Shown: positions 1 to 36,318 of the stretch, in pieces | Layout of the letters: each line of letters opens with the position of its first letter | Numbering within the stretch: the stretch's first letter is position 1 | Source of the DNA: Acidobacteriaceae bacterium | GTDB taxonomy: Bacteria > Acidobacteriota > Terriglobia > Terriglobales > Acidobacteriaceae | Direction of reading: 5' to 3' | DNA: 36,318 nucleotides | Assembly: GCA_003151875.1 (NCBI GenBank) | Contig: PLYW01000302.1 | Span: 1-36,318 of the forward strand | The notes under the pieces: generated by a model | Databases searched by the model: none | The model's input: only the letters and a program-made list of their open reading frames with translations | What the model was told of the DNA's origin: nothing | Translations under genes and position numbers: made by a program

Positions 1-995
1 CCAGCGATCTGGCGATCGACCTGGGAACGGCGAACACGCTGGTGTACGCGCGCGGCAAGGGCATCGTCGTAAACGAGCCCTCCATCGTCGCCATCAACAA
101 AAACACCGGTGAAGTAGAAGCGGTGGGCAAAGAGGCCAAGGAAATGCTTGGCCGCACCCCCGGCAATATCGTCGCCATCAAGCCGATGAAAGACGGGGTC
201 ATCGCCGACTTCAAAGTCACCGAGAAAATGCTCAACTACTTCATTCAGAAGGCCCACAATCGCAAGATGTTGGTGCATCCGCGCATCGTCATCGGCGTGC
301 CTTCGGAGATCACGCAGGTGGAGAAGCGCGCGGTCATGGACTCGGCCTATCGCGCCAAGGCCAGCGAAGTTCATCTGGTGGAACAGGCCATGGTGGCCGC
401 CATCGGCGCGGGCCTGCCTATCACCGAGCCCAGCGGCAACATGGTGGTTGATATCGGCGGCGGCACGACTGATATTGCGGTGATTTCCCTCAGCGGGATC
501 GTGTATTCGCGTTCGGTTCGTATGGCGGGCAATCAGATGGACGAGTCCATCATGAATTACCTGAAGCGCAAGTACAATCTGCTGATCGGCGAACGCACTG
601 CCGAGCAGATCAAGATTGAGATCGGCTCCGCTTATCCGCTGGACAAGCCGCTGACCATGGAAATCAAGGGCCGCAACCTGATCGAGGGCGTGCCCAAGAC
701 AATTACCATTGACGACAGCGAAATTCGCGAGTCGCTCAGCGAGTGCGTTTCGACCATCATGAATGCGATTCGGGTCGCGCTGGAGCGCACGCCTCCGGAG
801 TTGTCGGCCGACATCAGCGACCGCGGTATCGTGCTGACCGGCGGTGGCGCCCTGGTAAAGAACCTCGACAAACGCATCCGCGAAGAAACCGGGCTGCCGG
901 TCTCGATTGCCGACGACCCGTTGTGCAGCGTGGTCCTGGGCACGGGCAAAATGCTGAGCGACTTTAAGCTGCTGCGGAAAATATCGATTGACTAG
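1..995 (+). CDS. mreB: Rod shape-determining protein MreB (actin-like ATPase), 5' end outside the window
   Basis: The frame is open from position 3 ([27 protein letters not shown]...), so the true start lies upstream and the ORF-track start at 42 is internal. Actin-fold motifs [17 protein letters not shown] and VLTGGGA are present. mreC and mreD follow directly. Confidence 0.95.
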
Positions 996-1031
996 GCATC
1001 GGGTTGATCTCTCGGCGGCACCGGCCCATTT

Positions 1032-1117
1032 GACTTGTCATCACGAGCGCAGCGAGGGATCTGCTGTTCTCGATAATCGCAAAAGCAGATGCCTCGCTGC
1101 GCTCGTCTTGACAAGTC
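1032..1117. repeat. Palindromic pair of short interspersed repeat units (TTGTCATCACGAGCG...GAGGGATCTGCTGTT family) forming a ~37-bp-arm hairpin
   Basis: The left arm is gacttgtcatcacgagcgcagcgagggatctgctgtt. The reverse complement of the right arm is gacttgtcaagacgagcgcagcgaggcatctgctttt. It lies in the mreB-mreC spacer. Related units occur at 3164-3206 and 29946-29997. Confidence 0.6.
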
Positions 1118-1149
1118 TAGTGCTTGCGTTTCCCGAAGCAGCGTAGTGT

Positions 1150-2550
1150 ATGGACACATTCCTCGGCCGCTATAAGAACCTGATTGTGCTGGCCGCCATT
1201 CTGTTCGCCCAGATTATTGCTCTGGCCGTGCAGGTGCACCGCCCGGCCCAAGGCGGCGACACCCGCCTCCTCCGCCTGTGGGCGATTTCCGCGGTCACTC
1301 CTGTCGAAACCGCGGTGGTGCACACCCAGAAATGGGTGGACGACATCTGGAAAAACTACGCTTATCTTCGTGGTGTTCGCAGGGAAAATCGCGAGCTGCG
1401 CGCCGAGATCGACCGCATGAAAGTTGAAGACGCCCGCTATGCCGAGGATGCGCGCATGGCGCGCCGCGTCCAGGCCCTGCTCGCATTCAAGGAGCAGTAC
1501 GTCGATACCACGGTCGCGGCCCAGGTCATCGGCACCAGTGGCAGCGAGCAATCGCGCATTCTGTACTTGGATAAAGGATTGAACGATGGCATTAAGCAGG
1601 ACATGGCCGTCATCACGCCGGCAGGTATCGTGGGCAAGATCGTGCAAGTCTTTCCCGACTCTTCGCAGGTATTGCCGATCAACGATCAATTTAGCGGCGT
1701 GGGCGCTGCGCTGAAATCCTCCCGCCTGCAGGGCATCTTGAGAGGATCGTCGAATGGTGTGACTACCCTGCAATACGTCATGAGCGACGAGAAGGTGGAA
1801 CCCGGCGAAGAAGTGATCACCAGCGGGGGAGATCGAATCTTTCCCAAAGGCCTGCCGGTCGGCAAAGTCGTCTCGGTTGAGCCCGGCAAAGACCTGTTCC
1901 TGAACATTCGCGTCGTTCCGTCGGCCCGGCTCGATCAGGTCGAGGAAGTGTTGGTCGTCACGAAAATCACAGAGAAGATGCCGGACAGCAAGGATTTGGG
2001 GCCGCTCCGTGCATCAGATATTTTGGCCGAACGCCTGCCGACCATTCCCGCGAAGCCGGAAGTTGACGCCGCTGGAAAGCCGAAACCTGGCGCTGCGAGT
2101 GGGACTGCATCTGGGACAACTCCGGCAACGGGGACAGGAACGGCCGGTCGTTCTGGTGCGGTGGCAACTTCAGCCGCGAACAAGCCTGCGACTGGCAGCT
2201 CGACCGCGGCTGCTCCCAAGTCCAACGGAGCGGCCACCGCTACGCATGGCACTCCGATAAGTACGACGGCAGGAAGTGCGGGAACGCAGAAAGCGCCGAA
2301 ACCTGCGGCGGCCGATGGGACGCGTCCCGCTGGAACAGTTGCGAAACCACTCAACGGCGCTGGAACGGCAACTGCGCCCCATGCGAGCACCACCATGCCC
2401 GCGCCTGGTCCATCGCCGGCGAACCGCCCGGCGATTGGAAACGAGACGACGCCTCCGTCGAAGCGATCCAAGCCGGGTCCGGAGCAGACGCCAAATCCGA
2501 ATCCACAGCAGCCTTCGCCGCCGCCTAATGGAGAGCAGCCACCGCAGTGA
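1150..2550 (+). CDS. mreC: Rod shape-determining protein MreC with a long Pro/Ala/Thr/Gly-rich C-terminal tail
   Basis: It sits between mreB and mreD. It has an N-terminal TM segment (LIVLAAILFAQIIALAV), a coiled-coil (RENRELRAEIDRMKVE) and MreC beta-barrel motifs (GIVGKIVQV, SGGDRIFPKGLPVGKV). The last ~180 aa are low complexity. Confidence 0.9.
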   Translation: MDTFLGRYKNLIVLAAILFAQIIALAVQVHRPAQGGDTRLLRLWAISAVTPVETAVVHTQKWVDDIWKNYAYLRGVRRENRELRAEIDRMKVEDARYAEDARMARRVQALLAFKEQYVDTTVAAQVIGTSGSEQSRILYLDKGLNDGIKQDMAVITPAGIVGKIVQVFPDSSQVLPINDQFSGVGAALKSSRLQGILRGSSNGVTTLQYVMSDEKVEPGEEVITSGGDRIFPKGLPVGKVVSVEPGKDLFLNIRVVPSARLDQVEEVLVVTKITEKMPDSKDLGPLRASDILAERLPTIPAKPEVDAAGKPKPGAASGTASGTTPATGTGTAGRSGAVATSAANKPATGSSTAAAPKSNGAATATHGTPISTTAGSAGTQKAPKPAAADGTRPAGTVAKPLNGAGTATAPHASTTMPAPGPSPANRPAIGNETTPPSKRSKPGPEQTPNPNPQQPSPPPNGEQPPQ

Positions 2551-3089
2551 CCAGCCGAGTCATGCCATTCCGGGGAAGCCTCACCTCACGCGATCAGGTC
2601 GCCGTGTACGAGTTCGGTTGGCCCGCGATCATCTTCATCCCACTGGTTGCGGTACTGATCCAGATCTTCATTCTGGGGAAGATTCCATTCTTGGCGGCGG
2701 TCAATTTGCCCTTCATGGTCACCATCTTCTTCGCGGTGGCCCGGCGCAATCCGATCAGCGGATGCCTCACCGGCTGCGCGATCGGCCTGATGCAAGACCT
2801 CTTCGCCGGCCCCAGCCATCCGTTGGGCATGTACGGCATCGCCTTGACGATCATCGGGTACTCGGCGTCGTCGCTGGGCCTGAAAATAGACGTGGAGAAT
2901 CCCGGCTCACGCTTCATCATTACCTACATCTTTTTCGTGGCCCACCAGGGGATTTATTACGGCGTGGCGCACGGCCTACTTGGCCAGGTGCAGCAGTGGA
3001 GTTGGAGCCACGTGGCCGTTTCCGCGCTGGCCAACGCCGTGATCGGCATATTTGTGTTCAAGTTTCTAGACAGGTTCAAGCAGCGGTAG
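2547..3089 (+). CDS. mreD: Rod shape-determining protein MreD (polytopic membrane protein)
   Basis: The GTG start overlaps the mreC stop (GTGA); an alternative ATG lies at 2562. The ~175-aa protein has several hydrophobic segments and occupies the conserved position after mreC. Confidence 0.8.
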   Translation: MTSRVMPFRGSLTSRDQVAVYEFGWPAIIFIPLVAVLIQIFILGKIPFLAAVNLPFMVTIFFAVARRNPISGCLTGCAIGLMQDLFAGPSHPLGMYGIALTIIGYSASSLGLKIDVENPGSRFIITYIFFVAHQGIYYGVAHGLLGQVQQWSWSHVAVSALANAVIGIFVFKFLDRFKQR

Positions 3090-3128
3090 GCGTCGGCACA
3101 GTTCCTAAGCGGATATAGTTCGGGTAGT

Positions 3129-3146
3129 GCGGACCTTTAGGTCCGC
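3129..3146 (+). terminator. Stem-loop downstream of mreD (gcggacc-ttta-ggtccgc), possible terminator without a U-tract
   Basis: A perfect 7-bp GC-rich stem with a TTTA loop lies 40 nt after the mreD stop. A similar gcgtcc-tttg-ggacgc hairpin follows rodA at 7595-7610. No adjacent T-run is present. Confidence 0.3.
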
Positions 3147-3163
3147 GTCCACGCTGTCCATTT

Positions 3164-3206
3164 TGTCATCACGAGCGGGCTTCAGCCCGCGAGGGATCTG
3201 CTGTTC
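3164..3206 (+). repeat. Single unit of the TTGTCATC...GAGGGATCTGCTGTT interspersed repeat
   Basis: The sequence is tgtcatcacgagcgggcttcagcccgcgagggatctgctgttcc. It shares both termini with the unit at 1035-1068 and has an internal gcgggc-ttca-gcccgc hairpin. Confidence 0.55.
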
Positions 3207-3237
3207 CGACCATTCACCGGCTGATGAAACTTCACGT

Positions 3238-3639
3238 TTAGAAGAACACCGCAGGAGACACGCCAAATCTGGCGCTTAACCGCTTGATGTGTTCTTTAGT
3301 GAGTTCTCGTTTGCCATGCAAGACTTCCGACGCGATGCTCTCTGTACCGAAGATGGTCACCAGGTCCTTCTGCCGCAATCCGTGGGCCTCCATCAGATGT
3401 CGAACGATCGCTCTGGGCGTCGCCTCGGGGACAGGAAAGAGTTTTGCCTCAAAGTCTTCGATCAATACTGCGAGGAGCTCGATGAGCTTCTCCTCCGCCA
3501 GCGTAGCTGATTTCTTGCTCGTCAGCTTTTCGAGTAGGCGAATGTACGCCTGGTTCTGCTTCTTATCACGGATGACCTCAGGCCTCGTCTCGGAAAGCAA
3601 AGCGGCATAATTGGCGGCCAGTGCGTTCATGTCTTCCAC
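3238..3639 (-). CDS. higA: Type II antitoxin HigA (XRE-type HTH, COG5499-like)
   Basis: The 133-aa protein has a C-terminal HTH (LRQKDLVTIFGTESIASEVLHGKRELTKEHIKRLSARFGV). It lies downstream of higB and overlaps it by 13 nt, giving the toxin-first order typical of HigBA. Confidence 0.85.
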   Translation of the reverse strand: MEDMNALAANYAALLSETRPEVIRDKKQNQAYIRLLEKLTSKKSATLAEEKLIELLAVLIEDFEAKLFPVPEATPRAIVRHLMEAHGLRQKDLVTIFGTESIASEVLHGKRELTKEHIKRLSARFGVSPAVFF

Positions 3640-3914
3640 TTACCCCGGTTGTATTCACTATGCGTCAGAAGCTCTTTGACGAAAATAATCTGCCATCGGT
3701 ATTCAATTTTGACGATCAGCCGATAGCTGTTGCCTTTGATGTTGAAGACTGTGTACGGATTTACGAAATCGGCATGAGGGTATACCCTCCGCACATCCGC
3801 AAGACTTCGCCAACTCGCATGTTTAGCAACCTTGTGCCAGTCTGATACTGGTCCCTCAACTGACGGGTCAATGGCAATAACATCGCGCCAAGCACTCTTG
3901 CTGATGACTCGCAT
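3627..3914 (-). CDS. higB: Type II toxin HigB (mRNA interferase, PF09907-like)
   Basis: The 95-aa protein has the E. coli HigB-like pattern ...VYPHADFVNPYTVFNIKGNSYRLIVKIEYRWQIIFVKELLTHSEYNRGKWK. It is paired with the HTH antitoxin. Confidence 0.85.
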   Translation of the reverse strand: MRVISKSAWRDVIAIDPSVEGPVSDWHKVAKHASWRSLADVRRVYPHADFVNPYTVFNIKGNSYRLIVKIEYRWQIIFVKELLTHSEYNRGKWKT

Positions 3915-3947
3915 CTATGGGTGACGCTCCGTCAAGTTGCTCTCTCA

Positions 3948-3976
3948 ATTGTACTTCGCAAATTGCGAAGAAACAA
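3948..3976 (-). promoter_or_regulatory. Putative higBA promoter with an operator palindrome filling the spacer
   Basis: The minus strand reads TTGTTT-cttcgcaatttgcgaag-TACAAT. The 17-nt spacer is a perfect 8+1+8 inverted repeat (3954-3970). The -10-like hexamer lies ~34 nt upstream of the higB ATG. Confidence 0.5.
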
Positions 3977-4295
3977 CCGGCCGCGTGTCAGCCGACTTTC
4001 GCTACGCAGACAACGCAGATCCTCGAGGCTCTGAAGGGAAAAGCAAAGAAGGAATCGAGACTCGGGGACGGCATAGGTCCCCAGCGCTTGCCGCCGGACC
4101 TCAACGAGTCGCGCCTTTTTCCCCTGCGCTCACACCCCGATTCGGACTACAATAGTTCAGAGTTTCCGATCTGTCATTCGCCACTAAATCGAGTGCAGTC
4201 CTGCGATGCGCAGCTTCGCGCGGCGGAGTTGGCGCCAGTTGGGAACACCCTGTCAGTTTCAAAACTTTGCAACTGTAATACCCGGAAAGATGTAG

Positions 4296-6482
4296 TTGAT
4301 GTTCGGTCGCGACGAAAAAGTCTCCCAGCTCCGGCTTACCGCAGTGCAATACGTCTTGCTGGGAATCTTCCTGGTTCTCGCCTTCGGGCTTTGGCGCTTG
4401 CAGGTGGCGCGCAGCGGTTATTACAGCACGCTGGCTGAACAGAACCGCATCAAGCAGGTCCCCATCCTGGCTCCGCGCGGCAAGATTCTTGACCGCGAAG
4501 GCCGCATCATCGTTGACAACTATCCTTCGTTCTCTGTGCTGCTGCTGCGCGATCAGAACCGCGATCTGCAGGCCGACGCCGACAAGATCGCGACTGGGCT
4601 GCACATCCCGCCCGACGAGCTGCGCGCCCGCCTGAAGCGCATGGCCGCGGTGCCGGGATATCAGCCGCTGTTCCTCAAGGACGACATTACTCCCGACGAA
4701 CTGGCGTTCATCGAATCGCACAAAGAGGAATTGCCCGAGCTCGACACCATTACCGTTCACCGGCGCCTCTATCCCCGCAACGGATTCATGGCGCACATCA
4801 TCGGCTACGTTGGCCAGGTGAGCGAAGACATGCTGACCCAGCCGCAGTGGGAGCTGTACAACCCCGGCGACATCGTTGGTATGTCGGGGGTCGAGCAGTA
4901 CTACAACGATATTTTGATGGGCAAGAACGGCTCGCGCCAGGTACTGGTCAACAGTCGCGGCAAGGAAGTGGGTACCCTCAGCGACGTGGCGGCGGTTCCC
5001 GGCAAGCAGCTCAAGCTCACCATCGATCTCGATCTACAGATAGCGGCCGAGGAGGCTCTGGAGGGCAGGCCGGGCGCCATCGTCGCCATGGATCCGCGCA
5101 ATGGTGAGATTCTGGCGATGGTCAGCCGTCCCGCCTTCGATCCCAACGAGTTCGCGGTGCGCATCACGCGTGATGAGTGGAACCAGTTGGTCACCGATCC
5201 CGGTAAGCCGCTCCTGAACAAAGCCATCCAGGCGCAGCTCGCTCCGGGTTCAGTGTTCAAGGTCATCATGGCCACCGCCGGACTGCAGGAAGGTATCGCG
5301 CAGAATCTTGTCATTACTTGCGGAGGTGGCAAAACCTTTTACGGCCGCTTCTTCAAATGCTGGATCGCCGGACACGGCAGTCACGGGACCGTGGGCATCA
5401 GCAAAGCGATTTACCAGTCCTGCGATTCCTACTTCTACACGCTGGCTGAGAAGCTGGGTATCAGCCGCATCGCGAAGTACGCCACCATGCTCGGACTCGG
5501 ACAAAAGACGGGGATCGATCTGCCACAGGAAGTCTCTGGGGTCATGCCTTCCGAAGAGTGGAAGATCAAGAACTTCAAGCAGAAGTGGTATGCCGGCGAA
5601 ACCATCTCCGTCGGAATTGGGCAAGGGGCGGTGGCGACTACGCCGATTCAACTGGCGCGGGCAGTCGGCGCGGTGACCAGCGATGGCGTCTTGGTCCGTC
5701 CGCATGTGGCCTTTCCGGACCAGTTTCCGCCGGGGTTTAAGCAGGTGGCGAACTACACCGACAAAACGAACATTGGCCTCGACCAGGAGAACTGGATGAC
5801 CATCACCGACGCACTGGCGGCGGTGGTGTCGCCCATTGGAACCGCGCCCAGCGCTCGCTTGCCGGGAATTGACTTCGCTGGAAAAACTGGCAGTGCGCAG
5901 ACCATCTCCAACCAGCTCAAGGCGAAGATGGGCAGCAGCGAAAAGAGTAAGTACAAGGACAACGGCTGGTTTGTTGGCGTCACGCCGCGCCGGAATCCCG
6001 AGATTGTCGTGGCGGTTTTGCTCGAGGAGGGCGAGCACGGATACTTTGCCGCTCGTGCCACTGCGCAGGTGATCAAGGCCTACGTTGAGAAACAGCGTAC
6101 TCGCCAGACGCAGGTGGCCAAGGCAGGCGGAGCGGCTGCTGGCTCGAAGCAGGCAGAAGTTGCCGCGGTGTGGCACGAGGGCGACGCCAAGACTCCCGAC
6201 AAGATGCAAGCCGGGCGTTTCACGGTATCAGCCGACGGCAAGACCAAGCCGGTAACTGCGGCGCCGGGAGTGGGAGGAACGGACAAGCCGACTTCTCCTG
6301 CTGATCTCGAAACCACCGAGTCCCATGTGGAGATGGCCCATCCCGAAACCGAACCTCCCGCCGAGAGTCGACCGACGCCCCCGGCGACAAGTCCTGAGCT
6401 GCAAGCTCCACCTGCAGCAAAGAAGCCTGGCAAGCCAACGATCACACCTGCGACGACAGTCGTTCCCGGGAGGCAGCCATGA
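4296..6482 (+). CDS. mrdA: Penicillin-binding protein 2 (elongasome transpeptidase) with a ~130-aa low-complexity C-terminal tail
   Basis: It has an N-terminal TM segment, SxxK (GSVFK), SxD (SCD) and KTG (KTGSA) motifs, and PBP dimerisation-domain sequence. The start is TTG at 4296 or ATG at 4299. The stop overlaps the rodA start (ATGA). Confidence 0.93.
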   Translation: MMFGRDEKVSQLRLTAVQYVLLGIFLVLAFGLWRLQVARSGYYSTLAEQNRIKQVPILAPRGKILDREGRIIVDNYPSFSVLLLRDQNRDLQADADKIATGLHIPPDELRARLKRMAAVPGYQPLFLKDDITPDELAFIESHKEELPELDTITVHRRLYPRNGFMAHIIGYVGQVSEDMLTQPQWELYNPGDIVGMSGVEQYYNDILMGKNGSRQVLVNSRGKEVGTLSDVAAVPGKQLKLTIDLDLQIAAEEALEGRPGAIVAMDPRNGEILAMVSRPAFDPNEFAVRITRDEWNQLVTDPGKPLLNKAIQAQLAPGSVFKVIMATAGLQEGIAQNLVITCGGGKTFYGRFFKCWIAGHGSHGTVGISKAIYQSCDSYFYTLAEKLGISRIAKYATMLGLGQKTGIDLPQEVSGVMPSEEWKIKNFKQKWYAGETISVGIGQGAVATTPIQLARAVGAVTSDGVLVRPHVAFPDQFPPGFKQVANYTDKTNIGLDQENWMTITDALAAVVSPIGTAPSARLPGIDFAGKTGSAQTISNQLKAKMGSSEKSKYKDNGWFVGVTPRRNPEIVVAVLLEEGEHGYFAARATAQVIKAYVEKQRTRQTQVAKAGGAAAGSKQAEVAAVWHEGDAKTPDKMQAGRFTVSADGKTKPVTAAPGVGGTDKPTSPADLETTESHVEMAHPETEPPAESRPTPPATSPELQAPPAAKKPGKPTITPATTVVPGRQP

Positions 6483-7564
6483 GCCGCTACATCTCCTTCC
6501 GCGATTTCGACTGGGTCCTGCTGGTGCTGGTGCTGCTAATTTGCTCTCTGGGCGTGCTCGAGATCTATAGCGCAACCCTCAGCACCAAATTTATGGGTGT
6601 ACATCTCAAGCAGGTGTATTGGATCCTGGGCGGCGTAGGCCTGATGTTCGTGGTCAGCTTCTTCAATTACCAGGCCTTGTTGGAACGGGTACCGCTGCTG
6701 TACTTGATTTCCATCGCATCGTTGGTTGCGGTGGAAGTGTTCGGCAAGAAGTATCTGGGTGCCCGCCGCTGGGTGCAGCTGGGCTCGTTTCACTTCCAGC
6801 CTTCGGAGTGGGTGAAGCTGGTGCTCATTCTTGCCATGGCCAAGTATTTTGCCGAGACAAAGTCCGAATGTACGGCCCAAGACATCGTTAAAGCCGGGGC
6901 GCTGGTCGGCGTTCCCATGCTGATGGTGCTCGTGCAGCCCGACCTGGGAACGGCGCTCACCTACATCCCGATCGCGGTGATGGGCTTGTTCCTGGGTGGA
7001 ATGAAGGCCCGCCATGCCTTGGTCATCCTGGTATTGGGGGCATTGCTGGCCCCGGTGGGTTGGCATGTCCTCAAGCCTTACCAACGAGACCGCCTGACCA
7101 GCTTCATGGAGCCGGAGGCTGACCCCCAACGCCATGGATATCAGGTGATTCAGTCGCAGGTAGCCGTGGGCTCAGGGGGCATTTTTGGCAAAGGGACGGC
7201 ACATGGGAGCCAGACCCAGGGCCAATTTCTACCCGTGCCGCATACCGACTTCATCTTTGCCGCCTTTGCCGAAGAACACGGATTTCTAGGCGCTATGGGC
7301 TTGCTGCTGCTATACTTTATCGTGCTGATGCGTCTGGTGCAGAACGCTCAGACGGCCCCGGATCGAGCTGGTGCCTTTGTGGTCATGGGTGTGGTTGCGG
7401 TACTCGCGTTCCACGTCCTGGTTAACGTAGGCATGGTGGTAGGGTTCATGCCGGTCACGGGCATCCCCTTGCCGTTAATGAGTTACGGGGGATCCTCAGT
7501 ACTGTTCATGTTCCTGGCGCTGGGAATCGTGATGAACATTCGTATGCGCCGGTTTGTGAACTGA
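6479..7564 (+). CDS. rodA: SEDS-family peptidoglycan glycosyltransferase RodA
   Basis: The 361-aa polytopic protein carries SEDS motifs (QPSEWVKL, PDLGTAL, HTDFIFA, GIPLPLMSYGGSS). It is translationally coupled to mrdA. Confidence 0.93.
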   Translation: MSRYISFRDFDWVLLVLVLLICSLGVLEIYSATLSTKFMGVHLKQVYWILGGVGLMFVVSFFNYQALLERVPLLYLISIASLVAVEVFGKKYLGARRWVQLGSFHFQPSEWVKLVLILAMAKYFAETKSECTAQDIVKAGALVGVPMLMVLVQPDLGTALTYIPIAVMGLFLGGMKARHALVILVLGALLAPVGWHVLKPYQRDRLTSFMEPEADPQRHGYQVIQSQVAVGSGGIFGKGTAHGSQTQGQFLPVPHTDFIFAAFAEEHGFLGAMGLLLLYFIVLMRLVQNAQTAPDRAGAFVVMGVVAVLAFHVLVNVGMVVGFMPVTGIPLPLMSYGGSSVLFMFLALGIVMNIRMRRFVN

Positions 7565-7979
7565 ATTGCAAACTGTTGGCATTGGACTTTCTTAGCGTCC
7601 TTTGGGACGCGCTTCAGAACTGCCGGTCTCCTTCGCCGGGGAAGCCATTACAGACTGGACGTCGGGCTTCCAAAGGATGACAACAAGATTACGACCGCCT
7701 TCACGTACGAGGGCATGCCGGCCGCCAGGAGAACAGGCCGGACAGGATTGCAAAGCACGTCTTTCGAAGCGGGAAACGGCCCCTTGGCTGATGCTGAGAG
7801 TGAGGCCACAACCTTCGGAACGCGTGCTCTATACGGTGCTAAAGATTCCACAAATTGTTGCTTCACGAATCAGGTCTGGTGCGCACCCCGGCGTAAGTCC
7901 CGGTGTGTCGTCAGCCTAATCACCTGTAGAGTTTTTCCTGTCCTTCCCATCGACCGCGCCGGCAAGACCGGAGCATTCC
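7565..7979 (+). promoter_or_regulatory. Long (415 nt) non-coding spacer, probable promoter plus 5' leader of the ribonuclease gene
   Basis: I could recognise no convincing ORF or family here. Hairpin gcgtcc-tttg-ggacgc lies at 7595-7610, just after rodA. A GGAG Shine-Dalgarno sits at ~7970. The leader role is inferred by analogy to the long rne 5' UTR of E. coli. Confidence 0.3.
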
Positions 7980-10844
7980 ATGAATAAGGAACTTTATGTG
8001 TCCTCCACGCCACACGAAACCAAGGTGGCGCTGGTGGAAGACGACCTACTCGCCGAAGTGTTTTTCGAGCGGGAAAACGAATACACCCTCGCGGGATCGA
8101 TCTACAAAGGCCGGGTCACGCGCGTGCTTCCCGGCATGCAGTCGGCTTTTGTGGACATCGGCTTGGAACGTGATGCCTTCCTGTATGTGTCTGATTTCCT
8201 CGAAGTCACCGGCGATGAAGAGGACGAAGAAGAATTCGGCAGTATTCCTGTGCCGCGCAATGCCATCGATGTAAGCAAAGCGTACGCCGCGCAGGAGGCA
8301 CAGCTCAAAGCGGAGTCTGCCGTTGCTGAACCCGAGATCGCGGAGGAGTTCGAAGTTGCCCAAGAAGATTTCGCTGCTCCCGAGGAGCAATCGGAAGGCG
8401 AGGAGACCGAAGCTTCGTCCACGGCGGACCCTGATTCGGCGGAAGGAACCCGGCCCTGGCGGGGACGACGTCGTCGCCGTGGCGGACGTCGCGGTCAGGG
8501 AGACGAGCGCAATGAGCGGCCAGAGCCAAAGATCGAGCCCGCAAAGCCCGTGGAGGAAGCGCCAGCCTATCATGCGGAAACGCGTCCGCCCGCGCGTCCC
8601 CGCGCGGATTATGGTCCGCCCGCAGGCTATACGCCGATCGTTCTGCCTGGCGAGTCGATTTCGAAGTATCGCAACCTGTCGCAGCAGCCCGCGCCCGAGC
8701 CGAAGGACGAAGACACGCGCGAGCAGGGGTTTTTTGCTCCAGTTGAGGATTCCACTCCCTCTGTCGATTCGAATGCTCAGGTCGGCGCTGAAGTTAAGGA
8801 ACCCGAATTACATTCCGGGTTCGAAACCGGACACGCCGCATCCGAACCACGTCAGACCGAACAGGCAACTGCGCCACCAGCCGGGAGCACCCTTGTCGTC
8901 GAGCATGAGGAAACGGGACAGGCCGAAGCGGCGCACCAAGATGATGACCCGGAACCACGGGAACGCCTGAGCGTCGCACCTTCCCACGGTGCAGAGCCCG
9001 AGGCGAGAGTGACGTCACAGGCAACTGCCACCGAGCTTCTGACCGCTACGGCAGAGAATCCAACTCTGCCCGAAGAACTGCCAGCGGAAGTCCAGAGCAC
9101 CGACCTGCCGCCGGCCGGCGAAAATCGGGAACCAAATCACAGCGAAGGCGCAACCCGGCAGTCGCCGGGCTTCCAATCGCTCGCCGCTCCTTCGGTCGCT
9201 CCCGAGGGACGTACCCTGGAGCACGAAGTTTTGGAAGACGAGGAGATGGAATTCCATCCCGTCCCCGACGACCTTAGCGCAATGAGCGAAGTGGAAGGCG
9301 ATGAGGAACTGGTTCTTGAGGAAGAGACCCTCGACGCCGACAACGGCGATTCGGACCGTTGGATTCCCAAGATTGCCGACGTCGATGAGGACGAAGTGGT
9401 GGCGGCTGAGGAGCGTGGAGAACAAATCTACGGCCCCGAGACCGACGAGGAAGAGGAAGAAGAGGCTGGCGAGGCGGAAGAGACCAACGGCCGGGCCGAG
9501 GTGAGGGCTGCGTCTCCCACCGCAGGCTATCAGCAGCGTCAGACGGAGCGTCCCGGCTCCGATCGCCGTGGCTTTCGCGATCGCAATCGCCGTGGTGGTC
9601 CGCGCCGCAACTTCCGCGCGCGTCCCAATACCAACCGCAACCAGCCGCTCATCACCGACTTGCTGAAGGAAGGTCAGGAGGTGCTGATCCAGATTGCCAA
9701 GGAACCGATCGGCAAGAAGGGCGCCCGTATCACGAGCCACATTGCGCTACCCGGCCGTTTTCTGGTGTACATGCCCACGGTCAATCACGTCGGAGTTTCG
9801 CGCAAGATCGCTTCTGACGAAGAACGCCAGCGGCTGAAGCGCATCGTGACCAGCGAACGGGAAAACGGATTAGGCGGATTCATCGTTCGCACTGCTGCCG
9901 CCAACATCAAGGAAGACGATCTGCGCGCCGACATTCGCTTCCTCAAACATCTGTGGGCCGAGATCAAGAGCCGCACCGAGAATAGCAAGTCGCCGGCGCT
10001 GATCTATCACGACCTGAACCTGGTGGAACGGGTGTTGCGCGACCAGGTCAATGCCGACTTCTCGCAGATCTGGGTGGACACCGAAGACGAGTATGAGCGC
10101 GTCGTGCGCTTTGCCAGCCGCTTTCAACCCTCGCTGGTCCGGCGCATCAAGCTCTACACCAAAGACACGCCGTTGTTCGAGCAGTTCGGCATTCAGGACG
10201 AGATCAATCGCTCGCTGAAGTCGAAGGTGTGGCTGAAGAGCGGTGGACATATCGTCATCAACCAGACCGAAGCGCTGGTAGCCATCGACATCAACACCGG
10301 CAAATATGTTGGCAAGACGCAGCGGCTGGAAGACACCATCGCCAAGACCAACGTGGATGCGGTCAAGGAAATCGTGCGGCAGATCCGGCTGCGCGACCTG
10401 GGCGGCATCATCGTCATTGACTTCATCGACATGGACGAGCGCAAGAATCGCCAGAAGGTGATGCAGGCCCTGGAAGAGGCCTTGCGCAACGATCGCGCTC
10501 CGTCGAAGGTGCTGCAGTTCAACGATTTCGGACTGGTCGCGATTACCCGCAAGCGGGTGAAGCAATCGCTGGAGCGCACCCTGGGAGAGACTTGCCCCTA
10601 CTGTGTGGGCGCGGGCTTTGTGAAGTCGGTGCCGACCGTATGCAATGAGCTTTACATCGAGATGCGCAAGATGGCTAAGGTGCACGACAAGACTGACATC
10701 ACGCTGCGCGTGAATCCCGAAGTGGCCAAGGCCCTGAAGGCCAGCAACGGCAAGCTGATTTCAGAGATGGAAGACTTGACCGGCAAGACCGTGCTGGTGA
10801 AGAGCGACCCTCTGTTGCACCAGGAAAACTTCGATATTCATTAG
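7980..10844 (+). CDS. Rne/Rng-family ribonuclease (RNase E/G) with a ~480-aa insertion splitting the S1 domain
   Basis: N-terminal residues 1-73 match the RNase G start and first half of S1 (GSIYKGRVTRVLPGMQSAFVDIGLERDAFLYVSDF). The family sequence resumes at ~residue 555 (LLKEGQEVLIQIAKEPIGKKGARITSHIALPGRFLVYMP). The DNase-I-like core follows (ALVAIDINTGK, GGIIVIDFIDM) and then the Zn-link CPYC. Confidence 0.9.
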   Translation: MNKELYVSSTPHETKVALVEDDLLAEVFFERENEYTLAGSIYKGRVTRVLPGMQSAFVDIGLERDAFLYVSDFLEVTGDEEDEEEFGSIPVPRNAIDVSKAYAAQEAQLKAESAVAEPEIAEEFEVAQEDFAAPEEQSEGEETEASSTADPDSAEGTRPWRGRRRRRGGRRGQGDERNERPEPKIEPAKPVEEAPAYHAETRPPARPRADYGPPAGYTPIVLPGESISKYRNLSQQPAPEPKDEDTREQGFFAPVEDSTPSVDSNAQVGAEVKEPELHSGFETGHAASEPRQTEQATAPPAGSTLVVEHEETGQAEAAHQDDDPEPRERLSVAPSHGAEPEARVTSQATATELLTATAENPTLPEELPAEVQSTDLPPAGENREPNHSEGATRQSPGFQSLAAPSVAPEGRTLEHEVLEDEEMEFHPVPDDLSAMSEVEGDEELVLEEETLDADNGDSDRWIPKIADVDEDEVVAAEERGEQIYGPETDEEEEEEAGEAEETNGRAEVRAASPTAGYQQRQTERPGSDRRGFRDRNRRGGPRRNFRARPNTNRNQPLITDLLKEGQEVLIQIAKEPIGKKGARITSHIALPGRFLVYMPTVNHVGVSRKIASDEERQRLKRIVTSERENGLGGFIVRTAAANIKEDDLRADIRFLKHLWAEIKSRTENSKSPALIYHDLNLVERVLRDQVNADFSQIWVDTEDEYERVVRFASRFQPSLVRRIKLYTKDTPLFEQFGIQDEINRSLKSKVWLKSGGHIVINQTEALVAIDINTGKYVGKTQRLEDTIAKTNVDAVKEIVRQIRLRDLGGIIVIDFIDMDERKNRQKVMQALEEALRNDRAPSKVLQFNDFGLVAITRKRVKQSLERTLGETCPYCVGAGFVKSVPTVCNELYIEMRKMAKVHDKTDITLRVNPEVAKALKASNGKLISEMEDLTGKTVLVKSDPLLHQENFDIH

Positions 10845-10847
10845 AGC

Positions 10848-11399
10848 GTGATTGTGGGGAGGAGTATGTTGGCAAGGATGTCCATACTGAACGTATCGAG
10901 ATTTGTCGCGATAGTGTTGTGGTCGTCGCTGTGCCTGGGACAAGAGGTGCATGTTTCCCGAGGCGACGGCAGCGTTGTTCTGACCGTTGCGGCGCAGAAA
11001 CCCTACCCACTGGCCACGGGTCAGGAAAAATTGCCGACATTGAGCGTGTCATGTGTGCACAAGGGCAAGAAGACCGGACACAATATTGTATTTTCGGCAG
11101 GCGGTGCCCTGGTTGAAGACACTGACATGGATGCAAAAGGGGCACAGCAGATTTTCAAAATGACGATAGGCGGGACCGCGCAAACGACGGGATGGGTTCC
11201 CTACGGAAACACCATAACCTACGCCTATTTTGCCAATAATGACGCTGAGCGTGTGAAATTTATCCAGACCCTGCTCAACGCGGGAAAAGTTTTCATCGAG
11301 TTCAAGCCCTTTCTCACCGGTGCGCCAACCACCAGCGTTTTCGACCTGAGCAACCTCCGCGCTGAGATGGACAAATCTCCCGCGTGCGCCTTGCAATAG
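10848..11399 (+). CDS. Hypothetical secreted protein
   Basis: A signal-peptide-like N-terminus is present (SRFVAIVLWSSLCLGQE). GGAGG lies at ~10858. The start is uncertain (10848 GTG, 10866 ATG or 10878 ATG). I recognise no family. Confidence 0.6.
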   Translation: MIVGRSMLARMSILNVSRFVAIVLWSSLCLGQEVHVSRGDGSVVLTVAAQKPYPLATGQEKLPTLSVSCVHKGKKTGHNIVFSAGGALVEDTDMDAKGAQQIFKMTIGGTAQTTGWVPYGNTITYAYFANNDAERVKFIQTLLNAGKVFIEFKPFLTGAPTTSVFDLSNLRAEMDKSPACALQ

Positions 11400-11474
11400 T
11401 TCCGCGCCGCCAACGCCCTGCCAAATCCAAGAAGGTCCCATAACGCGCGTTGGCAGGTGGGTTATGCTTTAGCC

Positions 11475-12221
11475 ATGCAGGTGCGCGTGCTTTACCTGGG
11501 GATGCTGCGGGACCTCGCCGGGCGCGAGCGTGAAGTGGTGCAGCTCTCCGACGGCGCGCGCTTGTCCGATCTCTATGCCGAGCTCCAGCAGCGCATACCG
11601 AAGTTGCAGGACTTTCGCAACGCCATCGCTCTCTCCGTCAATTACGAATACTCCGATGGGGCGGCGATTTTACAGGACAACGATGAGGTAGCGCTGATTC
11701 CGCCCGTAAGCGGAGGTAAGGTTGACGAAGACTCGACGGCCGAGATCTCTTTGCCGCTCATTTCCGGCCACTGTAGCCTGGTCGGCGAGCCAATCCAGAC
11801 GGCTGCCATCGTCGCCGCCATCAAGCGTCCGGAAGACGGAGCGGTCGCCGTCTTCGACGGGATTGTGCGCAATCACTCGCGAGGACGCCGGACCCTCTAC
11901 CTCGACTACACTGCTTATGGGCCGATGGCGTTGCGGCAGATGGAGCAGTTAGCGCAGCAGGCACTGGCAAATTACGCTATCCGCGACGTGCGCATCGTGC
12001 ATCGCCTGGGGCGTTTACGGATTGGCGAAACCAGCGTCTATATTGTGGTTGCCTCATCCCATCGCGCCGCGGCCTTCGATGCATGCCGCTGGCTGATCGA
12101 TACGCTGAAGAAGACAGTGCCCATCTGGAAGCGGGAGTTTTTCGAAGATGGGGCGGCATGGGCGGATGGCGAATCTTTTCCTCCGGAAATTCCGCGTGCC
12201 GGCAGGAGCGCGTCAAAGTAG
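11475..12221 (+). CDS. Molybdopterin synthase MoaD-MoaE fusion protein
   Basis: Residues 1-81 are MoaD/ThiS-like and end in ...IPPVSGG. After a ~20-aa linker comes MoaE (AVFDGIVRNHSRGR, VRIVHRLGRLRIGETSVYIVVASSHRAAAFDACRWLIDTLKKTVPIWK). The ATG at 11475 is preferred over the ORF-track GTG at 11457. Confidence 0.85.
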   Translation: MQVRVLYLGMLRDLAGREREVVQLSDGARLSDLYAELQQRIPKLQDFRNAIALSVNYEYSDGAAILQDNDEVALIPPVSGGKVDEDSTAEISLPLISGHCSLVGEPIQTAAIVAAIKRPEDGAVAVFDGIVRNHSRGRRTLYLDYTAYGPMALRQMEQLAQQALANYAIRDVRIVHRLGRLRIGETSVYIVVASSHRAAAFDACRWLIDTLKKTVPIWKREFFEDGAAWADGESFPPEIPRAGRSASK

Positions 12222-12245
12222 CTGGACTGGGGTTTGAGCTAACAA

Positions 12246-13328
12246 ATGTTTTCAACCTGCTGGACTTCCGCTCGGGCGACCGCCGCGGTGCGCGAGCTGC
12301 TGGTGATTTCTGCGTTGAGTTGCGCCTGGTGGTGTGCTCTCTGCATCGGCCAGGATGCGGCCGCGCAGAGCGTACCGCATCCACCCGACTCGCAGAAGCA
12401 GCAGTCACGGAGCGTTCCCCATCCCCCTGATTCGCCGAAGCAGCAGTCAACGACTGACAGCGGCGACCAACCCAACACAACGTTCAAAGTCAACGTGAAG
12501 CTGGTCAACGTGTTCACCACCGTCACCAACAGCGGAGGAGCTCCGGTTTCATCCTTGAGGGAAGAAGACTTCCAGGTCTTCGAGGACGGCAAGCTGCAGA
12601 AGATCGCGGTCTTCCATCGCGAGTCGGAGTTGCCGCTGTCCATCGTCGTGGCCGTGGACACCAGCCTCAGCACCCGCGGAGATCAGAAGCTCGAACTCGA
12701 GTCCGCGCGCCGCTTTGCGCACGCCATTCTGCGTCCCATCGACGGCCTGTCCTTGTTCCAGTTCAGCGAAGTGGTTGATCAGGTAACGCCCTTCACGGCC
12801 GATGTTCGAGTGATCGACCGCGCCATCAACCACATCCGCTCCGGGGCGGCGACGGCCCTCTACGACACTCTTTATCTGGGGTCGGAGGCGTTGCTGCCGC
12901 GACGCGGCCGCAAGGTCATGGTGGTGATCACCGATGGCGGCGACACCGTCAGCCAGATCAGCTACCAGCAGGCGGTCCGCGCGGCCCAGGAGGCTGAAGT
13001 CATTCTCTACAGCATCATCATTGTGCCCATTGAAAGCAGCGCGGGACGGGACATCGGCGGGGAACACGCGCTCATTCAGCTTTCGCGTGACACTGGAGGA
13101 AGGTATTTTTACGCCAGTGGGTTGGAACAACTGGATGCGGCATTCCGCCAGATCGGCGACGAATTGCGCACCCAATATCTGATCGCCTACTACCCCAGCA
13201 CCCGGCTCTCCGACTCGGATTTTCGCCGCATCGATATCAAGATCGATCCCGCGACCAAGGATTACCCCAATCCCGCCGAACTGCAGGTGCGCCACCGCTC
13301 TGGTTACTACACCATGCCAACCAGGTAA
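12246..13328 (+). CDS. Secreted VWA-domain protein (VWFA-related Acidobacterial domain type)
   Basis: It has a signal peptide. The N-terminal module is FKVNVKLVNVFTTVT...DFQVFEDGKLQKI. The VWA MIDAS-like motif is VAVDTSLST, with VITDGGD further on. The pattern matches my memory of the TIGR03436 family. Confidence 0.85.
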   Translation: MFSTCWTSARATAAVRELLVISALSCAWWCALCIGQDAAAQSVPHPPDSQKQQSRSVPHPPDSPKQQSTTDSGDQPNTTFKVNVKLVNVFTTVTNSGGAPVSSLREEDFQVFEDGKLQKIAVFHRESELPLSIVVAVDTSLSTRGDQKLELESARRFAHAILRPIDGLSLFQFSEVVDQVTPFTADVRVIDRAINHIRSGAATALYDTLYLGSEALLPRRGRKVMVVITDGGDTVSQISYQQAVRAAQEAEVILYSIIIVPIESSAGRDIGGEHALIQLSRDTGGRYFYASGLEQLDAAFRQIGDELRTQYLIAYYPSTRLSDSDFRRIDIKIDPATKDYPNPAELQVRHRSGYYTMPTR

Positions 13329-13407
13329 GCGGTCTGACTGAGTACTGATAACTGACATAACTGACTGCCGGCAAGTGTTCTGCTACACTGCGATTTTCGA
13401 GGTCACC

Positions 13408-13707
13408 ATGTCGAATCCTCCGCAACCATTGATCCAGTTGACCAATACCCCCGACTACCGCGAAAGCTATGCCAACAGCGTACAAGTACGGGTGAATGTG
13501 TGGGACTTCTTCCTGATTTTTGGCACCCTGCAGCAGCAGGACGAAACCCGCGTGGAGGTGCGCAACTTCCAGGGAATCTATTTGAGTCCGCAGCAGGCAA
13601 AAGCGCTTTATACCATCCTGCAGCAGAACCTGGTGAACTACGAAAACACCTTCGGAGAGATCAAGCTCGATCCCCGCATGGGGCCCGGGATGGGCCCGAT
13701 TCATTAA
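13408..13707 (+). CDS. DUF3467-domain protein
   Basis: The motif YANSVQVRVNVWDFFLIFG...IYLSPQQAKALYTILQQNL is typical of DUF3467. The ATG at 13408 is preferred to the upstream ORF-track start at 13375. Confidence 0.7.
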   Translation: MSNPPQPLIQLTNTPDYRESYANSVQVRVNVWDFFLIFGTLQQQDETRVEVRNFQGIYLSPQQAKALYTILQQNLVNYENTFGEIKLDPRMGPGMGPIH

Positions 13708-13726
13708 ACCTGCGGACAACTCGCGG

Positions 13727-15331
13727 GTGTCGAGCTTTCAGGGCCGCCTGCGCGAATACCTCTTCGCCTACGCGCTCATTTTTGTATTCCTGTTCGTCAC
13801 TCATGCTCCTTTACTGCGGCTGCCCTATTTCTGGGACGAAGCCGGCTACTTTATTCCGGCGGCGCGCGATCTTTTGCTCACCGGTTCACTGATTCCGCAC
13901 ACCACGCTCTCCAACGCACATCCACCCATGGTAATGCTGTGGCTGGCATTCTGGTGGAAGGCCAGTGGCTTCACCCCGGCAGTGACCCGAACTGCGATGT
14001 TGTTGATCGCTGCGTTCGCCCTGCTGGGGTTGTGGCGGCTTGCGCGCGACGTAGCCAATGAGCAGATCGCGGCCGCAACCGTCTTGTGCACGGCGGTCTA
14101 TTCCGTGTTCTTTGCGCAGAGCTCGATGGCCCACCTCGACATGATGGTTTGCGCCCTGACGCTTTGGGGACTGGCAATGTACGTGGAGCGCAGACCGGTG
14201 GCCACCATCGTGTTCTTGGCTCTTGCGCCTCTCGCCAAGGAGACCGCCATCGTAACCCCTCTGGCGTTGCTGGCTTGGGAAATACTTTGTCCCTTGCTGC
14301 AGCGGAGTACACGGCGACACGAACCGTTCTGCCTATATCAGCGCAACTGGCTGGCTGCCTTCTCGTTTCTGTTGTGCCTGGTCCCGCTCGCGCTGTGGTT
14401 CCTCTATCACCATCACCGGACCGGTTTCTACTTCGGCAATCCGGAGTACCTGCGCTACAACCTGCAAGCTACCCTCACTCCACTGCGCATCGTGCTTGCG
14501 ATCCTGATACGGCTCTGGCACGCGCTGGGCTATCTGAACCTGTTTGTACTGACGCTGGCCGCAGCCTTTGCCATGGGCCTTCCTCCGCTGCCGGGGCCCG
14601 ACGGCACACTGCGGCCCCGCATTCCCATCAATGTGCAACTCGTGTTTGGGGTGGTTATACTGGCGCATGTCATGGCCCTGTCAGCGCTCGGAGGCGCGGT
14701 GCTGGCTCGCTACATGCTTCCGGTTGTGCCGCTCGTGATCCTGCTTTGTGTTTCCACGCTGTGGCGTCGTGCCCAGCATTGGCCGTGGTGGATCGCATTG
14801 AGCTGCGTAGCTTTTGTGTTCGCGCTACTCACTCCGCCGCCCTATCGCATCGCTCCTGAGGACACATTGCTGTATCGCGATTACGTCATCGTCCATAAAC
14901 AGGCCGCCGATGAGTTGGCGGCCCGTTTCCCGCACGCACGTGTGCTCACGGCCTGGCCGGCTTCCGATGAGCTGACGCGGCCGTTCCTGGGATACGTCAA
15001 ACAGCCGCTTGCGGTGGCGCCCATCGAGAACTTCTCCGCCCTCGAAATCGAACGGGCTGCGCAAGCCACCGATCAGTTCGATGTGGCGCTGCTATTTCCC
15101 ACCAAGTGGCAGCCTCCGCATCCTCTGTTCCGGAGTTTGCCCTTCGGCGAAGAATTGCAGGAACGTTTCTTCGACTATCGCCAGGAGTTGGGTCCGCAAC
15201 AAGTGGCGAACATTCTCGGCGGGCGGACGGTGCGTTTCCTGAATCGTAACAACGAATGGGTCGCAATCGTCGTGATCGAGAAAGTCGAAAATGCGGGCGC
15301 TCGAGATTTGGAGTTGCGCCGCGCTCCCTAA
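13727..15331 (+). CDS. Polytopic membrane protein, ArnT/PMT-like GT-C fold glycosyltransferase (putative)
   Basis: It has more than 10 hydrophobic segments. An acidic first-loop motif (YFWDEAGYFIPAA) resembles the GT-C catalytic DE/DD loop. A soluble C-terminal domain of ~170 aa follows. The assignment is by pattern only. Confidence 0.6.
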   Translation: MSSFQGRLREYLFAYALIFVFLFVTHAPLLRLPYFWDEAGYFIPAARDLLLTGSLIPHTTLSNAHPPMVMLWLAFWWKASGFTPAVTRTAMLLIAAFALLGLWRLARDVANEQIAAATVLCTAVYSVFFAQSSMAHLDMMVCALTLWGLAMYVERRPVATIVFLALAPLAKETAIVTPLALLAWEILCPLLQRSTRRHEPFCLYQRNWLAAFSFLLCLVPLALWFLYHHHRTGFYFGNPEYLRYNLQATLTPLRIVLAILIRLWHALGYLNLFVLTLAAAFAMGLPPLPGPDGTLRPRIPINVQLVFGVVILAHVMALSALGGAVLARYMLPVVPLVILLCVSTLWRRAQHWPWWIALSCVAFVFALLTPPPYRIAPEDTLLYRDYVIVHKQAADELAARFPHARVLTAWPASDELTRPFLGYVKQPLAVAPIENFSALEIERAAQATDQFDVALLFPTKWQPPHPLFRSLPFGEELQERFFDYRQELGPQQVANILGGRTVRFLNRNNEWVAIVVIEKVENAGARDLELRRAP

Positions 15332-15392
15332 TTGCGAGCCGCACGCCCGAGGTCCGGACTTCGCCGTCGTTCGAGCGGTTAAACTGTGAGCG

Positions 15393-17912
15393 ATGGCACG
15401 CACCACCATCCTGGACTACCTCGATAACTTCCGCCGCCACGCTCGCGAGGTGGCCTACGCTCAACATCGCGGTTATCGCATGCAGCGATGGACGTACGGC
15501 GATGTGCTGAGCAACGCCTATCGCTTTGCGCGCGAGCTGGAGCAGCGCGGCATCGGCAAGGGCGACAAGGTCATTCTTTGGGGCGAGAACTGCGCGGAGT
15601 GGGTGGTCGCCTTTTTCGGATGCTTGCTGCGCGGCGCCATCGCGGTGCCCATTGACAAGATCGCGGCCCCGGATTTCGCCCAGCGTGTCGCCCAACAGGT
15701 GGATGCCAGGCTCTGTGTTGGCTCAATGCAGAACCACATCCCGGGCATCGCAGAGATCAACCTGGAAACCCTGCGCGAGCAACTCGCGGCGCTCTCCGAT
15801 CAGCCCGTGGCTCCCCCGCCGCTCACGCGCGACGATGTTGTGCAGATTGTCTTCACCTCCGGCACGACTGCCGAGCCGCGTGGTGTAGTCATTACTCATG
15901 GCAACATCCTGGCCAACTTGGAGCCGCTGGAGCGCGAGATCGGCGAATACCTCCGCTACGAGCGCATTTTTCATCCGCTGCGATTCTTGAATCTGCTGCC
16001 CCTCAGCCACGTCTTTGGGCAATTCCTCGGGATCTTCCTGCCGCAATTGCTGGCGGCCACCGTGATCTTCCAAGACACGCTGAACCCGACGGAAGTTCTG
16101 CATGCCATCAAGAAAGAACGCGTATCGGTGGTAGTCGCGGTACCGCGCCTGATGGAGTCGCTAAAAGACAAACTGCTGCGCGATTTCGACGCGGCGGGCC
16201 GGCAGGAGTGGTTCCAACGACAATTCGAAGCCGCAAACAACCAGCACTTCGTGCAACGCTGGTGGCGCTTCCGGAAAATTCACAACCAATTCGGATGGAA
16301 GTTTTGGGCCTTCATCTCGGGAGGCGCAGCGCTCGACGGCGAGACCGAAGAATTCTGGCGCCGTCTGAGCTTCGTGGTCATTCAGGGCTACGGCCTCACC
16401 GAGACAACGTCGCTGATCTCTCTAAATCATCCCTTTCGCACCGGCAAACGCTCGATTGGCAAAGTACTCGAGGGCCGCGAGATCAAGCTCGATGAGAACG
16501 GCGAAATCCTGGTGCGCGGTGCCAATGTCGCCGCCGGTTATTGGCAGGGAAAGGAACTGAAGCCGGTGTTGAATGAGGAAGGTTGGTTTCGCACTGGCGA
16601 CCTTGGCGAACTCGACGCGGAGGGCAATCTCTATTTCAAGGGCCGCAAGAAAAATGTCATCGTGACGCGCGAAGGGATGAACATTTATCCCGAGGACCTC
16701 GAAAATGCGCTGCGCCAGCCCGCGATACTCGACTGCGTCGTCGTCGGCCTGGAGCAGGGAGTCAACGCCGAGCCTTGCGCCGTTCTCATTCTGCGAGACT
16801 CGACCGATCCAGAGGCAGTCGTCAGGCGTGCCAACCAGCAGCTCGCGGAGTATCAGCAGATGCGCCGCTGGTTCGTGTGGCCCGAGCAGGACTTCCCGCG
16901 CACTCCCACGCTGAAGCCCAGGATCGCCGCCATCCAGCAGGCGGTGCAGCAACACTTCGCCTCGGGCAATGTCGGAGCCAGCGCGCCGAGGGGAGCTCTG
17001 GTGGACCTGATCGCGCGCATCACTGGACGCAGCACCGGCCCGCTCGCCCCCGATGCCAGGCTCGACGAAGATCTGGACCTTAGTTCCATGGACCGCGTCG
17101 AACTGATGAGCGCGCTGGAAGACCGTTACCAGGTCGATCTCAACGAGGCGAACTTCGCCAGCGTCAGCACGGTTGGCGATCTCGAACGTTTGCTGCGCGG
17201 GCCGCAGAAGTCGCCGCAGAGCGGCTATCGGTATCCGCGATGGGCGCAGCGCTGGCCTATCACCTGGATTCGCAACTTCATCTACTATCTGCTTACCTGG
17301 CCGGCGACCATGATCATGGCTCACCCCAAGATCGTTGGCCGCGAGAACCTGCGCGGTATCGACGGGCCGTTCCTCATCAGTTGCAATCACGTTACCTACA
17401 TCGATGTTGGCTTCGCGCTGATCGCGCTTCCGCCCCGGGTGCGGCACAAGCTCGCGGTTGGCATGTGGGGAGAGATGCTGTGGGAGATGTGGCGACCGCC
17501 TCAAACCTGGAATCCCTTCGTGCGTTTGGCGTATCGCGCCGGCTACTATCTGGTGGTTGCCCTGTTCAACGTCTTTCCGCTGCCGCAGCAGTCGGGCGTG
17601 CGCGAGAGTTTCGCCTACGCCGGTGAATCGGTGGACCGCGGCTACAGCGTTCTGGTTTACCCCGAAGGTGTGCGCACGCCGGATGGCAAGCCGTCGCCCT
17701 TCCGCTCGGGTGTCGGAATGCTGGCTTCAAGGCTGAACGTCCCGGTTGTTCCCATGCGCATCGATGGATTGTACCCGATGAAAATGGCCGGGCACAAAAT
17801 CGCGCGCCCCGGAGAGCTGGCGGTCGTGATCGGCAAGCCCATGCGCTTTCCGCCGGAAACCCCCGCGGAGGAAATCACCAAGCAGCTCGAACACATCACG
17901 TCGTCCATGTGA
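15393..17912 (+). CDS. Three-domain fusion: AMP-dependent (acyl) adenylase/ligase + carrier-protein domain + PlsC/LPLAT-type acyltransferase
   Basis: Adenylation motifs are TSGTTAEPRGV, GYGLTETT and TGDLGELDAEGNLYFKGRKKNVI. A carrier-like LDLSSMDRVELMSALE sits at residues ~561-576. Acyltransferase motifs are HX4D (NHVTYID) and YPEGVRTPDG. Confidence 0.85.
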   Translation: MARTTILDYLDNFRRHAREVAYAQHRGYRMQRWTYGDVLSNAYRFARELEQRGIGKGDKVILWGENCAEWVVAFFGCLLRGAIAVPIDKIAAPDFAQRVAQQVDARLCVGSMQNHIPGIAEINLETLREQLAALSDQPVAPPPLTRDDVVQIVFTSGTTAEPRGVVITHGNILANLEPLEREIGEYLRYERIFHPLRFLNLLPLSHVFGQFLGIFLPQLLAATVIFQDTLNPTEVLHAIKKERVSVVVAVPRLMESLKDKLLRDFDAAGRQEWFQRQFEAANNQHFVQRWWRFRKIHNQFGWKFWAFISGGAALDGETEEFWRRLSFVVIQGYGLTETTSLISLNHPFRTGKRSIGKVLEGREIKLDENGEILVRGANVAAGYWQGKELKPVLNEEGWFRTGDLGELDAEGNLYFKGRKKNVIVTREGMNIYPEDLENALRQPAILDCVVVGLEQGVNAEPCAVLILRDSTDPEAVVRRANQQLAEYQQMRRWFVWPEQDFPRTPTLKPRIAAIQQAVQQHFASGNVGASAPRGALVDLIARITGRSTGPLAPDARLDEDLDLSSMDRVELMSALEDRYQVDLNEANFASVSTVGDLERLLRGPQKSPQSGYRYPRWAQRWPITWIRNFIYYLLTWPATMIMAHPKIVGRENLRGIDGPFLISCNHVTYIDVGFALIALPPRVRHKLAVGMWGEMLWEMWRPPQTWNPFVRLAYRAGYYLVVALFNVFPLPQQSGVRESFAYAGESVDRGYSVLVYPEGVRTPDGKPSPFRSGVGMLASRLNVPVVPMRIDGLYPMKMAGHKIARPGELAVVIGKPMRFPPETPAEEITKQLEHITSSM

Positions 17913-18090
17913 GCGGGGCTTGAGAAACTGACCCCCTCTGTGACGCGCCTCCTAGCCCTCGTATGGGCAGAAATGATAACAATACTTGTTTGGCCCTCGG
18001 GTATGATTTCGTCCCTGTTGATTTCGGGGCGCAAGGCGCCCCACCGAAGCCGGGTTTTGCTTGGGTGGGGGATTTTGCGGGGGAGTAGCG

Positions 18091-18633
18091 ATGCGCGAAG
18101 CGGTACTTAAATTGTGGCCTGAGATCGAGTGGATTAAGGCGCCCGAGCTGCGTGAGCAGGTCACCAAGACCTGGCAGCGCGCCCTCGAACTCAGCCCGCT
18201 CACGCCAGACGACCTCAACCGCATCCCGTTCACCTTGCTGGTGCCAAACTGCCCCACGACTTTCATGGAGCACAAGCGCTGCGTGGTGCACATCGCGCGC
18301 ACGGCGGCCGAGAGCATGAAGGAATTTATGGGGCGCGCGCTGCCCATTGATATGGACACGGTGATTGCGGGCGCGATCCTGGCCGATGTCGGCAAGCTGC
18401 TGGAGTACGAAAACGTGGACGGCAAGACCCGCCAGAGCAAGCGCGGCGAGCTGCTGCGCCATCCCTTTACCGGCGTGGCGCTGGCGATGGAATGCGGAGT
18501 GCCCGACGCGGTGTGCCATATTATTGCGGCGCACGCCGCCGAAGGCGATCTGGTAAAGCGCACCACCGAGGCCTACATCGTGCACCACGCCGATTTCATG
18601 GCCTTTCTGCCGTTCAAGAACCTGGCGAAATAG
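18091..18633 (+). CDS. HD-superfamily domain protein (variant metal motif)
   Basis: The spacing is HD-domain-like: H (VVHIA), ADVGK where HDxGK is expected, H (LLRHPF), H (IIAAHAAEGD), D (VHHADF). ATG 18091 is preferred over TTG 18061. The gene ends 23 nt before the PrpD-family gene. Confidence 0.7.
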   Translation: MREAVLKLWPEIEWIKAPELREQVTKTWQRALELSPLTPDDLNRIPFTLLVPNCPTTFMEHKRCVVHIARTAAESMKEFMGRALPIDMDTVIAGAILADVGKLLEYENVDGKTRQSKRGELLRHPFTGVALAMECGVPDAVCHIIAAHAAEGDLVKRTTEAYIVHHADFMAFLPFKNLAK

Positions 18634-18656
18634 AAGAAAACGAGGAGAAGACTCTG

Positions 18657-20093
18657 ATGTCAACCACAACTGCGCCAGCGCCGAGCCAAGCGGCCGCCAA
18701 GCCGACGATCACGGCGATCATGGCGCAATGGGCCGCCGGTCTGAAGTTCGAGCAGCTCTCTCCAGACGCGGTGTATCAGGCCAAGCGCTTCTTGCTCGAC
18801 AGCATTGGCTGCGCGCTTGGCGGCTACCAGCAGCATGACGTCATGATCGCGTTGGGAGTGCTGAACGAAATTGCAGGTCGGAGCGGTGCAACTGTGATCG
18901 GCAGCGGCCAGCAGATGGATGTGGTGTCGGCGTCGCTGGCCAACGCGCTGATGATTCGCTGCATGGACTATAACGACATTTACTGGAAGCAGGACCCGTC
19001 GCATCCGTCGGACATTTTTTCCGCGGCAATGGCGGCCGGTGAGCGTGCCGGCAGCGATGGGCGCGAACTCATCGTCGGTCTGGTGCTGGGCCACGAATTT
19101 GAGATGCGTCTATGCGAAGCGGCCTTCCCCGGCATTCGCGAGCGCGGCTGGCATCATGCCACGTTGACCGCATTCGTCTCGCCGATCGTGGCCGGACGCA
19201 TGCTGTGCCTCAGCGCCGACCAAATTCAGCACGCCATCGGCATCGGCGCCAGCGCGCGCGCCACCCTGGGCGCAGTCACCGCCGGCAAACTGACCATGAT
19301 GAAGAACACCGTCGATCCCATGGCCACGCAGAGCGGCGTGCTGGCCGCCTTGCTGGCGGAAAAGGGATATACCGGCCCCGAGCATGTGATCGATGGTAAA
19401 GAAGGGTTGGTCCATTGCTTCGGGCCGGAGTGGAAGCTGAATATTCTGACCGACGGGCTGGGCGATTCGTGGCGTATCACGCAATGTGGGATGAAGGCGT
19501 TTCCCACCGAAGCCCTGACGCACACGCCAATCTCCGCTGTGCTTGCGCTGGTGAAGGACCACGACCTGAAGCCCAACGACATAGCCAAAGTACACATTCG
19601 CACCACGGCGCGCGGGGCCGACATTCTGAGCGATCCCAGCAAGTACGATCCTCATACCAAGGAGACAGCCGACCACTCGCTCCCATATGTCATTGCTGCT
19701 GCTATCGCCGAACGCCAAGTCACTCCCTTGCAGTTCACTCAGGCGAAGATCATGGACCCGGTGATCCGGGCCCAGCTCAGCAAGATCGCTGTCTCCGCCG
19801 ATCCCGAGATCGAGAAGGTCTTTCCGGCGCTACAGCGCGTGATCGTGATGATCCACACCATCGATGGCCGCGAGTTCACAACCCAGCTTGACTACCCCAA
19901 GGGCGATCCGCGAAATCCGCTGACCGACAAAGAAGTGGAAGAGAAGTTCGAAGCGCTGGCGGAGCCGGTGATGTCGCGCGAAGCCCGTCGTCGCGCCATG
20001 GACGCCATCTGGAACCTGGAGAAGCAGCCGAGCGTGACTGCGCTGATGAAGCTGTTCAAGGCTGACCGGCTACTGGCAGCGGGAGGTCATTGA
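18657..20093 (+). CDS. MmgE/PrpD-family protein (2-methylcitrate dehydratase-like)
   Basis: The 478 aa show the family pattern (AKRFLLDSIGCALGG, RCMDYNDIYW, HPSD, GWHHATL, KAFPTEALTHTPI, ADHSLPYVIAAA). The ATG at 18657 follows a GAGGAGAAG RBS. The ORF-track start at 18492 runs through the HD gene and is rejected. Confidence 0.88.
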   Translation: MSTTTAPAPSQAAAKPTITAIMAQWAAGLKFEQLSPDAVYQAKRFLLDSIGCALGGYQQHDVMIALGVLNEIAGRSGATVIGSGQQMDVVSASLANALMIRCMDYNDIYWKQDPSHPSDIFSAAMAAGERAGSDGRELIVGLVLGHEFEMRLCEAAFPGIRERGWHHATLTAFVSPIVAGRMLCLSADQIQHAIGIGASARATLGAVTAGKLTMMKNTVDPMATQSGVLAALLAEKGYTGPEHVIDGKEGLVHCFGPEWKLNILTDGLGDSWRITQCGMKAFPTEALTHTPISAVLALVKDHDLKPNDIAKVHIRTTARGADILSDPSKYDPHTKETADHSLPYVIAAAIAERQVTPLQFTQAKIMDPVIRAQLSKIAVSADPEIEKVFPALQRVIVMIHTIDGREFTTQLDYPKGDPRNPLTDKEVEEKFEALAEPVMSREARRRAMDAIWNLEKQPSVTALMKLFKADRLLAAGGH

Positions 20094-20094
20094 G

Positions 20095-22059
20095 ATGGGA
20101 CAGACCATCGTCGAAAAGATCGCGCAAGCACACATGTCCGAGGGGCCGAGCCGTCCTCTGCGCGCCGGTGACTTCCTTTCCATCCGGCCTTATCACGTGA
20201 TGACCCACGACAATACCTCGGCGGTCATGAAGAAATTCAAGGCCATCGGCGCGAAGAAGGTGCACGATCCGGCACAGCCGGTCATCACCGCCGATCACGA
20301 TATTCAGAACACGGAGGCGTCGAACCTGGCGAAGTATCGCAGCATGGAGGCGTTTGCGCGCGAGCAGGGCATCGACTTCTATCCGCCGGGCACCGGCATC
20401 GGCCACCAGATCATGGTGGAGAAGGGCTACGTGCTGCCCGGGACATTTGTCGTCGCCTCCGATTCGCACTCCAATATGTATGGCGCACTGGGCGCGATCG
20501 GGACGCCGGTGGTGCGCACCGACGCGGCGGCAATCTGGGCGACGGGTGAGTTCTGGTGGCAGATTCCACGCACCGTGCAGGTTGTGCTCGAAGGCCGGCT
20601 TGCGCCGGGTGCAACCGGCAAAGATGTGATCGTGACGTTGTGCGGACTCTACAACCGTGAAGAAGTGTTGAACGCCGCCGTCGAGTTCACCGGGCCGGGT
20701 GTGGCGTCGCTCAGCATGGATGCGCGACTGACCATCGCCAACATGTCCACCGAGTGGGGAACGTTGGTCGGCTGGTTCCCGGTGGACGAGGTTACGCTGC
20801 TTTACCTCGAAGCGCACAATGAAGAATTGCGGGCGCGGGGGATCACGCGTATTCCCCAAGAGAAATTTGAGGAGTGGCACACGAATCCTCCGGCTCCGGA
20901 CAACGACGCGACGTACGCGGGCCGGATCACGCTGGATCTGGCGGAGGTCACGCCGCATGTTTCGGGTCCGGACACGGTGCAGGTGATGCAGTCGGTCGCC
21001 GAAATCGCGAAAAAGAAAGTCGCCATCCAGAAGGCGTACCTGGTTTCGTGCGTGAACTCGCGGCTGGAAGACCTGGAGGCTGCGGCGAAGGTGCTGCACG
21101 GCAAGAAGGTCGCGGACGGTGTGCAGTTTTATCTTGCGGCGGCCAGTCGCGCGGTACAGGAAGAAGCGGAAAAGCGCGGCGTGTGGCAAACCTTGCTCGA
21201 CGCGGGCGCGCATTCGCTGCCGTCAGGATGTGGGCCGTGCATCGGCCTGGGTACGGGATTGCTCGAAGCGGGCGAGGTTGGTATCTCCGCCACCAATCGC
21301 AATTTCAAGGGGCGGATGGGTTCGCGCGATGCGCAGTGCTATCTTGGCAGTCCCGAAGTCGTCGCCGCTTCCGCCGTCGCCGGCTACATCTGTGGACCTG
21401 CGCAGGCCGAGTATCACGAACTGAAGAAACATTTTGAAGTGCTGGCCACGGGTTCGGCTTCGGCCGAGAAGGTCGAAATCCTGCCCGGGTTTCCGCAGCG
21501 CGTGCGGGGAAGGCTGATCTTCCTGCCGCAGGATAACCTGAATACCGACGGCATTTACGGCAAGGACTACACCTATCGTGAAGACATGACGCCGGAGATG
21601 ATGGCGGGCGTCGTGATGGAAAATTATGATCCGCAGTTTGCTGGGCGCACGCGTGAGGGGGACGTCATAGTCGGAGGCTTCAACTTCGGCACGGGTTCCA
21701 GCCGCGAGCAAGCGGTGACGGCGATGAAATGCAAAGGCATTCCGCTGGTGATTGCGGGTAGTTTCTCGCAGACTTATCTGCGCAACGCGTTCAATAACGG
21801 ATTTCTCTGCATCGAGACGCCGGAGCTGGTGAGCCGGCTGCGCGCAAAGTCTTCCGACGCGGTCGCGCGCAAGGAAAAGACGATTATTCCGGGGGACGAG
21901 GTCGAGGTTGATTTTTCCGCCAGCATCATACGTTACGCAGGCGAGCAGTTCGCCTTCCCGGCGCTGGGCAGCGTGCCGCAGTCGCTGGTGATTGCAGGCG
22001 GAGTGGAGAACCTGGTGAGCCAAAAGCTGGGGCTGAGCACGGTGACGGCGCAGATTTAG
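20095..22059 (+). CDS. Aconitase-family hydro-lyase with fused large and small subunits (LeuC/LeuD- or homoaconitase-like)
   Basis: Large-subunit motifs are ASDSHSN, VSCVNSR and SGCGPCIG, providing the three Fe-S cysteines. A small-subunit part follows (LNTDGIYGKDY, GFNFGTGSSREQA). It starts 1 nt after the PrpD-family stop. Confidence 0.9.
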   Translation: MGQTIVEKIAQAHMSEGPSRPLRAGDFLSIRPYHVMTHDNTSAVMKKFKAIGAKKVHDPAQPVITADHDIQNTEASNLAKYRSMEAFAREQGIDFYPPGTGIGHQIMVEKGYVLPGTFVVASDSHSNMYGALGAIGTPVVRTDAAAIWATGEFWWQIPRTVQVVLEGRLAPGATGKDVIVTLCGLYNREEVLNAAVEFTGPGVASLSMDARLTIANMSTEWGTLVGWFPVDEVTLLYLEAHNEELRARGITRIPQEKFEEWHTNPPAPDNDATYAGRITLDLAEVTPHVSGPDTVQVMQSVAEIAKKKVAIQKAYLVSCVNSRLEDLEAAAKVLHGKKVADGVQFYLAAASRAVQEEAEKRGVWQTLLDAGAHSLPSGCGPCIGLGTGLLEAGEVGISATNRNFKGRMGSRDAQCYLGSPEVVAASAVAGYICGPAQAEYHELKKHFEVLATGSASAEKVEILPGFPQRVRGRLIFLPQDNLNTDGIYGKDYTYREDMTPEMMAGVVMENYDPQFAGRTREGDVIVGGFNFGTGSSREQAVTAMKCKGIPLVIAGSFSQTYLRNAFNNGFLCIETPELVSRLRAKSSDAVARKEKTIIPGDEVEVDFSASIIRYAGEQFAFPALGSVPQSLVIAGGVENLVSQKLGLSTVTAQI

Positions 22060-22113
22060 TGGCTGTCCCACAATGTGGGACATAGAGCGGTTGACGGTTA
22101 ATGTGCGTAATAG

Positions 22114-22167
22114 GGGTCCTTCGACTCCGGCGGCCAAAAACGGGCTGTCTTCGCTCAGGATGACAAA
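22114..22167 (-). repeat. Degenerate unit of the TTGTCATCC interspersed repeat (minus orientation)
   Basis: The minus strand reads tttgtcatcctgagcgaagacagcccgtttttggccgccggagtcgaaggacccc. It shares the TTGTCATCC head and the GAAGGA tail with the other units. It lies in the only sizeable spacer of the metabolic cluster. Confidence 0.35.
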
Positions 22168-22210
22168 TCCATCCGGCGGAATACTCGGTTGTGCAGAGGA
22201 GTTGGCATCC

Positions 22211-23437
22211 ATGGCAAAACATAAAGTCGTGTCCATGCCGGGCGATGGCATTGGCAATCAGGTCCTGCCCGAGGCGATTCGCGTGCTCGACGCCGTCGGT
22301 TTCGAGGCTGAGTACGTACACGCCGATATCGGTTGGGAGTGCTGGACCAAGGAAGGTAATGCTCTTCCCGAGCGCACCATCGAGCTACTGCGCCAGCACA
22401 AGGTCGGTCTGTTCGGCGCCATCACCTCGAAGCCGAAGAAGGAAGCCGAGGCCGAGTTGAGCCCTGCATTACGCGGCAAAGGCCATCAGTATTTCAGCCC
22501 AATTGTTTCCATGCGACAGATCTTCAACCTCGACGTGTGCATGCGACCGTGCCTGTCGTTTCCCGGCAATCCGCTTAACTTCATCCGCAAAAAGCCGTCT
22601 GGCGGGTACGAGGAGCCCAAAGTGGACGTGGTGGTCTTCCGGCAGAACACGGAAGGATTGTATGCGGGAGTGGAGTGGACGAATCCTCCGCAACCAGTAC
22701 GTGACGCATTGCGCACCCACCCGAAGTTCAAGCCCTTCGCCAACGTTGCCGGTGAGGACCTGGCGATTTCGGTACGCATCATTACTCGTCCGGCGGCGCG
22801 ACGGATTTGCGAGACCGCATTCCTTCATGCGCGCAAGCACGACTACAAATCGGTGACCATCTGCGAGAAGCCCAATGTGCTGCGCGAAACTTCGGGCATG
22901 ATGGAAGAAGCTGCCAAGGAAGTACAGAAGCAGTACAGCGACATTGCGCTGTGGTCCACCAACATCGACGCGCAAACCATGTGGCTGACCAAGAACCCGG
23001 AAGAGTATGGCGTGATCGTGGCCAGCAACTTGTTCGGCGATGTCATCAGCGACGCGTTCGCGGGACTGGTTGGCGGGCTTGGGTTTGCGGCTTCCGGCAA
23101 CGTCGGTCAGGAGGTTGCGGTGTTCGAGCCCACGCATGGATCAGCTCCCAAGTATGCCGAGTTAAATCCAGCAATCGTCAACCCGATTGCTATGATTCTT
23201 TCGGCGGCGATGATGCTCGATCATCTCGGCGAGAACGACAAGGCGCGCAGAATTCGCGATGCTATCGCGGCGGTTGTGGCCGAAGGCCAAGTGCGTACCT
23301 ATGACATGATGCGGCTCTCCGGCGGGACGAAATCGCTGGCCCAGGGCGCGGCCTCGACAACGCAGATGACAGACGCCATCCTGGCGAAGCTGGGGGTGAC
23401 AGTGGAGAAGGCTTATGCCGGCAGTGGCAGGAATTAG
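22211..23437 (+). CDS. Isocitrate/isopropylmalate-family beta-decarboxylating dehydrogenase
   Basis: Family motifs are MPGDGIGNQV, VVFRQNTEGLYAG, NLFGDVISD and FEPTHGSAP. The ATG at 22211 follows a GAGGAG RBS. The ORF-track start at 22073 is rejected because it reads through a repeat. Confidence 0.9.
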   Translation: MAKHKVVSMPGDGIGNQVLPEAIRVLDAVGFEAEYVHADIGWECWTKEGNALPERTIELLRQHKVGLFGAITSKPKKEAEAELSPALRGKGHQYFSPIVSMRQIFNLDVCMRPCLSFPGNPLNFIRKKPSGGYEEPKVDVVVFRQNTEGLYAGVEWTNPPQPVRDALRTHPKFKPFANVAGEDLAISVRIITRPAARRICETAFLHARKHDYKSVTICEKPNVLRETSGMMEEAAKEVQKQYSDIALWSTNIDAQTMWLTKNPEEYGVIVASNLFGDVISDAFAGLVGGLGFAASGNVGQEVAVFEPTHGSAPKYAELNPAIVNPIAMILSAAMMLDHLGENDKARRIRDAIAAVVAEGQVRTYDMMRLSGGTKSLAQGAASTTQMTDAILAKLGVTVEKAYAGSGRN

Positions 23438-24656
23438 CACATTACGACGAGGCGAGGCGGGACGCGCCGGCGACGACATTCGCTCCGACTTGCACGTCAG
23501 CTTCGAAGAACGCGCCAGCGGCGGGATTGAGATCGGCCTGCGCTCGCGCGTTGAGCTGTATTACGGCGAGGTCATCCGGCGGCAGGTGTGCGACGTCCTG
23601 TGCACGCTGGGCGTCGAGCATGCGCTAATCGGGATCATGGACGAAGGCGCGCTGCCATTCGTGATCGCAGCGCGCATCGAGGCAGGGGTGCGCCGCGCTG
23701 GACTCGCGCAAGGCAAGTCAGCGCTGCCAGAGGCGGTAACGCTTGCGGCGCCGTCGCTGCGAGACCGTCTGCGGCGCTCCCGCCTTTATCTTCCGGGCAA
23801 TGAACCCAAATATTTCATCAACGCCGGACTGCATGGGCCGGACGCGGTCATTCTCGACCTGGAAGATTCGGTGCACTATGCCGAGAAAGACGCGGCGCGG
23901 CTGCTGGTTCGCAATGCGCTACGGGCCGTGGATTTCGGTACCGCGGAACGCATGGTCCGGATCAATCAGCTTCCGCTCGGTCTGGCCGACCTGGAAGAGA
24001 TTGTTCCGCAGTCGCCCGATGTCATCCTGATTCCGAAAGTCGAAGCCGCTGCGCAGATATCTGACGTTGTGGGAGCTGTTGATTCGATCACGCAACGAGT
24101 GGGCGTCACGCGTCCCATCTGGCTGATGCCGATTCTCGAATCCGCGCTGGGCATCGAGAATGCGTTCGCCATCGCGACCGCTTCGGGGCGCATTGCCGCC
24201 ATCACTCTCGGATTGGAGGACTACACCGCCGATCTCGGAGTTGCCAAGACCGCAGGCGGAAGCGAGTCGCTCTATGCCCGCCAGCGCGTGGTGAATGCCG
24301 CCCACGCCGCCCACGTGCAGGCCATTGACTCCGTGTATGGTGACGTAGTCGACACCGACGGACTGCTGCACTGGGGCGAGGCTTCATGCGCCATGGGGTT
24401 TGAAGGCATGGGATGTATTCACCCGGTGCAAATTGAAATCATTCATCGCGCCTTTGCGCCTGCGCCAAACGAGCTAGAGAAGGCGCAGGCAATCGTTGCG
24501 GCCTTCGAAGAGGCGCAAGCTCGCGGACTTGCCGTGGTGAGCCTCGGGTCCAAGATGATTGACGCTCCCGTAGTGCAGCGCGCAGTGAAGTTGGTCGCAC
24601 GCGCCAGGAAGATGGGCATCATCGCCGATCAGGCGTCAGCAGGAGATCCATCATGA
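23415..24656 (+). CDS. citE: Fusion of a citrate lyase acyl-carrier (CitD, gamma)-like domain and a CitE (beta, citryl-CoA lyase / HpcH-HpaI aldolase) domain
   Basis: Residues ~1-95 align without gaps to E. coli CitD as I recall it (IEIGLRSRVELYYGEVI..., MDEGALPFVIAARIEAG). Residues ~115-413 are CitE-like (RRSRLYLPGNEPKY, DAVILDLEDSV, MVRINQL). The start overlaps the dehydrogenase gene by 23 nt. Confidence 0.85.
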   Translation: MPAVAGISTLRRGEAGRAGDDIRSDLHVSFEERASGGIEIGLRSRVELYYGEVIRRQVCDVLCTLGVEHALIGIMDEGALPFVIAARIEAGVRRAGLAQGKSALPEAVTLAAPSLRDRLRRSRLYLPGNEPKYFINAGLHGPDAVILDLEDSVHYAEKDAARLLVRNALRAVDFGTAERMVRINQLPLGLADLEEIVPQSPDVILIPKVEAAAQISDVVGAVDSITQRVGVTRPIWLMPILESALGIENAFAIATASGRIAAITLGLEDYTADLGVAKTAGGSESLYARQRVVNAAHAAHVQAIDSVYGDVVDTDGLLHWGEASCAMGFEGMGCIHPVQIEIIHRAFAPAPNELEKAQAIVAAFEEAQARGLAVVSLGSKMIDAPVVQRAVKLVARARKMGIIADQASAGDPS

Positions 24657-26260
24657 GCGCGGGCGTGGCAAGCGGCTTAGTCACGAACGCTGCCGGCCGG
24701 CGAGTGCCAACTCATGTCAACGGTCGCGAACAGGCGCCATACCAAGGAGTCAATCAACACACGCCCTTGGGAAATAAAGCCGGCCCGCCGATTCGCAGCA
24801 GCAGCGAGTATCCCACAAACGGGGACAAGCGCCTCCCCGACTTGGAAACCGCGCTGCGCCTCTGCGGACTGCGTGATGGCACGACCATCAGCAGCCATCA
24901 CCATCTGCGCAATGGAGACCGGGTCGCGCTCACCGCGTTGCAAACCGCCGCGCGCATGGGCGCCAAGGAGCTGGTCTGGTTTCCCAGCGCGTCGTTTCCG
25001 TGCCACGAGCCGGTGATCGATCTGATGAAGTCTGGCGCGGTGCATCACATCGAAGGCAGCATGAATGGGCCGCTCGGCGATTATTGCTCGCACGGACACA
25101 TGCGCGGCCTGGGAGTGTTGCGCTCGCACGGGGGACGATGGCAGGCGGTGCAGGATGGTGAAGTCCACATTGACATCGCGGTGATTGCCGCGCCCACGGC
25201 GGACTTCTTCGGCAATGCCGATGGCTCGCACGGAAGGTCGGCATGCGGTTCGCTGGGATTTGCGCTCGCCGATTCCGTTTATGCCGATCGCGTCATCGTT
25301 GTAACCGACAATCTGGTGCCGTTCCCTTGCATTCCCTGGCAGATCCAGGGCAACAACGTTGACTACGTGGTCGAGGTTGACTCCATCGGCGATCCTTCAC
25401 TGATTGTGAGCGGCACTACGCAGATCACGCGCAGTCCCGATCGCCTGCGAATCTCCGAGCTGGTGGCGCGCTTTCTGCGCGACAGCGGCATCATGCGCGA
25501 TGGCTTCTCCTTCCAGGCGGGCGCGGGTGGCATCGCGCTGGCGTTTGTGGATTACCTGGCTGGCATGATGAAACAAGCCAACGTGAGAGCGAGCTTCGTG
25601 CGCGGAGGCTCAACCAAGTATCTGGTCGATCTGCTCAACGAAGGTCTCATCGGATACATTCTCGACGGGCAGACGTTCGACTTGGATGCCGTGCATTCGA
25701 TCGCCAGCAACGCTCGTCATGTGGCCACCAGTCCGTTCACTTCGTACAACTTTCACGGCAAGGGCAACTTTGCTTCCATGGTTGACGCCGCCGTGCTAGG
25801 CGCAACCGAGGTTGACGTCAACTTCAATGCAAATGTCGTGACCCACTCGGACGGGCGGTTGCTGCACGGAATTGGCGGCTGGCAGAACTGCCTGTTCGCA
25901 GGATGCACGATTCTTGCGGTCCCGTCGTTCCGCGATCGCATTCCGGTGATCGTTGACGAAGTGACTACGGTGACCGGGCCGGGTGAACTGATCGACGTGG
26001 TTGCGACCGAACGCGGCATTGCCATCAATCCACGGCGGCAGGACTTACTCGACGCGGTGAAGGGCAAAGGACTGCCGATTCGTTCCATCGAAGAACTGCA
26101 AGCCGAAGTGGAGAAGATCTGCGGCGGCAAACCAGCCAAGCCCCGGCTCCTTGACCGTCCCGTGGCCGTCGTGAAGTGGGTAGATGGAACCGTGCTCGAC
26201 ACTGTGTGGCAGGTGGTGGACGACAATCCCTACGCGCCCAAGGTCAGCGGTGGCGAGTAA
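24653..26260 (+). CDS. citF: Citrate lyase alpha subunit / citrate CoA-transferase (CitF)-like protein
   Basis: The sequence is CitF-like throughout (LRDGTTISSHHHLRNGD, SHGGRWQAVQDGEVHIDIAVIAAPTADFFGNADG, QAGAGGIALA). An ATGA start/stop overlap links it to the CitDE gene. Confidence 0.88.
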   Translation: MSAGVASGLVTNAAGRRVPTHVNGREQAPYQGVNQHTPLGNKAGPPIRSSSEYPTNGDKRLPDLETALRLCGLRDGTTISSHHHLRNGDRVALTALQTAARMGAKELVWFPSASFPCHEPVIDLMKSGAVHHIEGSMNGPLGDYCSHGHMRGLGVLRSHGGRWQAVQDGEVHIDIAVIAAPTADFFGNADGSHGRSACGSLGFALADSVYADRVIVVTDNLVPFPCIPWQIQGNNVDYVVEVDSIGDPSLIVSGTTQITRSPDRLRISELVARFLRDSGIMRDGFSFQAGAGGIALAFVDYLAGMMKQANVRASFVRGGSTKYLVDLLNEGLIGYILDGQTFDLDAVHSIASNARHVATSPFTSYNFHGKGNFASMVDAAVLGATEVDVNFNANVVTHSDGRLLHGIGGWQNCLFAGCTILAVPSFRDRIPVIVDEVTTVTGPGELIDVVATERGIAINPRRQDLLDAVKGKGLPIRSIEELQAEVEKICGGKPAKPRLLDRPVAVVKWVDGTVLDTVWQVVDDNPYAPKVSGGE

Positions 26261-26326
26261 TGCGCCGGCAATAGCGCGATTTGCCTTCAGCCTGGCAAAC
26301 TCTCCGGCAGAAGCATCTCCCTGATC

Positions 26327-26671
26327 TCAATTGGCCGGGACGATTCGCGCCTTCGGCCAGACGGCATCTTTGGCGCGTGGCTGGCCTGGACCGCAGGTTA
26401 TGCTCCTGACAAACTGAGGCGCGTGGTCGTCATCGCGCTTGAAGATGTAAGCGCGAATCTTGTAGCAGATTCCCTCGTCGGCGCCGGCGCGCGCGATGTC
26501 CTGCGGCGATTCGGCCGCTACCAACGGTCGCGGCCCGCTGTCTGTTGCCATCGGCGAGCTCAGGCCCGCGAGATTCGGGCTTATGACCGGGCTGTCAAGT
26601 GTGGCCGGCGGCTGGCTGGCGTGGCCGAGGGCAGCGGCTATCAGGATGAAGCACAGCGTGAAGCGAGCCAT
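26327..26671 (-). CDS. Hypothetical small secreted protein
   Basis: An internal ATG at 26671 is preceded by an AAGGAGGG RBS and followed by a signal peptide (MARFTLCFILIAAALGHASQ). I recognise no family. Confidence 0.5.
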   Translation of the reverse strand: MARFTLCFILIAAALGHASQPPATLDSPVISPNLAGLSSPMATDSGPRPLVAAESPQDIARAGADEGICYKIRAYIFKRDDDHAPQFVRSITCGPGQPRAKDAVWPKARIVPAN

Positions 26672-27119
26672 AAACAAGCCCTCCTTTGCGCGTAGGATAG
26701 CACCGTTCCGGACGGTTGAACGAGCGATTGGGACGAACTGCTCAGCCAGTTTCCGATACGACGAAAGCGGCACGATGGGCACGGCCTCAGGGGGATGTTC
26801 TGGCCGAGCGGAACTGGCACTCTACATTTAGCAACGCAGTGAAACCCGGCCGCCATATAAGAAACTGTATGGGCGGCGAAGCGACGCAGGTTACCATTCT
26901 CCTCCTTACCCCACGCACCTGCCGCAGGGTTTTCCAGCAAGGCAGGCTGACCCAGCGGACACGCTCCGCTGGGTCTTGGTTCCTAGAGGGAAAATCGGTA
27001 ACCCGCTATCGTCTTGCGCAAAGCTGCACCTCGTATCACATCCTCGAAGCGGCGGTTGTGTTCTAATACTATGGGCTGGGTTGAGCCATGCTCTGTGGTG
27101 TCCCACACGGAGGAACCTG

Positions 27120-27422
27120 ATGGACGAGCGCGAGCTGTATGACGAGCGGCAAGAGACCAGGAAAGCCACCTTAAACTGCCCTCATTGCCATCAGGCTGCC
27201 GAATACGATTTGGGCTGGTTCGTCCGCACCAAGAAGCGTCAATTACCTCCACGCGCTGACGAACGTGACCGCGCGAAATTTGCCAAAGCCCGCTCCTACA
27301 TGGTCCGGCGCGACGACCTGGTCGCCTGCAAGAACATTCGCTGCCGCAAGCGCTTTGAGGTCTCGGGCGTTCAGTCGGTGGCCTTTCTCGATGAACAGGT
27401 GAAACCCGAAACCCGGCAGTGA
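27120..27422 (+). CDS. Hypothetical zinc-ribbon-like protein (CxxC ... CxxxxC)
   Basis: The ATG at 27120 follows a GGAGGA RBS. The 100-aa product has CPHC and CKNIRC pairs and a basic centre. The upstream part of the ORF-track ORF (from 26976) is rejected. Confidence 0.55.
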   Translation: MDERELYDERQETRKATLNCPHCHQAAEYDLGWFVRTKKRQLPPRADERDRAKFAKARSYMVRRDDLVACKNIRCRKRFEVSGVQSVAFLDEQVKPETRQ

Positions 27423-27563
27423 CTGGCTGGCCGCCGGATGAATCCTTACGGTTTCACGTCAGGTCTCATCTTCTAGAATCCTGATGGACAGAATGAACTG
27501 GAACAACCAACGCGATGGTTCTGTGCCACCGCGCAGGACAAATCTACCGCGAGAGTTGAGCCG

Positions 27564-28685
27564 GTGATGGCGGGCCTCAAGAAGTTTTGGCAGCGCGTCA
27601 CCGACGGCATGAAGCTCAACGAGCTCTGGAATCAGTTCCAGGCCGACGCTCGTTCCAGTTATCGCCTCTACTCCCAGGACGTAGATTCCACTCGCACCGC
27701 GGGAGTATCCAAGCGCAAACACTTCTTCAATGTCGCGCGCCAGTTTTTCTGGGCGATGCTGGAAAAATTGACTCCGGCGCGCCGCGTTCTGCTGTTGCTT
27801 GCACTGGTGTTCCTCTTTACCAACATAGGAGGTTCCGGGCAGGACAATACTGGAGGAGCGAGGGTCTTCTGGTTTAGCGGTTCCTTTTGGGGCGGCCTGT
27901 TGCTGCTGGTCCTGGTGATTCTGGAAGTCGCCGACCGGGTAGTCATGAAGCGCGATCTCCAGATCGCCAAAGAAATCCAGGCATGGCTGCTGCCGGCGAG
28001 TCCTCCCGCTGTGCCCGGCCTCGAGATCGCGTTTGCCACCCGTCCGGCGAACACCGTGGCCGGCGACTACTACGATGTCTTCGCGCGCCCCGGTTCAGGG
28101 CCAGCCGGCGAAACATTCCTTATTGCAGTGGCTGACGTGGCCGGGAAAAGCATCCCGGCCGCCATGCTGATGGCTACCTTCCAAGCCAGCCTGAAGACGC
28201 TTTCCACAACGCCGGGCTCGCTGGTCGAACTGCTGGGCCGCATGAACGCGTATGCCTGCAGCAACAGCCAGAACGGCCGCCGCTTCACCACTACGTTTAT
28301 CGCCGAATACAATCCGGTATTGCGGACCTTAAACTACGTCAATGCCGGCCATAACAATCCGATACTGCGGCGCCAGACCGGCAGCATTGAGCGCTTGCAG
28401 ATTGGCGGCGTGCCGCTCGGCATTCTGGAGAATGCTCCTTATGAGTCAGGCTCGGTGACGCTGCAAACTGGCGACTGGCTGGTGATCTTTACCGACGGCG
28501 TGGTTGAAGCCGAGAACCAGCGGCAAGAGGAGTATGGTGAGGCCCGGTTATTCGGGGTGCTGCAGGCAGGTTTGAACTATGCTCCCGCCGTGCTGCTGAA
28601 TTCCATCATGGGCGACCTCGACCGTTTCGTCGCCAACGCCCCGCAGCACGATGACGTTACGCTGATGCTGCTGCGAGCCGGCTAG
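27564..28685 (+). CDS. Membrane-anchored PP2C-family (SpoIIE/RsbU-like) serine/threonine phosphatase
   Basis: Two N-terminal TM segments precede SpoIIE-type motifs: AKEIQAWLLP, GDYYDVF, IAVADVAGKSIPAAMLMA, NAGHNNPIL, FTDGVVEA and DDVTLMLL. Confidence 0.88.
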   Translation: MMAGLKKFWQRVTDGMKLNELWNQFQADARSSYRLYSQDVDSTRTAGVSKRKHFFNVARQFFWAMLEKLTPARRVLLLLALVFLFTNIGGSGQDNTGGARVFWFSGSFWGGLLLLVLVILEVADRVVMKRDLQIAKEIQAWLLPASPPAVPGLEIAFATRPANTVAGDYYDVFARPGSGPAGETFLIAVADVAGKSIPAAMLMATFQASLKTLSTTPGSLVELLGRMNAYACSNSQNGRRFTTTFIAEYNPVLRTLNYVNAGHNNPILRRQTGSIERLQIGGVPLGILENAPYESGSVTLQTGDWLVIFTDGVVEAENQRQEEYGEARLFGVLQAGLNYAPAVLLNSIMGDLDRFVANAPQHDDVTLMLLRAG

Positions 28686-28745
28686 ATCACTTCACCAGCG
28701 ATGTTCGTGTGGCCAGCAGCCTGCCTGACCGCGACTCTGCTTGCG

Positions 28746-29141
28746 TCATTCCACCGCTTTCCCGAACAGCGCACTCACCCCTGCGATGTTGGGAAGCAGC
28801 TCCGCAGGAAAATTGTGGCGCTGCTGTAAGTACGCAGGATCGTTGTAGCTCAGCCAAACCTTCCCTTCCGCGTCCTGCCAGAACAATGCTTTCAGTGGCA
28901 GATCGATGGCAACACTGGGAGCAGCCTGCATCAAGGGAGTTCCGCCCTTCGGACTGCCGAAGATGAGCAGCTTGGTAGGGCGCATGGCGAGCCCAACCTT
29001 CGCGGCCTCGCCGCTGTGATCTATGCGCGCGAAGATAGTTACGCCGCGCTCCTTGAGCAGCGCTTCGAGGCGCTGCATGGTTTCTTCAACGCTGTGTTGA
29101 CTTGCCAGATGGATGAGCCCGTTCTGCGCGTTCACAGTCAT
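28746..29141 (-). CDS. DUF302-domain protein
   Basis: The pattern (VEETMQRLEALLKERGVTIFARIDH...TKLLIFGSPKGGTPLM...AIDLPLKALFWQD) is typical of DUF302. The ATG at 29141 follows a GGAGG RBS. The longer ORF-track start is rejected. Confidence 0.8.
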   Translation of the reverse strand: MTVNAQNGLIHLASQHSVEETMQRLEALLKERGVTIFARIDHSGEAAKVGLAMRPTKLLIFGSPKGGTPLMQAAPSVAIDLPLKALFWQDAEGKVWLSYNDPAYLQQRHNFPAELLPNIAGVSALFGKAVE

Positions 29142-29244
29142 TTCGACGCCTCCGTTTCGTTGCGGATGCCTCTGCGCGGCCGAGCCATTATGGACGGCGA
29201 CAATCGCTGTCAGCAAGCCGCGCCTGGCAACACTCCGTGTAAGA

Positions 29245-29880
29245 ATGGAAGCGATGCCATCGAGCCGCTGGGATGCTGTCATCTTCGACTATGGGCGAGT
29301 GCTGAGCCTCGCGCCTTCGGACGCTGAATTGCAGGAATTTGCGACGCTGGTTGGCGTCACCGAGCCGCCCTTCTTCGAAATCTACTCTGCCACTCGCCAT
29401 GACTACGACTGCGGCCGCGCCGATTTCCGGCAACACTGGCAGGCTTTCTCCGTAGTTGCCGGCGTGGAACTCCGGCCCGCGCAAGTGGAGCGCATCGCCG
29501 ACATGGAAACGCTCATGTGGCTACGCGTCAATCCCGAGGCGCTCGCGCTGGCGCGCCAGATCAAGGCAAACGGGGTGCGGACCGCCATCCTCTCCAATAT
29601 TCCTCACGACCTGCTGGCCGAGGTGCGTAAATTCAGTTGGCTCGATGAATTCCAGGTAAAGATTTGGTCATGCGAGCTGGGCATCTTGAAGCCTGATCCG
29701 GCCATCTACCGCGCTTGCCTTTACGCTCTGGGTTGCCGCGCCGAACGGACGCTGTTCTTCGACGACCGTGCCAACAACGTGGAAGGCGCTCGCGATCTGG
29801 GCATGGAGGCGCACATCTTCAAATCCGCGGGACAGGCGACGGCGATTGTGCGAGCAGGGATGGACAGCAGCAGTCAGTAG
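29245..29880 (+). CDS. HAD-superfamily hydrolase, subfamily IA variant 3 (YihX-like)
   Basis: Motif I is VIFDYGRVL (the DxG variant seen in YihX-type enzymes). Motif IV is LFFDDRANNVEGARDLGMEA. The start is at 29245 or 29254. Confidence 0.8.
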   Translation: MEAMPSSRWDAVIFDYGRVLSLAPSDAELQEFATLVGVTEPPFFEIYSATRHDYDCGRADFRQHWQAFSVVAGVELRPAQVERIADMETLMWLRVNPEALALARQIKANGVRTAILSNIPHDLLAEVRKFSWLDEFQVKIWSCELGILKPDPAIYRACLYALGCRAERTLFFDDRANNVEGARDLGMEAHIFKSAGQATAIVRAGMDSSSQ

Positions 29881-29898
29881 TCAGTGGTCAGATGTCAG
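29873..29898 (+). repeat. Four GTCAG pentamers at an exact 7-nt period (GTCAGNN x4) spanning the HAD stop codon
   Basis: GTCAG begins at 29873, 29880, 29887 and 29894 (cagtcagtagtcagtggtcagatgtcagat). Confidence 0.7.
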
Positions 29899-29945
29899 AT
29901 TTGGCAAAGCTCCTGACCTTTAACCGCTATTTCCTACGACCCCAA

Positions 29946-29997
29946 TTGTCATCCCGACCGAGCCCGCTGCGACGGGCGAGCGGAGGGATCTGCGGTT
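29946..29997 (+). repeat. Unit of the TTGTCATC...GAGGGATCTGC interspersed repeat
   Basis: The sequence is ttgtcatcccgaccgagcccgctgcgacgggcgagcggagggatctgcggtt. The head and tail match the units at 1035 and 3164. An internal gcccg-ctgcga-cgggc hairpin is present. Confidence 0.5.
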
Positions 29998-30173
29998 CGC
30001 GACTCAGCCCGTGGCGTAACCGGCAACAAATCTTCCGAGAAATGTTGCAACTTTCTCGTGGTTTCGCGTTCAATCATTTAAGGGCTGTGCTCTGGAAGTG
30101 TGCTCCCGACTCTCAGGCGTTGGTCGCCGATTGTTAGGAAAGATAAGTTCTTGTACAAAGGAGGCACCCGCAC

Positions 30174-30665
30174 ATGCGAGGCGCTCGTTTACTTCATCTC
30201 ATCTTCCTACTAACTTTCTTGCTGGTTCTGCCTGTCCTGGCGCAAGCTCCTACCGATCAAGCCCTGACCAATGCCGACATCGTCAAGATGATGAAGGCGG
30301 CCCTTCCCGAGAGCGTCATCCTGCGTGAGATCCGGATGTCGAACACCGATTTCGCCACCAGCCCGGCGGCGCTGACCGAATTGAAAAAACAGGGCGCGTC
30401 GGAAAGAATTTTGGGGGCGGTCCTCGACAGCCGAATGGGCATCAGTCAGCCCGAGCCAGAACCGCGGGCGACACCGCGTGTTGTTGCGCAAGTCGCGGCG
30501 CCCGGCCTTCACCATCTGCCCTCCGTTGAAGCCGACATGCGGATCAATTCCACCGCCAATGGCCATCTTTCGATGGGCCACAATCACATACAGGTGGACC
30601 ACTCCGGCGTGCCCCTGTTCAGCCTGGAATGGAAAGACATCAAGAACCCGAATAGCGGCAAATAG
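30174..30665 (+). CDS. Hypothetical secreted protein
   Basis: An AAAGGAGG RBS is followed by a clear signal peptide (MRGARLLHLIFLLTFLLVLPVLAQA). I recognise no family. Confidence 0.6.
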   Translation: MRGARLLHLIFLLTFLLVLPVLAQAPTDQALTNADIVKMMKAALPESVILREIRMSNTDFATSPAALTELKKQGASERILGAVLDSRMGISQPEPEPRATPRVVAQVAAPGLHHLPSVEADMRINSTANGHLSMGHNHIQVDHSGVPLFSLEWKDIKNPNSGK

Positions 30666-30748
30666 GAACGAGTCGCCGGAGCGGCTGAAACATACTCTCC
30701 TCTGATTCCGTATTATTCTCGGTGGGCATTCCGTCTTAGGAAAACTGG

Positions 30749-32320
30749 ATGGCTACCGTTTCTAATCTCTCTCCGCCAGAAGATCGCCAGAGTCCGGCCC
30801 GCTGGTATGCCAGTGGCTTTGCGGTGGTCGCCTTGATTGTTGCGGCGCGACTGTCGCTCCACCTGCTGACCGCCAACCGCTACGGCATTTTTCGCGACGA
30901 ACTCTATTACGTCGCCTGCAGCCGGCATCTGGACTGGGGCTACGTGGACATGCCGCCGTTCATTCCGGCGGTGACGTGGCTGTTCACTTCCCTGTTTGGG
31001 GCTTCGCTGTTTGTTATCCGCCTCATCCCGGCAATCGCGGGCTGCGGCGCCATCGCCCTGACCGGGTATCAGGCGTACCAGTTCGGCGGACGGCGCTTCG
31101 CAATGGCGCTGTCAGGTTTGGCGATGGCGGTTTCCGCCGTCTTCGTCATCAACGGCCACCTGCTGGGGACGAACGATTTCGAGGCGTTGTTCTGGATGGG
31201 CTGCGCTTCCGTCGTCATCCGCATCATCCAGACCGGCAATCAGAAATTGTGGCTGTGGTTCGGCGTGCTGGCGGGCATCGGTCTCGAAAACAAGTATTCG
31301 ATGGCCGTGTTCGGCCTGGGCATCGTCGTGGGATTGCTGTTCACGCCGGAACGCAAGGCTTTCACTCACAGGTGGATCTGGATCGCCGGCGGAATCGCAT
31401 TTCTGATTTTCCTGCCCAACTTGCTATGGAATGTTCACCGCGACTGGCCGTTTGTGCAGTTGCTGCACAACATCCACGCCAGCGGCCGCGACGTTGAACT
31501 TAATCCCGTCGACTTCTTCCTGCGGCAGGTCCTGATGGTGAATCCCTTCGCCCTTCCGTTGTGGCTGGCGGGATTGGGGTGGCTGTTCTTTGGCCGCGAA
31601 GGGCGGCCCTACCGCGTTCTGGGCTGGGCGTACCTGGTCACGTTCGGGGTCTTCATGGTTCTGCATGGCAAGGATTACTACGTTGCTCCGGCGTATCCCA
31701 TGCTCTTCGCGGCCGGCGCCGTGGTCTGCGAGCAATGGATCGAGCGCACCGGGCACAAATGGCTGAAACCCGCGTTTGCTCTGGTGCTCGTGGTTCCGGC
31801 GCTGGTGTTCTTGCCACTCATTGCGCCGGTCATCAGCCCCCCGCAGTTCGTCGCGTTCACGCGGGCCATTCATTTCGCGCCACCCATCAGCGAGCACAGT
31901 CACGCTCGCTCTCCGCTGCCGCAGTATTATTCCGACGAGCTTGGCTGGGAAGCCATGGTCGCCGAGGTGGCCCGCGTGTATCACAGCCTGCCGCCCGAGG
32001 TGCAGGCCAGGACTGCCATCAAGACGAGCGATTACGGACAGGCTGGCGCGATTGACTATTTCGGTCCGAAGTATGGTTTGCCCAATGCGGTGTGCTTTCA
32101 TCAGAACTACTGGTACTGGGGCGTTCATGGCTACACCGGCGAGAGCATCATCGTGCTCGGGGAAGGCAATCCCGCGCATCTTAAGAGCATCACCGAGTAT
32201 GCCGAAAAGGTGGGACACTTTGAGTATCCCTACGCGCTGGAGGATTTTGACATCTGGTATGTCCGCGGGCTGAAAATGAGCTTGCACGACATTTGGGAAC
32301 ATGAGAAAGACTGGGACTAG
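30749..32320 (+). CDS. Glycosyltransferase family 39 (ArnT/PMT-like) membrane protein
   Basis: This polytopic protein has the first-loop motif YGIFRDELYYVACSRHLDWGYVDMPP, typical of bacterial GT39/PMT_2 proteins. A C-terminal soluble region follows. Confidence 0.8.
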   Translation: MATVSNLSPPEDRQSPARWYASGFAVVALIVAARLSLHLLTANRYGIFRDELYYVACSRHLDWGYVDMPPFIPAVTWLFTSLFGASLFVIRLIPAIAGCGAIALTGYQAYQFGGRRFAMALSGLAMAVSAVFVINGHLLGTNDFEALFWMGCASVVIRIIQTGNQKLWLWFGVLAGIGLENKYSMAVFGLGIVVGLLFTPERKAFTHRWIWIAGGIAFLIFLPNLLWNVHRDWPFVQLLHNIHASGRDVELNPVDFFLRQVLMVNPFALPLWLAGLGWLFFGREGRPYRVLGWAYLVTFGVFMVLHGKDYYVAPAYPMLFAAGAVVCEQWIERTGHKWLKPAFALVLVVPALVFLPLIAPVISPPQFVAFTRAIHFAPPISEHSHARSPLPQYYSDELGWEAMVAEVARVYHSLPPEVQARTAIKTSDYGQAGAIDYFGPKYGLPNAVCFHQNYWYWGVHGYTGESIIVLGEGNPAHLKSITEYAEKVGHFEYPYALEDFDIWYVRGLKMSLHDIWEHEKDWD

Positions 32321-32438
32321 TTCGGCAACCGTGCACAGCGGAGCAGGCGGCGTTGCTCCGAAAGAACAGGCGCGGTCAAAGCGCTTTGCCCGCAAGGGCC
32401 GGATAGCACCGCCCGCGAACCGGAGCTACGCTGTGACC

Positions 32439-33485
32439 ATGCAAACCGAACTTCAGAACGAAAATCATTGGCAACAAGTGATGGCGCGCGATGCCCGGCA
32501 GGACGGACGCTTCGTTTTCGCGGTGCGCACCACCGGCGTTTACTGCCGCCCGTCGTGTCCGAGCCGTCGTCCGCGGCGCGACTCGGTTGAGTTCTTTCCC
32601 GATCCGCGTGAAGCCGAGCGCGCCGGTTACCGCGCCTGTCTGCGTTGCAAGCCGACGGAAATCTCCGCCCAGGCGCAATACGTGCTTCGGGCGCGGCGGA
32701 TGCTTGACAACGCCGAAGGCGTGATGACTCTCGCAGGGCTCAGCAAGCGGGTCGGGCTTAGCCCGTTCCATCTGCAACGGCTGTTCAAGCGCGCAACGGG
32801 GCTCAGTCCGCGCGAGTATCAATCGGCGCGGCGCATGCAGCACGTCAAAACCGAACTACGCAAAGGAGAAGATGTGACCACCGCACTGTACGACGCAGGT
32901 TTCAGCTCGCCCAGCCGTCTCTATGAAAAGTCCGATCAGCAGCTTGGCATGACGCCAGGCACGTACCGGCGCGGCGGCGCGGGCGCGACGATCATGTTTG
33001 CGATTGCGCCGACTCCGCTGGGACGAATGCTGGTTGCTGCCACCGAGCGCGGGCTGTGCGCTGTCCGCTTTGGCGAGAGCGTAACTGAGTTGGAACGCGG
33101 CCTGCGCCACGAGTTCCACGCCGCGACCGTACAACGTGACGATGCGGCCATGCGTCGTTTTATCGAGCCGCTGCGGGCCAGCCTGGGCGGCGAGAAGACC
33201 ACGATCGACTTGCCTCTCGACGTGCGCGCCACCGCCTTCCAGCGGAAAGTATGGGAGACGTTGCAACGGATTCCACGCGGCGATACGCGCAGCTACACGG
33301 AGATCGCGCGCGCGATCGGCGAGCCGAAAGCGGTCCGCGCTGTGGCCCACGCTTGCGCTTCGAATCCTGTGGCGCTGGCGGTGCCATGTCATCGCGTAGT
33401 GCGTAGCGACGGGAACCTGGCCGGATACCGCTGGGGACTGGAAAGAAAGAAGAAACTGCTGGAGGGCGAGCGGGCCAACTCCTAA
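32439..33485 (+). CDS. ada: Bifunctional Ada: methylphosphotriester-DNA methyltransferase/AraC-type activator + O6-methylguanine-DNA methyltransferase
   Basis: The Ada Zn-domain (RFVFAVRTTGVYCRPSCPSRR...ACLRCKP) is nearly collinear with E. coli Ada. An AraC HTH is present (LSPFHLQRLFKRATGLSPREYQ). The MGMT active site PCHRVV is present. ATG 32439 is preferred over the ORF-track start at 32301. Confidence 0.9.
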   Translation: MQTELQNENHWQQVMARDARQDGRFVFAVRTTGVYCRPSCPSRRPRRDSVEFFPDPREAERAGYRACLRCKPTEISAQAQYVLRARRMLDNAEGVMTLAGLSKRVGLSPFHLQRLFKRATGLSPREYQSARRMQHVKTELRKGEDVTTALYDAGFSSPSRLYEKSDQQLGMTPGTYRRGGAGATIMFAIAPTPLGRMLVAATERGLCAVRFGESVTELERGLRHEFHAATVQRDDAAMRRFIEPLRASLGGEKTTIDLPLDVRATAFQRKVWETLQRIPRGDTRSYTEIARAIGEPKAVRAVAHACASNPVALAVPCHRVVRSDGNLAGYRWGLERKKKLLEGERANS

Positions 33486-33505
33486 CTATGTGGCCTCCCT
33501 GACGT

Positions 33506-33530
33506 GCGGCGGACTGGTCCGCCGCATTTT
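33506..33530 (+). terminator. Rho-independent terminator after ada
   Basis: Stem gcggcggac-tg-gtccgccgc (9 bp) is followed by ATTTT, 20 nt after the ada stop. Confidence 0.6.
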
Positions 33531-33658
33531 CATCGCTGTAATGAGTTCCGTTTCGGCACTCGCTGTTCCACTTGGTTTCCCATCCTCCCGCCGCTCATTT
33601 ATACTTGCTCGTTTCACGTTATGCGCTCAAAGCATTCCGTGAAGCGTTAGGAGCCGTG

Positions 33659-34429
33659 GTGAAGATCCTGGTCTGCATGAAGCAGGTTCCGCAGAAAGAC
33701 GCGCCGCTCAAGTTAAATGAGGGCGGCACGTGGATTCGCGAAGATATTTCCTACGAAGTGAACGAGCCCGACGCCTACGCTCTGGAAGAGGCGCTGCGGC
33801 AGAGAGAGAAGCACGGCGGCGAGGTGGTGGTGATCACCAGCGGTCCGGCGCGCGCGCAGCAGGTGTTGCGCGAGGCGCTGGCCAAGGGCGCCGACCGCGC
33901 CATTCACCTGGAAGGCGACGGTTTCGTTATCCTCGATGCATTCAACACTGCCAAGGCCTTCGCAGCGGCCATCAAGGACGAAAGCTTCGATCTCATCTTC
34001 ACCGGCTTGCAGTCGGATGACTTTGGCTTTGCCCAGACCGGCGTCATTTTGGCTGAGCTGCTCGGCTGGCCGCACGCCACCATCATCATGCAAATTGAAA
34101 AGAGCGATAGCGGCATTCGGGTGAAGCGCGAACTCGAGGCCGGCTTCTTTCAGTTTGTCGATATGCCGCTGCCGGCGCTGCTGACCATCCAGTCGGGCAT
34201 CAACAAATTGCGGTACGCAACCTTGATCGGCATCAAGCAGGCAAAGAACAAGCCGCTCAAGAAAGTGAGCTTTGACGAGGTCAAGCCGGCGCTCGGCGCG
34301 AACCTGCAGAAGATCGAGAAGCTGTACATCCCGCAGAAGACCAAGAAGACCGAAGTGCTGCAAGGTCCTCCGGGAGAGATCGCCAAGAAGTTGGTGGACA
34401 AGCTGCGCAACGAGTTGCGCGTGATCTAA
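33659..34429 (+). CDS. etfB: Electron transfer flavoprotein beta subunit
   Basis: The sequence VKILVCMKQVPQ... is the canonical EtfB N-terminus. A GTG start at 33656 or 33659 follows an AGGAG RBS. The ORF-track start at 33572 is rejected. Confidence 0.9.
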   Translation: MKILVCMKQVPQKDAPLKLNEGGTWIREDISYEVNEPDAYALEEALRQREKHGGEVVVITSGPARAQQVLREALAKGADRAIHLEGDGFVILDAFNTAKAFAAAIKDESFDLIFTGLQSDDFGFAQTGVILAELLGWPHATIIMQIEKSDSGIRVKRELEAGFFQFVDMPLPALLTIQSGINKLRYATLIGIKQAKNKPLKKVSFDEVKPALGANLQKIEKLYIPQKTKKTEVLQGPPGEIAKKLVDKLRNELRVI

Positions 34430-34588
34430 GGCGTATTCGAGCGGCCCTGGCTGCGACGCATCTGCATCGGAAGGTTGCGTCCCTGATCTTTGGTAATCAA
34501 GTGTTGTCTGGCACCAGAAATCGTGGCTCGCCGAGCTTCCAAAGGTATTGCATCCTGGTCACTATTTGGCATCTAAGCGGGTGAACTC

Positions 34589-34933
34589 ATGACGAAAGGA
34601 GCTCGTCTGCTTATGCCAGGATTTGATCGCGATCAGGTTGCCATTGACAACACGGTTGAGAACCGCCGCCTTGGTTCTTTTTTGCTGACAGTGGGCTGGA
34701 TACTGCTCTGGATGGACGCAATTTTGGCGATGTTCGTCTTCATCAGCCTGCGCAACGGTTCGTGGTTTTGGCCGATATGGCTGGGCATCGAGTGCGTTTT
34801 AGGGTTGATTCTGGTGATTATGGGGACCCGCTATCGGCGCGCTGTCGGCGTTACCCGGCTGGGACAACGCGAGCTGCAGCGCACGCTCGAGCAACAGCGC
34901 CGGGAAGACGCGGAAGAGGACCAGGTGGCCTGA
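34589..34933 (+). CDS. Hypothetical small membrane protein (2 TM)
   Basis: It has two hydrophobic segments (FLLTVGWILLWMDAILAMFVFISL and WPIWLGIECVLGLILVIMG) and a charged tail. It resembles the next small ORF. The RBS is weak. Confidence 0.5.
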   Translation: MTKGARLLMPGFDRDQVAIDNTVENRRLGSFLLTVGWILLWMDAILAMFVFISLRNGSWFWPIWLGIECVLGLILVIMGTRYRRAVGVTRLGQRELQRTLEQQRREDAEEDQVA

Positions 34934-35022
34934 CCCGCCGAGGGTGCGAAATTGCCACCTTGGAAGTTTGGCTAACAGTAGATTGGCAAGTCGGCGCCCG
35001 CGGCGGCGGGTAGGAGGCGACC

Positions 35023-35232
35023 ATGCCATCGTCAGAAGAAAAACGTGAAACCGGCTCCGCCTTCGTGATCATTGGCTGGATTCTGGTGCTGTTTGCATTC
35101 CTCGTCATGTTCTTTCAGCCGGCGGCACGCAAGCTGGGAGAGACACGCTTTGAGATCATCGCAGGCGTATTGGTCGCAGTGGGTCTGGTGTTGAATATCG
35201 TCGGCGCTCGCATTAGACGCCGCAATCGGTGA
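35023..35232 (+). CDS. Hypothetical small membrane protein (2 TM), paralogue-like of the preceding ORF
   Basis: A TAGGAGG RBS lies 6 nt upstream. TM segments are AFVIIGWILVLFAFLVMFF and IIAGVLVAVGLVLNIVGA, with an RIRRRNR tail. Confidence 0.55.
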   Translation: MPSSEEKRETGSAFVIIGWILVLFAFLVMFFQPAARKLGETRFEIIAGVLVAVGLVLNIVGARIRRRNR

Positions 35233-35271
35233 GCTAAATAAGGCTTGCAACGTAGATAAGGTCGGATCGAA

Positions 35272-36264
35272 ATGGCAGATACCATCCTAGTTGTTGTAGA
35301 GCAACGCGAAGGCAAATTGAATCGGGTTTCCTGGGAGACCATCACCGGAGCGCAGGCGATCGCCGTTGAAACGGGTTGGGCGCTGGAAGCGGCCGTAGCT
35401 GGCAGCGGCGTGGGCGACATCGCCAAAGAAATCGCCGCGACAAAGGTGTCGAAGGTGTACAACCTCGAGTCGGCCAAACTTGAGCCGTACACGCCCGATG
35501 GCTTTGTGGCCGCGCTGAAACCGTTCATCGAACAGAAGCAGCCCAAGCTTGTGCTGATGCCGCACACCTACCAGGTGCGCGACTTCGCTCCCAAGCTGGC
35601 TGCCGCGTTGAATCGCACGCTCATCAGCGATGCCGTCGGCTACAAGTATGAGGGCGGCGACCTGCGGTTCACCCGCCAGATGTTCCAGGGAAAGTTCGCC
35701 GCCGACGTGTCCTTCGTGGGTGATCCGCCGTACTTCGCAACCTTCCAGAACGGCGCCTTCCGTGGCGACCAAGTCGTACACGGGGACGCAGCGGCGCCGG
35801 TGGAAACCGTCAATCTCGACGTGGCCGACGGTGCCGTACGAAATAAACCCGAGGCCCCGTTCAAAGAGGCGAAGCAGGCAGTTGACCTAACGCAGGCGGC
35901 GATTATTGTCGCTGTCGGTCGCGGTATCAAAGAGCAGAAGAACATCGAACTTGCCCAGCAGTTGGCCGACGCGTTGGGCGGCGAGATCGCGGCATCACGG
36001 CCGATTTGCGATTCTGGCTGGCTGCCGATGGATCGTCAGGTGGGATCGTCGGGACAGACGGTTGCACCCAAGCTGTATCTCGCGCTGGGAATCAGCGGGG
36101 CGATTCAGCACGTAGTGGGGATGAAAGGCGCGCGCACTATCATTGCCGTCAACAAAGACGCAGAGGCGCCCATCTTTGAAATTGCCGACATCGCCGTGGT
36201 CGGCAATCTGTTCGATATCGTTCCACCCCTGATCGAAGAAGTGAAAAAAACGAAAGGCGCTTAG
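35272..36264 (+). CDS. etfA: Electron transfer flavoprotein alpha subunit
   Basis: The 330-aa product has an EtfA C-terminal FAD-binding region (IIVAVGRGI, ASRPICDSGWLPMDRQVGSSGQTVAPKLYLALGISGAIQH, IIAVNKD). Confidence 0.92.
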   Translation: MADTILVVVEQREGKLNRVSWETITGAQAIAVETGWALEAAVAGSGVGDIAKEIAATKVSKVYNLESAKLEPYTPDGFVAALKPFIEQKQPKLVLMPHTYQVRDFAPKLAAALNRTLISDAVGYKYEGGDLRFTRQMFQGKFAADVSFVGDPPYFATFQNGAFRGDQVVHGDAAAPVETVNLDVADGAVRNKPEAPFKEAKQAVDLTQAAIIVAVGRGIKEQKNIELAQQLADALGGEIAASRPICDSGWLPMDRQVGSSGQTVAPKLYLALGISGAIQHVVGMKGARTIIAVNKDAEAPIFEIADIAVVGNLFDIVPPLIEEVKKTKGA

Positions 36265-36318
36265 CGGCATCACACGCGCCGGCAGATTCTTGAGGTAGAG
36301 AGCGGCGCATGAACTTGC

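Follow-up and report, generated by a model that had tools for sequence, protein, structure and literature searches.

A reductase-less ElbD-like protein of an acidobacterium, predicted to activate, tether and transfer acyl chains

The 36,318-nucleotide stretch of Acidobacteriaceae DNA analysed here (contig PLYW01000302.1, hereafter the window) carries a gene whose product joins an adenylase, an acyl carrier and a PlsC-type acyltransferase in a single polypeptide. We propose, with moderate confidence and by homology, that this is a peripheral-membrane acylation enzyme that would load a fatty acid onto its own carrier and pass it on to form an ester with a membrane glycerolipid. This soil-acidobacterial gene is well conserved and an unremarkable representative of a reductase-less ElbD-like family.

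Three domains and their active centres

The ORF is intact, running from an ATG start through 839 codons to a stop, and homologues of 839-840 aa align over 100% of the protein. The original prediction had described the tripartite architecture from its motifs, and Pfam now places all three domains above their own gathering cut-offs: AMP-binding (E 1e-64, 219 bits, cut-off 29.9), Acyltransferase (E 1e-11, 45.2 bits, cut-off 23) and PP-binding (E 1.6e-10, 41.5 bits, cut-off 20.8), a Pfam assignment of the three being one of the checks that had been suggested. The motif positions given earlier also agree (Table 1), with LDLSSM at residues 561-566, in which Ser565 is the second serine, His666 and Asp671 within NHVTYID (665-671), and the PEG motif within YPEGV (756-760). 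Across an alignment of 20 full-length homologues of 30-55% identity, S565, H666, D671, P757-E758-G759 and T155-S156-G157 are invariant. Since the catalytic residues are invariant or nearly so, the alignment shows that the motifs at all three active centres are kept by purifying selection and are not chance occurrences. A pseudogene or chance ORF is ruled out by the conservation across homologues.

Table 1 Features of the gene and its upstream neighbour (window coordinates, nt)
Feature	Position	Strand	Basis
GT-C-like membrane protein upstream (context)	13727..15331	+	PMT_2
Whole gene: adenylase + carrier + PlsC-type acyltransferase, single protein	15393..17912	+	ORF list, translation, Pfam
Adenylate-forming (ANL) domain, N-terminal subdomain, residues 14-384	15432..16544	+	PF00501
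A3 P-loop motif TSGTTAEPRG, residues 155-164	15855..15884	+	Motif reading, family alignment
A5 motif GYGLTE, residues 332-337	16386..16403	+	Motif reading, family alignment
A7 TGD (401-403) through A8 GRKK (417-420), hinge into C-terminal subdomain	16593..16652	+	
A10 catalytic lysine K508, within PRTPTLKPR	16914..16916	+	Conservation
ACP-like carrier domain, residues 535-601	16995..17195	+	PF00550
Ser565, predicted phosphopantetheine attachment site	17085..17087	+	Conservation, helix start, coupled AcpS genes
Tryptophan-rich amphipathic helices, residues 616-642, ahead of acyltransferase core	17238..17318	+	Model, hydropathy
PlsC/LPLAT-type acyltransferase domain, residues 646-790	17328..17762	+	PF01553
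HX4D catalytic dyad H666...D671 (motif I)	17388..17405	+	Invariant
Motif II region FPLPQQS, residues 727-733	17571..17591	+	Family column frequencies
Motif III P757-E758-G759	17661..17669	+	Invariant

Among family models the adenylase is closest to those of fatty-acyl-CoA ligases, and among solved structures it best matches FadD13, to which it is also near, a feruloyl/fatty-acyl-CoA synthetase and MenE (TM 0.81 for MenE in Foldseek). The A3 motif carries arginine in place of the usual lysine, a PRG reading that recurs in all 120 closest clusters. Within the 20-homologue alignment, Q331, G332, Y333, G334 and E337 of the A5 region and T401, G402, D403, R418 and K420 of the hinge are invariant, and the A10 lysine is conserved in at least 90%; matches to AMP-binding_C over residues 421-506 are weak. 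The chain length and type of the substrate cannot be predicted from these comparisons: fatty-acid ligases score little better than MenE, malonyl-CoA synthetase or feruloyl-CoA synthetase. Activation of amino acids, as in Alm or Dlt, was rejected on the score for the amino-acid adenylation model TIGR01733, which at 135 bits falls below the cut-off of 317. A fold search with the full-length AF2 model (mean pLDDT 84) returned adenylase matches alone, with no FAAL among the 50 listed, and the acyltransferase domain was therefore modelled separately.

The closest NCBIfam models of the carrier are AcpP/AcpM-type ACPs, by which it is AcpP-like rather than NRPS-PCP-like. In the AF2 model Ser565 is the first residue of the helix 565-579, and the carrier is predicted to sit between two flexible linkers, residues 526-533 and 606-609, where pLDDT drops below 50.

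The separate acyltransferase model (pLDDT 93) has as its top Foldseek match the PlsC (1-acyl-sn-glycerol-3-phosphate acyltransferase) of Thermotoga maritima (5KYM, E 3e-9, TM 0.63), with 215 of 232 columns aligned over residues 608-839, while the next matches, PatA and LpxM, lie at E about 1e-5 and TM about 0.5. A family profile likewise matches 5KYM at 6.6e-22, PlsC alone being matched strongly. The domain is also close to the acyltransferase portion of Aas models, and on the PlsC-proper model TIGR00530 it reaches 33.7 bits, below the cut-off of 102.95. It shares with the T. maritima enzyme the HX4D and PEG motifs and a helical segment N-terminal to the core, here modelled as helices 616-619 and 621-642. 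The hydropathy of this segment is under the transmembrane threshold, W617 and R627 are conserved in at least 90% of the 20 homologues, and the helices are a probable interfacial membrane anchor. PlsC stands alone, at about 240 aa, and draws on dissolved acyl-ACP or acyl-CoA. The domain described here is fused, is longer by an insert of about 30 residues separating motifs I and II, and lacks the motif II arginine. This phosphate-binding residue is replaced by Gln732, so that no FxxR is formed; the family column holds 41% R and 39% Q, and the corresponding stretches read GNLLIDR in E. coli PlsC and LPIER in a poribacterial ElbD-type protein, against FPLPQ here. Because of this replacement, a simple lysophosphatidate acceptor becomes a weaker assignment.

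Relation to ElbD, Aas and other acylation systems

By alignment, the closest characterised relative is ElbD, itself only partly characterised. The poribacterial ElbD-type protein, a reductase-adenylase-carrier-acyltransferase, is colinear with the window protein in one HSP (26% identity, 271 bits; residues 1-833 against 562-1390), which covers the three shared domains in the same order. As the original prediction had stated, ElbD adds a reductase: the poribacterial protein carries an N-terminal fatty-acyl reductase of roughly 560 aa (NAD_binding_4 + Sterile), and Myxococcus xanthus ElbD is described as a FAR-ACS-ACP-AGPAT multidomain protein of ether lipid biosynthesis (PMC9131029). The window protein has no reductase, and so could not form the aldehyde or alcohol that is presumed to be the distinctive product of ElbD. 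According to the same review, acyl-CoA-synthetase activity and ACP loading and function of M. xanthus ElbD were demonstrated in vitro (Lorenzen 2014), acyltransferase activity could not be detected in vitro, and reductase-less ElbD-like homologues had already been noted in 2014 (PMC9131029). No characterised A-ACP-PlsC protein turned up in the literature searches, and an already characterised orthologue with a known product, which would have undercut the original prediction, did not come to light.

A second comparison can be made with E. coli Aas (2-acylglycerophosphoethanolamine acyltransferase / acyl-ACP synthetase), which also combines fatty-acid activation by ATP with PlsC-type lipid acylation in one polypeptide, by way of an acyl-carrier thioester. 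The earlier description of Aas as the same chemistry in reverse order with free ACP stands: its acyltransferase comes first and it has no built-in carrier, using cellular ACP instead. Homology of Aas to the window protein amounts to 98 bits over the adenylase and 36 bits near the PEG motif. Of the Aas models, NF006386 (MFS-fused type, cut-off 1221) gives 124 bits for the whole window protein and 41 for its acyltransferase alone, and NF005959 (E. coli type, cut-off 886) gives 15 for the acyltransferase alone. Aas is no more than a functional analogue.

Individual features are found in other carrier-loading systems. FAAL-ACP didomain loaders of polyketide and lipopeptide pathways likewise fuse an adenylase to its own carrier for CoA-free activation of a fatty acid (PMC11837247), and the searched passages of the FAAL review make no mention of an A-ACP-PlsC architecture. 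Such loaders pass the acyl chain to PKS/NRPS modules, whereas the window protein instead has a PlsC-type transferase, and its adenylase scores higher on acyl-CoA ligases than on a solved FAAL (128.9 bits for FadD13 against 79.8 for E. coli FAAL 3PBK). In the AlmE/AlmF/AlmG system of Vibrio cholerae, and in Dlt, an adenylase loads a small carrier and a membrane acyltransferase, AlmG being a member of the LPLAT superfamily, modifies an envelope lipid or polymer. There the functions are split over several proteins and the activated group is an amino acid (glycine, D-alanine), whereas the adenylase described here falls far under the amino-acid adenylation cut-off.

Gene neighbourhood and family

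A gene for a GT-C-like membrane protein ends 61 nt before the gene, on the same strand. From this adjacency the original prediction had drawn a role in envelope lipid or glycolipid remodelling, and had suggested that co-conservation of the pair be checked. The upstream gene does match PMT_2, weakly (E 3.6e-8, 34 bits, cut-off 26.1), but the functional argument falls: only the closest relatives retain the pair (L086 and L087, with 87-92% identity for the downstream protein), the GT-C gene is absent beside homologues of about 80% identity, no homologue of it occurs at E<1e-8 within 10 kb at 82 other loci, and the 105 immediate neighbours include no recurring PMT_2 protein. Given this loss, the pairing is local synteny and not functional coupling. 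The other neighbour is a 180-aa ORF without assigned function. Genes for a FAR, an ElbB-like HAD or an ElbE-like epimerase are missing from the adjoining positions, and the sole HAD gene of the window lies 11 kb away (29113-29880); by contrast, an HAD gene stands directly downstream of the poribacterial ElbD-type gene. Between positions 13400 and 18400, a promoter scan gave no promoter-like sites and a terminator scan gave fewer terminator-like sites than in shuffles.

Clustering of neighbours by all-vs-all BLAST (1318 ORFs, 83 loci) found no family in more than 7 of the 83 loci, and a Pfam scan of the 105 immediate neighbours found no dominant family, NAD_binding_4 being matched in two. A DEAD-box helicase beside the homologue in 5 loci is probably lineage synteny. 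In L049, L055 and L058 the homologue is overlapped or directly adjoined by a same-strand gene for an AcpS-type PPTase, while lipid-kinase genes adjoin it in L055 (DAGK_cat) and in L072 and L079 (YegS-type), and a CdsA-like gene adjoins it in L058. Such neighbours place the family in glycerolipid metabolism. An LplT pairing of the aas-lplT kind was considered and rejected, as the MFS gene beside a Saccharibacteria homologue is unrelated to LplT and phmmer with E. coli LplT returned nothing at E up to 10 at any locus. The lack of an LplT-like lysophospholipid transporter near any homologue, and of any neighbour conserved family-wide, runs against the acylation route that we favour.

The rarity that the original prediction had implied is overstated, since the architecture defines a very large family: clustered at 50% identity, it fills over 150 clusters. 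These are mostly Acidobacteriota, with members also in Chloroflexota, Verrucomicrobiota, CPR bacteria and Woesearchaeota. Of the best 150 representatives at that identity level most are full-length, all 120 of the matches listed hold the three Pfam domains, and the architecture was verified in L011, L049, L058, L059, L072 and L079. In a neighbour-joining tree, ElbD-type and Pyrinomonadaceae proteins form a clade apart from the large clade that holds the window protein. As the tree order matches acidobacterial taxonomy, it fits a vertically inherited housekeeping role.

A proposed mechanism and its alternatives

The mechanism that we regard as most likely is the following. By domain homology, the ANL domain would spend ATP on adenylating a free carboxylic acid, most probably a fatty acid with a long chain, and from this acyl-adenylate the acyl group would pass to the pantetheine thiol on Ser565 as a thioester. 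This loading step is backed by the invariance of the serine and by the AcpS genes coupled to homologues, and with the acyl group held on a built-in carrier, neither free CoA nor the AcpP of the cell would be needed. The linker-held carrier could then bring the chain to the C-terminal acyltransferase, positioned at the cytoplasmic face of the membrane by its amphipathic helices, where His666 and Asp671 would activate a hydroxyl of the glycerolipid acceptor for attack on the thioester. The net reaction would turn free fatty acid, ATP and acceptor lipid into acylated lipid, and its role would be fatty-acid salvage or membrane-lipid re-acylation, that is, an Aas-like function in a protein built like the three C-terminal domains of ElbD. 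A lysophospholipid is our default guess for the acceptor; with glutamine at the phosphate-binding position of motif II, a non-phosphorylated or other glycerolipid is possible. In its broad form, a self-contained enzyme that activates, tethers and transfers, the original prediction is supported.

The family as a whole may represent a one-protein path, independent of CoA and AcpP, by which free fatty acids become part of membrane glycerolipids, a wider reading that we hold to be possible but doubtful. In CPR/DPANN lineages, which lack fatty-acid synthesis, it could be the main entry of scavenged fatty acids into membranes, and in Acidobacteria it may recycle free fatty acids, possibly including unusual long or branched acids, onto an acceptor perhaps other than classical lysophosphatidate.

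Several other functions must be weighed against this mechanism. ElbD is the sole homologue to share the three domains and their order and to have been characterised in part (PMC9131029), split elbD variants with the reductase as a separate ORF have been reported, and ElbD homologues serve metagenomic surveys as markers of bacterial ether lipids and brGDGTs in Acidobacteriota and other phyla (PMC11868695; bioRxiv 10.64898/2026.06.23.733905). An ether-lipid role, in which the acyl chain would go to a separate reductase, or acyl-DHAP or acyl-G3P would lead to alkyl-ether or brGDGT precursors, nonetheless appears improbable to us: the protein has no reductase domain, its neighbourhood offers none of the elb-type partners, NAD_binding_4 is rare beside its homologues, and ElbD-type proteins branch elsewhere. 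Furthermore, the family has members among CPR bacteria and one in a Solibacteraceae MAG, although ElbD is reported to be missing from S. usitatus (PMC10087280), and in Pontiella, which has ElbD homologues, ether lipids were undetected (PMC11868695). It is also unlikely that the acceptor is an envelope molecule other than a phospholipid, for instance a glycolipid, lipopolysaccharide/lipid A, ornithine lipid or hopanoid, with the GT-C-like protein perhaps cooperating in this lineage. The LPLAT fold does include PatA and LpxM, which act on phosphatidylinositol mannosides and lipid A, the absent motif II arginine would suit an acceptor without glycerol-phosphate, and the upstream gene is retained in the closest relatives; against this stand the loss of that adjacency elsewhere, the clear preference of both structure and profile for PlsC, and the fact that the informative neighbours at other loci are glycerolipid genes.

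A further alternative retains the chemistry and changes the purpose, in that the enzyme would build new glycerolipid from scavenged fatty acid instead of repairing lysolipid, with glycerol-3-phosphate, monoacylglycerol or similar as acceptor and a product passed via lipid kinase and CdsA to CDP-diacylglycerol, especially in CPR/DPANN organisms without fatty-acid synthesis. Members in Uhrbacteria, Saccharibacteria and Woesearchaeota, translational coupling of the gene to its own AcpS in the three loci of such lineages, and the adjoining DAGK_cat, YegS-type and CdsA-like genes are consistent with this, as are the report that CPR genomes lack ACP-dependent lipid-synthesis enzymes (bioRxiv 10.1101/465690) and the glutamine in motif II, which would suit a phosphate-free acceptor. 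We nevertheless rate it as unlikely, since the neighbours concern a handful of loci, about two-fifths of the family keep the arginine, and Acidobacteria presumably have a complete PlsX/Y/C pathway that would make the role redundant in this organism. Least of all do we expect the carrier to be vestigial, leaving an ordinary acyl-CoA synthetase beside an acyltransferase that works on free acyl-CoA or acyl-AcpP. The nearness of the adenylase to acyl-CoA ligases and the label of long-chain acyl-CoA synthetase that sources give to the protein would agree with such a scheme, but Ser565 and its helix are invariant down to 30% identity, dedicated AcpS genes are coupled in three loci, the carrier scores twice its Pfam cut-off, and the order of domains with their flexible linkers is kept across the >150 clusters.

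The results bear on the use of ElbD homologues as ether-lipid markers. The large reductase-less clade cannot carry out the reductive step alone, forms a separate branch, and has glycerolipid and PPTase genes as neighbours rather than those of an elb operon, so that counting its members as ElbD would overestimate ether-lipid capacity. A biochemical assignment of the family would fill a gap in acidobacterial lipid metabolism and might explain how membrane lipids are acylated in organisms without fatty-acid synthesis or free ACP. Members of the reductase-less family are about 800-930 aa in length.

Domain make-up and catalytic residues

The 839-aa protein is typical of the family to which it belongs, a large, reductase-less ElbD-like one that has been noticed before but is uncharacterised. 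Its reading frame has a G+C content of ~0.61, the same as that of the flanking DNA, and the three-domain make-up put forward from the sequence is borne out, with every Pfam domain well over its gathering score. Weak AMP-binding_C matches at residues 421-506 round off the adenylase, and the motif positions of the original prediction proved exact.

Features of the three-domain protein and of informative genes adjoining its homologues (L, homologue loci; other positions are those of the window or, where stated, of the protein)
Feature	Position	Strand	Remarks
Three-domain ORF	15393-17912	+	ATG start, 839 codons, no interruption
AMP-binding domain	residues 14-384		Pfam E 1e-64
PP-binding domain	residues 535-601		Pfam E 1.6e-10
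Acyltransferase domain (PF01553)	residues 646-790		Pfam E 1e-11
TSGTT, adenylase	from residue 155
GYGLTE, adenylase	from residue 332
TGD, adenylase	from residue 401
GRKK, adenylase	from residue 417
LDLSSM, carrier	residues 561-566		candidate serine Ser565, nt 17085
NHVTYID, acyltransferase	residues 665-671		H666 and D671
YPEGV, acyltransferase	residues 756-760
AcpS-type gene	L049:910-1380		MAG labelled Methanosarcinales
AcpS-type gene	L055:9591-9929		MAG labelled Uhrbacteria
AcpS-type gene	L058:12330-12638		MAG labelled Woesearchaeota
DAGK_cat/YegS-type lipid-kinase gene	L055:12453-13445	-	adjoins homologue
DAGK_cat/YegS-type lipid-kinase gene	L072:4388-5371	+	adjoins homologue
DAGK_cat/YegS-type lipid-kinase gene	L079:9395-9904	+	adjoins homologue
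CdsA-like phosphatidate cytidylyltransferase gene	L058:12633-13583	-	convergent with homologue

When the protein is aligned with 19 full-length homologues of 30-55% identity, the invariant positions are T155-S156-G157, G332-Y333-G334, E337, T401-G402-D403, R418 and K420 in the adenylase, S565 in the carrier, and N665-H666, D671 and P757-E758-G759 in the acyltransferase; the A10 lysine, K508, is at least 90% conserved. This conservation indicates that none of the three catalytic centres, nor the carrier serine, has been lost, and the alignment places the motifs under selection. A decaying fusion is ruled out by the upkeep of all of these sites. The P-loop (TSGTTAEPRG, window 15855-15884) carries an arginine in place of the near-universal lysine of most relatives. 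As this PRG variant occurs in all 120 of the closest protein clusters listed, it is a trait of the lineage rather than an error.

Relation to ElbD and Aas, and spread of the family

One comparison is with ElbD, the ether-lipid enzyme of myxobacteria. The review PMC9131029 describes FAR, ACS, ACP and AGPAT-like domains in M. xanthus ElbD; experiments in vitro bore out the roles of the ACS and ACP domains and detected no acyltransferase activity. Two poribacterial loci in our set encode proteins of 1411-1417 aa with a fatty-acyl reductase (NAD_binding_4/Sterile), AMP-binding, PP-binding and Acyltransferase domains in that order, and at one of them, L071, a HAD-like gene comes after the four-domain gene, which is the ElbD/ElbB arrangement. 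Residues 1-833 of the window protein align with residues 562-1390 of the L071 protein in a single HSP (26% identity, 271 bits), and it therefore matches ElbD minus the N-terminal reductase. Similarity to E. coli Aas (acyl-ACP synthetase/acyltransferase, sequence from MG1655) is only partial, with scores of 98 bits in the adenylase and 36 bits near the PEG motif; the domain order of Aas is the opposite, a carrier is absent from it, and our protein falls far under the cut-offs of curated Aas-type models. Both comparisons drawn in the original prediction thus hold: on paper the protein works like Aas, it is built like ElbD, and it is a member of neither. In a neighbour-joining, midpoint-rooted family tree, which is a coarse test only, one clade unites ElbD-type proteins with reductase-less proteins of Pyrinomonadaceae, and the window protein lies in a second, much larger clade, which lacks the reductase and branches in line with acidobacterial taxonomy.

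The architecture had been implied to be rare, which did not survive the searches. The nearest named homologues come from Candidatus Korobacteraceae, and a VWA protein encoded next to the GT-C-like gene fits TIGR03436, an acidobacterial model. The best 120 matches in a 90%-clustered database are 79-93% identical, 839-868 aa long and have the same three Pfam domains throughout, under the source names ‘AMP-binding protein’ or ‘long-chain acyl-CoA synthetase’. Among the best 150 representatives in a 50%-clustered library identity extends down to 31%, and most are full-length at 800-930 aa. A scan of species-representative genomes places the family mostly in Acidobacteriota (Terriglobia, Vicinamibacteria, Bryobacterales, Thermoanaerobaculia), and elsewhere in Chloroflexota, Verrucomicrobiota, an Actinomycetes MAG, a Nitrosomonas MAG, Uhrbacteria, Saccharibacteria, Woesearchaeota and a MAG labelled Methanosarcinales. 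Given this wide spread and the many homologues, the architecture is common and not peculiar to the window. Reductase-less proteins of this kind are not to be counted as ElbD in surveys of ether lipids, and the family may provide a carrier-autonomous route from free fatty acids to membrane lipids, notably where fatty-acid synthesis is lacking.

Predicted structure and proposed acyl transfer

An AlphaFold2 model built from the 20-sequence alignment has a mean pLDDT of 84 and a pTM of 0.76, with pLDDT below 50 only at the P-loop and at residues 526-533 and 606-609, the linkers that flank the carrier domain. Ser565 begins the helix 565-579, the canonical attachment position, and the isolated carrier segment is nearest to AcpP/AcpM-type ACP models. 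The full model resembles adenylate-forming enzymes (MenE, TM 0.81 normalised to our protein). Modelled separately (pLDDT 93), residues 608-839 find their best fold match in T. maritima PlsC (E 3e-9, TM 0.63, 215 of 232 columns), followed by PatA, LpxM and GPAT1 at E ~1e-5. Sequence searches agree: among solved structures only PlsC (5KYM) is a strong relative of the acyltransferase domain, at 1.5e-10 with the single sequence and 6.6e-22 with a family profile. The tryptophan-rich helices at 616-642 that precede the acyltransferase core have a hydropathy under the transmembrane threshold, which agrees better with an anchor at the membrane interface than with a membrane-spanning segment.

Homology, conservation and gene context suggest a reaction in four steps, and in this respect the mechanism originally put forward stands. 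The adenylase would convert a free acid to an acyl-adenylate, from which the acyl group would pass to the thiol of the holo-carrier at the predicted site Ser565. The two flexible linkers would then let the carrier swing to the membrane-associated PlsC-type domain, where His666 and Asp671 may catalyse transfer of the acyl group to a lipid hydroxyl.

The substrate is most probably a fatty acid, because the best family and structure matches of the adenylase are fatty-acyl-CoA ligases, ElbD activates fatty acids and the acceptor domain belongs to the lipid acyltransferases; MenE and malonyl- and feruloyl-CoA ligases score nearly as high against the adenylase. The similarity to PlsC and Aas suggests a lysophospholipid as the putative acceptor, which is the weakest point of the model. 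Counting against it, PlsC-type enzymes bind the acceptor phosphate through a motif II arginine, and the residue in our protein is Gln732; the arginine is retained in E. coli PlsC and in the ElbD-type protein. Across the family this position is Arg in 41% and Gln in 39%.

Genomic neighbours

At three loci an AcpS-type phosphopantetheinyl transferase gene (TIGR00556, over cut-off) overlaps or abuts the homologue on the same strand. By a rough estimate, the thousands of genes in a genome include about one or two for a phosphopantetheinyl transferase and about one or two for a lipid kinase. On that footing, finding three transferase neighbours and two to three independent neighbours of the lipid-kinase type in ~60 loci goes far beyond chance. 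Together with the CdsA-like gene, these genes speak for a carrier that is pantetheinylated and for a part in glycerolipid metabolism, and the lipid-kinase and CdsA-like genes hint at a connection with the synthesis of phosphatidate and CDP-diacylglycerol. At none of the loci searched is there an LplT-like transporter gene beside the homologue. In one Saccharibacteria genome a same-strand MFS transporter gene follows the homologue (L067:11274-12521), reminiscent of aas-lplT; as an LplT counterpart it was rejected, having no similarity to E. coli LplT.

The gene order in the window is mreB-mreC-mreD, PBP2 and rodA, then RNase E/G and an ORF without a family match; next come a MoaD-MoaE fusion, the VWA protein, the GT-C-like gene and the three-domain gene, followed by a conserved 180-aa ORF and by genes for PrpD, aconitase and a dehydrogenase of the isocitrate/isopropylmalate type, together with citE/citF-like genes. 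A functional link to the membrane glycosyltransferase-like GT-C neighbour had been proposed. This gene is directly upstream in both closest relatives examined, L086 and L087 (three-domain protein 92% and 87% identical, GT-C 89% and 82%). Among ~80%-identical homologues, one genome has a GT4 glycosyltransferase gene in the upstream position, and another has a gene for an HTH regulator there. No ORF similar to the window GT-C at E<1e-8 occurs within 10 kb of the gene in the 82 other loci, PMT_2 proteins do not recur among 105 immediate neighbours, and no neighbour family is common to more than 7 of the 83 loci. As the adjacency is confined to the closest relatives, the proposed link reduces to local synteny.

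The GT-C-like ORF (13727-15331, +) has an N terminus 33-41 residues shorter than its 82-89% identical orthologues (L086:4251-5954, L087:4176-5903), which have no Pfam match in precomputed annotations; its own PMT_2 match is weak (34 bits). A second GT-C gene (30749-32320, +) matches PMT_2 better (E 2e-22) and runs into the 5' end of a gene for an Ada-type methyltransferase/AraC regulator (32301-33485, +). At L001:12790-14103 a B12-binding radical SAM gene lies directly 3' of a homologue with 80% identity; the window lacks such a gene, and it was not seen to recur as a neighbour.

The 180-aa ORF (18091-18633, +) has no Pfam match, and L002, L086 and L087 each have an ORF of the same length between the three-domain gene and the prpD block; a longer antisense ORF at 17896-18669 is probably spurious. 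One co-directional block (18492-26260, +) encodes PrpD/MmgE, aconitase, the isocitrate/isopropylmalate-type dehydrogenase, a citrate-lyase beta-like protein with an N-terminal ACP (MdcD/CitD-like) domain, and CitF, and is syntenic in related Korobacteraceae-like genomes. In the RNase E/G family protein (7980-10844, +; 954 aa) the catalytic domain occupies residues 590-860 and the first ~590 residues have no Pfam match; AT skew is strong in this region (0.195 in 8001-10000). The MoaD(ThiS-like)-MoaE fusion lies at 11457-12221 (+), and L086 has a gene with the same two domains at the corresponding position.

Follow-up and report, generated by a model that had tools for sequence, protein, structure and literature searches.

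Which reaction sequence is catalysed by a bacterial gene cluster that combines a PrpD-like protein, an aconitase-family hydratase, an isocitrate dehydrogenase-like enzyme and components of citrate lyase, and on which compound does it act? Such a cluster is present in a contig of an Acidobacteriaceae bacterium, of which we analysed a stretch of 36,318 nucleotides (the window); we assign this genome of a peat-soil acidobacterium to the Terriglobales/Ca. Korobacteraceae. We found no published description of this six-gene module in the literature.

Organization and conservation of the cluster

Open reading frames and Pfam/NCBIfam assignments define six genes on the forward strand that probably form one operon (18091-26260). 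The first gene (18091-18633) encodes an HDIG/HD protein of 180 amino acids. It is followed by the genes for a 478-residue MmgE/PrpD-family protein (18657-20093; PF03972 and PF19305), a 654-residue fused large and small subunit aconitase-family [4Fe-4S] hydratase of a clade that we call HydA (20095-22059; PF00330 and PF00694), a 408-residue dehydrogenase of the Iso_dh family (22211-23437; PF00180), an ACP(CitD)-CitE fusion (CitDE; 23415-24656; PF06857 and PF03328), and a 535-residue CitF-type acyl/CoA transferase (24653-26260; PF04223, E = 2e-128). A longer dehydrogenase of 425 amino acids, beginning at 22160, is predicted by some gene-finding programs, but the ribosome-binding site and the N-termini of the homologues lead us to favour 22211. 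The layout, the junctions and the family-level identities given in the initial annotation were all confirmed. Read directly in the sequence, the HD stop codon and the PrpD ATG are separated by 23 nt that contain a GAGGAG ribosome-binding site, the PrpD TGA and the hydratase ATG are 1 nt apart, the dehydrogenase and CitDE reading frames overlap by 23 nt, and the CitDE stop and CitF start codons share an ATGA overlap.

Of 80 species-level Terriglobales/Korobacteraceae genomes, 73 keep all six genes in this order and on the same strand, and the flanks are variable. Moreover, a core set consisting of the dehydrogenase, the HD protein, at least one hydratase, CitDE and CitF is clustered in Calditrichota (L088, L094), WOR-3 (L092), an Anaerolineales-like metagenome-assembled genome (L089), Bacteroidota and other such genomes, and clustered parts occur at further loci (L090, L091, L093, L095, L097). 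Among 23 well-flanked metagenome loci centred on the dehydrogenase, with at least 7 kb on each side, the HD gene is present in 21 and the CitDE/CitF pair in 12. One may object that unrelated housekeeping genes have become neighbours by an accident of the lineage: at about half of the dehydrogenase-centred loci the dehydrogenase-HD-hydratase unit is present but CitDE and CitF are not, and the cluster is split by a 151-nt gap bearing an operator-like palindrome. Against this stand the persistence of the gene order despite changing flanks, the re-assorted and yet clustered genes in several phyla, and the way in which start and stop codons overlap or abut. These comparative data effectively refute a fortuitous adjacency, which we regard as hardly conceivable. 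The earlier view that this is not a standard operon for citrate lyase, the TCA or methylcitrate cycle, or the leucine or aminoadipate routes is supported.

A proposed acetate-adding or -removing module and its enzymes

We propose that the operon would encode a complete and reversible module that interconverts a 2-oxo acid plus an acetyl or acetate unit with the 2-oxo acid that is longer by one carbon, via a citrate-like tertiary hydroxy acid. CitF would move CoA from acetyl-CoA to the free hydroxy acid, and the CitE domain would break the acyl-CoA into acetyl-CoA and a 2-oxo acid, or form it from them, using free CoA; this corresponds to citrate lyase chemistry, but without the serine-borne prosthetic group. 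The MmgE/PrpD-family protein would dehydrate the tertiary alcohol to a cis-enoate, the Fe-S hydratase, resembling the fungal Lys4 homoaconitase type, would rehydrate it to the secondary alcohol of the iso form, and the NADP-type dehydrogenase would decarboxylate the iso form oxidatively or, in reverse, act as a reductive carboxylase, with the HD metalloprotein as a putative obligatory partner. At this level of architecture, which retains the logic of dehydration, rehydration and oxidative decarboxylation put forward in the initial annotation, we consider the reading to be very likely. The gene set, which recurs in several phyla, probably encodes an undescribed route by which a 2-oxo acid gains or loses an acetate unit.

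In isolation, the citrate lyase subunits alpha and beta accept acetyl-CoA and citryl-CoA (EC 2.8.3.10 and EC 4.1.3.34). In CitDE, residues ~20-96 make up a degenerate CitD-like (ACP) domain, and residues ~118-401 a CitE-type C-C lyase domain that is 38% identical to E. coli CitE; with the citE model TIGR01588, the protein scores 272 at a cut-off of 443. The alignment of PRK13253 (positions 13-86) with residues 22-95 places Arg23 at Ser14, which carries the prosthetic group. Of 65 fused homologues, 59 have a basic residue (Arg or Lys) in this column, and the Asp at +2 is invariant. Searches by tblastn with E. coli queries (E<=1e-3 or E<=1e-5) detected no homologues of citC, citG, citX or citT in the 36-kb window or within ±10 kb of 96 related loci; hence, citC, citG and citX are not located just outside the window. 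The initial annotation was thus correct in that these three genes are missing, but their absence is no puzzle, since a CitD-like domain with Arg at Ser14 is not a classical prosthetic-group carrier. Together, the substitution of the serine and the lack of citC/G/X nearby suggest that CitDE and CitF probably act as a carrier-free, CoA-dependent lyase. In the clade of the window, an invariant Ser24 directly follows Arg23, and the attachment site may have shifted to this residue, which weakens our proposal.

The isomerase function seems to be split over two enzymes. HydA has three cluster cysteines (VSCVNSR, SGCGPCIG) and reaches 743 bits with the homoaconitase model TIGR00139 (cut-off 530) but stays below the cut-offs of the aconitase and LeuC models; NCBI labels members of its cluster as homoaconitase. 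Across the loci, three hydratase clades (HydA, HydB and HydC) can be distinguished, and PrpD plus HydA (or HydC) alternates with HydB plus HydC: it is this exchange of the PrpD-hydratase pair for a pair of other aconitase-family hydratases that points to a divided isomerase. PrpD accompanies HydA in 25 of 25 loci and HydB never. A lone hydratase (A or C) is found in four of 11 loci without CitDE/CitF as compared to none of the 12 with them, ten of which have a second isomerase component. The product of a CitE-type lyase would be expected to have a configuration that aconitase-type enzymes cannot dehydrate, similar to the situation with PrpD and AcnB in the methylcitrate cycle.

The initial annotation described the second gene product as a PrpD-type dehydratase. 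The family assignment holds, but the protein is far below the cut-offs of all PrpD equivalog models, and orthology to 2-methylcitrate dehydratase is rejected (82 bits, cut-off 575). Among proteins of solved structure, it is most closely related to IDS epimerase (134 bits), IRG1 of B. subtilis and cis-aconitate decarboxylase (CAD), whereas true PrpD gives at most 60 bits; this proximity to epimerases and decarboxylases speaks against our assignment. Five of the eight CAD active-site residues are retained (D93, H103, H159, K207 and K272, human numbering), and dehydratases, decarboxylases and isomerases of the family share one enolate mechanism (PMC12290011). The protein might therefore open a branch as a decarboxylase or isomerase, for instance from cis-(homo)aconitate to an itaconate-like product, or might be an epimerase, and the cluster would then make or consume an itaconate-type metabolite rather than serve as a linear elongation or shortening route. 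We judge this to be very improbable: CAD T97, H277 and probably Y318 are lost, the second base of the epimerase, Tyr145, is replaced by Arg (PMC12290011), the gene ends 1 nt before the hydratase gene and accompanies CitDE/CitF in eight of nine well-flanked loci, and in other phyla its place is taken by the hydratase HydB but never by a decarboxylase. It is mainly the alternation with a second aconitase-family hydratase that leads us to infer a dehydratase of a tertiary-alcohol, citrate-type intermediate, and additional Arg residues at two active-site positions suggest that this substrate is a tricarboxylate.

The dehydrogenase belongs to a distinct and highly conserved clade of beta-decarboxylating enzymes of the isocitrate/isopropylmalate family (64-69% identity to the cluster homologues in other phyla) and is of the NADP type as judged from its residues. 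The family check suggested initially placed it below every NCBIfam equivalog cut-off, including those of LeuB and LEU3, with AksF/HICDH-like models scoring best. In E. coli Icd numbering, the catalytic set is intact (R119, R129, R153, Y160, K230, D283, D307 and D311).

The HD protein is integral to the cluster: it is 82-99% identical in the 73 related loci with all six genes, and in the well-flanked metagenome loci it is the most tightly linked neighbour of the dehydrogenase, which it adjoins in 21 of 23. It matches the NCBIfam HDIG model (32.7, cut-off 27.6) but no Pfam family even at E<=1; its orthologue in L088 matches PF01966. The His of the dyad is replaced by Ala (LADVGK), and H61, D99, H124, H148, E151, H165 and D168 are invariant. 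The AlphaFold2 model (pLDDT 92) has a generic HD fold with YhaM, PgpH and 1xx7 as the top matches.

Candidate substrates

Our best guess for the substrate series is 2-oxoglutarate, homocitrate, cis-homoaconitate, homoisocitrate and 2-oxoadipate. It is supported by the homoaconitase score of HydA, by the AksF/HICDH models for the dehydrogenase, by the suitability of the additional PrpD Arg residues for a tricarboxylate, and by the fact that the Lys4 and Thermus homoaconitases only interconvert homoaconitate and homoisocitrate and depend on another enzyme to dehydrate homocitrate (PMC3556520). Several observations weaken it. In the substrate loop of the dehydrogenase (Y-F-S-P-I-V-S-M-R), Ser113 is kept, but Ile and Val replace Asn115 of IDH and Arg85 of the Thermus HICDH, and these residues are hydrophobic as in IPMDH. 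The NADP determinants (K344, Y345, V351, Y391 and R395) contrast with the NAD dependence of known HICDHs. In all three hydratase clades, the specificity loop of the small domain is devoid of the Arg that serves aconitase (R580) and methanogen homoaconitase (R26). Finally, neither a LysW-like gene (about 180 fetched loci) nor a LeuA/HCS-type synthase (80 dehydrogenase-centred metagenome loci searched) was found. We slightly favour homocitrate and 2-oxoadipate over the citrate or citramalate series; homocitrate remains a tentative choice, and the complete proposal with this substrate is likewise tentative.

Alternatively, the module may connect citrate and 2-oxoglutarate. A carrier-free citrate lyase (citrate and acetyl-CoA via citryl-CoA to acetyl-CoA and oxaloacetate) would then be combined with an aconitase activity shared by two enzymes and an atypical NADP-dependent isocitrate dehydrogenase, either to cleave citrate once 2-oxoglutarate has been reductively carboxylated, as in the conversion of glutamate to acetate and oxaloacetate or in rTCA-like flux, or to supply 2-oxoglutarate. 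CitF, which is 61-72% identical to the cluster homologues in other phyla and 39% to E. coli CitF, nearly reaches the citrate lyase alpha equivalog (TIGR01584, 488 at a cut-off of 501), the dehydrogenase shares the YAG(I/V)EW insertion, Ser113 and the NADP residues with E. coli Icd, and the missing LeuA/HCS-type synthase agrees with this series as well. In addition, a full citrate synthase gene adjoins HydC and the dehydrogenase in L130, the L099 dehydrogenase adjoins a family-III CoA-transferase and a truncated citrate-synthase-like (citryl-CoA-lyase-like) gene, and the L097 CitF adjoins a DASS/CitMHS transporter. For the CitF and CitE-CitD fusion of I. album, a role in citrate fermentation or the reverse TCA cycle has been proposed (PMC3362086). 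Yet Asn115, which binds the gamma-carboxylate of isocitrate, is Ile in the entire clade, the IDH and aconitase equivalog models remain well below their cut-offs whereas the homoaconitase model is exceeded, and aconitases need no partner for the prochiral citrate, in conflict with the second component at most CitDE/CitF loci. The citrate-synthase-family neighbours are single cases in convergent orientation. By our own estimate from textbook values, citrate formation from acetate and oxaloacetate is unworkable at micromolar oxaloacetate, leaving cleavage as the only physiological direction. On balance, we regard the citrate series as unlikely.

An alkylmalate series is somewhat unlikely, too. 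Here, CitF and CitE would act on (S)-citramalate and (S)-citramalyl-CoA. Citraconate would arise from the (S)-isomer through either HydB or the PrpD-like protein, 3-methylmalate would be formed by HydA or HydC, and the dehydrogenase would yield 2-oxobutyrate, resulting in a route from pyruvate to 2-oxobutyrate (isoleucine) that relies on citramalate lyase, or the reverse; another 2-alkylmalate would be equally possible. The Ile and Val of the dehydrogenase occupy the positions of Leu90/Leu91 in IPMDH, and the HydB loop, YL[TSAV][IV]TD, has no Arg and resembles YLVY of archaeal IPMI. CitE-type lyases form the (S)-isomer and LeuCD-type enzymes use the (R)-isomer, which would account for an extra dehydratase. 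With millimolar pyruvate, the condensing direction is feasible by our own estimate. Moreover, citramalate lyase is the only known CitDEF-type enzyme besides citrate lyase (PMC4682846), but CitCXG is retained in the clostridial clusters for this enzyme, unlike in the six-gene cluster. The equivalog-level match of HydA is homoaconitase rather than IPMI, the additional Arg residues of the PrpD-like protein suggest a third carboxylate, and the dehydrogenase is of the NADP type and below the LeuB and LEU3 cut-offs.

Elements in the intergenic gap

The only real gap of the operon, the 151 nt between the hydratase and dehydrogenase genes (22060-22210), had been noted initially for a repeat unit, and two elements were indeed found. 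The first is a perfect 17-nt palindrome, GTCCCACAATGTGGGAC (22065-22081), which is single in the window, is operator-like, has no Rfam match, and recurs with 0-3 mismatches upstream of the dehydrogenase gene at most Terriglobales loci. The second, on the reverse strand (22149-22166), corresponds to one arm of a REP-like unit, TTGTCATC[AC][CT]GAGCG[CA]AG. This unit is dispersed and occurs four times in the window, always between genes (at 1035, 1097, 3163 and 22149; 0.06 expected). The copies at 1035 and 1097 form a 42-nt inverted repeat.

Organization and conservation of the gene cluster

The six open reading frames at positions 18091-26260 all lie on the same strand, and they probably encode a closed metabolic module made up of CoA transfer, an aldol step, a split isomerisation and an NADP-linked decarboxylation or carboxylation. 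The first gene (18091-18633) encodes an HD protein of 180 amino acids that passes the HDIG model of NCBIfam (32.7 versus a cut-off of 27.6). It is followed by the genes for an MmgE/PrpD-family protein (18657-20093, 478 amino acids, PF03972 and PF19305), a fused aconitase-family hydratase (20095-22059, 654 amino acids, PF00330 and PF00694), an isocitrate/isopropylmalate-family dehydrogenase (22211-23437, 408 amino acids, PF00180), a fusion of a CitD-like (ACP) domain with a CitE-type lyase domain, termed CitDE (23415-24656, 413 amino acids, PF06857 and PF03328), and CitF (24653-26260, 535 amino acids, PF04223, E = 2e-128). The tight junctions claimed in the initial annotation were all seen in the sequence: The HD and PrpD-like genes are separated by 23 nt and the PrpD-like and hydratase genes by 1 nt, the dehydrogenase and CitDE genes overlap by 23 nt, and the CitDE and CitF genes share an ATGA overlap. 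In the proposed pathway, (i) CitF would catalyze CoA transfer and (ii) CitE the aldol cleavage or condensation. (iii) The isomerisation of the tertiary to the secondary alcohol would be split between the PrpD-like protein or HydB and, subsequently, HydA or HydC; the latter designations refer to three clades of aconitase-family hydratases, and the window protein belongs to HydA. (iv) The dehydrogenase would then perform an NADP-linked oxidative decarboxylation or reductive carboxylation.

The hydratase and dehydrogenase genes are separated by 151 nt (22060-22210), and this gap contains a palindrome and one REP-like arm. The perfect 17-nt palindrome GTCCCACAATGTGGGAC (22065-22081) is located directly after the hydratase stop codon, and it precedes the dehydrogenase gene with zero to three mismatches and at a conserved position in most related Terriglobales loci, which suggests that the dehydrogenase, CitDE and CitF genes share a conserved putative operator. 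A role as a hairpin terminator was rejected, as the stem comprises 8 bp, the loop 1 nt, and a U-tract is absent. The REP-like unit TTGTCATC[AC][CT]GAGCG[CA]AG is present in four copies in the window as compared to 0.06 expected, all of them intergenic (1035-1052, 1097-1114, 3163-3180 and 22149-22166), and the copies at 1035 and 1097 form an inverted repeat with 42-nt arms between mreB and mreC. No riboswitch or other RNA family was detected by an Rfam scan of the whole window including the 151-nt gap, and a promoter and terminator scan, which is uninformative for this organism, returned neither a sigma-70-like promoter nor a terminator in the gap.

The window flanks carry housekeeping genes (mreBCD-pbp2-rodA, RNase E/G, MoaD-MoaE, and ETF). 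Outside the cluster, positions 11457-12221 encode a MoaD(ThiS)-MoaE fusion and positions 32301-33485 a fusion of an Ada Zn-binding domain, an AraC helix-turn-helix domain and an O6-methylguanine methyltransferase. On the same strand and 178 nt upstream of the cluster, a gene at 15393-17912 encodes an AMP-binding/phosphopantetheine-binding/acyltransferase protein of 839 amino acids. This gene adjoins the cluster on its upstream side in 41 of the 80 relatives; its product is probably lipid-related and probably does not belong to the module.

Peat metagenomes at JGI and ENA, as well as GCA_003161595.1, contain contigs identical to the window. Conservation was assessed in the best 80 genome matches to the CitD-CitE fusion, nearly all of which are Terriglobales, Acidobacteriaceae or Ca. 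Korobacteraceae MAGs. The initial annotation had left the conservation of the gene order to be established: In 73 of these 80 loci, the six genes occur in the same order and on the same strand with varying flanking genes, and six of the remaining seven are truncated contigs. The median identities among the related loci are 92% for the HD protein, 88% for the PrpD-like protein, 84% for the hydratase, 88% for the dehydrogenase, 80% for CitDE and 90% for CitF.

The distant loci, which were chosen by their distant fused CitD-CitE proteins, contain various combinations of these genes (DH, dehydrogenase): TrmB, DH, HD, HydB, CitDE, CitF in two Calditrichota loci (L088, L094); CitDE, CitF, DH, HD, HydC with PrpD further on in an Anaerolineales-like MAG (L089); DH, HD, HydA, PrpD, CitDE, CitF in L090 and L095; DH, HydB, HydC, CitDE, CitF in L091; HD, HydB, HydC, CitDE, CitF in a WOR-3 locus (L092); CitDE, CitF, DH, HD, HydB, HydC in L093; and HydA, PrpD, CitDE, CitF in L097. 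In the latter locus, a di/tricarboxylate transporter gene of the DASS/CitMHS family (13723-15215) adjoins CitF in the opposite orientation; no other transporter was seen next to the module. Complete genomes that carry the cluster include Ca. Koribacter versatilis Ellin345 and Calditrichota LG25 (CM137749.1). A further 80 loci, centred on the dehydrogenase, came from a scan of metagenomes, and 23 of them are well flanked, with at least 7 kb on each side. HD is present in 21 of these 23 loci, CitDE together with CitF in 12, and PrpD in nine; the flanks of dehydrogenase-HD-hydratase units lacking CitDE/F encode housekeeping or secreted proteins and gave no functional clue. Two short dehydrogenase peptide patterns matched more than 600 metagenome stretches, and among 1.84 billion representative proteins searched, those with the CitD-CitE fusion form more than 60 diverged clusters at 50% identity.

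The CitD-like domain, its partners and the HD protein

Ser14 of the citrate lyase gamma subunit is the attachment site of 2'-(5''-phosphoribosyl)-3'-dephospho-CoA. In an alignment of the CitD-like domain with the 98-position model of this subunit (PRK13253), residues 22-95 correspond to positions 13-86 and Arg23 falls on Ser14, and direct alignment with E. coli CitD resulted in the same correspondence. In a set of 65 fused homologues, 36 have Arg and 23 have Lys in the column of Ser14 (59/65 in total), and just three have Ser. The residue following this column varies (Ser, Gly, Asn or Ala), and the one after it (+2) is nearly always Asp. Ser24, which directly follows Arg23, is invariant within the clade of the window protein, and the attachment of the prosthetic group may have shifted to this residue there. 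Since Arg or Lys replaces Ser14, we infer that the CitD-like domain is no longer a carrier: It would be devoid of a prosthetic group, and CitF and CitE would act on free CoA esters. Isolated citrate lyase subunits act on such free esters (EC 2.8.3.10 and EC 4.1.3.34).

The CitE domain contains the Pfam HpcH_HpaI domain and remains below the equivalog level (TIGR01588, 271.7 versus a cut-off of 443.4), and CitF is just under its equivalog cut-off (TIGR01584, 488.3 versus 501.45). The two share 38% and 39% identity, respectively, with their E. coli counterparts. With E. coli queries, tblastn gave no match for citC, citG, citX or citT, neither at E<=1e-3 in the window and the 86 related loci nor at E<=1e-5 in the 10 distant ones, and the dehydrogenase-centred metagenome loci did not contain these genes either. 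It had been considered that citC, citG and citX might be encoded just outside the window, and this idea can be rejected: The genes were not seen in the 36 kb studied here or within ±10 kb in the relatives. In the representative library, P0161 (943 amino acids) and P0217 (927 amino acids) are single-polypeptide fusions of CitF, the CitD-like domain and CitE in that order.

The HD protein has a confident, generic HD fold as judged by AlphaFold2 and Foldseek, with no closer structural match. Pfam at a lenient threshold gave no HD match, and a PDB sequence search with this protein returned nothing informative. In the window protein, Ala replaces the first residue (His) of the HD dyad. Proteins from PrpD-type clusters, in which PrpD is combined with HydA or HydC, have Ala or Ile at this position, and those from clusters of the HydB type have His. 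The remaining putative metal ligands are invariant among the orthologues.

Proposed split isomerisation and the candidate substrates

CitE-type lyases form or cleave an (S)-configured tertiary carbinol, e. g. (3S)-citryl-CoA or (S)-citramalyl-CoA. Aconitase-type elongation enzymes take the products of LeuA-, CimA- or HCS-type synthases, e. g. (R)-citramalate and (R)-homocitrate. On these stereochemical grounds, a second isomerase component would be needed in the module because the (S)-carbinol is not what the aconitase-type enzymes use. PrpD provides a precedent for this idea, as this dedicated dehydratase acts on a synthase product whose dehydration is beyond the reach of aconitase.

The distribution of the hydratases agrees with such a split. 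The three clades share 30-40% identity with each other, and HydA is the sole clade that exceeds an equivalog cut-off, that of the Lys4-type homoaconitase (TIGR00139, 743.1 versus 529.9 bits); HydB and HydC reach the subfamily level (hacA_fam/IPMI_arch) at most. With this score, the three Fe-S cysteines and the fused large-small architecture of 654 amino acids, the window HydA is predicted to be a homoaconitase of the fungal Lys4 type. The fungal and Thermus homoaconitases catalyze only the second half-reaction (PMC3556520). Across the 80 dehydrogenase-centred loci, PrpD was always accompanied by HydA (25 of 25 PrpD loci) and never by HydB. A second component, either PrpD or HydB, is present alongside CitDE/F in 10 of the 12 well-flanked loci, and a lone HydA or HydC is confined to loci lacking CitDE/F (4/11 versus 0/12). 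The alternation of PrpD and HydB is the main evidence from which we infer that the two proteins have the same function, and that this function is linked to the step performed by CitE and CitF.

The PrpD-like protein is not an ordinary PrpD: It reaches at most 82 bits with any 2-methylcitrate dehydratase model as compared to cut-offs of at least 458 (best model NF006943, 82 versus 575), and at most 60 bits with true PrpD structures. Moreover, neither prpB nor prpC is present in the window. The closest solved structures are those of IDS epimerase, B. subtilis IRG1, and CAD. We take the active site of CAD to consist of D93, T97, H103, H159, K207, K272, H277 and Y318. D93, H103, H159, K207 and K272, which serve carboxylate binding and catalysis in the family, are kept in the PrpD-like protein, the CAD-specific residues T97 and H277 are replaced by Ile and Glu, respectively, and the residue at Y318, in a poorly aligned region, is probably Ile; thus, the eight-residue active site of CAD and IRG1 is only partially present. 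The MmgE/PrpD family is functionally diverse, and the IDS epimerase/methylsuccinate isomerase employs a two-base mechanism with the catalytic residues His99 and Tyr145 (PMC12290011). His99 is kept in the PrpD-like protein, and both Tyr145 and His85 are replaced by Arg, leaving the pair of bases incomplete. These residues would fit a one-base enolate enzyme whose substrate carries an extra carboxylate group.

The dehydrogenases form a clade with 64-77% identity across phyla. The window protein and seven homologues encoded at other loci keep all catalytic residues of E. coli Icd (R119, R129, R153, Y160, K230, D283, D307, D311), and the NADP determinants K344, Y345, V351, Y391 and R395 are conserved as well, the last one being Arg or Lys; R292 is replaced by Asn. 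The IDH-like NADP residues and architecture speak for the citrate series, as do CitF as a near-equivalog, the citrate-synthase-family neighbours in two loci (L099, L130), and the failure to find any LeuA- or HCS-type synthase in the 80 dehydrogenase-centred loci. On the other hand, the Icd-type pair for recognition of the gamma-carboxylate is incomplete, with Ser113 present but Asn115 replaced by Ile, and we consider citrate an unlikely substrate.

An invariant TSKPK insertion precedes the substrate loop, which reads Y-F/Y-S-P-I-V-x-M/L-R across the clade and S-P-I-V-S-M-R in the window protein. This loop was read from the phmmer alignment; the gap placement of MAFFT was ambiguous and misaligned Ser113 and Asn115. 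The Ile and Val residues of the loop, together with an IPMI-like loop in HydB, point to the alkylmalate (citramalate) series, which nevertheless seems rather unlikely to us. The dehydrogenase scored under every cut-off of the IDH, HICDH, IPMDH and TDH models, and the AksF models gave the top scores (AksF2, 283 versus 540; AksF, 270 versus 500). At the position of Arg85 of the Thermus HICDH, which serves the recognition of the distal carboxylate, a Val is present. LysW-like genes were not found in any fetched locus.

We tentatively favour the homocitrate/2-oxoadipate series as possible substrates since HydA is of the Lys4 type, there is a precedent for the split isomerase, the best models for the dehydrogenase are AksF-like, and the predicted active site of the PrpD-like protein contains extra Arg residues. 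That the module acts on some other substrate appears quite unlikely. A rough estimate using approximate textbook transformed Gibbs energies places the overall reaction, acetate + 2-oxo acid + NADP+ <-> next 2-oxo acid + CO2 + NADPH, near equilibrium. Similarly, condensation is roughly estimated to be kinetically implausible at micromolar oxaloacetate and feasible at millimolar pyruvate or 2-oxoglutarate. One may speculate, although with considerable doubt, about a so far unrecognised, synthase-free elongation of 2-oxo acids without thioester cost: A carrier-free CitE/CitF pair would form (S)-homocitrate from free acetate and 2-oxoglutarate with catalytic acetyl-CoA, a PrpD-family homocitrate dehydratase would perform the half-reaction that is beyond Lys4-type enzymes, and the NADP-dependent dehydrogenase would yield 2-oxoadipate. 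In this scenario, the bacterial clade would be the closest relative of fungal Lys4, and the pathway would be an ATP-saving part of central metabolism that is widespread among Acidobacteria of soils and many anaerobes not yet cultured.

Relation to known pathways and neighbouring genes

Every part of the module belongs to known families, and the module is thus not categorically new. The citrate lyases of E. coli and Klebsiella (EC 4.1.3.6) share with it the CitF and CitE homologues, a CitD-like domain, the adjacent and translationally coupled genes, and the expected chemistry, in which an acyl exchange precedes the aldol cleavage of a citrate-like acid. In contrast to these enzymes, the carrier serine is replaced by Arg here, CitD is fused to CitE, CitE scores far under its equivalog cut-off, and citC, citX, citG and a citrate transporter gene are absent from the vicinity. 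Moreover, canonical cit operons lack the aconitase-, IDH-, PrpD- and HD-family genes that accompany CitDE and CitF here.

The first half of the alpha-aminoadipate pathway of lysine biosynthesis (fungal Lys20/21, Aco2, Lys4, Lys12; Thermus HCS, aconitase, HacAB, HICDH) likewise combines a Lys4-type homoaconitase with a subsequent beta-decarboxylating dehydrogenase, and its isomerisation is split between two enzymes as well (PMC3556520). However, the CitE/CitF pair takes the place of homocitrate synthase, the MmgE/PrpD protein (or HydB) that of aconitase in the first half-reaction, the dehydrogenase is of the NADP type and lacks Arg85, and neither LysW nor other downstream genes were seen in the fetched loci. 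In the methylcitrate cycle (PrpC-PrpD-AcnB-PrpB), an MmgE/PrpD-family protein is also found beside an aconitase-family hydratase, and this cycle provides the model case of a tertiary alcohol whose configuration does not suit aconitase and which is handled by a dehydratase of its own. Yet the PrpD-like protein is not an orthologue of PrpD, PrpB and PrpC are absent, and the cycle ends in a lyase acting on the iso form whereas the module would end in oxidative decarboxylation. The methanogen AksA/AksDE/AksF (2-oxoacid elongation) and the LeuABCD (leucine) pathways follow the same three-step logic, and the hydratases of the module fall into the hacA_fam/IPMI_arch subfamilies and its dehydrogenase scores highest with the AksF models. 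The module differs from these pathways by the lyase/transferase pair in place of a synthase, by its two isomerase components, and by scores that miss every equivalog cut-off except that of the Lys4-type homoaconitase.

CitF and a CitE-CitD fusion of Ignavibacterium album (IALB_1146/1147) were described as an ATP-independent citrate lyase, and the authors, who noted the fusion, left open whether its role lies in fermenting citrate or in a reverse TCA cycle of an unconventional kind (PMC3362086). Judged by this description, the fused architecture is the same as here, but the paper mentions neither the loss of the serine nor the linkage to genes for a dehydrogenase, an HD protein and hydratases, nor how widely these genes are distributed (PMC3362086). 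Our literature search identified a clostridial citramalate lyase with CitCXG, but no paper that describes the cluster or joins homoaconitase, homoisocitrate dehydrogenase and citrate lyase, and none that ties CitF or the CitDE fusion to dehydrogenase, HD and hydratase genes or notes the missing serine.

The public annotations of the same protein clusters are in conflict: They include citrate lyase, homoaconitase, 2-methylcitrate dehydratase, and isocitrate or isopropylmalate dehydrogenase. Due to such automatic annotations, metabolic reconstructions will assign the module incorrectly, e. g. to citrate fermentation or a step of the reverse TCA cycle. This concerns an abundant gene set carried by peat Acidobacteria and several poorly known anaerobic phyla, and peat Acidobacteria dominate carbon turnover in thawing permafrost. 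If our proposal is correct, the module would comprise a member of the citrate lyase family that is independent of the phosphoribosyl-dephospho-CoA carrier, a new activity in the MmgE/PrpD family, a new specificity class among the isocitrate/isopropylmalate dehydrogenases, an unexplained HD-domain partner, and a candidate bacterial origin of fungal homoaconitase. It would also allow a direct test of an old gap, the dehydration of homocitrate where homoaconitase cannot perform it.

The reductive TCA enzymes citryl-CoA synthetase/citryl-CoA lyase and ATP-citrate lyase would have in common with the module the cleavage of citrate via free citryl-CoA. They use ATP for activation, whereas CoA transfer is proposed here, and their lyase has the citrate synthase fold, in contrast to the CitE-type HpcH/HpaI fold. 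A further likeness is found in L099: Next to the same dehydrogenase clade, positions 11273-13346 encode a family-III CoA-transferase and a truncated citrate-synthase-like protein of 254 amino acids, an architecture reminiscent of citryl-CoA lyase. In L130, a full-length citrate synthase gene (5690-6892) is located beside a dehydrogenase of this clade. Both neighbours are convergently oriented and were seen once each, and a cross-search revealed no citrate-synthase-family genes near the cluster beyond these two.

In some lineages, small PF05635 genes (23S rRNA-intervening-sequence protein) and a Fic/RhuM gene are inserted between the cluster genes (L090/L095, 4919-5275 and 7372-8358; L097, 11333-11695). 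Finally, the Bacteroidota MAG locus L096 contains CitDE and CitF with no dehydrogenase or hydratase gene nearby, and two ADP-ribosylglycohydrolase-family genes (2-1810) are located directly upstream of them, a single case that is intriguing given the Arg or Lys at the carrier-serine position.
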